Virus record (IMG/VR): IMGVR_UViG_3300030019_000031
Direction: 5' to 3' (one strand)
Source: an uncultured virus (IMG/VR IMGVR_UViG_3300030019_000031)
Lineage: Duplodnaviria > Heunggongvirae > Uroviricota > Caudoviricetes
Length of the DNA stretch: 64,000 nt
The notes beneath the pieces are model-generated. The model was not told where the DNA came from, did not search any database, and saw only the letters and a list, made by a program, of their open reading frames with translations. This document shows positions 1 to 64,000 of this stretch, piece after piece (within the stretch, counting starts at the first letter, position 1; the number at the start of each line of letters is the position of its first letter). Both the position numbers and the translations under genes were made by a program.

Positions 1-99
1 GGAACCCATCAGTGTTAACATCCTGTAATCCTTCATTGGGATTGTTACCTTAGCCTGTGACTCCAGAACCTCTACCTTGCTGCCTAATACGTTTTTCAT
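1..99 (-). CDS. 5' part of a small hypothetical protein running off the window (MKNVLGSKVEVLES...)
   Basis: ATG at 99 preceded by AGGAGG; frame open to position 1. Confidence 0.6.
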   Translation of the reverse strand, partial: MKNVLGSKVEVLESQAKVTIPMKDYRMLTLMGS

Positions 100-148
100 T
101 ATATAGTCCTCCTAATGTTTTTTTTTTTTATTGGGTAAGAAGTGTGGC

Positions 149-604
149 TTACGCCACGACTTTCTTATTGGATCTGTGCTTTGTCTCGACAACTGGTGTT
201 GCTGTATCAACCACTGCGGCTGCATCGGCGGCGACTTGTTTGTTAGTATATCCGGCACCCTTGGCTATCTGCCAAACGTAATTGTACAGGCACTTGAGTT
301 CCTTACTGACTTCTGTGATAGTCTTGCCGGCTGCCAGTTGAGCGATGATTTGGTTTTTCTTGGAGTTCTCATTGTTGCGACCTGTCTGTTCGACTTCCAA
401 ACCATGGACTAACACTTCATTCCGGATTACATTGTACACATGATTGTACCTAATCCCACTGACTGCTGAAATCTCCTTGACTGAAAGGCCGCCTGCAAAT
501 AATGCACGAACACCTGCGCCCTTGCTGATCTCCTCATTTGTGACCTGTGCTACGATTGCGATAACCTCGTCTTGTCCAAGCTTTGTGTCCATTACTAGTT
601 TCAT
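149..604 (-). CDS. Double helix-turn-helix protein, paralogue 1
   Basis: Two repeats of SK...G.(S/T)(I/V).EIS......YN.V(Y/W); own promoter and RBS. Confidence 0.75.
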   Translation of the reverse strand: MKLVMDTKLGQDEVIAIVAQVTNEEISKGAGVRALFAGGLSVKEISAVSGIRYNHVYNVIRNEVLVHGLEVEQTGRNNENSKKNQIIAQLAAGKTITEVSKELKCLYNYVWQIAKGAGYTNKQVAADAAAVVDTATPVVETKHRSNKKVVA

Positions 605-670
605 GGTGTGCTCCTTCCGGCGTAATCGCCTAAATAAAATATGATTGGAAGTATAAGGGTTATTCCTTAT

Positions 671-711
671 CCTCTATATATATTATATAATAGAAGGACG
701 CCTGCAGACAC
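671..711 (-). promoter_or_regulatory. Promoter of HTH paralogue 1 (TATAATATATATAGAGG)
   Basis: Shares the -10/downstream block and an upstream GTGTC with the divergent promoter at 976-1016. Confidence 0.6.
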
Positions 712-975
712 TCTGGGAATTGGCTCTATCTTTTCGGCGTAGGCATCCAATCGCAGTTTGTTTTATAGGGCATCCCTAGAAGAAGACAGAAGTTACGGCT
801 TACGTAGTGGGCCTTCTGGTGGGCATCCCGCCTGGGCGAGCTTTTGTCCCGCTCCGGACGACTATTTAGTTGAGTTCGCTACTTTCCTACTGGATGGCGG
901 TGATGGGCCGCAGCTGTCCCGGGCGTACTGGCTCACAATACCACCTAACTATAAAAGATAGAGCCAACTCCCTGC

Positions 976-1016
976 GTGTCGTCGGGACGCCTTCCAGCGT
1001 ATAATATATATAGAGG
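976..1016 (+). promoter_or_regulatory. Promoter for 1062-1744
   Basis: GTGTC-N19-TATAATATATATAGAGG. Confidence 0.6.
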
Positions 1017-1061
1017 GATAAGTATATCCCACTATAATAAAAACTTTAGGAGGACTAAGTA

Positions 1062-1292
1062 ATGGAAAAGGTTGTTGGGACTATAACAGAGAACGGTGAG
1101 ATAGTCTATGTCAGGGGTGAGTATTATGTGACAAGGAAACATAGTACAGTGTATGCGGATATGTTAAGGGTTTATGTAGGATCTTATTGGCGCATGTTAT
1201 TCGCCACGGGCGATGCGGATAACAAGGCGTTAGATAGGTGTGTCGAGTGGGTCAGTAAAAGAAGATGTTTTAAAGCGGGAGGGAAAAACTAA
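1062..1292 (+). CDS. Hypothetical early protein
   Basis: AGGAGG RBS, upstream promoter, TAATG coupling to the next gene. Confidence 0.7.
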   Translation: MEKVVGTITENGEIVYVRGEYYVTRKHSTVYADMLRVYVGSYWRMLFATGDADNKALDRCVEWVSKRRCFKAGGKN

Positions 1293-1744
1293 TGGGAAAG
1301 TTAATTAGTAAGGATCTTATGGAGGGCAAGGAGTATAACGTGGAACACACGGTGGGTCACATATGTGAGGCGTATCAGTTTTGGGCGGGTGAGTTCAGGG
1401 ATGAATCACAGGCGTTGAGTGATGAGAAATACCTACTACTGTTCCCAACAGAGGATTCGTTTAAGGTGTTCTGTGATGGTACTATGGAAGAGCGTTATAG
1501 TGAGATGGAACGATTACTTAGTATTATAGAGGGGGATTCTTTTAAGGATGAGGATGATCTCTTCTTCTATCTAGGACAAACAGTTAGTAGTTTCGAGATG
1601 GCGTTAGAGTTTCTACGTCACACCGAGGAATGGTTGTTATGTAACGGCGAGGCGATAGAAGACGCGGAAAGGATTAATATAGAGGAGAATGTAAAGGAAG
1701 CGTGGGGGTACATCGAGGAGTACAAGGTGTGGGATAAGAAGTAA
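1292..1744 (+). CDS. Very acidic hypothetical early protein
   Basis: Glu/Asp-rich 150 aa, translationally coupled, followed by a hairpin. Confidence 0.7.
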   Translation: MGKLISKDLMEGKEYNVEHTVGHICEAYQFWAGEFRDESQALSDEKYLLLFPTEDSFKVFCDGTMEERYSEMERLLSIIEGDSFKDEDDLFFYLGQTVSSFEMALEFLRHTEEWLLCNGEAIEDAERINIEENVKEAWGYIEEYKVWDKK

Positions 1745-1748
1745 TCCC

Positions 1749-1778
1749 ATAGACCCAGGTAGAAATATTTGGGTCTAT
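1749..1778 (+). terminator. Hairpin after early operon
   Basis: ATAGACCCAG...TTGGGTCTAT inverted repeat. Confidence 0.5.
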
Positions 1779-1946
1779 CGCTGATCGTTTTATAGGGCGT
1801 CCCAGAAAGGATTAAGGTCCAATCTCCAGGCGTTTTATAGGGCCGCCCTAATGCGCGTTTAACAGAGTATCAGGTTCCAAGGTTACTCGGCGAAACCCCA
1901 GAGTTGCCTGCGGGCTACTCGGTTACTCGGTTAAACCGTTAACAGC

Positions 1947-1985
1947 AAAAAAGAGGAACCACTTCCACTGGGAAAGTGATTCCTC
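1947..1985 (-). terminator. Intrinsic terminator of HTH paralogue 2
   Basis: GAGGAA.CACTT...AAGTG.TTCCTC stem with a U-tract on the minus strand. Confidence 0.65.
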
Positions 1986-1996
1986 GGTTAACCGGT

Positions 1997-2395
1997 TTAC
2001 TTGGTCTTCAAGTACTCGGTTACCACTTTATAAACGTAATTATAGTTGGTTGAGAGGTTTTTACTGATATCCGTGTTGCTGAGTCCCAGTTTACACTGGT
2101 CGATGATTAACTGTTTCTTCGAGTCCCCTGTTCCCCGGGTCCTTAATTCGATATTGTTTACTCGAGTAAAGTTCGAAACCACGTTGTAAACGAAGTTATA
2201 GCGAGTCCCCATCAACTCGGATATCTGTTTAATCTGTAACCCTTTACCGTACAACTCGACCATCCGGTTACTCTTGGAAACTGCGTCATTGTTTACTATT
2301 TTACTAATTTCCTCGGTTGATAGGGTAACTGTTTCCTCGGTTACTGTGGTTTCCTGGTTAACTGTTTCCTCGACGACTGTGTTTAGCTGTTTCAT
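1997..2395 (-). CDS. Double helix-turn-helix protein, paralogue 2
   Basis: SKSNRMVELYGKGLQIKQISELMGTRYNFVYNV and SKKQLII...SNTDISKNLSTNYNYVYKV. Confidence 0.8.
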   Translation of the reverse strand: MKQLNTVVEETVNQETTVTEETVTLSTEEISKIVNNDAVSKSNRMVELYGKGLQIKQISELMGTRYNFVYNVVSNFTRVNNIELRTRGTGDSKKQLIIDQCKLGLSNTDISKNLSTNYNYVYKVVTEYLKTK

Positions 2396-2449
2396 GTGAT
2401 AAACTTCCTTTATTTTTTAGTAAGTTAAGTATTGGAATTCCTTAACTTC

Positions 2450-2486
2450 TATATATATTATACGCTATTTTCGATCGATTATCACG
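2450..2486 (-). promoter_or_regulatory. Phage-type promoter (CGTGATAAT-N15-TATAAT)
   Basis: Same spacing as the CGTTAAAAA promoter family. Confidence 0.65.
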
Positions 2487-2583
2487 GGTAAAATCGCTCA
2501 CAAATAAATTTATTTTGATACGATCGGCTGAGGTTGTTACGTTAATCGGCTAAACGATTTTGTGAGACGATCTTCTCAAGAAC

Positions 2584-2716
2584 CGGTTACTCAGAGAAAC
2601 ACCTATCGCGTTACTATGGTTTATGGGTTTACTCGACGAACCTGGGGCGGCGTAAGAGTTTACACGGTTACTCCGCGAAACACCTCGTGAGGCACTATGG
2701 TTTCCTGGGTTACCCG
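2584..2716 (+). repeat. Imperfect direct repeat, period 81 bp (CGGTTACTC..GAAACACCT...ACTATGGTTT)
   Basis: Copies start at 2584 and 2665. Confidence 0.7.
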
Positions 2717-2789
2717 GGGACACGGCGAAAGTTGGGCGCGGTCCTACTGTCGTAGGGCACTCCACTAAACACCAGCGGCGTCATAATGT

Positions 2790-2841
2790 CAAAAGGATAC
2801 CATTGGCAACCTCTGCCCACTACGGGCAAAAGGATACCATT
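2790..2841 (+). repeat. 15-bp direct repeat CAAAAGGATACCATT x2
   Basis: Copies at 2790 and 2827; degenerate third copy near 2848. Confidence 0.7.
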
Positions 2842-3017
2842 ACACGGCAAAGGGATAGCCGGTCGTATTGACCGGCTATGCTTATGCCCATCAACCCTGT
2901 TGAAGTAGTTGGGCAAAACCTATTGGACTGATATCTTCCCAGTGCAACCGGTCCTCCCCGTCGTAGACATCGAGGTTACCGTTAGGTCGAACTATGACTT
3001 TGAAGTCGCAGGGCATA

Positions 3018-3410
3018 TCAACCGACCTCCTTCATCGTGACGGTGCCGCCGTTGTCCGTGTACTCCCTAGCAATCTTGTACACGTAGTTGTAGTTGGTGG
3101 AGAGGGCTTTGCTTATCTCGGTGTTGCTTGCGCCTGTCTTGACCAGGTCGATGACCTGTTGCTTCTTCGTAGGTCCGTTGTTCGCCGTAGGCATTACCAG
3201 TGCATTGACTCGGGTGTAGTTGCTGATGACGTTGTAGGCGAAGTTGTAGCGGATGCCCATTGCTACGGCGATGTCCTTGATCGACATCCCGAGGCCGTAC
3301 ATCCCGATGATCTTCTGGCTCTTGCTCACGTTGCTGTCGGTGATCGTCTTGACCTGTGCCGCTTCCATTGCCTGTGATGCCTGTGCCGTAGTTGTGATTG
3401 TCTTTGTCAT
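3018..3410 (-). CDS. Double helix-turn-helix protein, paralogue 3
   Basis: SKSQKIIGMYGLGMSIKDIAVAMGIRYNFAYNV and TKKQQVI...SNTEISKALSTNYNYVYKI; close to paralogue 2; AAATAGCGTATAAT upstream. Confidence 0.8.
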   Translation of the reverse strand: MTKTITTTAQASQAMEAAQVKTITDSNVSKSQKIIGMYGLGMSIKDIAVAMGIRYNFAYNVISNYTRVNALVMPTANNGPTKKQQVIDLVKTGASNTEISKALSTNYNYVYKIAREYTDNGGTVTMKEVG

Positions 3411-3618
3411 GATGATGTCCTCCGTAAAATATAATTTGGATGGAATGTCTTTCCTTATCCATGATATTATTATACGCTATTTGACGCTCGCAATCTTGTC
3501 TATTTGATGAATTGTTTATGACATGTTTATGAATACGGGTATGCGGATATAGGCCAGCGTTGGTGAGGTACGCCTATAGAGGTATAGACCTATAGGGACC
3601 TATGGACCCCCGGGTAGC

Positions 3619-3700
3619 TATGGGTATGTATAGATATGTATCTATATGTATATGTATACCTCTATGTATGGGTATGTATCGATATGTATCTATATGTATA
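3619..3700 (+). repeat. 34-bp direct repeat (1 mismatch) inside an AA/TT-free tract
   Basis: TATGGGTATGTAT(A/C)GATATGTATCTATATGTATA at 3619 and 3667. Confidence 0.8.
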
Positions 3701-4340
3701 GGGTATAGCTATCCTATGCCTCTATGTCTACGTGAGACCATAGCTAGAGGTAGAGAGACTATAGGTACTCACTCATAGAAGTATAGGTGTGGCTATACAT
3801 AGAGCTATCCCCTCCGTAGCTGGGATACGTTAGCGGTGCTGCCCTATTGAGACCAGTCCATAGGTCCACCGGTCTCCACCTGGCTGGCTTGACTCGTCCG
3901 TGGCGTACCAGTGGTGCTAGTGGCTTCCGCGCTATCTAATGGGTTAATGCCTAGCGGAATAAGAGGAATAGATTTTCTCCCGATAAACGTAGAAAAGCAG
4001 ATGCCCCGTCTACTCGGATAACCCGCCCTTAAGGGTCCTTGCGTATAAAAACCTCAAGTTCTTTCGGAGACAGATCACTCCCATAAACCCGAGAAACAAG
4101 TAGAGAGTAAAAAGCAAGTCTCTAAAAAACACACGCATGGTAGATATTACAAACACAAGGAGAGAAAACGAGACTACCTTCTATGCGCTAACAACCTATG
4201 ATGTTTAACAGTTTAAGCTACGAAAGCATAGCGGATTAACGGATTACACAAGTAGCCAACTAACGTGATATTGTTCCATAAACGTTGCGGAGCACCTCAT
4301 TGAGGGAGATAAGAAATAATTCTAATTTAGTCCCTCTCCC

Positions 4341-4380
4341 CGTGAAAAACCTATAGCGTTTGTATATTATATTAATATAA
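4341..4380 (+). promoter_or_regulatory. Phage-type promoter for the packaging/structural operon
   Basis: CGTGAAAAA-N15-TATTATATTAATATAA. Confidence 0.7.
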
Positions 4381-4455
4381 GGGATAACACGTTAACCTAG
4401 TAACCCTTAGAACAATGATGACAACGGGAACGAAGATAATGAAGGAGGTGACAAT

Positions 4456-5685
4456 ATGAAAACAGAGACACAAACCGCAGAGACTATAGCAGACCAGTCG
4501 GCTAGCGCATTGAGTACTGACCATAATGAGTATAACTTCCTTACGGCCCACAGCGCGGCAACGGATATTAAGTCACCTCTGGAAGAAAACCTCGCGAAGA
4601 CACCAGACTTCGTTGGTTACACTACTGGTACGATAAAAATGACAGTTAGTCCGCTCTTAATGGAACAATTAGCTGAGCTTCGCACAATGGTAGTAACAAC
4701 CAATTTGAAGAAACTTGCGAATTTTATCCAAGCGTTGCAAGTCGATTTACCCCAAGCGGACGGCAGATTAACGGTTATTCTTAATCCTGCGGTATTTTGT
4801 ACCTATGTTCCATATTGTGAAACTCCGCAAGACATAACCGACATGATGCGTGAAAAATCCGAGGTTAAAATTGAAATCTTCGATGGTTTTGCTACCGTTG
4901 ACGGACTCCCGATTTGGGAACGTTTAAGTGGTGAACGTATGGATTTCTACAGTATTTTCAAGATTTATCGCGATATGAAGTATGGTTTGCTTGATTCTGG
5001 CGATTATGTCATGCAAAATCGCACAATTGCCGGTTTAGGCCGCCAATTGAATGTTTCCGGCTCTTTATTAGCTACTTTGGCTAAAATCTATAATTGGTCA
5101 GTTCGTTGTGATTATTATGACTTTTATATGGGCCGCGAGATAGCAAAACGCAAAGCACAGCAAGTACAATTAGTGCAATCCGATCATTTCAAATTAGCAA
5201 ATAAGCTAATGAAACAAGCTTCTGACTATTTAGAGAAGCATGTCGCTGCTCTCAAGCCCAAGGACGCATTAGAAATGTTGGAATTGGGGTTAAGATATAG
5301 TAGAATTAGTATTGGCTTATCCGCTGATAAACCCGATGCTGCTACAACTGCCGCACATCAGCCAGCCTTGGCGATTTACAACACTACCACCAACAATACG
5401 GCCGATCAAATGTTAAATTTAAACGCCACGTTGGGAAGTAATAATCAAAACTGCGGTAGTCCAGTTGAAAGGCAGTTGCAGCAGGATATGAAAAATGAGG
5501 ACAATCTCCTTAGTATATTGCATGTACTGCAAAAGAGTGGTGCTATGGCAACTGCCATTGGCGATAATATTAAGGCGAGCAATTCAGTTGAAGAGACTGA
5601 TAATACTTCGCCTGTTGTTGTCGTTGACGCAGTTTCAATAAATTCTTCGACAGCCGCAGATAAGGTCGGTGATCTTAATGATTAA
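4456..5685 (+). CDS. Putative terminase small subunit (long)
   Basis: Directly upstream of TerL; PIWERLSGE...FKIYRDM...YNWSVRCDYYD resembles the HTH region of small terminases. Confidence 0.6.
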   Translation: MKTETQTAETIADQSASALSTDHNEYNFLTAHSAATDIKSPLEENLAKTPDFVGYTTGTIKMTVSPLLMEQLAELRTMVVTTNLKKLANFIQALQVDLPQADGRLTVILNPAVFCTYVPYCETPQDITDMMREKSEVKIEIFDGFATVDGLPIWERLSGERMDFYSIFKIYRDMKYGLLDSGDYVMQNRTIAGLGRQLNVSGSLLATLAKIYNWSVRCDYYDFYMGREIAKRKAQQVQLVQSDHFKLANKLMKQASDYLEKHVAALKPKDALEMLELGLRYSRISIGLSADKPDAATTAAHQPALAIYNTTTNNTADQMLNLNATLGSNNQNCGSPVERQLQQDMKNEDNLLSILHVLQKSGAMATAIGDNIKASNSVEETDNTSPVVVVDAVSINSSTAADKVGDLND

Positions 5686-7204
5686 TCGACCTTTAAGCGG
5701 ATTTACAGACATGGACACAATTGATAAGATGAAAATCGGTCAATTTGTGCAAAATACATCGATGGGACAAATGGATCTATCCCAGATGAAGCAATCCGAT
5801 TTACTTAACCTCCAACGGCTGCTAACGCCGAGAATGAATAAATTTATTCCTCATGTGCCAACTCCGAAACAGTCAGCCTTTCTCCTCCTGAACTGTAAAG
5901 AGGCATTTTATGGTGGGGCGGCCGGCGGAGGTAAAAGCGACGCATTACTAATGGGAGGATTACAGTACGTTGATATAAAGGGCTATGCAGGTATAATCTT
6001 TCGTAAAACATATGCGGATTTAACGAAGCCTGGCGCCTTAATTGATCGTGCAAAGGAATGGCTTTTTCAATTCCCTGACGATTGTCGGTGGAACGAAAAA
6101 GATAAGAAATTCGAATTCTTCCAGAAGTATGGGCCGCATAAAGAGAATATTTCGATCTTGCAGTTTGGCTATCTTGAGAATCCAAACGACAAGTTTAACT
6201 ATCAGGGCGGTGAATATCAATACATCGGCTTTGATGAATTAACGCATTTCAATATGGATAACTACATTTACATGTTTTCACGCCTCAGGCGTTTAAAGAA
6301 TGTTAGTATTCCGTTGCGTGTGCGGGGTGCTAGCAATCCACCAGAAGATGATGGTGGCCTCTGGGTGAAAAAGCGATATATTGATGAAGGCCCGGCAAAG
6401 GGTCGAGTCTTCATCCCGGCGGGTATGAATGATAATCCTTACTTGGATGTCGACGAATATGAGCACTCTCTTGATGAGTTGGACCCTGTTACACGTTCAC
6501 GTTTACGCGACGGTAACTGGGAGATCATTCGTAAGGGGAATATGTTCAAACGGAGTTGGTTCCAAGCGGTTACTGAATTGCCCGCCTTTCGAAAAAAAGT
6601 ACGTTGGTGGGATATGGCTGCTTCTGATGAAGAAAAAGCCAAAAAGAAGAATCGCTCTGGTGAACCCGATTATACAGTCGGGTTTTTACTTAGTGAAGCT
6701 GGGGGAATATTTTACATCGAGGATATTATTCGTGAACGTAAATCACCAGAAGGAACAGAGATGTTACAAAAAGACGCTGCTGCCTCTGATGGTTACAGTA
6801 CTAATATCCGAGAAGAAAGAGAACCTGGCTCTTCTGGCATAGGTGTCACTGACAATAAAGCGCGTACAATCCTAATGGGTTATGCGTATAAGCCAATAGC
6901 TTCTACAGGTTCTAAAGTACAGCGTGCTTTAGCTGCTTCCGCTGCGGCTGAGCGTGGTCATATAAAATATCTGTCTGGTTGCCGAAATATAGATGTTTTC
7001 TTTGACGAGGCTGAGTCATTTCCAGGTGGTATACATGATGATATGGTTGATGGCCTTTCAGGTGCATTCTCCGAATTAAGTGTATTGCCAGATTATGGAA
7101 ATCCAATTTGTGTTGAAAAGCCTGAAGAGGAAGATAACACTTGGGCAGATGAGTCGGATTTAGGCGCTGGTTATTTTACAACAGATTTTTCACGATTAAT
7201 GTAA
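5669..7204 (+). CDS. terL: Terminase large subunit
   Basis: GGAAGGGKS Walker A, YIGFDE Walker B, ASNP, nuclease motifs WWDMAA and HDDMVD; start may be the ATG at 5678. Confidence 0.95.
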   Translation: MILMINRPLSGFTDMDTIDKMKIGQFVQNTSMGQMDLSQMKQSDLLNLQRLLTPRMNKFIPHVPTPKQSAFLLLNCKEAFYGGAAGGGKSDALLMGGLQYVDIKGYAGIIFRKTYADLTKPGALIDRAKEWLFQFPDDCRWNEKDKKFEFFQKYGPHKENISILQFGYLENPNDKFNYQGGEYQYIGFDELTHFNMDNYIYMFSRLRRLKNVSIPLRVRGASNPPEDDGGLWVKKRYIDEGPAKGRVFIPAGMNDNPYLDVDEYEHSLDELDPVTRSRLRDGNWEIIRKGNMFKRSWFQAVTELPAFRKKVRWWDMAASDEEKAKKKNRSGEPDYTVGFLLSEAGGIFYIEDIIRERKSPEGTEMLQKDAAASDGYSTNIREEREPGSSGIGVTDNKARTILMGYAYKPIASTGSKVQRALAASAAAERGHIKYLSGCRNIDVFFDEAESFPGGIHDDMVDGLSGAFSELSVLPDYGNPICVEKPEEEDNTWADESDLGAGYFTTDFSRLM

Positions 7205-7222
7205 AGAGAGGAGGTAATATAT

Positions 7223-8695
7223 TTGGGTGCATTTCCGTTATTGTTTAATAAAGCGCCAACCGCGCCACCTATTGCTCCAGCTAAGCATATTGATGCTGTC
7301 TCTTTTGCAGAGAGAGGCACGACTGGGTTACGCACTAGCGGCGGAGGCGTGTATGAAGAGTTTGTACCACGCTTACAATGGCCAAGAGCAGGAGCCGTTT
7401 ATCAAGAGATGAGCAGTAATGATGCTGTTATAACGGCTATTTTACTTTGTTCTAAGCAATTGATTCAAAATGTTGTTTGGGATGTCGTTCCTGCCTCTGA
7501 TTTAGATGCAGATAAAGAAGCTGCCGAATTTGTACGTCAGTGTAAAGATGATATGAGTACAACGTGGGCAGATTTCATTGATGACCTTTCATCCTTTTTC
7601 GAATATGGCTTTTCGTACCATGAGATTATATACAAGAGACGAATGGGCGATGTAGCCGATCCGACGAAGAACAGCAAGTATGATGATGGCCGCATTGGTT
7701 GGCGTAAATTACCGGGCAGAGCTCAAACGTCCTTACAAGGATGGATGATGGATGATACCGGTGGATTACAGGGTATGAAACAATATACTACTGCGGGCTC
7801 TGTTGAGATTCCAATAGGGCGCGGTCTTTTATTTCGTACAACGGCGAACAGAGGAAATCCGGAAGGTAAATCATTCTTACGCGGTGCTTATCGTTCTTGG
7901 TATTTTAAGAAACATATCGAGGAAATTGAAGGCATCGGTATTGAGCGTGATTTAGCAGGTCTTCCTGTTGTAACTGCTCCTCCGGGTGTTAATATCTTTG
8001 ATAAAGACAATCCGCAGGCGGTCATTGCAAAAACGTCCGCTTTAAAACTTGTATCCAGTATTCGGCGTGATCGTAATGAAGGTGTTGTATTACCTGCAGA
8101 TTGGAAATTAGAACTTCTATCGTCAGGTAGTTCAAGGCAATTTGATACGAGCGACATAATTAATCGTTGGGATCAACGTATTGCAATTACTATGTTAGCT
8201 GATATTGTCATGCTAGGTGCTGATAAGGTCGGCTCTTTCGCTTTGGCGAAGGTTAAGCAGAGTATGTTAGCGGCGTCTTTACAATCACAACTGAATGGTG
8301 TAGCTGAAGTTCTTAATCGTTATGCTATTCCGCGTTTGATTGCAATGAATACATTCCAAGGATTAACTGGAACGCCAGAATTCAAAGTCAGTTCGGTTGT
8401 TACTCCCGATCTTAAAGAATTGGGTGATTATATTAAGGCACTCGCCGGAGCAAAGATGCCGATCTTCCCAGATCTCGATTTGGAAAATTATCTACGTCGT
8501 GTAGCTAATTTACCTGAAACGTCTGAAGAAGATGAAAATAGAGAAGCTCAATTATCACGGAGTGCAACAACACCGACACCAGATCCAAATGCGGATCCAA
8601 CCGATCCAAATGCAGATCCTGTGCCGGCTAAAGCAACCCCTAAGGTACCTGCTCAAACAGGTAAGCCACCTATCACGAAGAAAGGAGGTAAGTAA
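7223..8695 (+). CDS. Portal protein (DUF935-like)
   Basis: Position after TerL; YGFSYHEI, NPEGKSFLRGAY, IERDLAGLP, GSFALAKV motifs. Confidence 0.9.
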   Translation: MGAFPLLFNKAPTAPPIAPAKHIDAVSFAERGTTGLRTSGGGVYEEFVPRLQWPRAGAVYQEMSSNDAVITAILLCSKQLIQNVVWDVVPASDLDADKEAAEFVRQCKDDMSTTWADFIDDLSSFFEYGFSYHEIIYKRRMGDVADPTKNSKYDDGRIGWRKLPGRAQTSLQGWMMDDTGGLQGMKQYTTAGSVEIPIGRGLLFRTTANRGNPEGKSFLRGAYRSWYFKKHIEEIEGIGIERDLAGLPVVTAPPGVNIFDKDNPQAVIAKTSALKLVSSIRRDRNEGVVLPADWKLELLSSGSSRQFDTSDIINRWDQRIAITMLADIVMLGADKVGSFALAKVKQSMLAASLQSQLNGVAEVLNRYAIPRLIAMNTFQGLTGTPEFKVSSVVTPDLKELGDYIKALAGAKMPIFPDLDLENYLRRVANLPETSEEDENREAQLSRSATTPTPDPNADPTDPNADPVPAKATPKVPAQTGKPPITKKGGK

Positions 8696-8696
8696 A

Positions 8697-10127
8697 ATGC
8701 CCGAAGCCTTTACTAAGTTTTGGAATTTGGCATCTGGGCCTACTAACTCTGGCGTACTAAATATGTATGTTTATGGCGCTATCGTTTCTTCGCGTGGTTG
8801 GTTTAGTGATGACAGTGATGTTGCAACATCTTCGTTCTTAAAAGATTTGCAAAATTACCCTAATGCGAAGGTTATCAACGTTTATATAAACAGCCCTGGT
8901 GGTGAAGTTTTCGCCGCCGCTGCGATTATGAATCAGTTGAGAATCCACAGCGCCACTGTAAATACGTACATTGATGGTATTGCCGCTTCGGCTGCAACTG
9001 TCATTGCTATGGCAGGGGATAAAGTGTTTATGTCTAGATCCGCATTGATGATGATTCATAATCCATCGACGCGTGCTCAAGGCGACGCTGCTACCCTGCA
9101 AAAGTCTATCGAAGTTTTAAACAAGGTTAAAGACACAATTGTCGCAACCTACAAGGGTAAGACTAAGATGGATGATGCCGAGCTATCCGCTCTAATGGAT
9201 AGTGAAACGTGGCTTAGTGCCGATGAGGCACTAAAGCTTGGCTTTGTCGATAAGATTACCGAGGATAAGAGCGCTGAAATGGTAGTTGATGCCAACGACG
9301 AAGATGCATTCATGTATAATGGTGTGTCATTCGCTTTCAGCAATTTCTTGGATGCGGATAAGCTTAAAGAGAAGCTAAACAGTTTACATCCAACAATCAA
9401 AAGCAAACAGGAAGGAGCACCAGTTATGAATTTCCAAGATATCTTGAATACCATTGCTGCTGAGCAGCAAGCAACCATTAACAGTCATATCACGACTGTC
9501 ACAGATGCAGCTGTTACTGCCGCTATTACGGCTAAACAGTCTGTATGGGATGCAGAAAAGAAACTTCTTCAGGATAATTTGACTGTATGGGATGCAGAAA
9601 AGAAACTTCTTCAGGATAATTTGACTGCCGCTAATGCGAAAGTCACTACTCTTGAGCAAGCAACTGATTCTACATCCGCAGAGGATAAGATCCTCAACGC
9701 TATGCCAGAAGATGCGAGAAAGATGATCCTTGATGCAAGAGCCGCTGTACTCGTCGCTGAGAATAAACTCGCCGAAGCAGCTAATGCAAAAGCATTTGAG
9801 GATTTCAAAACATCAATGGCTGTCTATGACAAACTGCCGATTACAGCTACGGACACCGCAGCATTATTTACTTTAGCTACTGCCAACAAAGAACAGTTCG
9901 CTTCTGTTGAATCCTTGCTCAAAGTGGCCAACACTGCAATCAGCGGTGGTTATGTGTCCCTCGGCAGTAAAGAGGGATTGCCGGAATCCACCAACGCGGC
10001 TACAGAAGTCGATAATCGTGTCAAAAAGATGCGTACCGACAAGCCGGACATGTCTTACAACGACGCCGTCGCTGCAGTAATTGCAGCCGACCCTGACTTG
10101 TATGACCGTTATCGCAACCAAGAATAA
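8697..10127 (+). CDS. ClpP-like prohead protease fused to a scaffold-like domain
   Basis: INSPGGEV, IDGIAASAA, MMIHNP, ETWLSADEA motifs; AAAGGAGG RBS before ATG 8697; helical C-terminus. Confidence 0.9.
   Translation: MPEAFTKFWNLASGPTNSGVLNMYVYGAIVSSRGWFSDDSDVATSSFLKDLQNYPNAKVINVYINSPGGEVFAAAAIMNQLRIHSATVNTYIDGIAASAATVIAMAGDKVFMSRSALMMIHNPSTRAQGDAATLQKSIEVLNKVKDTIVATYKGKTKMDDAELSALMDSETWLSADEALKLGFVDKITEDKSAEMVVDANDEDAFMYNGVSFAFSNFLDADKLKEKLNSLHPTIKSKQEGAPVMNFQDILNTIAAEQQATINSHITTVTDAAVTAAITAKQSVWDAEKKLLQDNLTVWDAEKKLLQDNLTAANAKVTTLEQATDSTSAEDKILNAMPEDARKMILDARAAVLVAENKLAEAANAKAFEDFKTSMAVYDKLPITATDTAALFTLATANKEQFASVESLLKVANTAISGGYVSLGSKEGLPESTNAATEVDNRVKKMRTDKPDMSYNDAVAAVIAADPDLYDRYRNQE
9541..9624 (+). 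repeat. Perfect 42-bp tandem duplication (VWDAEKKLLQDNLT x2)
   Basis: Identical units at 9541-9582 and 9583-9624. Confidence 0.95.
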
Positions 10128-10156
10128 TATTTTTTCTGGAAAAGGAGGAAAATGTA

Positions 10157-10528
10157 ATGGCATTAGAACTTAAAGGTATGACAATCTCTCTTAAAGCTTC
10201 CGTTGACATGACAGGTAAGAAATATGTCCCTGTTAAGGTCACTGGGGAGCATATCTTCACTCCGTGCGCTGCAGCTGAACAAGCGGTAGGTTTCTTGCAA
10301 ACAGAAGTTAAACTGGGTGAAGCCGGTCAGGTCATGATCCAGGGTATTACTTTTGCAAAAGCCGCTGCTCCGATCGCTGCTGGCGTTGCTGTAGCAGTTG
10401 GTGCAAATAGCACTGTTGCTACTGCGACAGTAGGTCAAAAGGTTTGTGGTATCGCTCTTGATGCAGCTACAGCTGCTAACGATATCATCTCTGTTTTAAT
10501 CGGCAAGTACGACGCGCCGACAGCATAA
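10157..10528 (+). CDS. Capsid decoration/cement protein (DUF2190-like)
   Basis: Small Ala-rich protein between scaffold and MCP; GIALDAATAANDIISV. Confidence 0.75.
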   Translation: MALELKGMTISLKASVDMTGKKYVPVKVTGEHIFTPCAAAEQAVGFLQTEVKLGEAGQVMIQGITFAKAAAPIAAGVAVAVGANSTVATATVGQKVCGIALDAATAANDIISVLIGKYDAPTA

Positions 10529-10559
10529 TCAAATAACTTAACATAAGGAGGATATAACC

Positions 10560-11537
10560 ATGGCTAATCGTTCAGATTCGCATATTGACACAATGTTAAC
10601 CAACATCAGTGTTAAGTATATGCAAGACACTGCAAACTTTGTCGCGGATAAGGTTTTCCCATCCGTCCCTGTTGTGAAACAGTCTGACAGATATTTCATG
10701 TACAAAAAAGAAGACTGGTTCCGTGATGACGCTGAAGAGCGTGCAATCGGTACCGAATCCGCTGGCGGCGATTACGACATCGATAACACGCCAACATACT
10801 TCTGCAAGAAGTACGCATTCCATAAGGATGTCACTGAAGAGGATCGCACAAACTCCGATAGTCCTCTGACTCCTGATGAAGATGCTACAGAGTTCGTCGC
10901 TGACAAGATTTTGCTGAATAAGGAAAATAACTGGGCGAGAACTTACTTCAAAGCAGGTGTGTGGGCGCAGGATCTTGCAGGTGGCACAAGTGGCACCGCA
11001 GGCAAAGTTACCTACTGGAGCGACTATGCAAACTCTGATCCTGTCAGTGATATTGCCGACGTGGCAACTTCTATGGCAGAGCTTACGGGCCAACGTCCGA
11101 ATACCTTGACCCTTGGTCGTAGAGTATTTGATGTACTCCGTCAGCATCCGGATATCATCGATCGTATTAAATACACCCAGAAGGGTGTTGTCACTATGGA
11201 CCTTTTGGCTCAGTTGTTTGACGTGGAGCGCATTCTTGTGTGCAACTCCATCCAGAACATCGCCAAAAAGGGCCAGGATGCAAGCATGAAGTTCGTTATG
11301 GGTAATCACGCGTTGTTGACTTACTCCGCACCTACACCGAAGCTTAAAACTGCTACAGCTGGTTATACTTTTGTATGGTCTGGCTTAATGGGTTCTAATG
11401 CACTCGGTGGGAGAATCAACAGATTTGCTTTGCCTCAATTGGGCATCGGTACAGAACGTATCGAATGTGAGCTGGCTTACGATATGCGCGTTGTAGCTAA
11501 AGACATGGGCGCCTTCTTTGACGGTATCGTAGCTTAA
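10560..11537 (+). CDS. Major capsid protein
   Basis: Size, position, high-expression codon use; LTNISVKY..FVADKVFP, LRQHPDIIDRIKY. Confidence 0.9.
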   Translation: MANRSDSHIDTMLTNISVKYMQDTANFVADKVFPSVPVVKQSDRYFMYKKEDWFRDDAEERAIGTESAGGDYDIDNTPTYFCKKYAFHKDVTEEDRTNSDSPLTPDEDATEFVADKILLNKENNWARTYFKAGVWAQDLAGGTSGTAGKVTYWSDYANSDPVSDIADVATSMAELTGQRPNTLTLGRRVFDVLRQHPDIIDRIKYTQKGVVTMDLLAQLFDVERILVCNSIQNIAKKGQDASMKFVMGNHALLTYSAPTPKLKTATAGYTFVWSGLMGSNALGGRINRFALPQLGIGTERIECELAYDMRVVAKDMGAFFDGIVA

Positions 11538-11905
11538 TGTTACGTTATAGGGTTACGCGCCAGTGGGTTAAGCACAAAGGTAAAATGTATCTTGTGGGGG
11601 AACTTCTTCCTGTAGAATTCTCTGAAAGAGAAAAATTCAGAAACATCTATTCAAGTAGAATTGCTTCTGTTGATGTCCCTGATGAAGAGCTTGCAGTTGA
11701 AGGAATTGAAATTCCAGGTATCCCTGTGCAAGATGCTCCGCCTATTGTTCCTGAAAAGGAATTAAAAGCGGAAATTACACCTGCTGTGCCCTCAGAACCT
11801 ACTGGTACGGCAGCCCCGGCGGAGACGACAAAAGCTGTGGTGTCAACGAAGGTTGCTCCTGTAGTAACTACAACTGCGAAGAGTATTTCCGGCCAAACAA
11901 AGTAA
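11537..11905 (+). CDS. Hypothetical head-associated protein
   Basis: Coupled to MCP; P/T/A-rich tail. Confidence 0.65.
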   Translation: MLRYRVTRQWVKHKGKMYLVGELLPVEFSEREKFRNIYSSRIASVDVPDEELAVEGIEIPGIPVQDAPPIVPEKELKAEITPAVPSEPTGTAAPAETTKAVVSTKVAPVVTTTAKSISGQTK

Positions 11906-11918
11906 AGGAGGCGGTTGC

Positions 11919-12308
11919 ATGGCTTGGACTTATAAGCCCGAAGATATGGCAACTTCTCCGCGTGATCAAGTGCGTTTTCGTTTAGGTGATACGGATGTTA
12001 ATGATCCTCAGTTTCAAGATGAGGAGATCGACTTTATTCTAACTTTACGTAAGGACGATGTCATGGCAGTTTGCTATGATTGTTGTACTGTTATGATTGC
12101 TAGAATTTCTGGCATGGTCGATTATAAGTTAGGGCCGTATACGGAAACGTCTAGTGCCAGTCTAGGAAATTGGCAAGCGTTATTAGTAACATTTGCTAAT
12201 GGCTCTATTAATTGTTATGCACCGGTAATGCTTGAGCCGCTTACCAAGCCGGTATTTAATTACGATATGATGAGTCGAGATATATGTGAGGATAGACCAG
12301 ATGAATAA
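11919..12308 (+). CDS. Head-tail adaptor
   Basis: RDQVRFRLGDTD...FQDEEI motif; position. Confidence 0.75.
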   Translation: MAWTYKPEDMATSPRDQVRFRLGDTDVNDPQFQDEEIDFILTLRKDDVMAVCYDCCTVMIARISGMVDYKLGPYTETSSASLGNWQALLVTFANGSINCYAPVMLEPLTKPVFNYDMMSRDICEDRPDE

Positions 12309-12627
12309 TAGAGTTAAAAAAACTATATTCACTATGCCTTTCATAGTCGATTTCATGTCCCCTGCAGATAGTGTAGGTGATAGTACATTAATTAAGAGTG
12401 TTACTTTTAATGGGTATATTCAGGAAAAAATAGCAGTTGTTATTAACGCGAACGGTGAAGAAGAGACTTCCGGGGTACAAGTGTACGCTACGGGAGCTGA
12501 CATTGTAACTATTGACACTTCTTCCTTAGTATCGTGCTTAACATATAAATCACGTAAAATTATAAAACGTGATTGCTATTATAAACCTGGAGGTATTCCC
12601 GATGTAGGGGTGTTATATTTACCATGA
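12301..12627 (+). CDS. Head closure/neck protein
   Basis: Position; NANGEEETS motif; GAGGA RBS before ATG 12301. Confidence 0.6.
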   Translation: MNNRVKKTIFTMPFIVDFMSPADSVGDSTLIKSVTFNGYIQEKIAVVINANGEEETSGVQVYATGADIVTIDTSSLVSCLTYKSRKIIKRDCYYKPGGIPDVGVLYLP

Positions 12628-13043
12628 GTAAATTAACTATCACTATTAATAAAGGTAGTGCTAATAGATTAATTGCTAATCTGAACGCTAAGCAACGTGT
12701 TTTAATTAATGCCGCTAGTGAGGGTGTTCAAAATGTAGCAGACTTTGCGTTTGAGATGGCGCAAGAATCCGCGCCTGTAGTGTCTGGGGCTTTAAAGTCT
12801 AGTGGCCAGGTAACAAATACGGATTCGGGGGAAGTGATCAGGCGTACTATTAGTTATGGCACAAGCCTAACTAACCCCAGCGGCGATCCTACTTCGGAAT
12901 ATGCCGTTGATCGTCATGAGATGTATAACCCATATAAGCCGGAAGCTTATAAGTGGCTTGAACGAGCAGTTAGAAGTACTGGGGATGATCTGTTCCTAGA
13001 AGAAGTTGCGCGACTGTTAAGGCAAGCCATTGGATCACGTTAG
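12624..13043 (+). CDS. HK97 gp10-like neck protein
   Basis: APVVSGALKSS, EYAVDRHE, KWLERA. Confidence 0.75.
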   Translation: MSKLTITINKGSANRLIANLNAKQRVLINAASEGVQNVADFAFEMAQESAPVVSGALKSSGQVTNTDSGEVIRRTISYGTSLTNPSGDPTSEYAVDRHEMYNPYKPEAYKWLERAVRSTGDDLFLEEVARLLRQAIGSR

Positions 13044-13054
13044 GAGGTGTTATT

Positions 13055-13471
13055 ATGGATGAATTTTTACAAGCGCTTATTAAGTTTATGTCAGTCGCGG
13101 GCATAGTTCCGCCAGAAGTAACGCCTTCTGATACTGATCGAGAAAAGTCTTATTTGGGTTCATTACCTACCACACCTGATAAAGTAGTTATGTTTAAAAC
13201 ATACTATACAAATATTGCTTCACTTACACCTAAAAATGTAGGTGTAAAGTATATACAAGTAATATCTCGTGCGGCGAGTGAAAAGGTAGCGTTTGATCAA
13301 ATCCAGCAGGTGTATTTATTCTTATTAAAACGGCCAGAATTTATTGAGAATATATCAAGCAAGTATTGGTGTATTTTTGATGTTCGGAATGGGCCGATTC
13401 CGCTGTTAGCAGATAAGCAAGGGCGCCATATTTGGAGTCTTTCTTTTCCTGTTAAAACAAATCTTTATTAG
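13055..13471 (+). CDS. Tail terminator/completion protein
   Basis: Position before major tail; IQVISR, DKQGRH motifs. Confidence 0.65.
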   Translation: MDEFLQALIKFMSVAGIVPPEVTPSDTDREKSYLGSLPTTPDKVVMFKTYYTNIASLTPKNVGVKYIQVISRAASEKVAFDQIQQVYLFLLKRPEFIENISSKYWCIFDVRNGPIPLLADKQGRHIWSLSFPVKTNLY

Positions 13472-13486
13472 AAAGGTGATAAATAA

Positions 13487-14347
13487 ATGGCTACGATTGG
13501 TTTAAGAGACGTCTATTATGCTTTGCTTATCGAAGATCCCATTACGGGTCTTCCAACCTATGCAACGCCGGTTAAGGTAAAGGGTGCTATGTCAGCGAAC
13601 ATGGATCCTAATACTTCCTCTGAAACTTTATTCTCTGATGATGGCCCTAGTGATACGGCTGCTACCTTAGGTAAGATTTCGTTGGAACTTAACCTGGCTG
13701 ATATTCCATTACCAATTCAGGCAGTTTGGCTCGGTCATACGTACCAGAATGGTATTCTGAAACGTAAGGGTGGCGATACTCCGCCTTGGTTGGCAATTGG
13801 TTACCGTACACTGAAATCCAGTGGTGCCTATCGTTATACGTGGCTTAACAAAGGTAAATTCTCTATTCCGAAAGAGGAATATGCTACGAAGGGTGATTCG
13901 ATTGAGTTTAAAACTCCTACAATCACTGGTGCCTTTGCAAAGCGTGATTGTGATGATGAGTGGGAACGTTCTTGTGATGAAGATGAGGTGGCATTCTTGC
14001 CTTCTTATGTAGATACATGGTTCCTTGATCCGGTAACACCTGAAGGTGCATCGATTAAGGCTTTGTATGGTCTTGTCACAGAAGTAACACTTTCCGGCAT
14101 TAAATCCATGGCGGGTAAAACGGTGGCTATTGTTGCTGCTGCTGACACGCCTATTGGTAGTGAAACGGCGGAGTGGGCAACAACCACACTTACGATTACG
14201 TTGCATGATACAAGTGTGTATTCAGCAGCGGTATTGCAAGCGCTCATCAATGATGCTACCGGCACTGTCCCAGGCAGAATTACGATCCGCTTAAGTGAGG
14301 ATCTTACAGCAGCGACTGCTACTGTATTTAGTAAAACTTTGGTCTAA
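13487..14347 (+). CDS. Major tail protein (phi13-like) with C-terminal extension
   Basis: IGLRDVYYA, LFSDDG, AIGYR..KS.GAYRY.WL.KGKF, TKGDSIEF. Confidence 0.9.
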   Translation: MATIGLRDVYYALLIEDPITGLPTYATPVKVKGAMSANMDPNTSSETLFSDDGPSDTAATLGKISLELNLADIPLPIQAVWLGHTYQNGILKRKGGDTPPWLAIGYRTLKSSGAYRYTWLNKGKFSIPKEEYATKGDSIEFKTPTITGAFAKRDCDDEWERSCDEDEVAFLPSYVDTWFLDPVTPEGASIKALYGLVTEVTLSGIKSMAGKTVAIVAAADTPIGSETAEWATTTLTITLHDTSVYSAAVLQALINDATGTVPGRITIRLSEDLTAATATVFSKTLV

Positions 14348-14374
14348 TTCTAAAATCAGGAGGAGGAGAGTTCC

Positions 14375-14854
14375 ATGAGTAATATTACTGAGATTAAAGC
14401 CAATGGCGAAGTGGATAAGGGGAATCTTGCCGATATCAAGATCCCCTCTGATGCTTATGCCATTGGTGTCTTCGATGACAAGATGAGGTATGTTCGATTT
14501 GATTTGAATGCTTTCGCTGAGATGGAGCGTATTTACGGTTCCATGGAGGCAGCTAATGCAGCCTTGTCAAAAGGATCTATGATTGAAATTCGTAAGATTC
14601 TTTGGTTAGGTCTTATTTGGAATGAAGCAGTACTTGATGAGATCACAGGTGAGCCTATTAAGTACAATATCACAATCTATCAGGTTGGTGGCTGGCTTAC
14701 AGCACAGAACATGAAAGCCGTTATGGCGAACCTCATGTCAGCTATTAATGGCTCAATGCCGGCAGAAGATGCTGAAGAGAAGACTTCAGCAGTACCTGCT
14801 ACATCTTTAACAGAAGATGCAGTTAAGGCCGCTGGTCAAAGCCCAAACAGCTAA
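14375..14854 (+). CDS. Tail assembly chaperone (gpG-like)
   Basis: RFDLNAFAEMERIYGS; ends in P-N at a slippery site. Confidence 0.85.
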   Translation: MSNITEIKANGEVDKGNLADIKIPSDAYAIGVFDDKMRYVRFDLNAFAEMERIYGSMEAANAALSKGSMIEIRKILWLGLIWNEAVLDEITGEPIKYNITIYQVGGWLTAQNMKAVMANLMSAINGSMPAEDAEEKTSAVPATSLTEDAVKAAGQSPNS

Positions 14855-15093
14855 AGCCCAGTTCCAACTGGGATTGGGCATTATACTATTACGTAGGGAC
14901 AGTTATTTTAAGGATGACACCAGCACAGTTTTGGCGATGTAATCCAAGAAAGTTTAACGCCTTATGTAAAGTGCATGCCGATCTGAATAATCCGAAACCG
15001 AAGTCATCGCAAGGGGATTCTCCTTCACCAAAAGGAAGAGAGATCACCGCAATCGGACAACCAGATACGTTCATAGATGAATTAATGCCTTAA
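14842..15093 (+). CDS. -1 frameshift extension of the tail chaperone (gpGT-like)
   Basis: C CCA AAC at 14842-14848; -1 frame reads WDWALYYYVGTVILRMTPAQFWRCNPRKF to TAA 15093. Confidence 0.8.
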   Translation, partial: PKQLKPSSNWDWALYYYVGTVILRMTPAQFWRCNPRKFNALCKVHADLNNPKPKSSQGDSPSPKGREITAIGQPDTFIDELMP

Positions 15094-15111
15094 TTAAAGG
15101 GAGGGATAAAC

Positions 15112-18100
15112 ATGTCAACAGAAGTAGGTAGTCTACAGGCTGGTTTATCCCTGGATATATCTTCTTTCATGAGCAGTATGACTGAAGCTACAAACCTTGT
15201 AAGGTCTTTTGGACAACAGTTGCAGGAGGCCTTGGGAGGAAATTTCTCTCAAGGCTTTCAGGCTGTTCAAAGGCAAGTAGGTGAGTTGCAACAGAGTATT
15301 GTATCATTACAAGGTCAAATGTCTAGCTTTGCCGCGTCCACTCAAATGGAAGGTTCAGTTAGTGGCTTTGAAAAGATGCAAGAGTATTCTGCTTGGATTG
15401 GAGAAGATATTTCCGGGGTTACTACAGGAGTAGCAGATTTAGCAAATAGTGTTGATGGCGCTGCTACAAAAATAGGTGGTCTAGCAAATGGTTTTGATGA
15501 TGCTACTCAAGGGGCTAAGGAAACAGCAACAGGGGCAGCTGCAGTAGGCACATCTACAGATTCCGCAGGTAGAAGCGCTAAGGTGCTTAAAAATGAATTA
15601 GGTAATAGTGCTAATGCCGCTAATAAGGTATCTGGTGCTACTAAATCATTAGCCACGGATATGTCGCGTATAGTTTCTGGTATCGTTATTTCGCAAGGGT
15701 TTTATAAGATGTTAAATGTCGTAGAAGGGTTAGTAAGTGGTTCCGCCGATTTCATGAATAACATGGCGCAAGCGCAAATAGCCTATACGCATTTACTTGG
15801 TAGTGCAACAGATGCAAAATCTATGATTACATCGATGCAAGATTTTGCTGTGGCATCTCCTCTTGATACCGCTGCTACAATGAATGCTTCCAGACAATTA
15901 ATGGCGATGGGCTTCTCTGCAAAATCTGTAATTCCTACATTACGTACATTGGCTGATACGGCTTCAGTATTTTCTAGTAGCGATAGTGGTATCGATGATA
16001 TGATTTCACGTATGACACTGGCTATTGGGCAGATTAAAGCTTCTGGAACAATGATGGGGCAGGAAATGCGCCAATTGTATAATGCGGGTATACCTGTATT
16101 TGAAATCTTTAAAGAGCAGTTGGGGTTAACGGCAAATCAGATACGTAATATAGGTAAGCAAGGGATAAGTGCAGATGTAGCTATTACTGCATTACTTAAA
16201 GGTATGCAGAAACGTTACGCAGGCGCTGCTAAAGAATTTACACAAACTATCCCAGGTGCTTTTTCTACTATTGAAGATAGTTTAAACATTATCTTCAATG
16301 ATGCTTTCCAAGTACCTTATCAACAGTTATCCAAGTGGATAAATATGATTTCTACTAGGGTTCAGGCTTTAGCCGTAATCACAAGAGCATATGGTTCTGG
16401 TGGTTTAGTGTCTGCTATTTTTCCTCCTGCTTTAATGCCGGCTATACGTAATGTTGTTGGTGCATTACAGCAATTGGGAAGTGCCATGAGCTTCTTAGGT
16501 AAAATTGCTGGTGAAGTGTTTGGTTCAATGGCCACAATTATGATGCAAGTTTTAAGCTATGTGTTACCTCCCATATCTATTCTTGTTAATGCTCTGGCGC
16601 AAATGGCTTATTGGGTTATTGCAAACGTACCAGGGTTAAAACAACTATTGGGTATAGTGGCCGCTTATGCTATCGTGTTATTACTTGCTAAATCCTTTAT
16701 GCTACTTTGGAATGTTTTGAAAATAGGCGCTATATGTACTTGGTTAGCACAGCAGTTCGCATTATTATGGGGCACAATGAAAGCTTCGGTTGCTTTCTTT
16801 GCCGCAAATAAATGGGCAATTGCTTTGATGCTTATCGTTGCTGCATTAGTGGCCTTAATAATGACTTCTGAACGTGCTCGAGCGTCACTATCAAAGCTAT
16901 TTGGTGCTTTCTCGCAAGGGGCTAATAAAACAGTTTCGCCGTCATTGAATATAGGTTTTGATCCGAATAAGATTTTACAACCTACATTTAAAGCGGCTGA
17001 ACCTAGTGCAAATAAGTATAACGGTACTTTAGCCGATATCGCGGATAATTTAGACGATGTAGGTAAGAATGCCGATAAGACTAAAAATAAGTTAAAGGAT
17101 ACGTTTAATCAGTCTTTTGATGAGGTGTATAGTATCGATCCTACCAAGGATACCGATGCCGCTTCAACATTAGGTTTGGATAAACTTGATGAATTATCTA
17201 AGGGCTTAACTGGAGTACAGGATCAGCTGGATGACCTTAAAATGTCGGGCGATTTTGCTAAAGACTGGGGAGCTATTAATCCAGATAGTTTACTTGGTGG
17301 ATTTGACTTAAAGACATGGTCTAATACATTTTGGCAACAATTGGTTCAAGCGTTTCAAGCCCCAGAGTGGGTTGGAACTAGTATCGGCGCTCTTATAGGT
17401 GGTGCCATTGGTTTGGCTATTGGTCATCCATTAATAGGGGCTGCTGTCGGTGCTTTAATTGGTTATATAGTCGGTTTGTTTTGGCCTGAGATTCAGAAAC
17501 AATTAGGTATATCCGCATTTCAAATGATCGGAACATCTATTGGTGCCGGTCTTGGCTTTGCAATAGGTTGGGCCGTAGCTGGTCCAACAGGAGCTCTTAT
17601 CGGTGCTGCTATTGGCGCACTTGTAGGTAATATCGGTGGAATGCTTGCCGATGGTTTCATTAATGGTAAATGGAATTATAATGGCTTAAGTACTTCAATT
17701 GGTATAGGCATTGGCGCTGCTATCGGAATGGTAGTTGGTGGTCCTGCTGGCGCCGCAATTGGTGCTGCTATCGGTGGATTGGTAGGAGATATCGTCGGTA
17801 AGATTATCACCGGATTTAAGACAGGAAAGTGGGATTCAAAGGCAATAGCTTTACCACTAGGAACTCTTATTGGAGCCGGTATTGGTATGGTTATGGGCGG
17901 CCCGGCTGGTGCTGCTATAGGCGCAGCGATAGGTACTTTAGTAGGCGATGTTATGGGTAAGGTAACTGATGGCTTTGCTACTGGTAAATGGGATACGGCA
18001 GGTATAGCCGCCCCATTAGGGGTACTTATTGGTGGTGCAATTGGCATGGTCGTAGGTGGTCCAGGTGGTGCTCTTATAGGTGCCGCTATTGGTGCCCTAG

Positions 18101-19506
18101 TAGGTTGGATAGCTACACAGATTCAAAATAACTGGCCAGCTATTTCAGCTAAGTTCAATCAGATGGGCACTGATATATCAAAGGGATTTGCTGGCGCTAA
18201 AGCAAGTGTTGGTACTTTCATTAATGATTGTGGTGCCAATCTAAATACCTTCTTTAATAAAACTCTTCCCGATGGTGCTACTAGTGCAAAGAATTCTATT
18301 GGTGATGCTTTTAATACGGCAAAAACAAATGTAACTACCGCATGGGCACCAGTAGATAGTTGGTTCAAAACAAATGTTTGGACTCCAGTATCTGATGCAG
18401 GTGTAACAGGTATTAATATCGCGGTAGGTGCTTTTGACAAAGCAAATACGGATATTAATAACGATTGGCAACCTGTATCCGATTGGTTCCAAAAAAATGT
18501 ATGGGCACCAATGTCTAATGATGCCACTAATATGAATAAATCGGTTACGACAGGATTCAATACAGCTAGAACAGGAGTACAGACTGATTGGGGTAATTTC
18601 TCCACCTGGTTTGGTACCAATGTTTGGACGCCCGTACAAAATGGGGCGACTGCTGTGAAGACAGATTTAGGTAACAAGTTCAATGAAGCTAAAGCAGGAA
18701 TAAACACTAATTGGTCTAATTTTTCTACTTGGTTTGGTACTAACGTTTGGTCACCTTTAAAAGCGGGTGTAGCTGACACTAAACAAAATCTTGGTGATAA
18801 GTTTAATGAAGCTAAAGCCAATATACAGGGTGGCTGGAATACAGTAAGCGCTTGGTTTGGTGCTAATGTATGGACGCCAGTAACAGCAGATGCTACAAAG
18901 ATTGGTAGTTGGATTGGCACTAAGTTTGGTGAAGCTAAAGATTCGATTACAGGGGCTTGGGTTAATATTGGCACCTGGTTCCAAACAAATGTATGGGATC
19001 CTTTAACAAAGGGCTTTACCACAGTGTTTGGTTGGATTGGTGACAGAATCAAAGATCTTAAAAATGCTTTAGGTGGATTAGCCGATGCTGGTTCTAAACA
19101 AACTGGTCTTAAGACTTCTACCGGAGCTGCCTCTGTTTTCTCTAGCGGTTATGCTAATGGCGGTATAGTTGGTGATATCTCAGGCGCACGTGTAATTGGC
19201 CATGCAACTGGTGGTATCTTCAATAGAGAGCATGTAGCTACATTTGCTGAAGGGGGTAAATCTGAAGCAATTATCCCATTACAGAATGAAGCCGCTATGG
19301 CACCATTTGTCGAAGCAGTTGCAACGCGTTTAGCACAAATTCAAGGTAATCAAGAACAAGAAGTTACTTACGGTGCTGAGAGTGCTCAACAGCCTATTTA
19401 TGCAATCGTAGGTACTTTAATTGCAGATGATGCCGGGTTAAAGAAGTTAGAGCGTAAACTTACCATTATTCGTAAAAGCGAAGATGGCAGGATATTAAAT
19501 CAATAA
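15112..19506 (+). CDS. Tape measure protein
   Basis: 1464 aa; tape-measure domain, GPAGAAIGAAIG repeats, WF..NVW repeats, ATGG/AEGG motifs. Confidence 0.95.
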   Translation: MSTEVGSLQAGLSLDISSFMSSMTEATNLVRSFGQQLQEALGGNFSQGFQAVQRQVGELQQSIVSLQGQMSSFAASTQMEGSVSGFEKMQEYSAWIGEDISGVTTGVADLANSVDGAATKIGGLANGFDDATQGAKETATGAAAVGTSTDSAGRSAKVLKNELGNSANAANKVSGATKSLATDMSRIVSGIVISQGFYKMLNVVEGLVSGSADFMNNMAQAQIAYTHLLGSATDAKSMITSMQDFAVASPLDTAATMNASRQLMAMGFSAKSVIPTLRTLADTASVFSSSDSGIDDMISRMTLAIGQIKASGTMMGQEMRQLYNAGIPVFEIFKEQLGLTANQIRNIGKQGISADVAITALLKGMQKRYAGAAKEFTQTIPGAFSTIEDSLNIIFNDAFQVPYQQLSKWINMISTRVQALAVITRAYGSGGLVSAIFPPALMPAIRNVVGALQQLGSAMSFLGKIAGEVFGSMATIMMQVLSYVLPPISILVNALAQMAYWVIANVPGLKQLLGIVAAYAIVLLLAKSFMLLWNVLKIGAICTWLAQQFALLWGTMKASVAFFAANKWAIALMLIVAALVALIMTSERARASLSKLFGAFSQGANKTVSPSLNIGFDPNKILQPTFKAAEPSANKYNGTLADIADNLDDVGKNADKTKNKLKDTFNQSFDEVYSIDPTKDTDAASTLGLDKLDELSKGLTGVQDQLDDLKMSGDFAKDWGAINPDSLLGGFDLKTWSNTFWQQLVQAFQAPEWVGTSIGALIGGAIGLAIGHPLIGAAVGALIGYIVGLFWPEIQKQLGISAFQMIGTSIGAGLGFAIGWAVAGPTGALIGAAIGALVGNIGGMLADGFINGKWNYNGLSTSIGIGIGAAIGMVVGGPAGAAIGAAIGGLVGDIVGKIITGFKTGKWDSKAIALPLGTLIGAGIGMVMGGPAGAAIGAAIGTLVGDVMGKVTDGFATGKWDTAGIAAPLGVLIGGAIGMVVGGPGGALIGAAIGALVGWIATQIQNNWPAISAKFNQMGTDISKGFAGAKASVGTFINDCGANLNTFFNKTLPDGATSAKNSIGDAFNTAKTNVTTAWAPVDSWFKTNVWTPVSDAGVTGINIAVGAFDKANTDINNDWQPVSDWFQKNVWAPMSNDATNMNKSVTTGFNTARTGVQTDWGNFSTWFGTNVWTPVQNGATAVKTDLGNKFNEAKAGINTNWSNFSTWFGTNVWSPLKAGVADTKQNLGDKFNEAKANIQGGWNTVSAWFGANVWTPVTADATKIGSWIGTKFGEAKDSITGAWVNIGTWFQTNVWDPLTKGFTTVFGWIGDRIKDLKNALGGLADAGSKQTGLKTSTGAASVFSSGYANGGIVGDISGARVIGHATGGIFNREHVATFAEGGKSEAIIPLQNEAAMAPFVEAVATRLAQIQGNQEQEVTYGAESAQQPIYAIVGTLIADDAGLKKLERKLTIIRKSEDGRILNQ

Positions 19507-19522
19507 AAGGGGGGACATCTTT

Positions 19523-19876
19523 ATGATAGAGCATTATACTTTAGACGGGGCAAGCTTTAAAATTCCTGATGTTGCCCCTGATATCGAATGGTTTAAAGTT
19601 ACAAAGAATGGGCGTTTAGCCAATGGTGATATGACAATGGATTATATTGCCACTAAACGTAAAGTTACGTTTTCATACGAAGTGATGAGTCAAAAAGAAC
19701 TTGATACTATTAAAAACATTATCAATCTTCCGAAGTGTTTCTATAAATTCACATACGTGGAAGGTAACATAACTTATCCATGCGTAGTATATCCTGGTTC
19801 ATTGAAATATAAGAAATGGCGTACTGGTTCAATTTGGTATTACAAAACCATAACATTCAGCTTGATAGAAAAGTAA
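19523..19876 (+). CDS. Distal tail-like protein
   Basis: GRLANGDM..DYIA.KRK, ends SLIEK; follows TMP. Confidence 0.65.
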   Translation: MIEHYTLDGASFKIPDVAPDIEWFKVTKNGRLANGDMTMDYIATKRKVTFSYEVMSQKELDTIKNIINLPKCFYKFTYVEGNITYPCVVYPGSLKYKKWRTGSIWYYKTITFSLIEK

Positions 19877-19888
19877 GGAGGTTATCCT

Positions 19889-20110
19889 ATGACAGAGATT
19901 ATGGGAACTGTGCAATTGCATATCCGCGGCGTATTACAGAAATTTGCTACCTCTAATGCTTTTACTGAAGGTGTCGCGTTTGAAGTAAAAGCATTAGACG
20001 ACAACATTATCGAAGTTGTCGCGCCACAAACGTTAATCACACAATTACGCAATGGCGAAATTACTAGCGATAAATTTTTAGCAACATTGGAGGAATTAAA
20101 ATGCCTATAA
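19889..20110 (+). CDS. Hypothetical tail-region protein
   Basis: AAGGAGG RBS; in operon. Confidence 0.6.
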   Translation: MTEIMGTVQLHIRGVLQKFATSNAFTEGVAFEVKALDDNIIEVVAPQTLITQLRNGEITSDKFLATLEELKCL

Positions 20111-20481
20111 CAACTGCAGGACAAAATTATTTAGTCGCCTGTATGACGGGCGTTAATACCACATTACTTAATAACGCTAATGCCCAGATTGGTGTTGGCG
20201 ATAGCGCCACGGTTTTTGATATAGCACAAACGGATCTACAGGCAGACACTAATAAGCTACGCGTAGGCATGGATGCCACATATCCATTAACTGTAGCTAA
20301 CGTAATTACGCTCAAAGCAACATTCACAGAGCTGTTAGCTAATTTTCCATGGCAGGAATGGGGTATTTTTAATGCCGCTACTGAAGGTGACATGCTTTGT
20401 AGGAAAGTTGAATACAATGGCACAAAACTTAGTGGCCAGATATGGGTTATTACAGTTACAGTTACAATTTCGATTTCTTAA
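20101..20481 (+). CDS. Tail/baseplate protein
   Basis: ITTAGQN, IGVGD, ANFPWQEWGIFNA..G.ML.RKV motif typical of tail-base proteins. Confidence 0.65.
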   Translation: MPITTAGQNYLVACMTGVNTTLLNNANAQIGVGDSATVFDIAQTDLQADTNKLRVGMDATYPLTVANVITLKATFTELLANFPWQEWGIFNAATEGDMLCRKVEYNGTKLSGQIWVITVTVTISIS

Positions 20482-20499
20482 TAGAAAGAGGGGATAGCA

Positions 20500-23157
20500 A
20501 TGGCTACAGTAAGTAGTTCAAGTAATAATAGAGTTACCACTCAAACACAATTAAATACTATCCTCTCTGCTTTTCAGAAAGCGGATAATTCCTGGTTTAG
20601 CTTACACCTCAATAATTTAGGTGGTACCTATCATCCTATAGATGACACAGTGCATATAGGATGGTGGGGTAATATCTTATCAGGAACTGCAGGTGCTTTA
20701 TCACCTACGGAAACGCTAACTATTACTGAAACAGCACCCCGTACGTACCATGAGTTACATGTAGTTACAGATGATGCGTATGACGCTCATATCACTAGTG
20801 CCAAATTTACGCTCTATAGTGGTGCTACAGTAAAATATCAACAAACGCATAGCATAGCTTCTTTCAATTGGTCGGTTCCGCTACCTACGGCGATAGACGC
20901 GGATAAATTGACAATTGAAATCTTATCCATCTCCGCCGCTAATCGAGTAGCGAGAATCCAAAGTATCTTTGATTATCATCTCTTTACAAGAGCGGACACA
21001 AGTTCCCTTGTTCTGGCGGATACTATCATAGATACGCATGTTATTGAAATGAAATCATTGGTGGATCCTATCAATCTAACGTTGCAGGATAACGATAAGA
21101 TAGTCGCATCGTTATCTTCGTCAATGTTATTTAGTGGAACATTAAATGATGCCATTGCAATAAGGGCTCAGCTGAACGGCACAGATAGTTTAAACACTAC
21201 TGGTACGGAACAGAGTTACATTACGGTTAATGCAAATTGGCAAGAGCTAGTTTCTCTTACTGCTACTGATGCTTTGACGGTTAAAGCATTATTAGTTGCT
21301 ATGGATTCTTTATCACTGTCCTTAGAGGAAGTAAGCAGTATGCATAATATACATACAGTTATGACTGACCCGAATAGACAGGTATTTGGTAAGGTAGAGA
21401 TTACGTATACTGATCCGCTTATTGATAGCCAAATTAATATTGTTGCTAGTTCTGAGAATAGGGTAAGTAATATCAATCAGTTACTTGACAATGTAAAAGT
21501 AGCACAGGGACATTATTTTATCTTAAACCATAACGATTTAACTGGTTATTATAACCCCGTCGATGATACAGCCGAAGTCGGTTGGTTAGGAAATATTATT
21601 AGTAATGCTGATGGCTCTTTACCAGTAGCTGAGAGCATTACTTTGAGTTTTTCCCCACGTATGATATATGAGTTGAAGTTGATCTGTGATACGTATAATA
21701 ATTTATATGCCACAGATTTTACTTTTACTTTATATGATGCTGAGGGGGGTGTTTTATTTGTAGATGTTACTACAGGCAATACATTACCGAATTGGTCTAA
21801 ATCAATTGATTATGTCGCCGGGTGTGCTAAGATGCAAATCTCAATTACCAAACTAAATAAGGCTGATTCATTGATACATGTATTAGAGCTTTATACTTCT
21901 GTTGTTGAAACCTATTATAACAATGATAGATTAGTTTCTTTGTCATTGTTAGAAGAGTATGGTCCCGATTCGAGTGCATTAGGCGATAATAATTGCTTAG
22001 GTACTATTTCAAGCAATGAATTGGATACCACATTAAACAATACGGATAAAGTATTTAATGCATTGAATACTTCTTCTAAGTTATACGGCCTTATAAAGCG
22101 TAATAGGAGAATTCACGCTTGGCTAGGTGCCGTAGTAAATGATGTCATAGAATGGCATTCATTGGGAGTATTTTATAGTACGCAATGGAGCAATACTTCA
22201 GACGCTTTGACGGCTACCGTTACAGCACAAGATAGTCTTACTTTGTGTTCAGGTGCTGATTTGATTGGTGCATATCTTTATGTAAATAAATCTTTGTATT
22301 GGTTATTCAATATGCTATTAGCCGAAGTTTTAACAGCAGAGCAATATAATGTAGATATATCACTTGATGATATTATCTTACCTTATACTTGGTTTGAAAA
22401 AGGCACAGTCAGTAATGCCTTACTTCGTCTTGTTAGTTGTTGGATTGTTACTGTGTATTGTGACCGACAGGGTATAGTGCAAGTGCGACGAGTTGCTAGT
22501 ACTCCTTATCCTATGATTACAATATCGGAAGACACCAATATCATAGAGCAGTCAGAAAATCTAGCCTACACACGATTGCCGAATTACGTAGAAGTAATTG
22601 CTACTTCTTATGCATTAGGTAATGATGAGTCTGTAGGGGAGATAAGTAATCTTACTGTCCCGGCTGGAGTTACTGTTTTAACTATTAGCTTTACATCTGC
22701 GCCATGTACAGATGTTATATTATCTGGAGTTACTGCTGATGCAGGTATTACTGTTGTTTTAACTAGCTATGTTTCTTATGAGGCAGTTATTATTATTACA
22801 GCAGTGAATGCCGGTAGTGTAACTACCGCTAATCTTACTGGTAAAATACTTAAGCCTGCAGTTAACTATACGGCAACGGCAAGAGATGAATTAGGTATTT
22901 TACAGGATGGCGCATTGAAGAAGACGATCGCTCCGGCATTATTACAAGATTATTCTTTAGCGCAACAAGCCGCTGCGTATGTATTGTCTAGTTATGATAA
23001 TGCCAAGAAAGATCTCAATGTAGATGGTTTAGGTGATATAGCTGTTACGCTTGGCGATAAGATCGCTTATGATACTTCAGAGTTTTTGCTATATCGTCAA
23101 ACACTTGATTGGGCCGGCGGGTTAGATGTTAATATGGACTTAAAATATTTGAAATAA
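20500..23157 (+). CDS. Tail tip/baseplate hub protein with internal domain duplication
   Basis: Two copies of Y(H/N)P(I/V)DDT..(I/V)GW.GNI.S; LGVFY...W and YCDRQG hub motifs. Confidence 0.7.
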   Translation: MATVSSSSNNRVTTQTQLNTILSAFQKADNSWFSLHLNNLGGTYHPIDDTVHIGWWGNILSGTAGALSPTETLTITETAPRTYHELHVVTDDAYDAHITSAKFTLYSGATVKYQQTHSIASFNWSVPLPTAIDADKLTIEILSISAANRVARIQSIFDYHLFTRADTSSLVLADTIIDTHVIEMKSLVDPINLTLQDNDKIVASLSSSMLFSGTLNDAIAIRAQLNGTDSLNTTGTEQSYITVNANWQELVSLTATDALTVKALLVAMDSLSLSLEEVSSMHNIHTVMTDPNRQVFGKVEITYTDPLIDSQINIVASSENRVSNINQLLDNVKVAQGHYFILNHNDLTGYYNPVDDTAEVGWLGNIISNADGSLPVAESITLSFSPRMIYELKLICDTYNNLYATDFTFTLYDAEGGVLFVDVTTGNTLPNWSKSIDYVAGCAKMQISITKLNKADSLIHVLELYTSVVETYYNNDRLVSLSLLEEYGPDSSALGDNNCLGTISSNELDTTLNNTDKVFNALNTSSKLYGLIKRNRRIHAWLGAVVNDVIEWHSLGVFYSTQWSNTSDALTATVTAQDSLTLCSGADLIGAYLYVNKSLYWLFNMLLAEVLTAEQYNVDISLDDIILPYTWFEKGTVSNALLRLVSCWIVTVYCDRQGIVQVRRVASTPYPMITISEDTNIIEQSENLAYTRLPNYVEVIATSYALGNDESVGEISNLTVPAGVTVLTISFTSAPCTDVILSGVTADAGITVVLTSYVSYEAVIIITAVNAGSVTTANLTGKILKPAVNYTATARDELGILQDGALKKTIAPALLQDYSLAQQAAAYVLSSYDNAKKDLNVDGLGDIAVTLGDKIAYDTSEFLLYRQTLDWAGGLDVNMDLKYLK

Positions 23158-23170
23158 AGGAGATGCTTTT

Positions 23171-24784
23171 ATGGCATGGGTAGCACCAAAAGTTGATTGG
23201 GCCGCTGTTGATGGGGTTAAGAATACAGACTTTAACCGTATCGAAGCAAACATCCTAGACTTGCACACTAATAAAGCTGACCTTGTAGGGGGCAAAGTAA
23301 ATACTTCTCAATTAGCTACACCTACTTGCTGGATAGCGACTGTTGTGTCTAGTGCAGATGGCTGGAATCAAGCGCTAACAATTCCGGGGTTTGTATTTTC
23401 TGAGGGGTGTCAGGTTACTTTTAAGACAGTACAAATACCCACTGATACTACACCCGATGGGAATAGGATAACAATTAATGGCGGTGAACAGTTTGTATTC
23501 ATTACTCTATCAAAGGGTTATGTGGTCAGTGACACATGGGCAATAGGAACTCAAATAACTGTTACCCTATCTCATGATCGTCCGACGGGTTGGGGAGCTT
23601 CCACATGTTATACAGCTTTTTTTAAAGGGGGCGCGGCGGCGGGCGCGAGTGTTAATGTGTATGTACAACCGACTGCGCCCGTGGGTAAAGATGGTGTTTG
23701 GATATACAATGCAACAGCATTGAAACCTAAAAAGATTGTGTTTGACGGTAATCCATATACCGCTTATACATGGGTTGATGGTAGCGGGATTGCAAAACCG
23801 TCTACCCTTTTAAGAATGGGTCAAGTTATAAGTTATAATAATAAGTTATACTCAGTAAGTGGATACACTGGTGGTAGTTCATTGCTTGGTCTTGTATTCC
23901 AATATGACCCATTAACAAATGTATATACCCAAATGATGGCATCAAGTCCCGCATTTTCAAAAACAGGAATAAATCCTGCAATAGTTAATGGCGTTATGTA
24001 TACTTTTGCAGGTCAAACAAGTACAAATGCTTATGTAACGACTGCCTATAAATGGGACTTTACTTCTAATGCTCCTGTAGCAATAGCCAATTACCCATCT
24101 GCATTTGGAGGTATAATGACCGCAGTATACAATGGGTTAGTTTATTTGTTTGGTGGGTTTAATTCATCAGCGGCGCAAAAAGCATCAAGGTACTATAATC
24201 CTGCAACCAACACGTATACATCAATATCTGCCGCACCTGTTAATATGTCTAATGAGGGAAGTTCATGGGCAATTGGAAGCAATTTGTATCTGATAAGTTA
24301 CACTACTGCTTACGTGTACCATGCCGATACTGACACTTACACTGCGGCTACTACCGCTCCAGCATATGCTACTCATTCTATTCTAGTGGGCAATAAAATA
24401 TTCTTTCATTATTATCTTAGTTTAACGTCATATGACCCTGCTACCAACACGTATGGTACAGTGTATACCACCACATCAAGTGTAATGGGATTTGGTCAAG
24501 CAGGAAATTTCCTTTATGGATTATGGGGGGATGATCAAGCAGGTAGTTATGCAACACCATCACCCGTTAAAATGGCATTAACACCAAAGCAATACGATGA
24601 TGATCCAACAGTGGTTTTTTATTGGCTAAAAAATGATGCTACTCGTTCGGCTTCATTATCTACAAGCAAGACATGTCCAGTATTACCAGTAGGATTTAAG
24701 GATGTACTATTTTTCACAGGTGCAAATCTCACTTACCCATCGTACTACATTGGTGATGGAACCAATTGGAATAAAATAAGATAA
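23171..24784 (+). CDS. Tail fibre/receptor-binding protein with Kelch-like propeller
   Basis: MAW..PK.DW...DFNRIE.N start; repeats LY..(S/A/G)G...Y(D/N)P.TN.Y. Confidence 0.8.
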   Translation: MAWVAPKVDWAAVDGVKNTDFNRIEANILDLHTNKADLVGGKVNTSQLATPTCWIATVVSSADGWNQALTIPGFVFSEGCQVTFKTVQIPTDTTPDGNRITINGGEQFVFITLSKGYVVSDTWAIGTQITVTLSHDRPTGWGASTCYTAFFKGGAAAGASVNVYVQPTAPVGKDGVWIYNATALKPKKIVFDGNPYTAYTWVDGSGIAKPSTLLRMGQVISYNNKLYSVSGYTGGSSLLGLVFQYDPLTNVYTQMMASSPAFSKTGINPAIVNGVMYTFAGQTSTNAYVTTAYKWDFTSNAPVAIANYPSAFGGIMTAVYNGLVYLFGGFNSSAAQKASRYYNPATNTYTSISAAPVNMSNEGSSWAIGSNLYLISYTTAYVYHADTDTYTAATTAPAYATHSILVGNKIFFHYYLSLTSYDPATNTYGTVYTTTSSVMGFGQAGNFLYGLWGDDQAGSYATPSPVKMALTPKQYDDDPTVVFYWLKNDATRSASLSTSKTCPVLPVGFKDVLFFTGANLTYPSYYIGDGTNWNKIR

Positions 24785-24802
24785 AAACAGGAGGAAATTA
24801 AC

Positions 24803-25156
24803 ATGTCATTAACTTATCGAATTTGGGACAAAACAAGTCCCATCAACGCATGCCCTGCTGACAAAGCAATTGAATCTCTTGGAATAAAAACAACGGATCA
24901 AGTTTACATCATTGTAAACGAGGATGGTGCAGATTGGATAGTCCAAACTCAAGATAATGCTCCCATTAAAGGCGCAACAATTGAGGAATCTGCACAAAAT
25001 CATATCAATCATATTTTAGGAGAGCAAGCAGCCGCTTTAGAGGATGCAAACAAACCAACTGAGTTGGAACTTCTTCAAGCAAAGTATGACAAACAAGCAA
25101 GTGATATTACAGATATAAATTCAATGCTTGCTGATTTAATGTTTGGAGGTGTATAA
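24803..25156 (+). CDS. Hypothetical (fibre assembly-like)
   Basis: RBS; PTELELLQ-type C-terminus; position. Confidence 0.6.
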   Translation: MSLTYRIWDKTSPINACPADKAIESLGIKTTDQVYIIVNEDGADWIVQTQDNAPIKGATIEESAQNHINHILGEQAAALEDANKPTELELLQAKYDKQASDITDINSMLADLMFGGV

Positions 25157-25157
25157 A

Positions 25158-25310
25158 ATGATTCCAATGACAGCTTCACTTAGAGTTGCTGCGAGAGCAA
25201 TTCAATCAGGCATGGATATTGATGGAATGACTTGGGAAACATCCATCGCTAGATATCCAAAACTCACTGCTGACCAACTCGAAGCAATCAAGAACTACCT
25301 GGGACTATGA
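25158..25310 (+). CDS. Small 50-aa protein (XkdX-like position)
   Basis: GGAGGT RBS; MIPMTASLRVAARAIQ...YPKLTADQLEAIK; below the ORF-track cutoff. Confidence 0.6.
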   Translation: MIPMTASLRVAARAIQSGMDIDGMTWETSIARYPKLTADQLEAIKNYLGL

Positions 25311-25415
25311 TGTAGCGAATAGGAGTAGAGTATATAGGCTCTATTCCCTATTTAAAAGAGGTGCCTGGGTATTACCCAGATGAAGATAGACATTAATAAA
25401 AAGGAGGAAAATAGT

Positions 25416-26330
25416 ATGACTACAAAAGGTATAGACATTAGCAAATGGCAAGATAGGGTAGATATGAGTAAAGTCGCCGCTAGCGACATTAATTTTATCC
25501 TTGCTCTTATTGGACACGGTAATGTCATAAGCCAAAAAGATCCATTTTTTGATGCCAATGTAACTCAAGCATTAAAGCATGGGATACACGTTGGCGGTTA
25601 TTATTTCGGGTATGCAACGTCAATCCCGGATGCCCAAAGAGAAGCAGACGTGTGCAATCAAATTTTACAGCCCTATAGGGGCAAGCTTCTTTTCCCAATC
25701 GCTTATGATTATGAGTATGCCAGTTATGACTACTTTGTAAAGGTTATGGGCAGAGCACCTACGAATGCGGAGATTGATAGTTTCATCAATGCCTTCAATG
25801 ATAGACTAGCTTCATATGGGTGGTTTGTAAACACCTATATGAATGGTGATTATATCAAGTCTGGCAAAGTAAGTGCAGCCACAATGAAGAAGTATGACGT
25901 ATGGCTTGCTGATTACACAGGTGGGCCAGATTATCCTTGTTACATTCAACAGACAGGCAGTACAGGTTCAGTACCTGGAATTGTTGGTAACGTCGATATG
26001 GATGTATGCTTCCGGGATTATCCTACAATCATCCAAGCGGGGGGCTACAATGGCTATCCAAAGCAACCACAAACGGCAGTGAAAATTGATACTACAATGG
26101 ATGTAACAAAAGCAAACGGAGATGTATATACATTCAGAACAGAATGTACGCAAGTTCCGTCTGTAACGTATGGTACATCAGGTGTAGTTCAAATGATGCA
26201 CTGTCGTCGTGAGATGGGGTATGACTACTGGCACTTGTTCTTTATTGGAAAGAGTGGTGCCGCCGCTGGTATATACACCGCAGCCCCTGGAGAACAGCCA
26301 ACAAAACGTTTTGTAGCCAGAGTGGCTTAA
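25416..26330 (+). CDS. Endolysin, glycoside hydrolase family 25
   Basis: KGIDISKWQ, YDYE, WLADY, VPGIVGNVDMD; AAGGAGG RBS before ATG 25416. Confidence 0.9.
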   Translation: MTTKGIDISKWQDRVDMSKVAASDINFILALIGHGNVISQKDPFFDANVTQALKHGIHVGGYYFGYATSIPDAQREADVCNQILQPYRGKLLFPIAYDYEYASYDYFVKVMGRAPTNAEIDSFINAFNDRLASYGWFVNTYMNGDYIKSGKVSAATMKKYDVWLADYTGGPDYPCYIQQTGSTGSVPGIVGNVDMDVCFRDYPTIIQAGGYNGYPKQPQTAVKIDTTMDVTKANGDVYTFRTECTQVPSVTYGTSGVVQMMHCRREMGYDYWHLFFIGKSGAAAGIYTAAPGEQPTKRFVARVA

Positions 26331-26396
26331 TCATACGAAGATATAAACAGACGAGAAAGGATGTTTGTTATAAATATTAAGTAAGGGGATTACACA

Positions 26397-26705
26397 ATGG
26401 CCATTTCTGAAAGCATGTCTAAAGAGGTTTGTAATGAGAGGCAGACACAATTTAAAGAAGCGGCAGTAAGGATTGAAAAAGATCTTGAGGATCAATCTTT
26501 ACGCACAACAAAGCTGGAACAATTGGATATCAAGATGGGTACTATATTGGAACAGCTAGTTAAGGACACCGCTGCTAATACTAACAAGATTCGCGATCTC
26601 GAGATGAAGCCGGGTAAACGCTATGATGCTATGGTACTGAGTATTATACAATGGCTGATCATCGCCATCCTGGCGGCGTCTAAAACAGGTCTTTTTGGAA
26701 AATAA
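26397..26705 (+). CDS. Coiled-coil membrane protein (XhlA/holin-accessory-like)
   Basis: Coiled coil plus C-terminal hydrophobic segment in the lysis cassette. Confidence 0.6.
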   Translation: MAISESMSKEVCNERQTQFKEAAVRIEKDLEDQSLRTTKLEQLDIKMGTILEQLVKDTAANTNKIRDLEMKPGKRYDAMVLSIIQWLIIAILAASKTGLFGK

Positions 26706-26762
26706 TATTACCGAAATGTAATTGCATTTGCAATGACATAAATTTTATTAGGAGGGTTTTAT

Positions 26763-27254
26763 ATGGATTTTTCAAAGTACATTCTTCCCGAATTACTATT
26801 ACTGATACCCGTTTTATGGGTAATTGGTTATGTAATTAAAAAGAGCAAAGTAGCAGATGAGAAGATTCCTCTTATCCTATTTGCATGTGGTATTATGTTG
26901 GCTGGTCTATGGATCATTTGCCAAACATCGCTTACTACGTCGCAACAGTGGGGTATGGCAATATTCTCGGCTATCACGCAAGGTATTCTTTGCGCTGGTA
27001 CTGCTATTGGTGCCGATCAAGTCTTAAAACAGGCAACAAAGACTACGTCCACAGATGAACAATTAATAGCCCAAGCCGCTGCACCTCTTATGGCAATTCC
27101 TGCCGATACTATTAAAAATGTGCAGGAAGCAATTCAAGTAGCCATAAAGAATGCTGATCCGCCCGATACAAACACAGCTACAGATAATACGGTTACACCT
27201 GTTGTAGCTACCCCAGTAGATACTCCAGTTCCTGATAGCACAGAAATAAAATAA
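26763..27254 (+). CDS. Holin
   Basis: PELLLLIPVLWVIG..IK...IPLIL...AITQGIL; three hydrophobic segments. Confidence 0.85.
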   Translation: MDFSKYILPELLLLIPVLWVIGYVIKKSKVADEKIPLILFACGIMLAGLWIICQTSLTTSQQWGMAIFSAITQGILCAGTAIGADQVLKQATKTTSTDEQLIAQAAAPLMAIPADTIKNVQEAIQVAIKNADPPDTNTATDNTVTPVVATPVDTPVPDSTEIK

Positions 27255-27264
27255 CATAATGTAC

Positions 27265-27299
27265 AGAAAAGGGAAGCTACGTATTAGCTTCCCTTTTCT
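27265..27299. terminator. Bidirectional terminator ending the late operon
   Basis: AGAAAAGGGAAGCTA-CGTAT-TAGCTTCCCTTTTCT. Confidence 0.85.
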
Positions 27300-27370
27300 T
27301 CTGCTGGTAACAAGAGAGAGGCGAAAGCTCGCCCACGTGGTATGCGTTCATAGGGATATCAATAGGCAAC

Positions 27371-27406
27371 AAAAAAGGGATACAACCGTAATAGTTGTAT
27401 CCCTTT
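27371..27406 (-). terminator. Terminator of the leftward operon
   Basis: AAAGGGATACAAC...GTTGTATCCCTTT with A-tract. Confidence 0.8.
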
Positions 27407-27412
27407 ATTATT

Positions 27413-27622
27413 TTATTGTGGCGCTGTCGGTGGTCCATGGTAAGGAATTATTGGCGGCTTCTTCGGCGCGTATTTTATATAAGCGGAAAAATCCCATAAC
27501 GCGGAAAATATAAAATACATACCGATCATTTGCCAAAGAGCAACATCCTTAAACCACGGAATATTAAGCATAAAAAATATCATCACTGCCATTTTAATCA
27601 AGTTATACCAAAAATCTTTCAT
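27413..27622 (-). CDS. Small membrane protein
   Basis: AAAGGAG RBS, two hydrophobic segments. Confidence 0.6.
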   Translation of the reverse strand: MKDFWYNLIKMAVMIFFMLNIPWFKDVALWQMIGMYFIFSALWDFSAYIKYAPKKPPIIPYHGPPTAPQ

Positions 27623-27636
27623 TTTTTAATACTCCT

Positions 27637-30096
27637 TTAACATTTTGAAAAGCCGCAACTTGCGCAAACTAAACAGCCTTCACTATGTTGAAGCTTGGCA
27701 TGGCATTCAGGGCATAGATAAAGCGGATCACCCTTCTTAGGGGCATCAATCATCATAATGCCTCCGGTAGCATATCTGGGAACTTCTTTACCGTCTATGG
27801 TAATTTTTCCCAGATCCAAACCAGTGTGTTCAGCTGCTTGTTGTACAATTCCCATTAACTGTTCAGGAGTAAGCGATGCAACAGAATTGGATTTGTCTTT
27901 TTGTTCATCCACGATGTCTTGTAAGAACTTACCTACGACATCAGGACAGGATTTACCCTTGAGTTCAGGATTACGTCCTGCCTGGAAGCGGAAATTATCA
28001 CATTTGACTGAACGTAACTGATCGATCAACACGTCGATAGGAACACCCCAGCGCAATGCAATAGATAACAATCTAGCCACAGCATCTGTATATGCTGAAC
28101 AACCTCCAGTAGCCCCAGCGCGCATTAGCACTTCAAAGACATTGTTGTTTTCATCCATGTTAGCCGTAACTAGCATCATGCCACACCCAGTATCAATCTG
28201 ACGCGTAATCCCCGGAAGCTGCTTCGGACGTTTTAAAGCAGACATAACTTGTTGGGATTCTATTTCGGAAACCACTGGTACGGGAGTGGAATCCACTTTC
28301 ATTGGTTGACTCGCAAGACAGCCATCACGATATACGGTAACACCCTTACACTTCATCTTATACGCCTGTGCAAAAGCATGCTGTATATCTTCGACAGATA
28401 CATTGTTACTAAAATTGATGGTTTTACTTACAGCATTGTCTGTATGTCTCTGGAAACATGCCTGTACTCCAATATGATCTGAAGGTACAATATCTTGTGC
28501 TGTTACAAAAATACCTTTCATATCTGCTAAAGCGGGTGCTTTAAATGATGGCTCAGGAAAGTCACATGAAAAGTTCTGCAATGTCCCATACTGCTTAATA
28601 TGAGCCAATATTGCTTGCTTGAGATCTTCACTGAAATTGTAGTGTTGCATATAAGCAAGTAAAGCTTCATTTACAAATTCCAATGTGCCTCCCTCTGTAA
28701 GATACTTAGTATAGCTAAGTGCAAAGAAAGGTTCAATACCATAACTCACACCCGCTATGATTGAAATCGTACCAGTAGGTGCAATAGTGGTAGTGGTAGC
28801 ATTTCTTGGTTTAAGCGGTGCATTGGCAAAAATACTCTTATCGATATTAGGAAAAGGCCCAAAAGCATCCGCTAATTGAAAACTAGCTACATGTGAAGAA
28901 TCCTGTATTGTACGCATTAATACATTCGCTAACTGTTTAGCTTCCGGCGTGTCATACCCTTTTTCTTGGGCATAGCACAAATCAGCGAAGCCCATAACAC
29001 CAAGACCGATCTTACGATTACCCTTAACCATTGTATCGATCTCTGGTAGTGGATAAGTTCCGGCATCAATAACACAATCCAAGAACAGCGTTGCAATCTC
29101 TGTCACAACTTCTAACTTGGCATAATCATAAGCTCTCTCTGGCACAAAGCCACACATGAGGTTAATAGAGCCAAGATTGCACGCTTCGTAAGGTAATAAC
29201 GGCTGTTCACCACAAGGATTAGTAGCAGCCATATTACCTAAACCCGGTAAATGATTGTCTTTATTCACGGTGTCAATAAAGACAATACCTGGTTCACCTG
29301 TCTGCCATGCGTGCTGTGCAATATGATCCCACACTTCTCTTGCTTTTAACTTACCGTACACTTTTCCCTTATGTACAAGTTCATAATTCGTATCCGCTTC
29401 TACAGCAGCCATGAACTTATCGGTTATAGCTACAGATAGATTAAAATTGGTCATTTCTGTCGGATCACTCTTGACATCGATAAACTCCATAATGTCTGGA
29501 TGATCAACGCGCATGATTCCCATGTTTGCTCCGCGACGTGCACCGCCTTGTTTAATCGTATCCGTACATGCATTGAAAGCCCGCATGAATGAGATTGGCC
29601 CCGAAGATTCTCCCTGTGTAGAAGTTACAACAGAACCTCTAGGGCGTAATTCAGAGAAGTCAAAACCAGTACCACCACCTGTACGTTGAATCATAGCCAT
29701 ATCGGCTATAGCGTGGCGGAAGATATCCTCCATCGAATCACCAACTGGTACGACAAAGCAAGCAGCCAATTGATTAAGTGGTCTACCAGCATTCATCAAT
29801 GTGGGTGAATTTGGTAAGAAGTCTTTAGACGCCATAAGGTTATAAAAGACAAATTTTATAGCCGTGTAGTCATCAAATGAAATCTTATCCTCTAAAGGTT
29901 TTGCAACTGCATTAACAACCCTTTTAAACATTTCTTCAGGGGTTTCTCCCTTCAGATACTTCTTTTCCAATATCTGCATTGCCATATCAGATAATGTACA
30001 GGGTAGGGGTTCCGTTTTACTATAATACGTTTGGTTTAGAATGTGGTCGATGATTGTAGGACGTATGCGATTTGCTTCTACCGGATTTTTTACCAT
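27637..30096 (-). CDS. nrdJ: Class II (B12-dependent) ribonucleotide reductase with TSCPD domain and Zn ribbon
   Basis: PNSPTLMNAG, GGGTGFDFS, RRGANMG, TNPCGEQPL, TIAPTGTIS, SCPD, CPEC...CASCG; no beta subunit nearby. Confidence 0.92.
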   Translation of the reverse strand: MVKNPVEANRIRPTIIDHILNQTYYSKTEPLPCTLSDMAMQILEKKYLKGETPEEMFKRVVNAVAKPLEDKISFDDYTAIKFVFYNLMASKDFLPNSPTLMNAGRPLNQLAACFVVPVGDSMEDIFRHAIADMAMIQRTGGGTGFDFSELRPRGSVVTSTQGESSGPISFMRAFNACTDTIKQGGARRGANMGIMRVDHPDIMEFIDVKSDPTEMTNFNLSVAITDKFMAAVEADTNYELVHKGKVYGKLKAREVWDHIAQHAWQTGEPGIVFIDTVNKDNHLPGLGNMAATNPCGEQPLLPYEACNLGSINLMCGFVPERAYDYAKLEVVTEIATLFLDCVIDAGTYPLPEIDTMVKGNRKIGLGVMGFADLCYAQEKGYDTPEAKQLANVLMRTIQDSSHVASFQLADAFGPFPNIDKSIFANAPLKPRNATTTTIAPTGTISIIAGVSYGIEPFFALSYTKYLTEGGTLEFVNEALLAYMQHYNFSEDLKQAILAHIKQYGTLQNFSCDFPEPSFKAPALADMKGIFVTAQDIVPSDHIGVQACFQRHTDNAVSKTINFSNNVSVEDIQHAFAQAYKMKCKGVTVYRDGCLASQPMKVDSTPVPVVSEIESQQVMSALKRPKQLPGITRQIDTGCGMMLVTANMDENNNVFEVLMRAGATGGCSAYTDAVARLLSIALRWGVPIDVLIDQLRSVKCDNFRFQAGRNPELKGKSCPDVVGKFLQDIVDEQKDKSNSVASLTPEQLMGIVQQAAEHTGLDLGKITIDGKEVPRYATGGIMMIDAPKKGDPLYLCPECHAKLQHSEGCLVCASCGFSKC

Positions 30097-30111
30097 TATA
30101 AATTCCTCCTG

Positions 30112-32634
30112 TTATGCAATTAAAATTTGTGGCTGTGTTACTTGTTTATACCAATCAGCAAAGGTCATATCTGTGATTGAGCCGTCTTTGTTTTCGATAT
30201 GCATGACTTCACCAGACGTAGGATTCGGATCATTGTAATCGAATTCTACACCGCCCATGTCTCCCCAATTTACGCCAATTTCAAAATCAGTAGTAAATGG
30301 AATAGGACAATCGAATAACTTCTTTGGTGTCTCTACCATTATGTGATTAGCATAAGTGCCCACTGCCTGTATGATACGTGGATCAGCAGGAACTTCAAGT
30401 ACAGTGGAGTCATGTATCAGATCTAACATATTCGTTTGATAGTCATCTCTGAGCTTATCTTCCATTTGCATACAACTCCAAAGAAGTGTGTCTGAAGATG
30501 CCGATTGAATTGGGAAGTTCTTTGCTTCATTCTGTAAGCCGTGTAAAGATTGCGGTGATACTAAACCAAAGCGACGACGCCTACCGAAAGGAGTTTCCAA
30601 ATACTTACCTAACGCTACCTGATCAGCACACCATTTCAGATAGTCTCGCGCACCATGGTATTTATCCAACCAGGCATCGAGCATGTCCTGCGCCTCTGCA
30701 TCTGAGATATTAAACTCCTCCGCGATGGAGTGGGCCTCACGTCCGTATGGGATACCAAAGTTAACGGCTTTAGCACGCATCTTCTGTTGTGGTGTATAGT
30801 GTGGCCCAAATAAGGTTGTTGCTGTCTCTTTATGCAAGTTACGCCCTTGAATAAATACTTCAGATAGAACCGGACATTTGCTCATGAAAGCCAGCCAACG
30901 TAGCTCAGCTCCTGAATAGTCAATCTCCGCCAAGATAAATCCCGGTTTAGAAATAAATGCTTTACGTATATTCCCAACGCCATGTGCAGATGGTTGATTC
31001 TGCACGTTCGGCTCTTTACTACTCAATCTGCCTGTAGCAGTAATGTGTAAGTTAAAAGTCGTTCGTACACGCCCATCTTCATCACGTGCATTTAATAGAC
31101 CAAGTACATATGTGGAATGCTCTTTTTGCACTGTACGATATTCAAGCACTTTCTTAATAAGAGGGGGTGGATTCTCAATAGAACCGAGTATCTCTTTGTT
31201 TGTGCTTTCCCCCTTCTTAATGCGGGGGCGTAGCTTTAATCGACGAAACACCATCCAAGACATCTGTTTGGGTGAACTCGGTTTGAAGATATCACTTGCA
31301 GACTTTGCACCCATCTGTTCCATGTACATTTCACGATTCCAGAATGGTTCAGCACATTCCTGGATTTCAACTAACAGCTGTTCAAGTAGAATAGTGTATT
31401 TCTTATCCAGTACGTTAAGATACTCAGGATCAATCAGCATACCATTTTGCTCTACCCTTGAAAGATAGTTCGCCGCAGGAATAAGAAGTGTTTTATACAG
31501 ATTCATTAACTTCTCGTTACCTGGCTCTTCGAGCTTCTTCTGCAATACTTGCTTTAATTGCAATGTGTAATCGCAGTCAACGGCAACACGCTCATAGATA
31601 GCTTCACGATAAGTTTCAAAATTCTCCAGTGTTACAACTTTCCAATTCTGGTTCATCTTGTACTTATACGCCTTGGCATTTAAGAATGTCTTTGTCAAGT
31701 AACCTAGGTCATGCGCTGATGTCTCATCCAAAGTATAATGTTGATACTCAGTATCTTCATCGATCTGTACATTGCCAAGCTGGCGGCGCCACATAACCTT
31801 TTTATCATACTTACCATTCTGCCAGACACATTTCCAAGGTATCCCTGCAATAAAGTTGTGTACTACATGGCGCATCTCACGTGGAATAACATAGGATAAA
31901 TTTTTCTTGAAACAGATGCCCAAAACAAGAAAATCAACGATTCGATAATCCAATCCCGTTGTTTCAATATCATAAGAGGCACATTCAAATGTACCCGCTT
32001 TATATTGGGACATCATCAATTTCCACAAATCACGACATTTATCCTCTGTATCACAGACAATCCATTTAGTTTCACCTGGATCAGTTGATTCGCCGTCATT
32101 AAAGACTGTGGCCGCTAATTGAAACATCGACAAAAAGGGTTTGTAGTCTCCCGGCTTATGCAGTAAAACACCAGGATTCATTACCGGTATTACTTTGACG
32201 CCAGGGAGAAAATCATACTCTTTTATCCTGCCATACTCTTCTGTAACTTTCAGCTTATCATTACCAGTAAGAGTCTGCAAGGCAACTGCACCACAGACAA
32301 GTATCAATTTGGGCTTTACTTCGCGGTATTCCCATAAGAGGTAATCTCTACAACATCCTGGTGCGTCCTTCGGAAACTTCTGCCCTTTTTTCTTAGGCAC
32401 AGAACATTTTATAGCATCAGTGTAATATACCAAATCGGATGAATAAGGCATACCAACTTTTTTTAAGGTATCCTTTAATACTTGTCCTCCAGGACCACCC
32501 ATCATTATATTCTGCCTTGTTTCTGCTACTGTGGGTGATTCGCCAATGACCATTAAATCATAAGTATGCTGTATATCTATTGCAGCATTACCAAGTCGCG
32601 GATAATGATTACATGAGCAATTTGCACACGACAT
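30112..32634 (-). CDS. polA: Family A DNA polymerase with N-terminal UDG-like domain
   Basis: YDIETTG exonuclease I, TGRLSS, DYSGAELR, RAKAVNFGIPYG, IHDS; N-terminal CxxC/IGESP/IKC. Confidence 0.92.
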   Translation of the reverse strand: MSCANCSCNHYPRLGNAAIDIQHTYDLMVIGESPTVAETRQNIMMGGPGGQVLKDTLKKVGMPYSSDLVYYTDAIKCSVPKKKGQKFPKDAPGCCRDYLLWEYREVKPKLILVCGAVALQTLTGNDKLKVTEEYGRIKEYDFLPGVKVIPVMNPGVLLHKPGDYKPFLSMFQLAATVFNDGESTDPGETKWIVCDTEDKCRDLWKLMMSQYKAGTFECASYDIETTGLDYRIVDFLVLGICFKKNLSYVIPREMRHVVHNFIAGIPWKCVWQNGKYDKKVMWRRQLGNVQIDEDTEYQHYTLDETSAHDLGYLTKTFLNAKAYKYKMNQNWKVVTLENFETYREAIYERVAVDCDYTLQLKQVLQKKLEEPGNEKLMNLYKTLLIPAANYLSRVEQNGMLIDPEYLNVLDKKYTILLEQLLVEIQECAEPFWNREMYMEQMGAKSASDIFKPSSPKQMSWMVFRRLKLRPRIKKGESTNKEILGSIENPPPLIKKVLEYRTVQKEHSTYVLGLLNARDEDGRVRTTFNLHITATGRLSSKEPNVQNQPSAHGVGNIRKAFISKPGFILAEIDYSGAELRWLAFMSKCPVLSEVFIQGRNLHKETATTLFGPHYTPQQKMRAKAVNFGIPYGREAHSIAEEFNISDAEAQDMLDAWLDKYHGARDYLKWCADQVALGKYLETPFGRRRRFGLVSPQSLHGLQNEAKNFPIQSASSDTLLWSCMQMEDKLRDDYQTNMLDLIHDSTVLEVPADPRIIQAVGTYANHIMVETPKKLFDCPIPFTTDFEIGVNWGDMGGVEFDYNDPNPTSGEVMHIENKDGSITDMTFADWYKQVTQPQILIA

Positions 32635-32673
32635 TCATGTCGCTCCTTTCTTTAGGTCAAATTGACAAGCGTT

Positions 32674-33465
32674 TTATAGGAACCAAACATTATCTTTCTT
32701 ATCAAGTCTGGCGGAATCACGCCATGCTTCGATGTTCAAGGCAAGCAGTAAGTCATTTTGAACTTCACCATGTTCAAAATTAACTGGCTCACTGTCTGGA
32801 CGATCATCATCGCTGATACGTAATCCAGCACGAGCATATACATAAGGGATAGCCGAATCGACTCCGCGAATTGTCGGAATTAATCCCTGAGATTCCGCTT
32901 TGGCGATCGTCAATATTTCTAACGGCGTCTGCCAACAGCCAAGTAAATGAATGTCCAATCCGCTTATCTCAGGACATCTTTGATATAAGGCATCCAATGC
33001 TTGTAAGCGGCCGTCTCGTCCACCCATAGATACAAGTACTTTTGGAATCCCTAAACATTTGATTGGATACTGCAATAACATTTCTGCACAGCACAACCAA
33101 TCAGGAAGGTTCTTACCTTGCGGTACAGCCATCAAGTTAATATCCGTAGGATGGTTTTCCAGATACGACATTGCCGCGCCCACAGCTTTTATCGTCTCCA
33201 CGCTGTTTTTAAAGACATCTGGTAATATCAACTCGTTCGCGCCGAGCATATCCGCTTTTTCAATCAGCTCTTCAATGGGGCGAGGATTACCCTCAATCAG
33301 TCCATTGTCCATAATGACATAACTATCATCAGCGATACCATTCTTAAAGAAGCGCGTGTAATTTTCCATACCCGGCTTATCAATTAAATGGGCAAGGCAC
33401 ATATGATAAGAATCACCTTTAACTAGGTTTAAAAAATTCTGAGGCAAAATTGTTGCTACTTTCAT
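32674..33465 (-). CDS. TGT/DpdA-like transglycosylase (divergent)
   Basis: MDNG, LPDV, AVPQG, IHLLG, RGVDS motifs in TGT-barrel order; sits next to queC. Confidence 0.7.
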   Translation of the reverse strand: MKVATILPQNFLNLVKGDSYHMCLAHLIDKPGMENYTRFFKNGIADDSYVIMDNGLIEGNPRPIEELIEKADMLGANELILPDVFKNSVETIKAVGAAMSYLENHPTDINLMAVPQGKNLPDWLCCAEMLLQYPIKCLGIPKVLVSMGGRDGRLQALDALYQRCPEISGLDIHLLGCWQTPLEILTIAKAESQGLIPTIRGVDSAIPYVYARAGLRISDDDRPDSEPVNFEHGEVQNDLLLALNIEAWRDSARLDKKDNVWFL

Positions 33466-33528
33466 ATCTTTCTCTCCTTCTTAACGTAAAAGAATACTGC
33501 TGGGAATAACCCCAGCAGCATCTTCGGT

Positions 33529-34212
33529 TTAATCTATATTATAGATACCATTTGCGACTAATGCCGCTTTACGATCGATACATGTGCCACATGTGCCACA
33601 AGGTTTTTCTTTTCCCTCATAGCAGCTCCATGTGTGTGCATAATCAACACCGAGCTCTTTACCTATTTTAACAATGCCCGCTTTATTACTATTCCAGAAC
33701 GGCGCTTCCATTTTTACTTTGCCTCCTGTGCCTTCGTAAATAGCATTCTGCATCGCTTCAATAAATTCAGGAGTGCAATCAGGATAAGCTCTGCCGGCAG
33801 CATCATCAGCGTGTGCCCCATAATAAATTACGTCACATTCAAGCTGGATTGCTACGGCGGTAGCGTATGACAAAAATAAGCCATTACGAAAAGGAACATA
33901 AGCGGACACTGTGCCTGAGCCACCAAGCTCAGCCAACTGTTCAGCATATGACTTATGCGCGATCTCTCTTTTGCTTCCCTGCAATAAGGCACAACAATCT
34001 TTGTTAAAGCGAAAGACTTCGGACAGATCAGCGTTTAGCAACTCGACGCCATATTTTTCACATTGGAACACGGCGAACTCTTGCTCTTTCGCATGTTTCT
34101 GTCCATAGAACATATTCAATGCAACAACATTATCATTGCCAGCTTCATTGGCAGCCATAGCCAATAGTGTTGTACTATCCAAACCACCGCTACATAAAAC
34201 TAAAATCTTCAT
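33529..34212 (-). CDS. queC: 7-cyano-7-deazaguanine synthase
   Basis: SGGLDS, YGQKH, YVPFRN, YPDC, WSCY...CGTCGTC. Confidence 0.95.
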   Translation of the reverse strand: MKILVLCSGGLDSTTLLAMAANEAGNDNVVALNMFYGQKHAKEQEFAVFQCEKYGVELLNADLSEVFRFNKDCCALLQGSKREIAHKSYAEQLAELGGSGTVSAYVPFRNGLFLSYATAVAIQLECDVIYYGAHADDAAGRAYPDCTPEFIEAMQNAIYEGTGGKVKMEAPFWNSNKAGIVKIGKELGVDYAHTWSCYEGKEKPCGTCGTCIDRKAALVANGIYNID

Positions 34213-34224
34213 AATAAGCGCTCC

Positions 34225-34809
34225 TTACTTTAAGTCAATTAAGCTAAGAAACTCAGCTCTGGCCACATTGGTATTATCTTGAAAAACTCCCCGCACAGCT
34301 GAGGTAATGGTATTGGCGCCCGGCTTCTTGACACCGCGCATTGCCATGCACATATGCTCAGCTTTAATAACAACCATAACACCAATCGGCTTCAATTGCT
34401 CCTCAATCGCATCAGCAATCTGAGAAGTCATGCGCTCTTGTATCTGAAGACGTCTTGCATAACATTCAACAAGACGCGCCAGTTTACTGAGACCTACCAA
34501 ATTTCCATTTGGTATGTAAGCAATATGCACTTTTCCAATAAAGGGCACCATGTGATGTTCACAATGGCTAAAGAAATCGATATCTTTTACAATGACCATT
34601 TCTTTATGCTCTTCATCGCGAAAAGTCTTACTTAAGATAGCTTCCGGCGACATATCATATCCGCCGAAGATTTCATCATACATACGAGCAACACGACCTG
34701 GTGTTTCTTGGAGGCCTTCACGCGAAGCATACTCACCAGGAATCGTATTCAGTAATTCAAATACTGCCGCTGCTCTACGCTCATGCAAATCTGTTAAATA
34801 TTCACCCAT
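34225..34809 (-). CDS. folE: GTP cyclohydrolase I
   Basis: [33 protein letters not shown]. Confidence 0.95.
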
Positions 34810-35456
34810 TATCTTACCTCCATGAGTTTCTGTAATTGTACTCCGACGCGCAAACGTGAATCAGATTGCGCAATCGCAAAACACTTTTCCCAAGTCGGTT
34901 GCATGTGATAGCCATCTGGTTGTAACCAAATATTGCCTAAGAAACGATCCCTGATGGATTCGGTAATTACCTTCTCGTCAAAGTCTTCCGTGACAACATA
35001 TTTCAGTTCATCCGGAAGGCATGATTCATTAATCATGTAATTAGCATCACCTTTTGGTGAGCATGTTACCCAATCAGCATTCAACGGAGTAGCCAACGTA
35101 CCATTGGTTTCAATGGCTACAATATAATGCTCACCATGTAGTGCATCGATCAAAGCGTGTAGATCCTCCTGCAAACAAGGTTCACCGCCAGTAAGCACAA
35201 CAAGTTGAATTGTTCTGCCTAATTCCGCTTTGATAGTCGATGACTCTCTAGCTGCATCTGCCGCATAGTTTACTGCGCTAACTACTTTGGCTACGGATAA
35301 TGCTCTGGCCGCGCCTGATTGGGCATTAATCCATGTTGATTTTGTGTCACAGAAACTGCACTTGAGATTGCATCCCATAGTACGAACGAATACTGCCGGG
35401 ACGCCAAGATAATGTCCCTCGCCTTGTACGCTGGCAAAAATCTCTGCTATAAACAT
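34809..35456 (-). CDS. queE: 7-carboxy-7-deazaguanine synthase (radical SAM)
   Basis: [36 protein letters not shown]. Confidence 0.95.
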
Positions 35457-35458
35457 CG

Positions 35459-35902
35459 CTATACCTCCACGAAAGATGTGGGCGTTTCCCACAGCTTAAC
35501 TTTTATTTGCGAAATAGTAATTGGACGCAAGCCGTTCATGCGTTGCTTGAATCTTGATTGAATATAGCGTGCCATACACTCTGCTGTTGATCTGGGATAA
35601 ATAGTCGGCATTTCGAAAAACTTCAATTCGTATATGCTGCAGGTACCGAATATGGCCTCTTCGACGCAGTTCCTATATTTAGGCGAGCTAAACACAGTAG
35701 CATGATCGAATCTAGCCATAACTTCTTCTTGGATCATCTCTTTCAGGAGATTAAAATCCATTAGCATATGCGTTTCACTATCTACTGTGCCGCAGAGTGT
35801 AACCTGTAATTTGTACGTGTGGCCGTGTAGGTTAGAACACAGGCCTTTATAGCCGGATAACATATGCGCGCAATCAAATGTGACTTCTTTTGTTACTTCC
35901 AT
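35459..35902 (-). CDS. queD: 6-carboxytetrahydropterin synthase
   Basis: FDCAH, CSNLHGHTY, FDH, STAE, WETP. Confidence 0.95.
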   Translation of the reverse strand: MEVTKEVTFDCAHMLSGYKGLCSNLHGHTYKLQVTLCGTVDSETHMLMDFNLLKEMIQEEVMARFDHATVFSSPKYRNCVEEAIFGTCSIYELKFFEMPTIYPRSTAECMARYIQSRFKQRMNGLRPITISQIKVKLWETPTSFVEV

Positions 35903-35913
35903 AGCGATTCTCC

Positions 35914-36633
35914 TTATTCGCCGACAATATGATACTTTTCGCCAATATCATATGTGTCGATACTTTCATATTGTTTTACCCACTTAACCAATATACGCGT
36001 TATGGGTAACACAACAATTTCATAGCAGGTCTTAACACAAATCTGAAGAATAATCATCGAAGGTATTTGCGCCGCTGGTACCGATCCTATAAATGCAAGA
36101 GGAATAAAAATACATGAATCAATCGTTTCGCCGACAATAGTAGAAATAATAGCACGCCAACCGAATCCCTTATTTGAATTAATAGCAATATCCTTCTTAC
36201 CCTGTCTTGCTGCGGAAAGAACTTTCATTCGGCTTAGCACAGCGGCATTCGCATAGGAGCCTAAAACATAAGCAGTAAGTCCAGCAACTAACAATCTGGG
36301 CGTATTACCTAATACTGAAGCGACGGCACCGGATAATGTAAAATACACTGGTGCGGGAAGTACGATGGTAATCTCAAACATAATAACCATTAACAGATTC
36401 ATTGCGAATGCTGTCCACATAATGCTTCTAGCAGCTTTGAATCCGTATACTTCTGCGACGATATCGCTCAGTATGTATGAAATGGGAAAGACAATAACAC
36501 CTGCTGTTAATGTCCACGGGCCGATAGTAATCAGCTTGATTGCGATGATGTTGGAAATTAAAATACAGGCCGTAAAGAGAATACCGAAGAACATGAAAAG
36601 CGGTGTTACACGATTGACTTTTTTAGCCCTCAT
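35914..36633 (-). CDS. yhhQ: Queuosine precursor transporter (YhhQ/VUT family)
   Basis: SNIIAIK, FPISYILSDIVAEVYG, RAIISTIVGETIDS; multiple TM segments. Confidence 0.9.
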   Translation of the reverse strand: MRAKKVNRVTPLFMFFGILFTACILISNIIAIKLITIGPWTLTAGVIVFPISYILSDIVAEVYGFKAARSIMWTAFAMNLLMVIMFEITIVLPAPVYFTLSGAVASVLGNTPRLLVAGLTAYVLGSYANAAVLSRMKVLSAARQGKKDIAINSNKGFGWRAIISTIVGETIDSCIFIPLAFIGSVPAAQIPSMIILQICVKTCYEIVVLPITRILVKWVKQYESIDTYDIGEKYHIVGE

Positions 36634-37597
36634 CGATTTCACCCTCAACTAACACACGTGCATAAACTTTTTGTCCTGCTTTGATTGCCTCGACGCAGCC
36701 TGTAACAAGCATGTCGAACTCAGCTGACTCCGGGAGAATGGTTGAAGTATCTATCTTCATCGTTGAAATACGGATGGTTTCCAGATATCGAAGCCATCCG
36801 GCATATTGCCTCTTAATTGTTTCCAATTGATTGACGTTTATGTAATCATCTGCCCATACCTTACTACGCGCGCGCAAAATTGCTTCTGAAGCGTCGACAT
36901 AAATAATTAGGGTGTTGTAATCACAAAGAAGCTCGACTACCTTATCGAATTTTTTCCAATATTCGGCGGGCATATCAATTTTCTTGACCTTGCTATAGAT
37001 TGCTTCGTCTGGCCAATAGAAACGGTCATAAACAACATCAATTTGTGATTCTAATAAAGAAACAGCCAATTCAGGCTTATCCTCTTGACGCCAATCACAC
37101 TTTTGATATTTGAATCCGACCTTTTCCGCTACCGCTTTTGCCAGTGTCGTTTTGCCTCCACCATCCGGACCAACAAAGATAATATTCATCGGCGCCTTTG
37201 AATGCGTAATACGCGATGAAATAACCCGATAAGGAATGGAAGCTTTAAACAACTCATCTTTAGCCTGCCGATTTTCTTTTAAAGCTGTTGCCGCTATCCC
37301 ATCGGAATAACGCATAGCAGTTTTAGCCAAATTCAAATCGGCGATATCGTCTACCTTCATATCAGTGGCTTCAGCAATAGCTGTAAGATACCAAAGAACA
37401 TCACCTAATTCTTTCGCCAATTCCATCTTGTTTAGATCGGCATGATGAAATACGTGATGTTTTATAATATCTTGTACTTCGCCTGATTCGCCTCCGATAC
37501 CAAGTCCCCAATCCATCAACATCGCTTGTTCTGGTGTCAATGCAATATGTTCCTTGATGTAGGCTGACTGTGTCTGCTCTTGATAATCACCAAACAT
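36623..37597 (-). CDS. MazG-like NTP pyrophosphohydrolase fused to a P-loop nucleotide kinase
   Basis: GESGEV..IIK and KELGDVLWY; then VGPDGGGKTT, VYDRF, LIIYVDA. Confidence 0.85.
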   Translation of the reverse strand: MFGDYQEQTQSAYIKEHIALTPEQAMLMDWGLGIGGESGEVQDIIKHHVFHHADLNKMELAKELGDVLWYLTAIAEATDMKVDDIADLNLAKTAMRYSDGIAATALKENRQAKDELFKASIPYRVISSRITHSKAPMNIIFVGPDGGGKTTLAKAVAEKVGFKYQKCDWRQEDKPELAVSLLESQIDVVYDRFYWPDEAIYSKVKKIDMPAEYWKKFDKVVELLCDYNTLIIYVDASEAILRARSKVWADDYINVNQLETIKRQYAGWLRYLETIRISTMKIDTSTILPESAEFDMLVTGCVEAIKAGQKVYARVLVEGEIDEG

Positions 37598-37728
37598 ACT
37601 TGTTTACCTCCTGGAAATTTTTATTCAGAAACGTCATATGGAGGTAACACCCTCACTGACGTAAACTGTTAACACTTATCCGCTTGTAACTACACGCCCG
37701 GGCGAGCCTTGGCCCATCTCCAGAACAC

Positions 37729-37908
37729 CTATTTAAATAAATCCTTCAATAATGCCGTTGTATAACCGTCATTTACTTCAGCAAGAAATCCCTTTATAGA
37801 TTTCTGTGCTTCTGTTGGATTAGCTTTTGCAAACTTATCCCATCGGCGTAACAGCGACTCTGTACGATCTTTAAAAACGTCCCAATTTGTTACTTCTTGA
37901 TCTGGCAT
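37729..37908 (-). CDS. Hypothetical 59-aa protein (MPDQEVTNW...)
   Basis: AAAGGGA RBS; below the track cutoff. Confidence 0.55.
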   Translation of the reverse strand: MPDQEVTNWDVFKDRTESLLRRWDKFAKANPTEAQKSIKGFLAEVNDGYTTALLKDLFK

Positions 37909-37925
37909 AATATCATCCCTTTCTT

Positions 37926-38195
37926 TTAATCACGAAGCAAGAGCTTTATGAAATTGTGTATCCCGCGAGTTTCACAACCTAAGATCTTTCCCGTGCTAGC
38001 CCAGAATTGATATAATTTACCATTCCTAGATCGTGCATGAAAATGTCCCGTTTGTGAATTCTTTAGCGTAAATTCAATTTCATTTTTTGCAAGCTGGTCT
38101 AATGCGTATTGAATTCGCTCTGGAGTTTTAGCAACTCTTTCTGTGTGATTACGTTTAGCTAATTCCTTAATACCTTCAAAGTCTTCAGCTGACAT
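37926..38195 (-). CDS. Hypothetical protein
   Basis: RBS; FWASTGK...RGI motif common in small phage proteins. Confidence 0.7.
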   Translation of the reverse strand: MSAEDFEGIKELAKRNHTERVAKTPERIQYALDQLAKNEIEFTLKNSQTGHFHARSRNGKLYQFWASTGKILGCETRGIHNFIKLLLRD

Positions 38196-38237
38196 TATCT
38201 TGCCTCCTTACATATAAAGTCTCTCCCCTACAAACGT

Positions 38238-38270
38238 AAAAATAAGGGTGCCAGAAATCTGACACCCTTA
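38238..38270 (-). terminator. Terminator after SSB
   Basis: TAAGGGTG.CAGA-AA-TCTG.CACCCTTA with A-tract. Confidence 0.7.
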
Positions 38271-38285
38271 CCTTCATTTAGGAGA

Positions 38286-38801
38286 TTATCCTAGGAATGA
38301 ACCGCCGCCGACTTCATTCGCAGCCAAGATCTCTTTGACCTGATTACGTTTTTCTCCCTTGTAATCGCCTTTTTTCTGCGTGGTGATACCCAGCTTGATC
38401 TGGCACAGTCTGTTAATGATCGTGCCGTCATCCGTAAATTTCTTCGGATTGAAAGTTGACATATCCACTTCAGGACAAACGCGAGAAAGAATTTGCTTGA
38501 CCTTCGGTAATGCAAACTCGGATCCTTTGCCGGCAAGCACATAGTAATCGAAAACTTTTCTTTCGGCGAATTCGCCGTCGGTAATCGAATACACGGCCTT
38601 CAACATTGGGTTACCGCTACTGGCCGATTCAGTTAATTCAAACTCTTCGAACACAGCATTGTATGTACCCTTAGGCAGCACTTCAAAGGAAGATGCCGAT
38701 TCCTCAACATCATTGAGGTTGAATACCATCGATTCGGTATTCGCAGTTGCTTTGACGCCGGCTGTTTCGGTGGCTCCACCGAGATTAAAAGTATTATCCA
38801 T
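38286..38801 (-). CDS. Single-stranded DNA-binding protein (DUF669-like)
   Basis: FEVLPKGTY, SGNPML, RKVFD, Y.GEKRN.VK; Sak4 module context. Confidence 0.8.
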   Translation of the reverse strand: MDNTFNLGGATETAGVKATANTESMVFNLNDVEESASSFEVLPKGTYNAVFEEFELTESASSGNPMLKAVYSITDGEFAERKVFDYYVLAGKGSEFALPKVKQILSRVCPEVDMSTFNPKKFTDDGTIINRLCQIKLGITTQKKGDYKGEKRNQVKEILAANEVGGGSFLG

Positions 38802-38901
38802 AGAATCCTCCTACGCCATCCTTTCGCCCGACCAAAGTTACCACGGCGTAACTTATCCACCCACTAAATTTTAGCCCGTGATGATATGTGCATTTAAGCA
38901 C

Positions 38902-38977
38902 TTGTCCAAGATGCAGGAATCGAACCTGCGTTATGCGGTCTTAAACCCGCATGTTATGCCACTTCTACTAATCTCGG
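38902..38977 (-). tRNA. Aberrant tRNA-like element 1 (8-nt anticodon loop)
   Basis: CCGAGAT/ATCTTGG acceptor, GCAGG-TTCGATT-CCTGC T arm, TGCGG-GTTTAAGA-CCGCA, 3' A-CAA. Confidence 0.7.
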
Positions 38978-39061
38978 ATGTAAAACTGTCTAAAGGTTAT
39001 TGTTCCACTATCAACTACTTACGTAGGTCCTCTTACCTCAGCCTTTAGACGCAAAATAAAA

Positions 39062-39360
39062 CAATGACTATAGGCTTTCCACCTATCTGCTGGTTTGTAC
39101 ACACAGTGCAGTGCACATCAATTCTGGACCCATTCTCTCATGCTTACCTAAGATGTAGGTTTGTTCAATAGCACATCCCAATCTGTGTAGCGCATATTGT
39201 TCTACATAGCAAGTTACTTCGCAGCAAGGCGTTTCCCACTACTGTAAGTTTAGAGCGTCCCCTGTCTTACGACTTTTTGTTTCCACAGACTATTGACTAG
39301 ATGTCTTAACCACCTGGGTATCCGCACCTGCATCTTTCGATCGGCTTCTGGGCATCTAAT
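39062..39360 (-). ncRNA. Putative multi-hairpin structured RNA between tRNA-like elements
   Basis: No credible ORF; several GNRA-capped hairpins on the minus strand and complementary domain ends. Confidence 0.5.
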
Positions 39361-39371
39361 CTCTTTATCAT

Positions 39372-39452
39372 TGTTGGTTCAGATGAGGCTCGAACTCATC
39401 TACTGCAGTATTACTACCACATTGTTCTTCCGCATGCATGAACTACTGAACC
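39372..39452 (-). tRNA. Aberrant tRNA-like element 2
   Basis: GGTTCAG/CTGAACC acceptor, GTTC/GAAC D stem, ATGAG-TTCGAGC-CTCAT T arm, non-canonical anticodon arm. Confidence 0.7.
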
Positions 39453-39600
39453 ATGGGATCCTACCAAACCTGTGTATACTTCAAATACAATACACAGATT
39501 CAATATGGAATTACTCCGTTATACGGTCAAGGATCCATCACCGGGAAACATAAGCTTATTTTACTTCGGCCTTACCATGCCGAATCGCGTCGGGAACGCG

Positions 39601-39694
39601 TGGTGAGAGTGTACGGATTTGAACCGTAGTACCGAGATAAGTCACTGTAATAACAGCGGGCGCCTCTTCGTATGTCACCATGCATCACACTCTC
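39601..39694 (-). tRNA. Aberrant tRNA-like element 3 (expanded central arm, encoded CCA)
   Basis: GAGAGTG/CACTCTC-A-CCA, TACGG-TTCAAAT-CCGTA. Confidence 0.7.
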
Positions 39695-39700
39695 ATATCA

Positions 39701-39800
39701 GTAGCTGATTATTCAAGTCACTCAGCCCATGCAGGATAATTATCGGACGGATAATATAGCTACATTTTTGTCCGTCTGAGTGGCTTGAATAACCAGCTAC
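39701..39800 (-). ncRNA. Long stem-loop RNA (25-bp stem)
   Basis: Arms 39701-39725 and 39776-39800; one G-U and one mismatch. Confidence 0.65.
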
Positions 39801-39844
39801 CTATCCAAACTGCTAAAGAAAGGAAAATTTTAGGAAGAAACCCT

Positions 39845-39929
39845 TAATCAGCAGTTGTAAATCTCCTAGTGTTGTATTTGTTCTTTCGCGGCTATTCGAA
39901 AGCACTAGGGGACTTACAACAGCTGATTA
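39845..39929 (-). ncRNA. Long stem-loop RNA (~27-bp stem)
   Basis: TAATCAGC.GTTGTAAGTC.CCTAGTG pairs with CACTAGG.GATTTACAAC.GCTGATTA. Confidence 0.65.
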
Positions 39930-40033
39930 CTCAGCTGCCGCCGCTTTCGCGGAATCATATTTTATCGAGCAACATACTTCGGATCATGCCAAAGTACTTC
40001 TTAAAGGTAAATTACTGCGTTTTGCTTATCTAT

Positions 40034-40074
40034 CTTATATTAATATAATATAAAAATAAAATCGATTTTTAACG
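40034..40074 (-). promoter_or_regulatory. Phage-type promoter driving the RNA region
   Basis: CGTTAAAAA-N15-TATTATATTAATATA; near-identical copy at 43427-43466. Confidence 0.8.
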
Positions 40075-40104
40075 GGTAAATAAGCGGGTTTTGATTTTTA
40101 TTTT

Positions 40105-41079
40105 TTAATCGTTGTCTAAGTGATAGATAGTTTCCATCGTAGGATTATCTACGTATGCTGCCTTGAGGTTATCACCGAAACGGTTCTTAGCGGCGATGTG
40201 AGCATTACTATAATCACCACCGACAAGGAATAATCTGCGAGTAACCTTACCACCTTCTAATGGGATAGTACCATAATAACCAACGACATCTACAAGACCG
40301 CGGACATCGCCGGCTAACTTACCAGGAAGCAATGGTGTATAGAACCATCTCTTTGAAGTATCCTGATCGGTATCTTGGCCACAGATAAAAATACTGTTGA
40401 TTGGCAGATCGCGCAATCTGCGCACAAGAAACTGAATCATTTCACGTGATCTGCCCCACTCAGCAAATTGAGCCTGATCTGGTTCAGCATCCAGTTTTTG
40501 TGTAAGCGGATCAATGCCGAGTAACTGATACATACAGTATTTCTGTGCCTCAGTTAAGGAGTCAGTAATAACTGTACGGATCATCTTGGGCTGGGGGATC
40601 ATCTCCGCTAATTTGGCATCATCCGAACATACGGCAGGCGGGAATCCCTTAATCTGTGCTTCAAGACGACGTAAGTTTTTAATGTCATTACTGTCGCGGA
40701 ATTTCACATGAATCTTAAGGAATTCATAGATATTGGAATATTGTTTGTACGTCTGCACAGGGATAACAAGTACCCTCTTACCGACATCAATATTCAATTT
40801 CTTGCCTTCTTTAATCAACTGCTTGATTCCTTTTTCGCCGCCTTCCAAAGTGATATAAAGCACATCACTATAGGCATCGACTAAGGCGGCAGAACAAGCG
40901 AGAAAAGTTTTACCTACACCGAAATCGCCATACCACAAAGCGGATAGCCAATCGGAAGCAAAGTCTAAGTCTCTTGCAATAAAGGGGTTATTAGCGGACG
41001 GAACCGGAGCAGCTGAAACTACTGGTACGCTAGGCATTGATGGTGCTGGAGTACTCGAAGATGTACCTGATAAAGCCAT
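40105..41079 (-). CDS. AAA_24/Sak4-like ATPase (single-strand annealing)
   Basis: YGDFGVGKT, EGG, ITDSLT, VDVVGY, AKNR. Confidence 0.8.
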   Translation of the reverse strand: MALSGTSSSTPAPSMPSVPVVSAAPVPSANNPFIARDLDFASDWLSALWYGDFGVGKTFLACSAALVDAYSDVLYITLEGGEKGIKQLIKEGKKLNIDVGKRVLVIPVQTYKQYSNIYEFLKIHVKFRDSNDIKNLRRLEAQIKGFPPAVCSDDAKLAEMIPQPKMIRTVITDSLTEAQKYCMYQLLGIDPLTQKLDAEPDQAQFAEWGRSREMIQFLVRRLRDLPINSIFICGQDTDQDTSKRWFYTPLLPGKLAGDVRGLVDVVGYYGTIPLEGGKVTRRLFLVGGDYSNAHIAAKNRFGDNLKAAYVDNPTMETIYHLDND

Positions 41080-41101
41080 AATAAAATCCTCCTTATATTA
41101 T

Positions 41102-41127
41102 GTACAGCGCCTATTTAAGGCGCTGTA
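41102..41127. terminator. Hairpin
   Basis: GTACAGCGCCT-ATTTA-AGGCGCTGTAC. Confidence 0.55.
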
Positions 41128-41128
41128 C

Positions 41129-41440
41129 TCAGTAAGTTATTTCGCTAGAAGTCATGAGATCAGGTTCCTTGTTTGTCTTTTGGGAATCATTATAACCCTT
41201 CCAGAAACCATCAACAAAAGAAGTCCATTCTTTTGTTTTGAAATAGTCATCCTTCTTAGTTTTCTGTAATTCCTTTTTGACATCATCCAAATACTTCTGC
41301 GCTGTTTTCTTACTTGATGTGATTTGTTGTACAGATGAAGTAGTCGTTAGACCAGAAGTCATAACTTGTTGCTCTTCTGTGCAACCGCTAAAAGATAATA
41401 GCATGAGGCAGGATAAGCCAATAATAAAAGCATGTTTCAT
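41129..41440 (-). CDS. Putative lipoprotein
   Basis: Signal peptide ending LLSFSG-C; AGGAGGTG RBS. Confidence 0.7.
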   Translation of the reverse strand: MKHAFIIGLSCLMLLSFSGCTEEQQVMTSGLTTTSSVQQITSSKKTAQKYLDDVKKELQKTKKDDYFKTKEWTSFVDGFWKGYNDSQKTNKEPDLMTSSEITY

Positions 41441-41486
41441 ATTTTACACCTCCTTTCAAGAGTATGTATAACTTATCCTGTCGATA

Positions 41487-41909
41487 TTATGTCAATGATT
41501 GATTCTCAGTAAAACTACGCCAAGCAGCCATCGCAGCTACGCCAGAAGATTCTTTTTGTAACGTCTTAATGAACACCAAAAAGCCGTTACGCATATATTG
41601 CAAATCATCTGTACCATCGATCTTTTGCATTAGAGGAGAAATCTCCATTAATGGATCCAAGGGCACTGCGCCGGTGATTGCTGTATATAGAATACCAGCC
41701 TGCATAATAACAAATGAAACAGTGTTTGTTAAATTATCTGTCATGGTGTTATACTCAGTGACAAGGTTATTATATGCCGTCAGCTGTTCTTTGTAATCAG
41801 CAATAGCGAGCATTTTTTCTTCCCCCAGATTAGCCAGCTGATTCTCCTGTTGCGCGATTTTATTCTTCATACCGACAACAGATAAATGTTCATTTTTATG
41901 CCCAACCAT
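41487..41909 (-). CDS. Hypothetical coiled-coil protein
   Basis: GAGGAG RBS before ATG 41909. Confidence 0.65.
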   Translation of the reverse strand: MVGHKNEHLSVVGMKNKIAQQENQLANLGEEKMLAIADYKEQLTAYNNLVTEYNTMTDNLTNTVSFVIMQAGILYTAITGAVPLDPLMEISPLMQKIDGTDDLQYMRNGFLVFIKTLQKESSGVAAMAAWRSFTENQSLT

Positions 41910-41910
41910 A

Positions 41911-43389
41911 TTAACACTCCTCTTCGTAAGCAAACTGGAAGCCGGGAGCATCTTCAGGATTTTCATTTAACTCAATATTTAACTCTTCTGCCGTTTGCAT
42001 GATAGTTTCCATAGAGACTAAATCTTCATCGGATTCGGGCCATACGATGTCTTTACGCCAATCATCAATATTGCCATCCTCTGTACGTGGGCGCTGTTTC
42101 CATTGGAGCATCATTTCTCTGACAAGGATGTCATCTTTTTTGTCAATGGCGACGCACATATCACGGAAAGGGCAATCCCAAATACAATCTCTTGTCGGAT
42201 TGGGATAACAATACAAGTCTTTAGAAAGCATCATACGAACTTCACCCATAATGTTTTCATAGGTGGATTCAATTTGATTTCTATCCCTTGTTACAAAATC
42301 CCAACGAACAAAGCGGTCACCTTCAGGCGTTTCTTTTTCAGCTAAGGCGTTTAAGAATTGAATAAGCTTGCTTGGGGCTGCTTGTACAGAACCGAAATCA
42401 GCAATGAGCTCTTGCTTAAGTAAGCCGTACGTGGTTTTTTGTTTCTTGTCCACACTCAGCTCGCCGCTCTTTAATCTCTTAGGGGCCTGTACTTTATCTT
42501 TGGTGAGTTGTATATACACAAAGCCATAGATAGGATGTTTAAACCAAAGCTCAGCCGCCCAGCAATAAGCACTAATTTGATCATCTGTGTCTAACTTGTT
42601 TGTATCGGCGCCCTTAGCTGTTTTGTAATCAGCAATCCACCAACGCCCAAACCGATCTATAACCAATTTATCCATTGTGCCGTGATAATAGATTGGAACA
42701 AGATTAACGGGATGTTTAACCCCGGTAGTATCAGTCCAAACATATTCTTCTATCGGTTCTCCATCAATTTCAACGACGTTATCATCACCATAGAGGGCAT
42801 TTATAACCTTCTTAGTAAGATAGCCTGTATCATAAGTTCCCTGCCTATATTCCGCCCCCGGTGTATATACGGCATAGATCGTATCTGTTACCGCATCTGT
42901 AATTACCTGTATATCGAGTGGTATATTAAAACTTTGCTCAACCGCAGGAGTAGCGCCAGGAGTAAAGGGCTGTACTACATTCATCTTGTCATCAAACCAG
43001 ATAGTAGTAAACCCAGGCTGCTCATTGTGTCTCTCGTGCCAAGTTAGATAATAACTTAACATTGCAATACCTAATTCATAACAAGCATCTGCTCCCATAG
43101 GAAGATCGTCCGATTTGAATGCATGATAATAAGCATAAAGTGCACGTCGCGGATCTTTAAACCGATTATAGCCATGGTAATCTTCCAAGGCAAAATGGAT
43201 AGCAGAACCAAACCAGAAATTAATATTCTGCTCTGATCCTACCGAGGCAAGATTCTGCCTCAATGAGGACGTGTGGTCCCATTTGCGTAAACAACGACGA
43301 AAAACTCTTCTATCAGAAGTTCTGATAGTGAATTTACTTCGCACATTCGGGACTACTATTGTAGCTGACTCCGGAATGATAGCGTTCAT
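41911..43389 (-). CDS. PD-(D/E)XK exonuclease (RecB/Cas4-like)
   Basis: FRRCLRKW, GSAIH, GTMD, IADYKT, QISAY, C.WDCPFRDMC. Confidence 0.85.
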   Translation of the reverse strand: MNAIIPESATIVVPNVRSKFTIRTSDRRVFRRCLRKWDHTSSLRQNLASVGSEQNINFWFGSAIHFALEDYHGYNRFKDPRRALYAYYHAFKSDDLPMGADACYELGIAMLSYYLTWHERHNEQPGFTTIWFDDKMNVVQPFTPGATPAVEQSFNIPLDIQVITDAVTDTIYAVYTPGAEYRQGTYDTGYLTKKVINALYGDDNVVEIDGEPIEEYVWTDTTGVKHPVNLVPIYYHGTMDKLVIDRFGRWWIADYKTAKGADTNKLDTDDQISAYCWAAELWFKHPIYGFVYIQLTKDKVQAPKRLKSGELSVDKKQKTTYGLLKQELIADFGSVQAAPSKLIQFLNALAEKETPEGDRFVRWDFVTRDRNQIESTYENIMGEVRMMLSKDLYCYPNPTRDCIWDCPFRDMCVAIDKKDDILVREMMLQWKQRPRTEDGNIDDWRKDIVWPESDEDLVSMETIMQTAEELNIELNENPEDAPGFQFAYEEEC

Positions 43390-43426
43390 AAAAACAACCC
43401 TTTCAAAATAAATTATGATAAGTGGT

Positions 43427-43466
43427 CTATATTAATATAATATAAAAATAAAATCGATTTTTAACG
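43427..43466 (-). promoter_or_regulatory. Phage-type promoter
   Basis: Near-identical to 40034-40074. Confidence 0.8.
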
Positions 43467-43476
43467 GAGTTATTAT

Positions 43477-44892
43477 TTATTTTCTTGGGCCAACTTTACG
43501 TAACATCATCTGATATTGTTCCTCTGTACCGATAATCCAGTTAGCTGAATCCTGCTTTTCATTCAAGCGGCGTTTGACATCTTCATCAACAGAATTACCA
43601 TTATGCAATAGGTAATTACAATTAACGAAGTTAGATTGTCCTAGGCGGCATAAGCGATCTTCTGATTGCGTGTTAAAATTGAAATCCCACTCATAACCTA
43701 AAAAGAAACAATCCGATGCTGTAGTAGCATGAAAAGAGGCACCACTTTTGATAACACAAATCATTGCTTTATTTCTAGACGGATCACTTTCAAACCCCTG
43801 CCAAGAGTTAGCAAAAGCAGCAGGTGTCATACCGCCACTTATAAGATAGATTTTCGTTGCCATACCCATCTCAAAGATAACATCTTGAATTATAGATAGG
43901 GCTTGCTTAAACGGAGTAAACACTACAAAAGGCCGACCAGCAGTTAATAAAGCTTCTCCGGCCTCTCTAATATAATCTAAACCTGCTCCATCTTCATCAA
44001 TACCTAATAACCTAGGTGAAACAAGCAACTGACGCGCGCGGAGCATAGCAGTCATTTTATTAGGCGTCACAATAGTACTATCATCATCGCCATAATATAA
44101 CTCTTCTAAGACACCCTGGTGCGCAAGTCTCTGCTTAGGAGTCATCTCAAGTGGAATAACATTCCGTTGTTTGCCAGGCAAATCCTTCAGTACTTCTGTC
44201 TTAAGCCTACGTACCATATAATTATCTAACACGGAACGAAAGCTCTCGATGTTTCTAGGATTCCGCTCTATGTGTTTGCCAAACGGCGTATCTATCACGA
44301 TACAGTACTTATTTACGAATTGCCAGTAGTTTTTGAATGCCTCTGGTGCAATGAGATGTAATGGCGCATATAAATCAATTACGCCTTGTCTGATAGGAGT
44401 GCCGGTCATAAGATATAGATATGGCACTTTCTTAGAGTACTCCTGTACCATCCTAAACGTTTTGGTCTTCTGATTCAATAGACCGGCCACATGAATTTCA
44501 TCGCAGATAAGAGCGTTCCAGCAATCTTTATCCAGTTCATTTGCTACGCCGTAAGTGGTAATAAGGAAATGTGTATCCTCGTAATAAAATATATCCCATA
44601 TTTTCTTTCTTTTTGCTGGTGTACCGGTATAGATAATGCAGTCTTCGTCAAACCATTTGCTAATTTCTTCTTTCCAAACGTATAAAGCATTCTTGGAGCA
44701 TATTACTAATATCTGCCAAGGCGCATTATAGTCTGGTACTTTGTCTATTGCTGAAATAAGGGATTGTAATGTCTTACCTAATCCCATATCATCAAATTCT
44801 AGATTACCGTCCCGCTTAGACATAATAGAAATGCCCTCCGTCTGGTAAGAACGGAGAGCTAATTTGGCTTCAGCTAATTTGTCTTTAATCAT
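43477..44892 (-). CDS. SNF2-like helicase
   Basis: LRSYQ, DDMGLGKT, CDEIH, MTGTP, QSEDRLCRLGQ. Confidence 0.9.
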   Translation of the reverse strand: MIKDKLAEAKLALRSYQTEGISIMSKRDGNLEFDDMGLGKTLQSLISAIDKVPDYNAPWQILVICSKNALYVWKEEISKWFDEDCIIYTGTPAKRKKIWDIFYYEDTHFLITTYGVANELDKDCWNALICDEIHVAGLLNQKTKTFRMVQEYSKKVPYLYLMTGTPIRQGVIDLYAPLHLIAPEAFKNYWQFVNKYCIVIDTPFGKHIERNPRNIESFRSVLDNYMVRRLKTEVLKDLPGKQRNVIPLEMTPKQRLAHQGVLEELYYGDDDSTIVTPNKMTAMLRARQLLVSPRLLGIDEDGAGLDYIREAGEALLTAGRPFVVFTPFKQALSIIQDVIFEMGMATKIYLISGGMTPAAFANSWQGFESDPSRNKAMICVIKSGASFHATTASDCFFLGYEWDFNFNTQSEDRLCRLGQSNFVNCNYLLHNGNSVDEDVKRRLNEKQDSANWIIGTEEQYQMMLRKVGPRK

Positions 44893-45079
44893 TGGAATCC
44901 TCCGAACATGCCGCGACCTCTTTCATGGCTTTCTCTACTTCTGCTCCGGCAGCGTTCATGTCAGCTACGGCATGTGTATATGCTATTTGACAGCAGGCCA
45001 TCTGATTGCTGGCTGCTTGTAGATGATTCATGGCTGAATTAAAAGCCGCGAACGCTAAAATCTGTCTATAGATATTCAT
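44885..45079 (-). CDS. Hypothetical protein
   Basis: RBS, operon context. Confidence 0.6.
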   Translation of the reverse strand: MNIYRQILAFAAFNSAMNHLQAASNQMACCQIAYTHAVADMNAAGAEVEKAMKEVAACSEDSND

Positions 45080-45088
45080 AGTAGCCTC

Positions 45089-45277
45089 CTACCAACTCTG
45101 TTGTTGTATATGTGTGGCATGCGCTTCAATTTGTATTGCCTCATCTACAAACGCCGCTTCATCGTAAGCCAGCGCTTGCCCATTTAACTCACGCTTTTTA
45201 TTTTCTGCTTTCATTCCAAGTACGCGGACAGTTTCGGCCATAGCAAAACATAACTGTGCTGCTGTAAAATCACTCAT
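45089..45277 (-). CDS. Hypothetical protein
   Basis: AAAGGAGG RBS before ATG 45277. Confidence 0.6.
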   Translation of the reverse strand: MSDFTAAQLCFAMAETVRVLGMKAENKKRELNGQALAYDEAAFVDEAIQIEAHATHIQQQSW

Positions 45278-45480
45278 TATTTTAATCCTCCCTTTATATA
45301 ATAAGGACAGAATATTGCCGGACATATTATATCCTCATGCTGTTGACAACAGCCATGTGGGCCATTAGCACAAGTTATGCACTTGCATCCATTAACACGA
45401 CAAACGACACACATGCCGCATTGCTCTTCTTTTTCTTCCTCTGGCTGTTTAGCTGCAGGGAATGCTAGTATCTTTGCCAT
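45277..45480 (-). CDS. Small Cys-rich protein
   Basis: AGGAGG RBS; about ten Cys. Confidence 0.6.
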   Translation of the reverse strand: MAKILAFPAAKQPEEEKEEQCGMCVVCRVNGCKCITCANGPHGCCQQHEDIICPAIFCPYYIKGGLK

Positions 45481-45943
45481 CTTGCTCCTCCTTAGTGTAA
45501 TCTTTACCATTTTCATATTTGGGGAAGATATAATCAGTTTCGCCAGGATGCCAGTGTGGATTATCCTCGTGCCAAACTGAATAGATACAGGCTCTGCAAC
45601 ATGTTGAGCCGCTCCGCCAATGGATCATCCCATAGTATTCAGGCTGATGACAGACGGGGCATATAACTATTCTGAGCATTTCTGCCTCGGGGTTATTCTT
45701 TCCCTCTTTAAGTTGTATCTGTAGAGCTTCTTCAATTGCAGTAATTAAGGAATCCTCATCCACATAACACTCCGGATCATTATCCGCACATGGTGGATAA
45801 CAAGGATTACCGTTACCATCTGATGTAACTCCATGATGACAATCATCTGTGTATTTGCAAAAAGTACAGTGATCAATGCCTAATCTATCTGCCAATTGGG
45901 AAAGTTCCTCTAAAGATAAATCGCTTAACTTAAGCTCTACCAT
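45449..45943 (-). CDS. Hypothetical Cys-rich two-domain protein
   Basis: AAAGGAGG RBS before ATG 45943; several CxxC. Confidence 0.6.
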   Translation of the reverse strand: MVELKLSDLSLEELSQLADRLGIDHCTFCKYTDDCHHGVTSDGNGNPCYPPCADNDPECYVDEDSLITAIEEALQIQLKEGKNNPEAEMLRIVICPVCHQPEYYGMIHWRSGSTCCRACIYSVWHEDNPHWHPGETDYIFPKYENGKDYTKEEQDGKDTSIPCS

Positions 45944-46163
45944 TATTTGTATCCTCCTTTGTTTTCTCTCTTGCTTGTTTCCATTCACCATAGCCAACAG
46001 CTTCAAGTCGTATAAATCGCCCATCGTAACCATAAAGGAAATCATACATTGGATCTGCTAAGGCGATTACAGTAGCCAAGTCTTCTTTTGCTTGTTTTAA
46101 TTGTTGCTCTAGTAAATCAAACTCTTCCTGCGTTGGTGGTAACGTTAATGGTTTAGTTGTCAC
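45930..46163 (-). CDS. Hypothetical protein
   Basis: RBS, coupled. Confidence 0.55.
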   Translation of the reverse strand: MTTKPLTLPPTQEEFDLLEQQLKQAKEDLATVIALADPMYDFLYGYDGRFIRLEAVGYGEWKQAREKTKEDTNNGRA

Positions 46164-46561
46164 TACTTAACACCTCTAGCCCTTCTAAATTTGTCTCTGG
46201 GATCTTTGACATGCATAGAGGATTGTAACGCCTTTATAAGACGCTCCTCGCTAGTCCAAATCTCAATTACTTTACCCGTTGTGGTATAGATATCCAACTC
46301 CATATCGAAGGCTGCTTTTGGAGGAGTCGCTAACATATTACCAATGACACCGAACATTATTGTACTTGAGACTTGCCTGGTTGCCGCTACGAGATCCTTA
46401 CGCGCATCGACTGTTCGATTTTGAATAATCTGTACATGTGAAACATGTAGCTCGGTAAGATGCCATAATGAATTATACCCGTATACTTTACCAAGCGAAC
46501 ATGTTATGTGCTTCCATCCGCATTCTTTTGTATTGTGTATCTTAGTTCCCATATAAGTCAC
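46163..46561 (-). CDS. Hypothetical protein
   Basis: First gene after the promoter at 46581-46621. Confidence 0.55.
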   Translation of the reverse strand: MTYMGTKIHNTKECGWKHITCSLGKVYGYNSLWHLTELHVSHVQIIQNRTVDARKDLVAATRQVSSTIMFGVIGNMLATPPKAAFDMELDIYTTTGKVIEIWTSEERLIKALQSSMHVKDPRDKFRRARGVK

Positions 46562-46580
46562 CAGTCGCTTTCATATTTAT

Positions 46581-46621
46581 CTTATATTAATATAATATCC
46601 AAATGATTTTTGTTTTTTACT
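46581..46621 (-). promoter_or_regulatory. Phage-type promoter (variant)
   Basis: AGTAAAAAA-N15-TATTATATTAATATAAG. Confidence 0.65.
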
Positions 46622-46718
46622 GGCTTGCGAATTGAAACGAAGACGACAGAACAAAAGAGACGAAATCTGCCGCTCGCGGTACACCACGGCAGCGAGCTTT
46701 CGCCTCTCTCTTAGTCCC

Positions 46719-47765
46719 TTATATATTTATATCGTATTTACTGTAACGCTCCTGCGCCAATTTATGGCATATAGACATTACTTCACGCATCTGCGGATGA
46801 GCCGGATCAGCATCGCGTAATCCAAAGATGATATCCCACTCGGATAAAGGTGCCGTCATAATGATCTCGGTCTTTAATGAGTTAGGCAATATTGCCCTTG
46901 CTTCTTGTGGCGTTGCCCCCAAGCCAATAAGAAAGTTATAACCACTCTCAGCCATTTCCATATGAGTACGCCACATTTGAAATTTTTGTGTATTTGCATA
47001 GTCAACGGAATTCGCTCCGGCACGGGCATCACATGGCATCCAGAAACAAGGATCAATAAACGTTAACTGACTACCGAATTTGGCTTTACGATAATTACAG
47101 TAGCGCGTAGATTCCTGCGCAAAGCTTACAGGACGATGACGAACAAGCTCATGTGATACACCACGATCACAGATAAAATCTGCGGTCATATAGACATGTC
47201 GCTTTATAATCTTGTCGCCGAGCCAATCGCAACAAAGAAGGATCTCCTGCTCAATTACATGAGCGTCTTCATAGTTGGAGGTGTTGAATGTGTACGGATT
47301 AGCCAGATCAGCAAAAAGCACATTGTATTGATCCGGATCATAACGATATAGCGCTTGCAAAATACCGGAGCATCTCATCCAACCGTTTTCTTCTGCTATC
47401 CGCGATTGGATGTAATTACGCCATGCCCTTACATTGCCCGTAACTAGAGTTACTTCACCTGCCATAACCTGAAATACCTCTTGCCTCTCAGGATGAGAAG
47501 ACAACATAACGTAATCCATTGCCAAGAAAGTGCCATGCCCTTCACAGTTTATAGCTTGCCCAACGCGTACAGGTAAAACAAGTGAATACACAGCATGCTC
47601 AAGCATGGCCGTATGTTTATTCTCTATTATCCTCTGTACGAATGCTTTATTAGAATCCTCAGTAATCTTATCCTCCGATTTGTAACACACACGACCACAG
47701 CGCTCGATCTTCATCAGTGGATTTGTTTCCTCAATGAGTGAACAAGACGGTTTAATTATTTGCAT
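46719..47765 (-). CDS. thyX: FAD-dependent thymidylate synthase
   Basis: GRVCYKS, H.AMLEH, HELVRHRPVSFAQESTRY, QEARAILP, AHPQMR. Confidence 0.93.
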   Translation of the reverse strand: MQIIKPSCSLIEETNPLMKIERCGRVCYKSEDKITEDSNKAFVQRIIENKHTAMLEHAVYSLVLPVRVGQAINCEGHGTFLAMDYVMLSSHPERQEVFQVMAGEVTLVTGNVRAWRNYIQSRIAEENGWMRCSGILQALYRYDPDQYNVLFADLANPYTFNTSNYEDAHVIEQEILLCCDWLGDKIIKRHVYMTADFICDRGVSHELVRHRPVSFAQESTRYCNYRKAKFGSQLTFIDPCFWMPCDARAGANSVDYANTQKFQMWRTHMEMAESGYNFLIGLGATPQEARAILPNSLKTEIIMTAPLSEWDIIFGLRDADPAHPQMREVMSICHKLAQERYSKYDINI

Positions 47766-48390
47766 ATTTATCCTCCTCAATTAATTTACGTTTTGATATA
47801 ATGTCGCGACTATACGAAGAACTGTATATACCATTGCGCCATTTTTGTCTAGCGCTATTCTCCCCATAATTATATGCCATCAGTGCCCTTTGAGCGTCAT
47901 ATCTAAGTAGATAGGTCGAAATCATATAAACGCCGGCTTCTATATTTTGTTTAGCATTTAGGAAGTCGGTAACGCCTAAAGCTTCTTGTAACCACTTATG
48001 ATTGCATTTATTAATTTGCATTATGCCGTAATCATTAGTGGCACTGATGCCATCCACTGTAAAATTGGACTCTCGCCACATCATGGCAAGAACCAATTCA
48101 TAGTGCTGTGGGATACCATACTGTTGACACTTCTTGTATGTATATTCTTGTAGGGATGTGTCAAGCGGAATATGATAAGTCGCTATAGCCAATTTTGCAG
48201 GGGTTTTATATTCTTTGGCAGTATAAGTAGCAGATGTATCTACTTGTACCACCACTGGTACGCTAAAAGTTGACTTGTTAGGTAATTGTGGCCCCAATGG
48301 AATTGATGCATCTTTTGTTGCGGGGGCACAAGCTATTAGTAGACCGCATATTAATACAAACGCAATACCTCTTTTGAGGTACTTAGGCAA
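47752..48390 (-). CDS. Secreted/lipoprotein lytic transglycosylase (SLT domain)
   Basis: MMWRESNF, GIMQIN, NIEAG, ALMAYNYG; N-terminal signal peptide; TTG start inferred. Confidence 0.85.
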   Translation of the reverse strand: MPKYLKRGIAFVLICGLLIACAPATKDASIPLGPQLPNKSTFSVPVVVQVDTSATYTAKEYKTPAKLAIATYHIPLDTSLQEYTYKKCQQYGIPQHYELVLAMMWRESNFTVDGISATNDYGIMQINKCNHKWLQEALGVTDFLNAKQNIEAGVYMISTYLLRYDAQRALMAYNYGENSARQKWRNGIYSSSYSRDIISKRKLIEEDKYANN

Positions 48391-49579
48391 TATCTTGCCC
48401 CTTCTTATAAAATAATAGGAAGTAGCAACCATGTCGTATTGCGTCCCTTGCATGTTTCATACCTGTTTGCCAGTAGCCCCATTGCGTCAACTTCTCATCT
48501 GTTACGAATCCTTTTGCCGTGACAGCCATCTGTTTGTGTGTTTTAATGTCTTTCATCTGACAGTACGCTTCGATAGCGCCTATAACGCGTACAGTAAATA
48601 CTGGGCTATAACTGTGTCTTTCGAGTTTGTGTGAATAAACACGATAATCCTCATATACGATGAAGTCCGGTGCTTTATCATCAATTAATTCCATTAAGAC
48701 CTTCGCATTGATATTTTGTTCATCGTAACAATTTTCAACGTGTCCTGTCTCAGTTAACTTGCCATCTTCAAATAAACACCAGCCAGTTGTCATACCAGGA
48801 TCTAAACAAAGCAGCTTATGCGGTATTTTCTTGTCATGTCTCAGTCTCTCTAACAGTTCCGCGAATGATAAATTCATATAATCCCACATCCTTTGAAATA
48901 CTACTTCCATAACACGCTCATGCCGTGTACGTACGTTCTGCACTGACACACCTAAGTTCTTAGCCAGTTGGGTTAAATTGAAACTCTGCTTCTGAGACTC
49001 AATGAACACTAAGTCCATAATGTAAGCGAATTCCAATTTTTCCCACCTATTAACATCCATTTTAGTTGGCATATGTTTACCGCGATCAGCCGTTTGCATG
49101 ATACAAGGCTTTATTATGTTGTCGCAAATGAATGTTAATTCGTTCTCCTCGACATAGGCATCTAGCTCCTGCTCGGCTTTTTCATCGAAACACATTTCGG
49201 CTGCTCCGACTACATCACCATTAGCTAATCTAGCGTCTCCGTCTAAGTAAACACGATCGTTCTCGCTTAACTGACTCTCTAGCGAATGACGTTGCTTTTT
49301 GTATGCCATATGCAATTCACGCTCGATACAAAACCAGGCGTAAGATGAAAATGGTACTTCGCGTTGAGTTTCATATGTCTGTGCCGCAGTGATTAGACCT
49401 AAGCAACCATTTTGGAACTGATCTTCGGTGTATGGGCGGTATTTCTTTAATACCTCCGATACCAACTTAATGTTCAGTTCAATGATTTTGTTACGAATCT
49501 GAATCTGGTCCTCTGGGTTTGTGATATCCTTTAGTATGCCGAAAAGCCTATTGGTCTCTGCTTTGTAGTCAAAGTTCAT
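48383..49579 (-). CDS. Sigma-70 family (sporulation-like) sigma factor fused to a RuvC-like nuclease domain
   Basis: Region 2 (NIKLV..VLKKY..EDQFQNGCLGLITAA.TY...FSSYA..CI.RE), region 4 HTH (LTQLAKNLGVSVQNV), then LCLDPG.TTGW, IVYED, HARDA. Confidence 0.85.
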   Translation of the reverse strand: MNFDYKAETNRLFGILKDITNPEDQIQIRNKIIELNIKLVSEVLKKYRPYTEDQFQNGCLGLITAAQTYETQREVPFSSYAWFCIERELHMAYKKQRHSLESQLSENDRVYLDGDARLANGDVVGAAEMCFDEKAEQELDAYVEENELTFICDNIIKPCIMQTADRGKHMPTKMDVNRWEKLEFAYIMDLVFIESQKQSFNLTQLAKNLGVSVQNVRTRHERVMEVVFQRMWDYMNLSFAELLERLRHDKKIPHKLLCLDPGMTTGWCLFEDGKLTETGHVENCYDEQNINAKVLMELIDDKAPDFIVYEDYRVYSHKLERHSYSPVFTVRVIGAIEAYCQMKDIKTHKQMAVTAKGFVTDEKLTQWGYWQTGMKHARDAIRHGCYFLLFYKKGQDIA

Positions 49580-49619
49580 AGCCGTTCCCCCTAACTTTAT
49601 TATATAAATCTACGATTTA

Positions 49620-49659
49620 TATTAATATTATTATACGCTATTTCATGAAAATTATCCAG
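49620..49659 (-). promoter_or_regulatory. Promoter of the sigma-RuvC gene
   Basis: AAATAGCGTATAAT shared with the promoters of HTH paralogues 2 and 3. Confidence 0.65.
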
Positions 49660-49694
49660 CATTTGCTGAAAAATAGCGCTAACTGCCAAAGACA

Positions 49695-50513
49695 CTATTT
49701 TGTCTTGTTTGCGTCTTCGGAAAATTGGGGGAATAGCTCGGGGTGTTTGTCAATATAGGCTTCTGCCAAAACAATGATACCCTCGACTTGCTCTGCGGTA
49801 ATTTCTCGCGCATCTTTACTTTTACGCAAGTTACATAATTCATGGGCGCATGCCACGTTTGTAAAACAGTCCTTGCCACCAAGTACAATAGGAATAACAT
49901 GTTCCATATGTAATGTGGAATCCCTCACAATGGGTTCTCCACATAGATAGCAAATAGGGAATTCATTACCTTGTTTATCCCTATCAATCACCATCTCACG
50001 CGTCCATGGAATACCGGCATTCTTAGTCATCATATATTTGCGTTTACTATGCGCCCTATGCATGACCTTTCTGCCCTTAGACGAGCCGCGATAGCTCTTC
50101 TGCTTGATGGTAATTGCTTCTTTATGATCAGCGTAATACTTACGCCCATTCTCACGCTTTATTTCCTGATTATCAGCATAGTATTGCTTGTAATCGCGCT
50201 TACCCTTATTCTTATCATAGGATTGTTGTGCCGCATGCTTTTGGCATTCTTTGCAATTGCCCGAGCAGTTAATCTTAGAACTACTGTTCCGGTTAAATAG
50301 ATATAGTTTCTTAACTTCTCTACATCTACCGCAACGTTTATAACCAGCGGGCACTTCAATACCAACGCCAATTGGGACAGAAGATAATGCCTCAAGAATA
50401 TCAGGCAAAGCAAGATACTCTTTTTCTTCCGCCTCTGTGAAGATTTTACCAGCTTCCTTAACACGATTAAGTTGGTCCGCTATAGGATTAATCTTTTCTT
50501 TAATATCTGCCAT
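49695..50513 (-). CDS. HNH endonuclease with N-terminal Zn-finger-like domain
   Basis: CGRC...CKEC; CYLCGE...HMEHVIP...GG...N...H..CN..K. Confidence 0.85.
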   Translation of the reverse strand: MADIKEKINPIADQLNRVKEAGKIFTEAEEKEYLALPDILEALSSVPIGVGIEVPAGYKRCGRCREVKKLYLFNRNSSSKINCSGNCKECQKHAAQQSYDKNKGKRDYKQYYADNQEIKRENGRKYYADHKEAITIKQKSYRGSSKGRKVMHRAHSKRKYMMTKNAGIPWTREMVIDRDKQGNEFPICYLCGEPIVRDSTLHMEHVIPIVLGGKDCFTNVACAHELCNLRKSKDAREITAEQVEGIIVLAEAYIDKHPELFPQFSEDANKTK

Positions 50514-50554
50514 TATAGTATCCTCCCTTAAAAAATTGTCTCCACCATAGCATA

Positions 50555-50588
50555 ATAAAAAAGCGCGAGAAATAATCCCGCGCTTTTC
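50555..50588 (-). terminator. Intrinsic terminator
   Basis: AAAAGCGCG...CGCGCTTTT. Confidence 0.75.
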
Positions 50589-50607
50589 TTCTGTTATTTG
50601 TGCTGAA

Positions 50608-51573
50608 TTATTCAGTGACTACAGGAGCAGCTTCATCAACTACCGGAGCAGCATCAGTAGCAGCAGGTGCAGTTTCATCAGTAGCCGGCGCTTCAACAAT
50701 TACAACACCCTTAAGAGATGTAAGAATTGTTTCGAACATCGCCTTGTCCGTGACTACGTCAGTAAAGGCAGTGAGTTCAGCAACAACTTCTGCGAACTTG
50801 TCAGCATCGGATTTCTCAGTCTTGGTTGCCTGCCAAACGATGGAATACGGAACATCGAGTTCTTTTGCAATGTCGCCACGAGTTTCACCGGCAGCGAATT
50901 TGATCCTGATGTACTCTGCACGAGAAACAACTTTACCATCTTCAAGAGTCACATCATGCTTCACACGAGTGCCATCCTGTTCTTTGGTGATGTTGTAAAT
51001 CACGCCATAGCTCAAATCAAGCAGTTTTGCAATGTCGCCACGGTTTGCGCCGGCATCGACCTGCTCTTGAATCCATTCATTGCGCGCTTTATCATGTGTC
51101 GCAGGAGCATCGCCTTCAATGGCTTTACCCTGAACATAAGTAATAGCGGCAGCGCCATCAACACCGGGAACAGTCACAACAAGTTCGTTTGCATCAGTTA
51201 CCTGAATAACAGCGTTCTGTGTTGCACGACCGCGGGTGGTGGATTCAGCGTCATTGGTAAGATTCACAGTCGCACTGTAAACAACGCGATAAGCGAATTC
51301 AAACTTCTCGGCAATGTCTTTACGGGACATATTGTCCGAAACGAATTTCTCACGAATGTAAGCTGCTCTGGAACCTTGAGTACCATCATTCATGGTGTAA
51401 GTGGTGTTCGCCGTTGCATCCGTTGCATCCGTTGCATCAGCCGCATCAGTTTCGGTTTTTGCCGAAGCATCGTCTGTAGGTACGGAAGTATCAACAACTG
51501 CGTTAGCATCAGGTGTTGCACCATCTTCAGTCTTTTCTGCCGGGAACTCTTCGTTGAAATTGAATTTACTCAT
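50608..51573 (-). CDS. Acidic protein with three HTH repeats (related to the terminal paralogues)
   Basis: SRAAYIR..SRKDIAEKFEFAYRVVY, ARNEWIQ..NRGDIAKLLDLSYGVIY, SRAEYIR..TRGDIAKELDVPYSIVW. Confidence 0.75.
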   Translation of the reverse strand: MSKFNFNEEFPAEKTEDGATPDANAVVDTSVPTDDASAKTETDAADATDATDATANTTYTMNDGTQGSRAAYIREKFVSDNMSRKDIAEKFEFAYRVVYSATVNLTNDAESTTRGRATQNAVIQVTDANELVVTVPGVDGAAAITYVQGKAIEGDAPATHDKARNEWIQEQVDAGANRGDIAKLLDLSYGVIYNITKEQDGTRVKHDVTLEDGKVVSRAEYIRIKFAAGETRGDIAKELDVPYSIVWQATKTEKSDADKFAEVVAELTAFTDVVTDKAMFETILTSLKGVVIVEAPATDETAPAATDAAPVVDEAAPVVTE

Positions 51574-51614
51574 TTTTTCTTCCTCCTGATTAATTATTAT
51601 TTTGTACTTTGTCG

Positions 51615-51653
51615 TATATTATTATAATATCAAAACTGCTTTTATTTTTAACG
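51615..51653 (-). promoter_or_regulatory. Phage-type promoter
   Basis: CGTTAAAAA-N15-TATTATAATAATATA. Confidence 0.8.
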
Positions 51654-51697
51654 TAGATTGTAAAATATTTTGAAATAAATTTTATTCCTTTTTGTGA

Positions 51698-52027
51698 TTA
51701 CACATCACTTCTCTTGTGCCGTAATTCGGTCATTTCTTTCGTACTTACGAAACGTAATTTGCGCGTCTCTTGCGAGGTATTGATTAGTTGAATAAAACGC
51801 ATTAGCTTATCCTCATCCACAAGAATATCATTTGTCTCTTTGTCACTGGCTAAGATGCTTTCAAAATTTAACTTAGAAGCACCATAGCGCCAAGAAAACG
51901 CCGCAAGCAAAGTTAAGCCAATCCCTACTTGCTGAATAGCATTAAGTTCTGTTAAGACAACTACTTCAGGTTTCTTTTTGTTAAAGGCTTCTCTATGCGA
52001 TGTATCATGGATCCATTCAAATGCCAT
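51698..52027 (-). CDS. Hypothetical protein
   Basis: AGGAGGTGA RBS and own promoter. Confidence 0.7.
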   Translation of the reverse strand: MAFEWIHDTSHREAFNKKKPEVVVLTELNAIQQVGIGLTLLAAFSWRYGASKLNFESILASDKETNDILVDEDKLMRFIQLINTSQETRKLRFVSTKEMTELRHKRSDV

Positions 52028-52056
52028 AATTTATTTCACCTCCTTTATATTGTATG

Positions 52057-52095
52057 TATATTATTATAATATGAAAATGCTTTCGATTTTTAACG
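52057..52095 (-). promoter_or_regulatory. Phage-type promoter
   Basis: CGTTAAAAA-N15-TATTATAATAATATA. Confidence 0.8.
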
Positions 52096-52229
52096 TAGCT
52101 AAATAAGTTATTTTATTACCCCCTTGCGGAAAGCCCCGCCATACAGCGTTGGCCCATCTCCAATACCCCGACAAAAGTGTACTTCAATAAAAGATTCTTA
52201 GGCGGTAACCAATTTTGAACTTTTAAACT

Positions 52230-52269
52230 CGTTAAAAATATAATATTTTTTAATATTATATTAATATAG
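52230..52269 (+). promoter_or_regulatory. Phage-type promoter for ligase/primase
   Basis: CGTTAAAAA-N15-TATTATATTAATATA. Confidence 0.8.
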
Positions 52270-52339
52270 AAGATATTAAAGAACCAATACAAAATTAAGA
52301 CGTTTATGCGTCAAAACAAAAACCGATAAGGGAGGTAAC

Positions 52340-52540
52340 ATGATGACTGATACTAAAGCAGAAGAAAAGAATGACGAAGGAACCAAAATGGTCGGTGGTT
52401 TAATTCCCATTGAATTATATTGGACCTTCAAAAAAGTACAAGCAGAACGCAAAGACAATGCTACCAAAGCATTAGAAATCGCCATACGTTTGTATATCGA
52501 TCCAGACAGTACCGCAGAGTTATTAAGAAAGGAGGATTAG
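52340..52540 (+). CDS. Small putative ribbon-helix-helix DNA-binding protein
   Basis: KMVGGLIPIELYWTFK...ALEIAIRLYI pattern. Confidence 0.55.
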   Translation: MMTDTKAEEKNDEGTKMVGGLIPIELYWTFKKVQAERKDNATKALEIAIRLYIDPDSTAELLRKED

Positions 52541-52544
52541 CATT

Positions 52545-53612
52545 ATGGCAGACGATATTGAAATAGTAACAGGTAACGAAGGGGCATTTCTACAATTCGC
52601 CAGTAAGTTAGGTGTAATGAAACCAGCGCATGTAGACGATGATAATCCCAAACAATTAAAACGTATGCAAGATATTCTTCTTTCCTCAGACTATGGTGCC
52701 GAGAGAAAAATTGATGGTTGTCATTATCTGGGTATAGGGCCTAGATTCTTTAGCACGGAAGGTGTAGAGAAAACAAATAACTATCCACACGTCCGTGATT
52801 TCTTCTTAAAGCTAAATATGCCTAATCTCATCCTAGATGGTGAAATGAATTATCCAGGTAAGACTAGTCAATACTGTACTCGTGTAACTGGCTCTAGTTC
52901 TGATGTGGCTGTTGCCTTTCAAAACAAAAACGGCCCTATCCATTATACTATGTGGGATATGTTACGCACACCTAAGGGTACTTGGCTATTAAATGAACCT
53001 TATTGGAAGAGACGTCAAATAATAGAACAATTTTATGCCCGATTCATAGTAGGTACATCTATGGCGCAATATATCCACCTAACAGACTTTTGTAAAGAGA
53101 ATAAGAAAGCCTTCTATGAAGATATCATTGCCTCCGGGGGTGAAGGTGTAGTTCTTAAACGTTTTGACAGTCTCTATATTATGGGTAAGAAACCAATGTG
53201 GCAATGGATGAAGCTAAAACAAAAGGATACGGCTGATTTCTTCATATCTGGCTTTGAGGACCCTAAAACAAAGTATGAAGGCGATAACGTCATAGACTGG
53301 CCCTTCTGGAAAGAAATTAAAGGCGTCTTAACTCCAGTAACAAAGTTCTTCTATAATAACTGGATTGGTGCAATTGAGCTTAGTGCATATGTAGGCGGAG
53401 TACCAACTAAAGTATGTACTACCTCTGGCTTCAATGAAGATTTGAGACAACAGATATCGGCAGCCCCAGACACGTATCTTAATCGTGTAGTTAAAATATC
53501 CTTCATGGAAAAAACAGAGGCAAATTATCCTCGTCATCCTCGATTTGAGGCTTTCCATGAAAGTAAATTAGCCAATGAGTGTGTTTGGGAGTTATTTGGT
53601 CAGGAGGGGTAG
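52545..53612 (+). CDS. ATP-dependent DNA ligase
   Basis: ERKIDG, ILDGE, WDML, EGVVLK, WMKLK, RHPRF. Confidence 0.92.
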   Translation: MADDIEIVTGNEGAFLQFASKLGVMKPAHVDDDNPKQLKRMQDILLSSDYGAERKIDGCHYLGIGPRFFSTEGVEKTNNYPHVRDFFLKLNMPNLILDGEMNYPGKTSQYCTRVTGSSSDVAVAFQNKNGPIHYTMWDMLRTPKGTWLLNEPYWKRRQIIEQFYARFIVGTSMAQYIHLTDFCKENKKAFYEDIIASGGEGVVLKRFDSLYIMGKKPMWQWMKLKQKDTADFFISGFEDPKTKYEGDNVIDWPFWKEIKGVLTPVTKFFYNNWIGAIELSAYVGGVPTKVCTTSGFNEDLRQQISAAPDTYLNRVVKISFMEKTEANYPRHPRFEAFHESKLANECVWELFGQEG

Positions 53613-53614
53613 CA

Positions 53615-56005
53615 TTGATAGAAGAAGCAAAAGAACTCATTGATATAGGCTTGCCTATTATACCGACATGCCCCCATGATCATAAGAACATGACCGCCAA
53701 GCATATCGAAAGATGTAAATGCGCTGGTAAAACGCCTCTTATTAAAGAATGGCAAACACACAGTGTAACAACCCTTGAAGATCTCGATAGCTGGGTCAGA
53801 AGTTTCAAAACATTTAACCTTGGATTACCACTCGGCGATGCCTCTGGTTATTGCGGAATAGATGTTGATGGCGACGATGGTGTCAAGCTCCTGATGGACA
53901 TGTCTAAAGGCGTATTACCTAGTACGTGGGAATACACCACTGGTGCGGGCAGTCGATTATTGTACTGCATTCCCGCAGGTATTAAAACTAAGAAGTTTAA
54001 ACAATCTGGCGACAGTGCGCACCAGGAGTGTGCTTTACTGTGCAGCGGCCAGCAAACGATTCTTCCGCCTAGTATACACGTTTCTGGCAGAGTATACGAA
54101 TGGATTGAAGGGCATAGTCCCTGGGATATGGATTGCGCCGTTGCTCCCCAATGGTTATTGGACAAGATCAAAGTAGATGAGGCTACATGGAAACCAGATG
54201 CAACAATGGATTTATCTGCACCACCGGTAGCTAATCGGCCTGTTGATGGTGCCCTAGGAGATCTAGATGATGAGTTTACATCTGAAGAGATGCAATTAGA
54301 TCTTCCTCCTGAAGCACTTATTCAAGGCAAGAAGATGAAAGAGCAAGTAGGTAAGACAGGGCATAAGATTGTTATCACAGATGAACTCTTACAAGCAACA
54401 ATCGCAGAGGGTGATCGTGATAATACAATGACTGCTATAGTAGGTCACTATTGTGCTAATCGTGATATGAGAAGATTTGGTAAAGCCTTTATCTTTAATG
54501 TCTGTATGAAGCATAATGTGGATCATTGTGATCCTCCGTTAGAGGAGCAAGCAATTAGGGATAAAGTCGAATACTTCTTTACAGCAGAGGGCATGAAAGA
54601 TGCCTCTTTCAAAGGTAAAGGCGGTAAGGATAAAACTCCCTTTGAGGCTTCTACAATGGCAGCTATAGTATTAAGACAATTGCGTGAACAGGATATCTAT
54701 TTACACTTCGACCAGCATTCAAAGATCTACTATTATACATCCGCAAAAGCAGGCCCTTGGAAAGGTTCTAAAGACTATACAATCATTCAAGGTTGGATAC
54801 GTAGTGTTCTTATATCTCCTGAATACGGTGATTCAACATGGGATAAACGTTCTTTCATTGAAGAGACGCGTATGGCATTAGAAGAATCATTCACAGCGGC
54901 ATATAAGGATGTAGATGATTTCGATGTAGGCGCACATGCAAAAGATTTATGTGATTTCATCGTGGTCAACAATGGTATGGTAGATTGGCGCAATAAACTA
55001 TTAGTCGATTGGGATCCAGCGCTTAAAACAACGCTAGCATTCAATATCGACTTCGATCCAGGTGCTGAATGTCCTCGTTTCGAAAAATACTTGACTGACT
55101 GGTTACCGGATGAAAAAGTTAGAATGGTTATGCAAGAATATTTAGGTTATTGTTTAATACCGAATACTAATTTTCGTAAGGCGTTATTTCTTTACGGAAA
55201 AGGTAAGAATGGTAAATCAATGCTTATCGAATTCTTACAAGATTTCTTCGGTGACTATGGCGCCAATCTTTCGTATGAAGGATTATTCGCACGTTTCGGT
55301 CCGGCTACCTTAAAGGACAAGTTGGTCAATATCTTTGATGATACAACAGTAGCTTTCACCAAAGAAACGAGCATCGCAAAGAACTTAATTGCTGGTGGCT
55401 CTATCTCAGCGGAATTTAAAGGTAGAGATTTGTTTACATTTCAGAATGTGGCACGTCTTATCTTCAGTTCACAAGAGACACCTAGAACATCTGATAATTC
55501 ACTAGCATGGTACGACAGATGGTTCTTCATTAAGTTCCCTAATAGCTTTCGTTCCTCTAATAAGGCTAAGTATGAAATTCAAGTGGCTTTAAAAGAAGAA
55601 CGGGCTGGTATCTTCAATTGGATGATTGATGGGTTAATTCGTCTCATAAAGAACGATGATTTCACCTCGAGCGATACGTTAGATGTATATAATAATGCTT
55701 ACCGTGATCAGAACGATAACGTCACACAATTTATACATTCAATATGCAAGGAAGAGAAAGACGGAAAATTAACAGTAGCCGATCTGTACCTTGTATATAA
55801 TGTGTGGATAACGACGGAGCAATTAAGGCCAGTGAGCAAGAAGGTATTTTCACAACGTGTTGGCGATATGGGATTCGAGCATGACAAATGCAGTGTTAAT
55901 GGCAGAAGCGGGATGTCTTGTTTCAAAGGCTTAGCCTTCGATAAAGAATCGGAAGACTACATAGAGCATCAGCTCGAGATATCTATAGCGTTGACGGGCA
56001 GGTAG
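53615..56005 (+). CDS. Bifunctional primase-polymerase / PriCT / D5-P4 SF3 helicase
   Basis: GKTPL..WQ, IDVD, LPPSIH.SG..YEW, EGDRDN, YGKGKNGKS, C-terminal winged helix; TTG start after AGGAGG. Confidence 0.92.
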   Translation: MIEEAKELIDIGLPIIPTCPHDHKNMTAKHIERCKCAGKTPLIKEWQTHSVTTLEDLDSWVRSFKTFNLGLPLGDASGYCGIDVDGDDGVKLLMDMSKGVLPSTWEYTTGAGSRLLYCIPAGIKTKKFKQSGDSAHQECALLCSGQQTILPPSIHVSGRVYEWIEGHSPWDMDCAVAPQWLLDKIKVDEATWKPDATMDLSAPPVANRPVDGALGDLDDEFTSEEMQLDLPPEALIQGKKMKEQVGKTGHKIVITDELLQATIAEGDRDNTMTAIVGHYCANRDMRRFGKAFIFNVCMKHNVDHCDPPLEEQAIRDKVEYFFTAEGMKDASFKGKGGKDKTPFEASTMAAIVLRQLREQDIYLHFDQHSKIYYYTSAKAGPWKGSKDYTIIQGWIRSVLISPEYGDSTWDKRSFIEETRMALEESFTAAYKDVDDFDVGAHAKDLCDFIVVNNGMVDWRNKLLVDWDPALKTTLAFNIDFDPGAECPRFEKYLTDWLPDEKVRMVMQEYLGYCLIPNTNFRKALFLYGKGKNGKSMLIEFLQDFFGDYGANLSYEGLFARFGPATLKDKLVNIFDDTTVAFTKETSIAKNLIAGGSISAEFKGRDLFTFQNVARLIFSSQETPRTSDNSLAWYDRWFFIKFPNSFRSSNKAKYEIQVALKEERAGIFNWMIDGLIRLIKNDDFTSSDTLDVYNNAYRDQNDNVTQFIHSICKEEKDGKLTVADLYLVYNVWITTEQLRPVSKKVFSQRVGDMGFEHDKCSVNGRSGMSCFKGLAFDKESEDYIEHQLEISIALTGR

Positions 56006-56024
56006 CTCTAAGATACGATTAACT

Positions 56025-56063
56025 CGTTAAAAATCTTTCAAATTGCTATATAATATTAATATA
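56025..56063 (+). promoter_or_regulatory. Phage-type promoter
   Basis: CGTTAAAAA-N15-TATAATATTAATATA. Confidence 0.8.
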
Positions 56064-56094
56064 AACAAAAACAATATTTTTGGGAGGTTTCTAT

Positions 56095-56559
56095 ATGGAT
56101 AAGACTACGATTGAGACATTCAAATTGGTTGAGGCAATGGGTGTATGGGACGAAACAACACCTATTAGCCTTGAAGAGTACACACAACTGGTTCTTGATG
56201 AATATGTCGCAACTACCACAGAAGAAAGCAGGAGAGACGTCAGAGAGATGCTTCTTCAAGGTAACAGTAAGGAATATACAAAAGTTCTTACAGAGGAGTA
56301 TATCAAACAACTCGGCTTTGACGAACTCATCAGATTACCTTTCGATAAAGCACACAAAGCGATCGACATGTTCACAATGGCCAAACGTATTAAGATTTTA
56401 GAAGATCTGAATGTCCATCGTGATTATCTATATGCACAAACTGATCGTTACGGTCAAGGTGATAAAGAAACACAAATCTCCCCTGCAACATTCAGGATGA
56501 TGATCGGTAAGATCAAGCATCTCGAAATTATTCAGACGTGGTTATACGGTATTAAATAA
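56095..56559 (+). CDS. Hypothetical protein
   Basis: GGGAGG RBS. Confidence 0.7.
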   Translation: MDKTTIETFKLVEAMGVWDETTPISLEEYTQLVLDEYVATTTEESRRDVREMLLQGNSKEYTKVLTEEYIKQLGFDELIRLPFDKAHKAIDMFTMAKRIKILEDLNVHRDYLYAQTDRYGQGDKETQISPATFRMMIGKIKHLEIIQTWLYGIK

Positions 56560-56571
56560 GGAGGAAAAACA

Positions 56572-56745
56572 ATGGAAACACTCAATGCCATTTTAGGTTT
56601 ATTGTTGTTAGTAGCCGGTATAATTGCAATCATAAGTGTCATAACATTAATTTGGACTGGGGCATTATTCCCATTTCAAGTGCTACTGACAGCAGTCGTA
56701 ATATTTCTTTGTGTCTTAGCAGTTATCAAATTAGTAAATAACTAA
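56572..56745 (+). CDS. Small two-TM membrane protein (57 aa)
   Basis: AAGGAGG RBS; METLNAILGLLLLVAG...; below the track cutoff. Confidence 0.65.
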   Translation: METLNAILGLLLLVAGIIAIISVITLIWTGALFPFQVLLTAVVIFLCVLAVIKLVNN

Positions 56746-56757
56746 GGAGGATAAGTA

Positions 56758-57018
56758 ATGTTTACATGCATACATTGTCATAGCAAATTCGAAGTGCCCC
56801 TTAGTGTTAAAGTAAATCAAGCTGCTCCCGGTGAACGGCCGTACTACGAAAAAGAATTATGTTGCCCACAATGTGGAGTTATTGATCCTGTTGTAGTAGG
56901 CAATTGTCATTTTTGTGGTAAGTTAGTTGATTCAGAGGATCTTACTATTATGCTCGATGACAAAACAGACAAACCTGAATGGGTTTGCCCTGAATGTCTT
57001 AAAAAGGAGGACGATTAA
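56758..57018 (+). CDS. Zn-ribbon protein
   Basis: Four CxxC motifs. Confidence 0.7.
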   Translation: MFTCIHCHSKFEVPLSVKVNQAAPGERPYYEKELCCPQCGVIDPVVVGNCHFCGKLVDSEDLTIMLDDKTDKPEWVCPECLKKEDD

Positions 57019-58370
57019 TGGATCCTTTAATCTTTTCCGAAGCAGAAGCGCATGAGCGTTTCAATTTTCACATGTTCTATGAAAACACCTTCGTCACTAT
57101 GAAAAAGAACACTCCGCATTTCATTAGTGGATTAGACGCAGATATGCTCTTCTCTATATTCAAAACGCGTTATCCTAACACAGAGTTATCAGCAGATATC
57201 ATTCGGCATATTCTAGTATTCGGTGGCTACATGGATAATAGCGAAGGACGAGTCTATTGTGCCATAAGAAAAGAGACCTTCAGTGCTTGGCCAAAAGAAA
57301 CTCAGAAGTATATTCTGAACTATGCTGACTACGCAAACACATTCGACTTTCGTCAGATGATGATAGAGGATGCGGGGCTTGTTTCTCCTTTTGGCGATAT
57401 CGTCGATGAGGGCGTAAAGCTATTCATGTGGAATCAACTATACTGGCGCAATTTCAAATACTATCATGCAATGCCTATAAGGTTTCGTAAGGCACCACAA
57501 GGAGCCATCTATCGGCACTATCAATCATACTGTCTCAAGCGTGGATACAAACCAGCAACTCAAGCGCAACTGATTGATGCAATAGTCAAAAAAGGTGGTG
57601 TCAAGGCAAAAGGTTATTACAATGGTGTTGCCGGACTCAATGTATTCACTAATGTGTTCATTCCCTTTACACCAGAAGATAGCATTTGGAGCATCGAAGA
57701 AGGAGTAGCTGTTATTACTTTGGATGGTAAGCAAATCTTCAACGATGGTCGCCTCGTACAGAATTTCTCTGAAGACGGATTAACCGCCTATCTTAACAGC
57801 AGATTGGAGTTAAATCATGAACCGAGAACAACGCAGGAAGAAGAAATCAAAGTCTACACTGACACTGGGACAAAAACTAAAAGCCCAGCGCAGATTATCC
57901 CAAGAGGAAAGACAAAAAGCAAAGCAGCAACCAGTAACACAGACAATGATGGATGCGGTGAAGATGCCAATAGCGGGAGCATCCTTCCCGTCACAAGTAA
58001 TCAAGGAGATGAAATTCCCGTCAGAGTTGACACGTCCTCTATCAGAGAAAGTGAATGTGCCAGCGATACAGTTACAGACACAAGCACAGATGTATCAACT
58101 AGCTCAAGCGATGTCGACAATCATTGCGAAGAAGAACCAGATCTAATTGACGAAGCGGAATCTAACACTACTGGTACGGAAGATCCTGCTGGGATGCCTA
58201 CCGCAGATGAAATTGTAAAGCAGCTAGTGATGCTCTGTACCATGTTTCCTGCAAGCGTAGCCAAAAAAGATATCCAGACATATCTTATCTCTATGCAACA
58301 GGAATTTCCTGAAATAGGCGATGTACAGGATTACTGGGACTTATTACAAGTAGCCCTTAAGGAGCAGTAA
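57018..58370 (+). CDS. Hypothetical protein with a D5-like winged-helix segment and acidic linker
   Basis: IYRHYQSYCLKRGYKP...NG.AG...F resembles the primase C-terminus. Confidence 0.65.
   Translation: MDPLIFSEAEAHERFNFHMFYENTFVTMKKNTPHFISGLDADMLFSIFKTRYPNTELSADIIRHILVFGGYMDNSEGRVYCAIRKETFSAWPKETQKYILNYADYANTFDFRQMMIEDAGLVSPFGDIVDEGVKLFMWNQLYWRNFKYYHAMPIRFRKAPQGAIYRHYQSYCLKRGYKPATQAQLIDAIVKKGGVKAKGYYNGVAGLNVFTNVFIPFTPEDSIWSIEEGVAVITLDGKQIFNDGRLVQNFSEDGLTAYLNSRLELNHEPRTTQEEEIKVYTDTGTKTKSPAQIIPRGKTKSKAATSNTDNDGCGEDANSGSILPVTSNQGDEIPVRVDTSSIRESECASDTVTDTSTDVSTSSSDVDNHCEEEPDLIDEAESNTTGTEDPAGMPTADEIVKQLVMLCTMFPASVAKKDIQTYLISMQQEFPEIGDVQDYWDLLQVALKEQ
57817..58146 (+). CDS. Possible nested gene, basic protein (MNREQRR...)
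   Basis: GGAG 7 nt before ATG; different frame inside 57018-58370. Confidence 0.5.
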   Translation: MNREQRRKKKSKSTLTLGQKLKAQRRLSQEERQKAKQQPVTQTMMDAVKMPIAGASFPSQVIKEMKFPSELTRPLSEKVNVPAIQLQTQAQMYQLAQAMSTIIAKKNQI

Positions 58371-58371
58371 T

Positions 58372-58647
58372 ATGAACAGAATAAGTAAAGTACAATCCCG
58401 TGGCGAAGTATCTAAAAAATACTTCGCCACTTCTGCTAATACGTGGAAAGTGGAACTATATTGTTACGGACATCTCCTAGAGACATATGACAATCTTACA
58501 TTCGAAGAGTGTAAACAACGTTATATGTTAGAGGAGCAAAATAGCAACCAGGCAGTTGTGATATATTGTAACACTCAACGATTAACCATTAATGAAAAAT
58601 GGAAACTCTTCTGGGAGAGGCCAAAGTTCAACACCTCTATTTATTAG
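58372..58647 (+). CDS. Hypothetical protein
   Basis: AAGGAG RBS. Confidence 0.65.
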   Translation: MNRISKVQSRGEVSKKYFATSANTWKVELYCYGHLLETYDNLTFEECKQRYMLEEQNSNQAVVIYCNTQRLTINEKWKLFWERPKFNTSIY

Positions 58648-58674
58648 GTATTGGATCTAAAATGCAATATCTGC

Positions 58675-58703
58675 TTGCTATCTTTTCGTTTTTGCTATAT
58701 AAT
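58675..58703 (+). promoter_or_regulatory. SigA-type promoter
   Basis: TTGCTA-N17-TATAAT. Confidence 0.65.
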
Positions 58704-58741
58704 TATATTATAAAATAATTCAATAGTAAGGATGGTGCATT

Positions 58742-58876
58742 ATGACCGCAAAAAATCAGCGTGACTGGGTCTCAAAGGCTTATTCATCAGTAAGTTGGAA
58801 AGCTAAGGTAAAAAATATGACGGATGCTCAAGTAACCGCCGTTTATCTTTCATTTCAACGTCGCGGAAAAGTTTAA
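58742..58876 (+). CDS. Small hypothetical protein (44 aa)
   Basis: W..KVKNM.DAQV.AVY pattern seen in small phage proteins; below cutoff. Confidence 0.6.
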   Translation: MTAKNQRDWVSKAYSSVSWKAKVKNMTDAQVTAVYLSFQRRGKV

Positions 58877-58887
58877 GGAGGGAATAA

Positions 58888-59040
58888 ATGAAAAAAGCAG
58901 ACTTTTGTAAAAAGTGCGCAATACATCTTGGAAAATCACAGTTTAACAAATTCGCATGTACCACTTGCAAAAGACTAAAAAATGTCTATCATCCGAGTAT
59001 GTTTATTAAAGCAGATAAGAAAAGTTTAGGAGGGGAGTAA
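58888..59040 (+). CDS. Small CxxC protein (50 aa)
   Basis: AAGGAGG RBS; below cutoff. Confidence 0.55.
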   Translation: MKKADFCKKCAIHLGKSQFNKFACTTCKRLKNVYHPSMFIKADKKSLGGE

Positions 59041-59041
59041 A

Positions 59042-59224
59042 ATGGCAAGACTTATTCCTAGAAAAATTATTAACGGCAAAGTGTATAAGATGTGTTCAAA
59101 GTGTCACAAATACATACCCGAAACAGAATTCAATCGCGAAACCAAACGTGGCGACAGAATTCAAGGGTACTGCAGAGATTGTCAATCAGAGTATCTAGCG
59201 ACTCATTATAAGGAGGATAAGTAA
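59042..59224 (+). CDS. Small Zn-finger protein resembling the HNH N-terminal domain
   Basis: KMCSKC...FNR...CRDCQ. Confidence 0.65.
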   Translation: MARLIPRKIINGKVYKMCSKCHKYIPETEFNRETKRGDRIQGYCRDCQSEYLATHYKEDK

Positions 59225-60685
59225 ATGGCTAAACGTCCAGGAGATGTCTCTTACAACGGTTGGTGTGTATATCAATTTGAAGACTATTATACAGAACCAA
59301 ATAGTGCATGTCAAGAATGCGGGTTCCATAAATGGGGAGTATGTGCAGAAAAGTTTCTCCCCTATAACACCAAAACTAACAATCGTGGCTCAGCGCCGCA
59401 ATGTCTTGTACACGCATTTATGGCAAGATATTCACTCAAGTGCGGGGATAAGTTTCTCATCAAGAACTTGGATAACGGTATTATCTTAGGCGGCGTCAGT
59501 GGAAGTAATACTTCTCCACAATGGTATTACTTCGACAAGGATTGCAAATTGCATCACACAGCCAATGTGCATGGTGGAGAATCTTCTTCAGTAATGTGGA
59601 AACTCTTAGCCGGTCAATATGCTTTAATTAGCAGAGAAGCACCAACAGCTGTAATTCAAACTTGCATCAGACATACCGAAGAACTCTTACCATGGGAAGA
59701 GACAGGTAAAGGATGGACAAGACAAACAGCCAATCAAATACTTTGCCTTGTTAATTATTCTTTCTTAGGGCGTAAACCTAAGAGCATAACTATTTTCCCA
59801 GGAACACATCTATATTGTCGGAATGAATCATGCAGCTTAACACAAGACAATTTCGATACCTATCTCTATATCCTTAGAGGGGAAAGATACAGCTGCGTTG
59901 TAGCAAATCCCTCAGCCATTACCGAATGTAATACGGGCACACCAAGAAAACAGGAGGATTCTCTAATGCAAAAACAAACAGTCGAAGTAAATGTTACCAT
60001 CAATACCCGGTTTGATAACAAGGAACTATGGATTACCAGAGGTAGATCTACTGTACGGTTCAAAGATATGACAACGGCTCATCTGCTTAATACCCTGCGT
60101 ATGTTTATCCTTTATCCGGAGCGTACAGAGGATATGCTCATCAGAGACATCGAAGCTGTCAACTCTGCAAGTCTTATCCCTAGAGAATGGCAAGGTATTG
60201 TCAAGCAGCACACGTGCGATGATCAACTCAGGATATTGCTCAATCAGATCACGACTTGGAATCGCAAAACATATGTGCTCTTTGCTCTACGCAGCGAGGT
60301 AGCAAGTAAGATGCGTAATGAGCTCTATAACAGAGGTATCAATGTTGCCGCATCAATCAATAACTTCTTCGATGAGGTACCTGCGCTTCGTGGTATGACA
60401 TATGCCAAAAATGTTAGTCGTACTAAGAATCCCGAATTCCGTACTGATTTCTTTTCAACATGGAATGTCATTACAATCTCAGCTCCTATGCCATTGTCAA
60501 TCACAGTGGCTTACGATCCGCTCAAAGTATCATTGCCCGAAGAAAATGCCACTGTTGTAGGACGCAATGTAGTTGGCGAATCTTTCAGTTTTGATACCCC
60601 CCCTTCTATTGGGATGCGCCGCCTCCTTAGTTGCAACTATGATTGCTCATGTGACAGATCATGTTCTGATTGCCCTCGCTTCTAA
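59225..60685 (+). CDS. Hypothetical multi-domain protein
   Basis: RBS; internal in-frame RBS and ATG at 59966. Confidence 0.65.
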   Translation: MAKRPGDVSYNGWCVYQFEDYYTEPNSACQECGFHKWGVCAEKFLPYNTKTNNRGSAPQCLVHAFMARYSLKCGDKFLIKNLDNGIILGGVSGSNTSPQWYYFDKDCKLHHTANVHGGESSSVMWKLLAGQYALISREAPTAVIQTCIRHTEELLPWEETGKGWTRQTANQILCLVNYSFLGRKPKSITIFPGTHLYCRNESCSLTQDNFDTYLYILRGERYSCVVANPSAITECNTGTPRKQEDSLMQKQTVEVNVTINTRFDNKELWITRGRSTVRFKDMTTAHLLNTLRMFILYPERTEDMLIRDIEAVNSASLIPREWQGIVKQHTCDDQLRILLNQITTWNRKTYVLFALRSEVASKMRNELYNRGINVAASINNFFDEVPALRGMTYAKNVSRTKNPEFRTDFFSTWNVITISAPMPLSITVAYDPLKVSLPEENATVVGRNVVGESFSFDTPPSIGMRRLLSCNYDCSCDRSCSDCPRF

Positions 60686-60721
60686 AATCCAAATATACAC
60701 ATTTGAAAGGAACTAAATATT

Positions 60722-61267
60722 ATGTATAACACAAACACCATGAGAGAAGAAAAAGACCGCTATCTTGATCCATCCCTGCATAACTTTGAAAATAGGCGCA
60801 ATCTTCGCCAAAATATCCACAACATCGATGCCGAGGGTAAAAATGTTATTGCCCTTGTCAAAATCAGGCAGATTCAAAAACAATGCCTCGAAGGGAACAT
60901 GGATCCCACAATGAGCATGACACTCAGGATTGCTGGCATTAATGTAGCTGTTGTGGTTCCTTCTGAAACGCTCACCGAAGTCATGTCTGTTATTGAGCGG
61001 AATGTGCAGAAAACGCTCGATGGAGTTCTTTCTCAGCCAATAAACATTCCACCGCAAATGCATTATGAAGAAGTACATCACGATCCGCATCCAACGGAAA
61101 AATATGATGTGTCTGATTTTGCCCCATCAGAGGAGGCAATAGTAGAACAAGATACCTCATCCTCTGTACGTGCGATGACGGCAGAAGAGATAGCAGAACA
61201 AGAAGTTACAGAACACTATGGCTATAAGCTATCAGGTGTTTCTACGCCAAGAGATTCGAGGTATTAA
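60722..61267 (+). CDS. Hypothetical protein
   Basis: AAAGGA RBS. Confidence 0.65.
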   Translation: MYNTNTMREEKDRYLDPSLHNFENRRNLRQNIHNIDAEGKNVIALVKIRQIQKQCLEGNMDPTMSMTLRIAGINVAVVVPSETLTEVMSVIERNVQKTLDGVLSQPINIPPQMHYEEVHHDPHPTEKYDVSDFAPSEEAIVEQDTSSSVRAMTAEEIAEQEVTEHYGYKLSGVSTPRDSRY

Positions 61268-61268
61268 G

Positions 61269-61487
61269 ATGCTAAGGATTGGCTTTGAAGTACCACAGTG
61301 GACACATAATAGACCAATAGAAGAGTACACAGATGAAGAACTATTGGAATATTGGTATAAATTACGTCTTGGTTCTGCTACTTCTGGTGAAAAAGGCGCT
61401 GTGGATGAAAGATCCAGTAGCACAGCATTTCTTGTCGTTGACATGCAAGAGGAAATGCTCAAGCGGATGAGGGAGGGAAAGAAATGA
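61269..61487 (+). CDS. Hypothetical protein
   Basis: GAGGT RBS; coupled. Confidence 0.55.
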   Translation: MLRIGFEVPQWTHNRPIEEYTDEELLEYWYKLRLGSATSGEKGAVDERSSSTAFLVVDMQEEMLKRMREGKK

Positions 61488-61735
61488 CAATTCTCTTTCG
61501 CAATAGCTCAGCATTACTCAGTTGCATGGAATGCGACAATGTGTGGATCAGCACAGCAAACTCGAAGATAGTCATTTATGGTAGCACTATTAGTGACAGT
61601 GATAGTTCAATGCAACTAAAGACATGTACTACGATTGACGAAGCGGAACAATATGTGCGCGGCATCTATAACGGAGATACAGACTTATCATGGAATCATA
61701 AACCGAGAGGTGTAAATGATGAAAGCAAATTATAA
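61484..61735 (+). CDS. Hypothetical protein
   Basis: GGGAGG RBS. Confidence 0.55.
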   Translation: MTILFRNSSALLSCMECDNVWISTANSKIVIYGSTISDSDSSMQLKTCTTIDEAEQYVRGIYNGDTDLSWNHKPRGVNDESKL

Positions 61736-61913
61736 CGGCAGATACGGATGCAATGCTCCAAAGAATCATCAACCTCACACAAAGAAAGGTACAATAGGTG
61801 ATATGCAATTGATACAAAGTCTAGCGCTACTGCAAACAATCAATCATATGGGTGCTGTACGCAGATTGAAAGTACCTGAGCTAACAGTATCACAATCTAA
61901 TACAGAAGGATAA
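61716..61913 (+). CDS. Hypothetical protein
   Basis: GAGGTG RBS. Confidence 0.5.
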   Translation: MMKANYNGRYGCNAPKNHQPHTKKGTIGDMQLIQSLALLQTINHMGAVRRLKVPELTVSQSNTEG

Positions 61914-61935
61914 GCATTCGTACCAGTGTAATAAC

Positions 61936-61970
61936 AAGCGTAGCTGTACCTAACGGTTACGCTTATTTTT
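61936..61970 (+). terminator. Intrinsic terminator
   Basis: AAGCGTAGCTGT...ACGGTTACGCTT followed by ATTTTT. Confidence 0.7.
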
Positions 61971-62256
61971 ATGCCCTAACATCATGGTACGTAAAGACGA
62001 TGCCGCGCGTGTAAACCCATATGCGAAGCAGACGAAACAGTTTCAACTGACTAACCTTGAGAGGAGGTCAGGGCAGCGAACTTCTGCCTATCTCCAAATG
62101 CCTTTATGTTGTGAACTCTTAGTCTGTTGTGCAAGTGGCTCCAACTTATGTTCTCGGTGTTATAAATTCATATAAAATGGAGCATAATATAATAGAGCAT
62201 AAAATCTACTATAAACCAATTTACCGTAGGTTAAATTACATGCTCTGGAGGTTATT

Positions 62257-62727
62257 ATGCCAAGACACGGAGGCAAACACATTGTCCTAGTTAGAGGCGC
62301 CGAGGAAGCAATGCGTGCGTTCAAGATGGAAATTGCAGGCGACTTAGGTTTAGCGAGTAAGTTAGGTGAAGGCGACGAAGCCTTTAGAAACTTCTCAACT
62401 GTCGAAGTAGGAACTATAGGCGGCGAGATGGTTCGTAGACTTCAAGCACTCGGAGAATACACCGTAAAGACAAGATACGACAATCACGAGCAGCGTTTAT
62501 TACCTGACAACATGATGCCTGCTTCAAGCTCATTGAGAGACGTCAGCAATAACGGAAACGTTCAACACAATGGTACGCTAGGCGGAAGCGAGACTCCTAA
62601 TAATCACTCTATCACAGAGAATCACTCTATCACAGAGATGAACGCTCAAGCTAACACAAGTAACATGCCGAATAGTAATGCCGTCGACAGCAAAGCTAAC
62701 ACACAGCAGTTTAACTTAGCTAAGTAG
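62257..62727 (+). CDS. Alpha/beta-type small acid-soluble spore protein homologue with Asn-rich extension
   Basis: LVRGAEEAMRAFKMEIAGDLG and VGTIGGEMVRRL match the two SASP helices. Confidence 0.8.
   Translation: MPRHGGKHIVLVRGAEEAMRAFKMEIAGDLGLASKLGEGDEAFRNFSTVEVGTIGGEMVRRLQALGEYTVKTRYDNHEQRLLPDNMMPASSSLRDVSNNGNVQHNGTLGGSETPNNHSITENHSITEMNAQANTSNMPNSNAVDSKANTQQFNLAK
62602..62637 (+). repeat. 18-bp tandem duplication (NHSITE x2)
   Basis: AATCACTCTATCACAGAG x2. Confidence 0.9.
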
Positions 62728-62738
62728 TTTAGAAACGG

Positions 62739-62793
62739 AAAGGCTCTTCTCGCGGTGACTTATCGTTATCGTTATCGTTGAGAAGAGCCTTTT
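62739..62793 (+). terminator. Terminator after the SASP gene
   Basis: AAAGGCTCTTCTC...GAGAAGAGCCTTTT. Confidence 0.75.
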
Positions 62794-63286
62794 ATCTACA
62801 TAAAGAGTGTGTTACAGTTTAATCGACTAAAACATCCTAGTTTCCTGGAGTAAACTGATAATAGTATGTAAAGTAGCTAAGAGGTTGGAAGAAAATTACA
62901 GGTTTCTTGAGTTAAAAGACTCGGGTTTTTATTTTATTTTGCACATCTGCACGACACTATCCCTAGCTAAATCCCTATGGAGAGAGGCTAGGAGAGAGAC
63001 GAATTTAGCTTAGAAAATCACATGTCTCTTAGAGTTCGTGTTATTGTGGTAGGGAAATAGTGCATATTTATTCAACTTAACTGTATATAGAATATTCTTG
63101 TATTCCTAGACATAGGGTATACTCATAACCACGGAAGGGAGGATAGGATAAATAGGTTTCTATATGTGGCTATAAAGATAGGAGATAATGAAGGAGATAA
63201 AAATAATAGGAGACAATAGACTAGGTCGAAAAATATATTTATTTATTATATATATATAAAACAACTTCTGCCCTTCTGCCCGATTG

Positions 63287-63441
63287 CCCTACCACTCCTA
63301 CACGAAACATAAGAGAAGCACGCGGAGCCACAGATAATACTGGCATCTCTCCGCCGGATACACTAGGGCTCTCCGGATTTTCACTGCCCGAGCAAATCCC
63401 TACCACTCAAACACGAAATCTAAGAGAAGCACGGGGAGACA
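63287..63441 (+). repeat. 44-bp imperfect direct repeat (iteron-like)
   Basis: CCCTACCACTC..ACACGAAA..TAAGAGAAGCACG.GGAG.CA at 63287 and 63398. Confidence 0.8.
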
Positions 63442-63646
63442 ATGCCTAGGGATTTCGTGTCTCCAAATAGACTAGGACGCGTATTTATTCGTGTCAATTA
63501 AAGTTTAAAAGACCCCATAAAACCCGTGAATTTCGCCTCTCTCCAAGGCACCTTTCGCTCAAGGCACATTTTGAGTCAATTCGACACACTGACGTCTGCC
63601 TTCGGGGAATACTAAGCGACATTATGGTCCGTGCCGTCAAATTAGC

Positions 63647-63748
63647 GATCGTTTTATAGGGCAACCTAATTGCAAGACATAATTTGCAAGAGAGTAACAC
63701 ACTGACGGAAACAGGGCGACGGTCCAATCGATGATCGTTTTATAGGGC
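63647..63748 (+). repeat. GATCGTTTTATAGGGC x2 (also at 1783; core at 760 and 1832)
   Basis: Exact 16-mers at 63647, 63733 and 1783. Confidence 0.85.
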
Positions 63749-63877
63749 AGCCTTTAAAGAAGTTAACTCTTCAATCTACTGGTAGGCAGAGATGGGCCCG
63801 CGTTCTCGGTGGCGGGTAGCCCTCGTGGGCATTGCTAGGTAAAAGAATAGCCTGAACTATTGTCCAGGCCTATCTTG

Positions 63878-64000
63878 TTAGATGTTAAACATGCGCTTAG
63901 CCTTTAAGGACGGGACGCTGATTACCTTGTGTCCACATGATCTCCACGCGACTGCCTGTTTGATTACACAAATCATATCGTCCCCTACCATCATGACCCC
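63878..64000 (-). CDS. 3' part of a gene entering from the window end
   Basis: Open frame from 64000 to TAA at 63878, followed by a hairpin at 63847-63873. Confidence 0.5.
   Translation of the reverse strand, partial: GVMMVGDDMICVIKQAVAWRSCGHKVISVPSLKAKRMFNI

What the first reader, a model, noticed from the sequence alone, without database searches (positions are those of the whole stretch)
38860..40030. A ~1.2 kb non-coding RNA region: structured RNAs punctuated by three tRNA mimics
Seen: a phage promoter (40034-40074) faces ~1.2 kb with no credible ORF in an otherwise dense genome. On the minus strand, in order: GNRA hairpins, a ~27-bp stem-loop, a 25-bp stem-loop, tRNA-like 3, two small hairpins, a GGATCCT/AGGATCC-closed domain (39456-39536), tRNA-like 2, a ~65-nt stem domain, a ~230-nt multibranch domain, an 11-bp-closed domain (38988-39050), and tRNA-like 1. 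All three tRNA-like units keep the acceptor stem and T arm but lack a normal anticodon arm. Established: these are the features RNase P and RNase Z read, and large phage RNAs such as GOLLD and ROOL often sit among tRNAs. Inference: a polycistronic RNA processed at tRNA mimics into several small RNAs, possibly decoys or antitoxins against host defences. This is my best candidate for an undescribed system.
Basis: partly seen in the sequence, partly recalled or inferred. Interest (0 to 1): 0.86.

Follow-up and report, generated by a model that had tools for sequence, protein, structure and literature searches.

The report
Phage RNA cassette with tRNA look-alikes
A 1.3-kb gene-free stretch of an uncultured phage, sitting behind one of the phage's own promoters, is a swappable cassette of folded small RNAs: one odd tRNA, two tRNA-shaped RNAs without an anticodon, and a small three-armed RNA that recurs in the tRNA gene clusters of dozens of other phages and matches no family in the Rfam RNA catalogue.

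Summary
Window 38802-40104 (minus strand) is the largest ORF-free gap in the window. It lies between a Sak4-like recombinase gene and ssb, behind a phage promoter motif found at 8 intergenic sites. It holds three perfect acceptor-stem/T-arm units (0 of 200 shuffles reach 3). Only one scores as a tRNA (42 bits), and it has an 8-nt anticodon loop. One of the others is a full cloverleaf whose anticodon loop is replaced by a GUAA tetraloop.

In relatives, the same promoter-to-ssb site varies from about 200 to 1350 nt. It carries other tRNAs, other anticodon-less tRNA-shaped units and reshuffled modules.

The main new result concerns the "11-bp-closed domain" (38985-39055). It belongs to a small three-way-junction RNA found in 64 IMG/VR stretches. 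It always shares the strand of neighbouring tRNAs, often lies within 11 nt of a tRNA or tmRNA, and occurs once inside a group I intron hairpin. Its helices covary strongly, and it has no Rfam match.

One metatranscriptome contig (175 nt) lies inside the region.

Best reading: an accessory, co-transcribed small-RNA array punctuated by tRNA-shaped processing handles. Processing and function are inferred, not shown. The decoy or antitoxin role is untested.

The parts
40034..40070 (-). Phage promoter motif (core TATATTATATTAATATA) that heads the non-coding cassette
   Evidence: Second copy at 43426-43462. 8 intergenic sites in the window, each oriented with the downstream gene. Conserved in relatives while the cargo behind it is not.
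39906..39953 (-). Module D, 5' part: the GNRA hairpin CCGCGAAAGCGG (39941-39952) plus the 5' arm of long hairpin 1
   Evidence: Homologous stretch in L004 and L020 at a different place in their cassettes. In all three it is followed by a long hairpin of differing sequence.
39843..39932 (-). Long hairpin 1 (about 27 bp)
   Evidence: MFE -39.5 kcal/mol, z -8.9, 0 of 200 shuffles as good. It folds on either strand (hairpin-type miRNA hits on both strands).
39697..39805 (-). Long hairpin 2 (about 25 bp), ending 2 nt before tRNA-like 3
   Evidence: MFE -46.4 kcal/mol, z -7.1, 0 of 200 shuffles. By my reading it has two G-U pairs on the minus strand and one on the plus strand.
39601..39694 (-). tRNA-like 3: 7-bp acceptor stem, 5-bp T stem, UUCAAAU loop, encoded ACCA. 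The 59-nt middle has an irregular arm capped by a 4-nt loop.
   Evidence: No tRNA hit in Rfam at E<=10 or in ARAGORN.
39456..39536 (-). GGAUCC-closed domain
   Evidence: z -3.4, 0 of 200 shuffles. No counterpart in the relatives.
39375..39452 (-). tRNA-like 2: a complete cloverleaf (acceptor 7 bp, D stem 4 bp, T stem 5 bp) whose 'anticodon' arm is a 7-bp stem capped by a GUAA tetraloop
   Evidence: Fold (MFE equals centroid, z -2.0).. Not called a tRNA by Rfam or ARAGORN.
39058..39345 (-). 'A-C RNA', about 280 nt. It comprises module A (39249-39321), a conserved block starting at 39142, and module C (39071-39098: ACAAACCAGC, then a 5-bp hairpin with loop UGGAAAG and a U-rich tail).
   Evidence: The blocks occur in the same order in L004 and L036, and modules A and C occur in L115. 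The module C stem reads AUAGG, GUAGG, CGAGG or GCGGG, each with a matching partner strand. The GNRA hairpin changes from GUC-GUAA-GAC to GCC-GUAA-GGU.
38985..39055 (-). 'Motif B': a small three-way-junction RNA, widespread in phage tRNA arrays
   Evidence: Model R1 scores 78.8 bits, and this is the only copy in the window. 55 IMG/VR stretches share its 20-mer, and 9 more are variants. Covariation is shown.
38905..38977 (-). tRNA-like 1: a tRNA with an 8-nt anticodon loop (GUUUAAGA), a G3:U70 pair and discriminator A73, with no encoded CCA
   Evidence: Rfam tRNA 42 bits. ARAGORN 'Stop|Leu (ttaa)'. Pairs read.
38802..38904 (-). Conserved ssb leader, the 3' boundary of the variable cargo
   Evidence: 38806-38881 aligns with L036, and 38807-38833 aligns with L016 and L047 (L007 too). 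The same leader words appear in L004, L020 and L030.

Best explanation
The region is an accessory small-RNA cassette array of a tailed phage whose host is probably a spore-forming Firmicute. It is inserted between a phage promoter and the ssb leader, inside the replication/recombination module.

One transcript from the promoter at 40034-40070 would carry, in order:
- a GNRA hairpin and two long hairpins;
- a tRNA-shaped unit ending in ACCA;
- a closed domain;
- a cloverleaf with a tetraloop in place of the anticodon;
- a roughly 280-nt structured RNA;
- the portable three-way-junction 'motif B';
- a tRNA with an 8-nt anticodon loop;
- ssb and the downstream genes.

Inferred mechanism: host RNase P and RNase Z (or 3' exonucleases) recognise the acceptor/T-arm 'minihelix' and elbow of the three tRNA-shaped units. 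They cut there, as in phage tRNA clusters and the organellar 'tRNA punctuation' model. This would release several stable small RNAs and give the ssb mRNA a defined 5' end. RNase III could cut the long hairpins.

Modules are gained, lost and reshuffled by recombination between related phages.

Shown: the anatomy, the conservation and covariation of the modules, their portability, and the link of motif B to tRNA arrays. Inferred: co-transcription, the cleavage sites, and what the released RNAs do.
For: (1) One strand, one promoter. The promoter motif occurs at 8 intergenic sites and is conserved in relatives.

(2) There are three perfect minihelix units, and 0 of 200 shuffles reach 3. All four helices of tRNA-like 2 are intact and only the anticodon loop is replaced. 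This is not the pattern of random decay.

(3) The Sak4-to-ssb gap ranges from 196 to 1354 nt where no genes are inserted. All 6 Rfam tRNA hits in 13 relatives lie in this gap. Of 42 distinct gap sequences, 12 carry a tRNA or a tRNA-shaped unit. Several of these have a hairpin in place of the anticodon arm: L030, L050 and L009.

(4) Modules A, B, C and D recur in L004, L020, L030, L036 and L115 in a different order.

(5) Motif B:
- 86% of cells are paired against 74% in shuffles. The covariation score is 0.345 against 0.136, with 0 of 500 shuffles as high; slid controls score 0.15 or less.
- 37 of 55 loci hold 80 tRNA/tmRNA genes, and none is on the opposite strand.
- A tRNA or tmRNA starts within 11 nt downstream in 12 of 55 loci, and a tRNA ends within 11 nt upstream in 9 of 55.

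(6) An RNA-library contig of 175 nt, 100% identical, covers 39260-39434.

(7) A DNA variant in run X10 keeps tRNA-like 1 but joins other sequence at 38986, which is a module boundary.
Against: - No RNA ends are mapped. The single RNA contig bridges the 3' end of tRNA-like 2 (39375/39376), so at least some molecules are uncut there. Alternatively the contig could be DNA carried over into an RNA library.
- tRNA-like 2 and 3 have no detectable homologues, so their odd middles cannot be tested for covariation. tRNA-like 1 has no near-identical copy elsewhere in IMG/VR.
- The MFE of tRNA-like 3 is not better than shuffles (z -1.15).
- Module C looks like a weak terminator in the middle of the array, which would argue for more than one transcription unit.
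- The long hairpins fold equally well on both strands.
Confidence: 0.5

Rival explanations
1. This is a decaying tRNA cluster plus selfish or neutral RNA modules. The site once held ordinary tRNA genes; what remains are pseudogenes and hitch-hiking structured elements of no use to the phage.
For: Relatives carry ordinary tRNAs at the same site: Met in L004 (60 bits) and Arg in L016 (63 bits). The cargo is dispensable, since several relatives have only about 200-290 nt there. tRNA-like 1 has a weak D stem and an 8-nt loop.
Against: Decay should hit all helices alike. Instead, the acceptor and T arms of all three units are perfect, and tRNA-like 2 has four intact helices and a GNRA cap. The same design, with the anticodon arm turned into a capped hairpin, recurs in L030, L050 and L009 and in unrelated arrays (L094, L105, L080, L092, L104). 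Motif B is under strong structural selection.
Confidence: 0.18
2. The tRNA-shaped units are themselves the products. They would be non-decoding tRNA mimics, some chargeable with alanine through G3:U70, that occupy or divert host tRNA-dependent machinery such as AlaRS/EF-Tu, SmpB/trans-translation or tRNA-targeting defence nucleases.
For: tRNA-like 1 has G3:U70 and A73. Units in L009 and L030 have G3:U70 plus an encoded ACCA and no anticodon loop. Other phage arrays hold units of about 76 nt with G3:U70 that begin GGGGG...GGUUUCGA, the start of the tmRNA in L108, and lack a coding part (L080, L092, L104; only L104 ends in an encoded ACCA). That G3:U70 is the main alanine identity element is established knowledge, recalled and not tested here.
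Against: tRNA-like 2 and 3 lack G3:U70. No SmpB, synthetase or nuclease gene was found beside the region. No charging, binding or defence data exist.
Confidence: 0.14
3. The region acts at the DNA level. The long inverted repeats and the AT-rich promoter region would form a replication origin, a recombination hot spot or a packaging-related site within the replication module.
For: The region lies between the helicase, exonuclease and Sak4 genes and ssb. It has two inverted repeats of 25-27 bp that fold on either strand. GC is 0.34 at 39950-40249. The module boundaries behave as recombination joints.
Against: The region has strand-specific RNA features: GNRA tetraloops, a bona fide tRNA, and motif B, which always shares the strand of neighbouring tRNAs. 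No iterons were noticed in reading the sequence; no repeat scan was run. An RNA-library contig lies inside the region.
Confidence: 0.08

Closest known systems
Phage tRNA gene clusters with co-transcribed small stable RNAs (for example the T4 tRNA region with RNAs C and D; recalled, no paper read here)
   Same: One-strand arrays of tRNA-shaped genes and other small structured RNAs in a variable, dispensable region. Maturation by host RNase P is expected.
   Different: Only one unit scores as a tRNA, and it has an 8-nt anticodon loop. The others have no anticodon. The array sits in the leader of ssb behind a phage promoter, and its non-tRNA modules are unrelated to anything in Rfam.
tRNA punctuation and plant mitochondrial t-elements (PMC1920247; search listing and abstract only)
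   Same: tRNA-like structures without a decoding role that mark transcript ends for RNase P and RNase Z.
   Different: That system is organellar and acts on mRNA. Here no ends are mapped, and the flanked products are mostly non-coding.
Theta (minimal HDV-like) ribozymes next to phage tRNAs (PMC10879173; passages read)
   Same: A small conserved RNA placed within a few nt of tRNA ends in phage tRNA arrays. Motif B starts -1 to +4 nt after a tRNA in 8 of 55 loci.
   Different: In motif B the 5'-most and 3'-most strands pair with each other, as covariation shows. This is not the nested double pseudoknot of HDV-like ribozymes. No HDV-type Rfam hit was found. Self-cleavage is untested.
Drum RNA (RF02958) and the large phage RNAs GOLLD and ROOL
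   Same: Structured RNAs of unknown function that occur near tRNAs in phages. A drum RNA lies in L067 about 600 nt from motif B.
   Different: None of them matches the window, even at E<=10.
T-box Stem I distal platform, a tRNA-elbow docking motif (Rfam consensus seen; PMC4919913 in the search listing only)
   Same: Motif B shows AGAG in one loop and GUUG..GUG(G/A)AA in the other. The T-box consensus has AGAGA next to a loop GgUUGGUGaaA.
   Different: There is no T-box hit. The architecture differs: two hairpin loops of a junction rather than a bulge plus a loop. The four loop letters that would match vary in 9 of 41 copies.
tmRNA tRNA-like domain and bacterial YrlA tRNA mimics (PMC4201824; search listing only)
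   Same: tRNA-shaped RNAs in which the anticodon arm is replaced by another helix.
   Different: ARAGORN and Rfam find no tmRNA in the window. In YrlA the 5' and 3' ends lie at the anticodon side (recalled), whereas here the acceptor stem is open as in tRNA.

Membership tests
tRNA (Rfam RF00005) | Score at or above the 29-bit gathering threshold | tested here: met
   Met only by 38905-38977 (42 bits). tRNA-like 2 and 3 give no hit even at E<=10 and are not called by ARAGORN, with or without the intron option.
tRNA (decoding) | 7-nt anticodon loop presenting a 3-nt anticodon | tested here: not met
   tRNA-like 1 has an 8-nt loop, read by ARAGORN as 'ttaa' (Stop|Leu). tRNA-like 2 has a GUAA tetraloop on a 7-bp stem. 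tRNA-like 3 has no recognisable anticodon arm.
tmRNA | tRNA-like ends plus a tag reading frame, as detected by ARAGORN or Rfam tmRNA models | tested here: not met
   No tmRNA in the window. A true tmRNA follows motif B in L108 (131.6 bits).
HDV-like / theta ribozyme | Nested double pseudoknot in which the 5'-most strand (P1) pairs internally, with a catalytic C in J4/2 | tested here: not met
   Covariation supports pairing of the 5'-most strand with the 3'-most strand. No HDV-type Rfam hit. The authors' own descriptor was not available to me.
HDV-like / theta ribozyme | Cleavage site within 5 nt of a tRNA end | tested here: inconclusive
   The 5' end of motif B lies -1 to +4 nt from a tRNA 3' end in 8 of 55 loci. 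The window's own copy has no tRNA just upstream.
Known small self-cleaving ribozymes (hammerhead, twister, twister-sister, pistol, hatchet, hairpin) | Match to the Rfam covariance model | tested here: not met
   No such hit in 38700-40150 at E<=10.
Drum, GOLLD, ROOL | Match to the Rfam covariance model | tested here: not met
   None in the window.
VIPR vrRNA array (bioRxiv 10.64898/2026.04.26.720920; abstract in the listing) | Guide RNAs made of alternating GGY/NN segments | tested here: not met
   The longest GGYNN run in the whole window is 3 units (39581-39567). A Vipr protein was not searched for.
T-box leader | Match to RF00230 (Stem I, specifier, antiterminator) | tested here: not met
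   No hit. There is only a short word resemblance to the Stem I distal consensus.
tRNA punctuation / t-element-like processing signal | Cleavage by RNase P at the 5' end and by RNase Z at the 3' end of the tRNA-shaped unit | not testable with these tools
   The structural prerequisites are present: a 7-bp acceptor stem, a T arm, and a GG in the D region. The one RNA contig crosses the 3' end of tRNA-like 2.

The most novel reading that the evidence does not exclude
Motif B is a new functional RNA class of phage tRNA arrays. It is a portable three-way junction whose two conserved loops (UAAGA.. and UUGAUA..) could form a docking platform for the tRNA elbow, or a self-processing or RNase-guiding element that matures neighbouring tRNAs. 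It would travel with a so far undescribed toolkit of phage-encoded, anticodon-less tRNA-shaped RNAs, including alanine-type units that resemble the tmRNA tRNA-like domain alone. These could act on host tRNA-dependent systems rather than in decoding.
Probability: 0.2. Interest if true: 0.85.

Novelty: new variant of a known kind. Interest (0 to 1): 0.64.

Why it matters
Phage tRNA clusters are usually read as codon-usage aids. This locus shows the same kind of array filled mostly with RNAs that cannot decode.

It also exposes a small, strongly covarying RNA that dozens of unrelated phages keep between their tRNAs, yet which matches no Rfam family and turned up in none of my literature searches. 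That gives RNA biologists a short (about 60 nt), well-defined, easily synthesised target for cleavage, binding and structure tests.

It also gives a concrete set of natural anticodon-less tRNA shapes with which to ask what else phages do with the tRNA fold.

Finally, the site is a clear example of modular exchange of non-coding cargo at a fixed promoter-to-leader slot.

Tried and rejected
- blastn ('distant') of the whole region against 50,697 GenBank phage records: no match.
- Rfam at E<=10 over 38700-40150: apart from the tRNA, only sub-threshold hairpin-type hits (mir-605 at 30 bits against a 98-bit threshold, and others), which merely reflect the long hairpins.
- Model R1 finds no second copy in the window, and module A is not detectably related to motif B despite some shared words. 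R1 also misses the divergent second copy in L093, so the model is narrow.
- The module A pattern occurs in only 3 IMG/VR contigs. The tRNA-like 1 pattern finds only the phage itself.
- A motif B pattern in 185,579 species genomes gives 4 stretches. Only 1 is a true copy (73.9 bits, on a 2-kb contig of an Acutalibacteraceae MAG).
- VIPR is rejected.
- RNA run X24 gave no cover outside 39260-39434 in 36500-43500.
- String searches of the paper library for four 14-mers of the motif B core found only an unrelated tomato paper. Word searches for phage tRNA-like decoys, tRNA-adjacent motifs and non-canonical phage tRNAs found no description of these elements. Supplements were not searched.
- A by-sequence look-up in the scan's earlier findings found nothing.
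- I considered RNase P RNA, group I intron and L1-stalk readings of the A-C RNA and motif B, based on recalled resemblances only. No Rfam support exists, so I dropped them.
Full report
**Observation.** The stretch between the Sak4-like recombinase gene (40105-41079, minus; PHROG 124, E 1.4e-26) and ssb (38286-38801, minus; SSB PHROGs) is 1303 nt. It is the largest ORF-free gap in a greedy ORF map of the window. The longest same-strand ORF inside it is 41 aa. None of 8 small ORFs tested matches a PHROG, and the 86-aa opposite-strand ORF matches no Pfam family.

The 37-mer at 40034-40070 is repeated at 43426-43462. Its core (TATATTATATTAATATA) marks 8 intergenic sites, each facing the downstream gene, against 0.03 expected. 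It is therefore a genuine phage promoter consensus. The phage also encodes a protein with a sigma-70 region 2 domain (48383-49579).

**Who carries it.** The window is a tailed phage. It has terminase, a ClpP-type prohead protease, a tape measure protein and a GH25 lysin. It also has family A DNA polymerase, a primase-polymerase, ribonucleotide reductase, ThyX, a QueC/FolE/QueE/QueD set and an alpha/beta-type SASP gene. The SASP gene suggests a spore-forming Firmicute host; this is an inference. The DNA occurs in peat metagenomes: 23 DNA rows, possibly all from one campaign. The same phage is G001/L003/L019/L052.

**tRNA-shaped units.** I scanned for a perfect 7-bp acceptor stem, a perfect 5-bp T stem and a TTCRANN loop. 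The scan finds exactly three units in both strands of the 64 kb, all in this region on the minus strand. 200 dinucleotide-preserving shuffles give a mean of 0.14 and never reach 3 (first pass).
- *Unit 1 (38977-38905)* is a tRNA by Rfam (42 bits) and ARAGORN. It has an 8-nt anticodon loop, read as 'ttaa' (Stop or Leu), a G3:U70 pair and A73.
- *Unit 2 (39452-39375)* folds as a complete cloverleaf, but its 'anticodon' arm is a 7-bp stem closed by a GUAA tetraloop.
- *Unit 3 (39694-39601)* has an encoded ACCA and a 59-nt middle with no recognisable anticodon arm.

Units 2 and 3 are invisible to Rfam at E<=10 and to ARAGORN.

**A variable cargo slot.** I collected 14 relatives from IMG/VR and 37 metagenome loci through the Sak4-like protein. 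The promoter and the ssb leader are conserved, but what lies between them is not. The Sak4-to-ssb distance runs from 196 to 1354 nt where no genes are inserted.

All 6 Rfam tRNA hits in 13 relatives fall in this slot. Of 42 distinct gap sequences, 12 carry a tRNA or a tRNA-shaped unit. Several have the same design as here:
- L030 and L050 have a long capped hairpin instead of the anticodon arm and end in ACCA.
- L009 and L030 also have G3:U70.

Four pieces of the window's cargo recur elsewhere in another order:
- module A (39249-39321) in L004 and L036;
- module B (38994-39056) in L004, L030 and L036;
- module C (39071-39098) in L004;
- module D (39906-39953) in L004 and L020.

A DNA variant in run X10 keeps unit 1 but continues into different sequence at 38986, exactly between motif B and the tRNA.

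*Distribution.* Its 20-mer core occurs in 55 IMG/VR stretches from contigs of 5-240 kb. A search anchored on the other half of the motif adds 9 variant copies out of 41 hits. Among 185,579 species genomes only one true copy was found, on a 2-kb MAG contig.

*Structure.* On 52 sequences (alignment A3), the outer helix P1 and hairpin P2 covary. For example, pair 22:76 reads AU 22, UA 12, CG 8 and GC 4. In all, 86% of cells pair against 74% in shuffles, and the covariation score is 0.345 against 0.136 (0 of 500 shuffles as high). Sliding the partners by 1-3 columns drops pairing to 31-52%.

The third hairpin (GUU/AAC) is invariant. In the 9 variant copies, four loop letters vary while UUGAUA and AACAAUAACC stay fixed, although the search did not require them. 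The motif is thus a three-way junction of about 60 nt with two conserved loops.

*Context.* Around the 55 copies, ARAGORN finds 80 tRNA/tmRNA genes in 37 loci, and none is on the opposite strand. A tRNA or tmRNA begins within 11 nt downstream in 12 of 55 loci, and a tRNA ends within 11 nt upstream in 9 of 55.

Rfam on 20 of these loci gives 54 tRNAs, one tmRNA that starts about 10 nt after the motif (L108), one drum RNA and one group I intron. In that intron (L086), the motif fills a terminal hairpin where the model expects 9 nt and the sequence has 42. In L004 and L036 the motif sits inside the A-C RNA.

It is therefore a portable module that extends a helix or fills a tRNA spacer. Rfam 15 has no family for it. 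String and word searches of the paper library found no description; supplements were not searched.

**The other domains.**
- *The A-C RNA.* The '~230-nt multibranch domain' plus its flanks is one RNA of about 280 nt (39345-39058). Its conserved blocks keep the same order in L004 and L036, and two of them occur in L115, a different 55-kb phage. Its 3' hairpin keeps the loop UGGAAAG while the stem changes with compensation (AUAGG, GUAGG, CGAGG, GCGGG). In the window and in L115 it is followed by a U-rich tail. This could be a weak terminator.
- *Module D.* This is a GNRA hairpin followed by a long hairpin. The hairpin's sequence differs between the window and L004/L020, but its pairing is kept.
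- *Hairpins.* The two long hairpins are far more stable than shuffles (z -8.9 and -7.1). The GGAUCC-closed domain also beats shuffles (z -3.4). The two small hairpins do not.

**Expression.** One peat metatranscriptome run (X24) holds a 175-nt contig identical to 39260-39434. It runs from inside unit 2 across that unit's 3' end into module A. This is weak evidence of transcription, because contigs show neither strand nor ends, and DNA carry-over is possible. It also shows that some molecules are not cut at the 3' end of unit 2.

**Mechanism.** My best reading (confidence 0.5) is an accessory small-RNA array co-transcribed from the phage promoter. The tRNA-shaped units would serve as RNase P/RNase Z handles, and the modules between them would be released as small RNAs. 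That these enzymes need only the acceptor/T-arm half and the elbow is established knowledge, not tested here.

The rivals are:
- plain decay of a tRNA cluster (0.18), which the intact helices and the recurrent 'capped anticodon arm' design argue against;
- the tRNA shapes as the active products, such as alanine-type mimics or decoys (0.14), which is attractive because of G3:U70/ACCA units here and in other arrays but is untested;
- a DNA-level role (0.08).

**Comparison with known systems.** The array works like a phage tRNA cluster with extra stable RNAs, and like organellar tRNA punctuation. It is not a member of the tmRNA, HDV-like/theta, drum, GOLLD, ROOL, T-box or VIPR families.

A short resemblance between the loops of motif B and the T-box Stem I distal consensus (AGAGA; GgUUGGUGaaA) is a lead for a tRNA-elbow-binding role. 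However, the matching loop letters vary in 9 of 41 copies.

Earlier notes of this scan describe similar themes on other genomes: portable junction cassettes in tRNA spacers, structured punctuation of shuffled cassettes, and VIPR tails. I tested only the VIPR lead.

**Limits.**
- No homologues of units 2 and 3 were found.
- The motif B alignment was seeded by exact words, so core conservation is partly by construction.
- No end-mapped RNA data exist.
- The host is uncultured.

Noticed in passing
window 33529-35902 (-): A contiguous QueC, GTP cyclohydrolase I, radical-SAM (QueE-like) and PTPS (QueD-like) gene set. This is the preQ0 pathway, which suggests 7-deazaguanine modification of the phage DNA. 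No transglycosylase (DpdA/TGT) was recognised among the neighbouring unknown ORFs.
   Followed up: partly
window 62257-62727 (+): A phage-encoded alpha/beta-type small acid-soluble spore protein domain (Pfam SASP, E 3.2e-10). It hints at a spore-forming Firmicute host.
   Followed up: no
window 4358-4379, 40036-40057, 43428-43449, 46583-46604, 51615-51636, 52057-52078, 52247-52268, 56042-56063: Eight copies of one AT-rich promoter-like consensus, each oriented with the downstream gene. The phage also has a sigma-70-region-2 protein at 48383-49579.
   Followed up: partly
window 38802-38904 (-): The ssb leader is conserved across relatives whose cargo differs. It is G-rich (..UAGUGGGUGGAU..GGUCGGG..GGAUGG..) and may be a translational operator.
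   Followed up: no
L063:417-546 and L067:490-619 (in motif orientation): tRNA-Leu-like genes of other phages with an extra hairpin of about 45-55 nt inside the anticodon loop. It is too short for a group I intron.
   Followed up: no
L080:355-430, L092:237-313, L104:354-429 (in motif orientation): Units of about 76 nt that begin like a tmRNA (GGGGG..GGUUUCGA), have G3:U70 and have only a short hairpin in place of the coding part; L104 alone ends in an encoded ACCA. They look like natural tmRNAs reduced to the tRNA-like domain in phage tRNA arrays.
   Followed up: no
L093, directly 3' of its motif B copy: A second, divergent copy of motif B (core ..GUAGUUAAUAGUGCGACAAAAUAACC) that model R1 does not detect at E<=1. 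The family is therefore wider than my model.
   Followed up: partly
L094 and L105 (units at 1080-1193/1194 in motif orientation): tRNA-shaped genes with normal acceptor, D and T arms, but with about 60 nt of hairpins where the anticodon arm should be. They are conserved between two phages.
   Followed up: no
window 3463-4455 and 62728-63493: Two further ORF-poor gaps, of 993 and 766 nt. I did not examine them.
   Followed up: no
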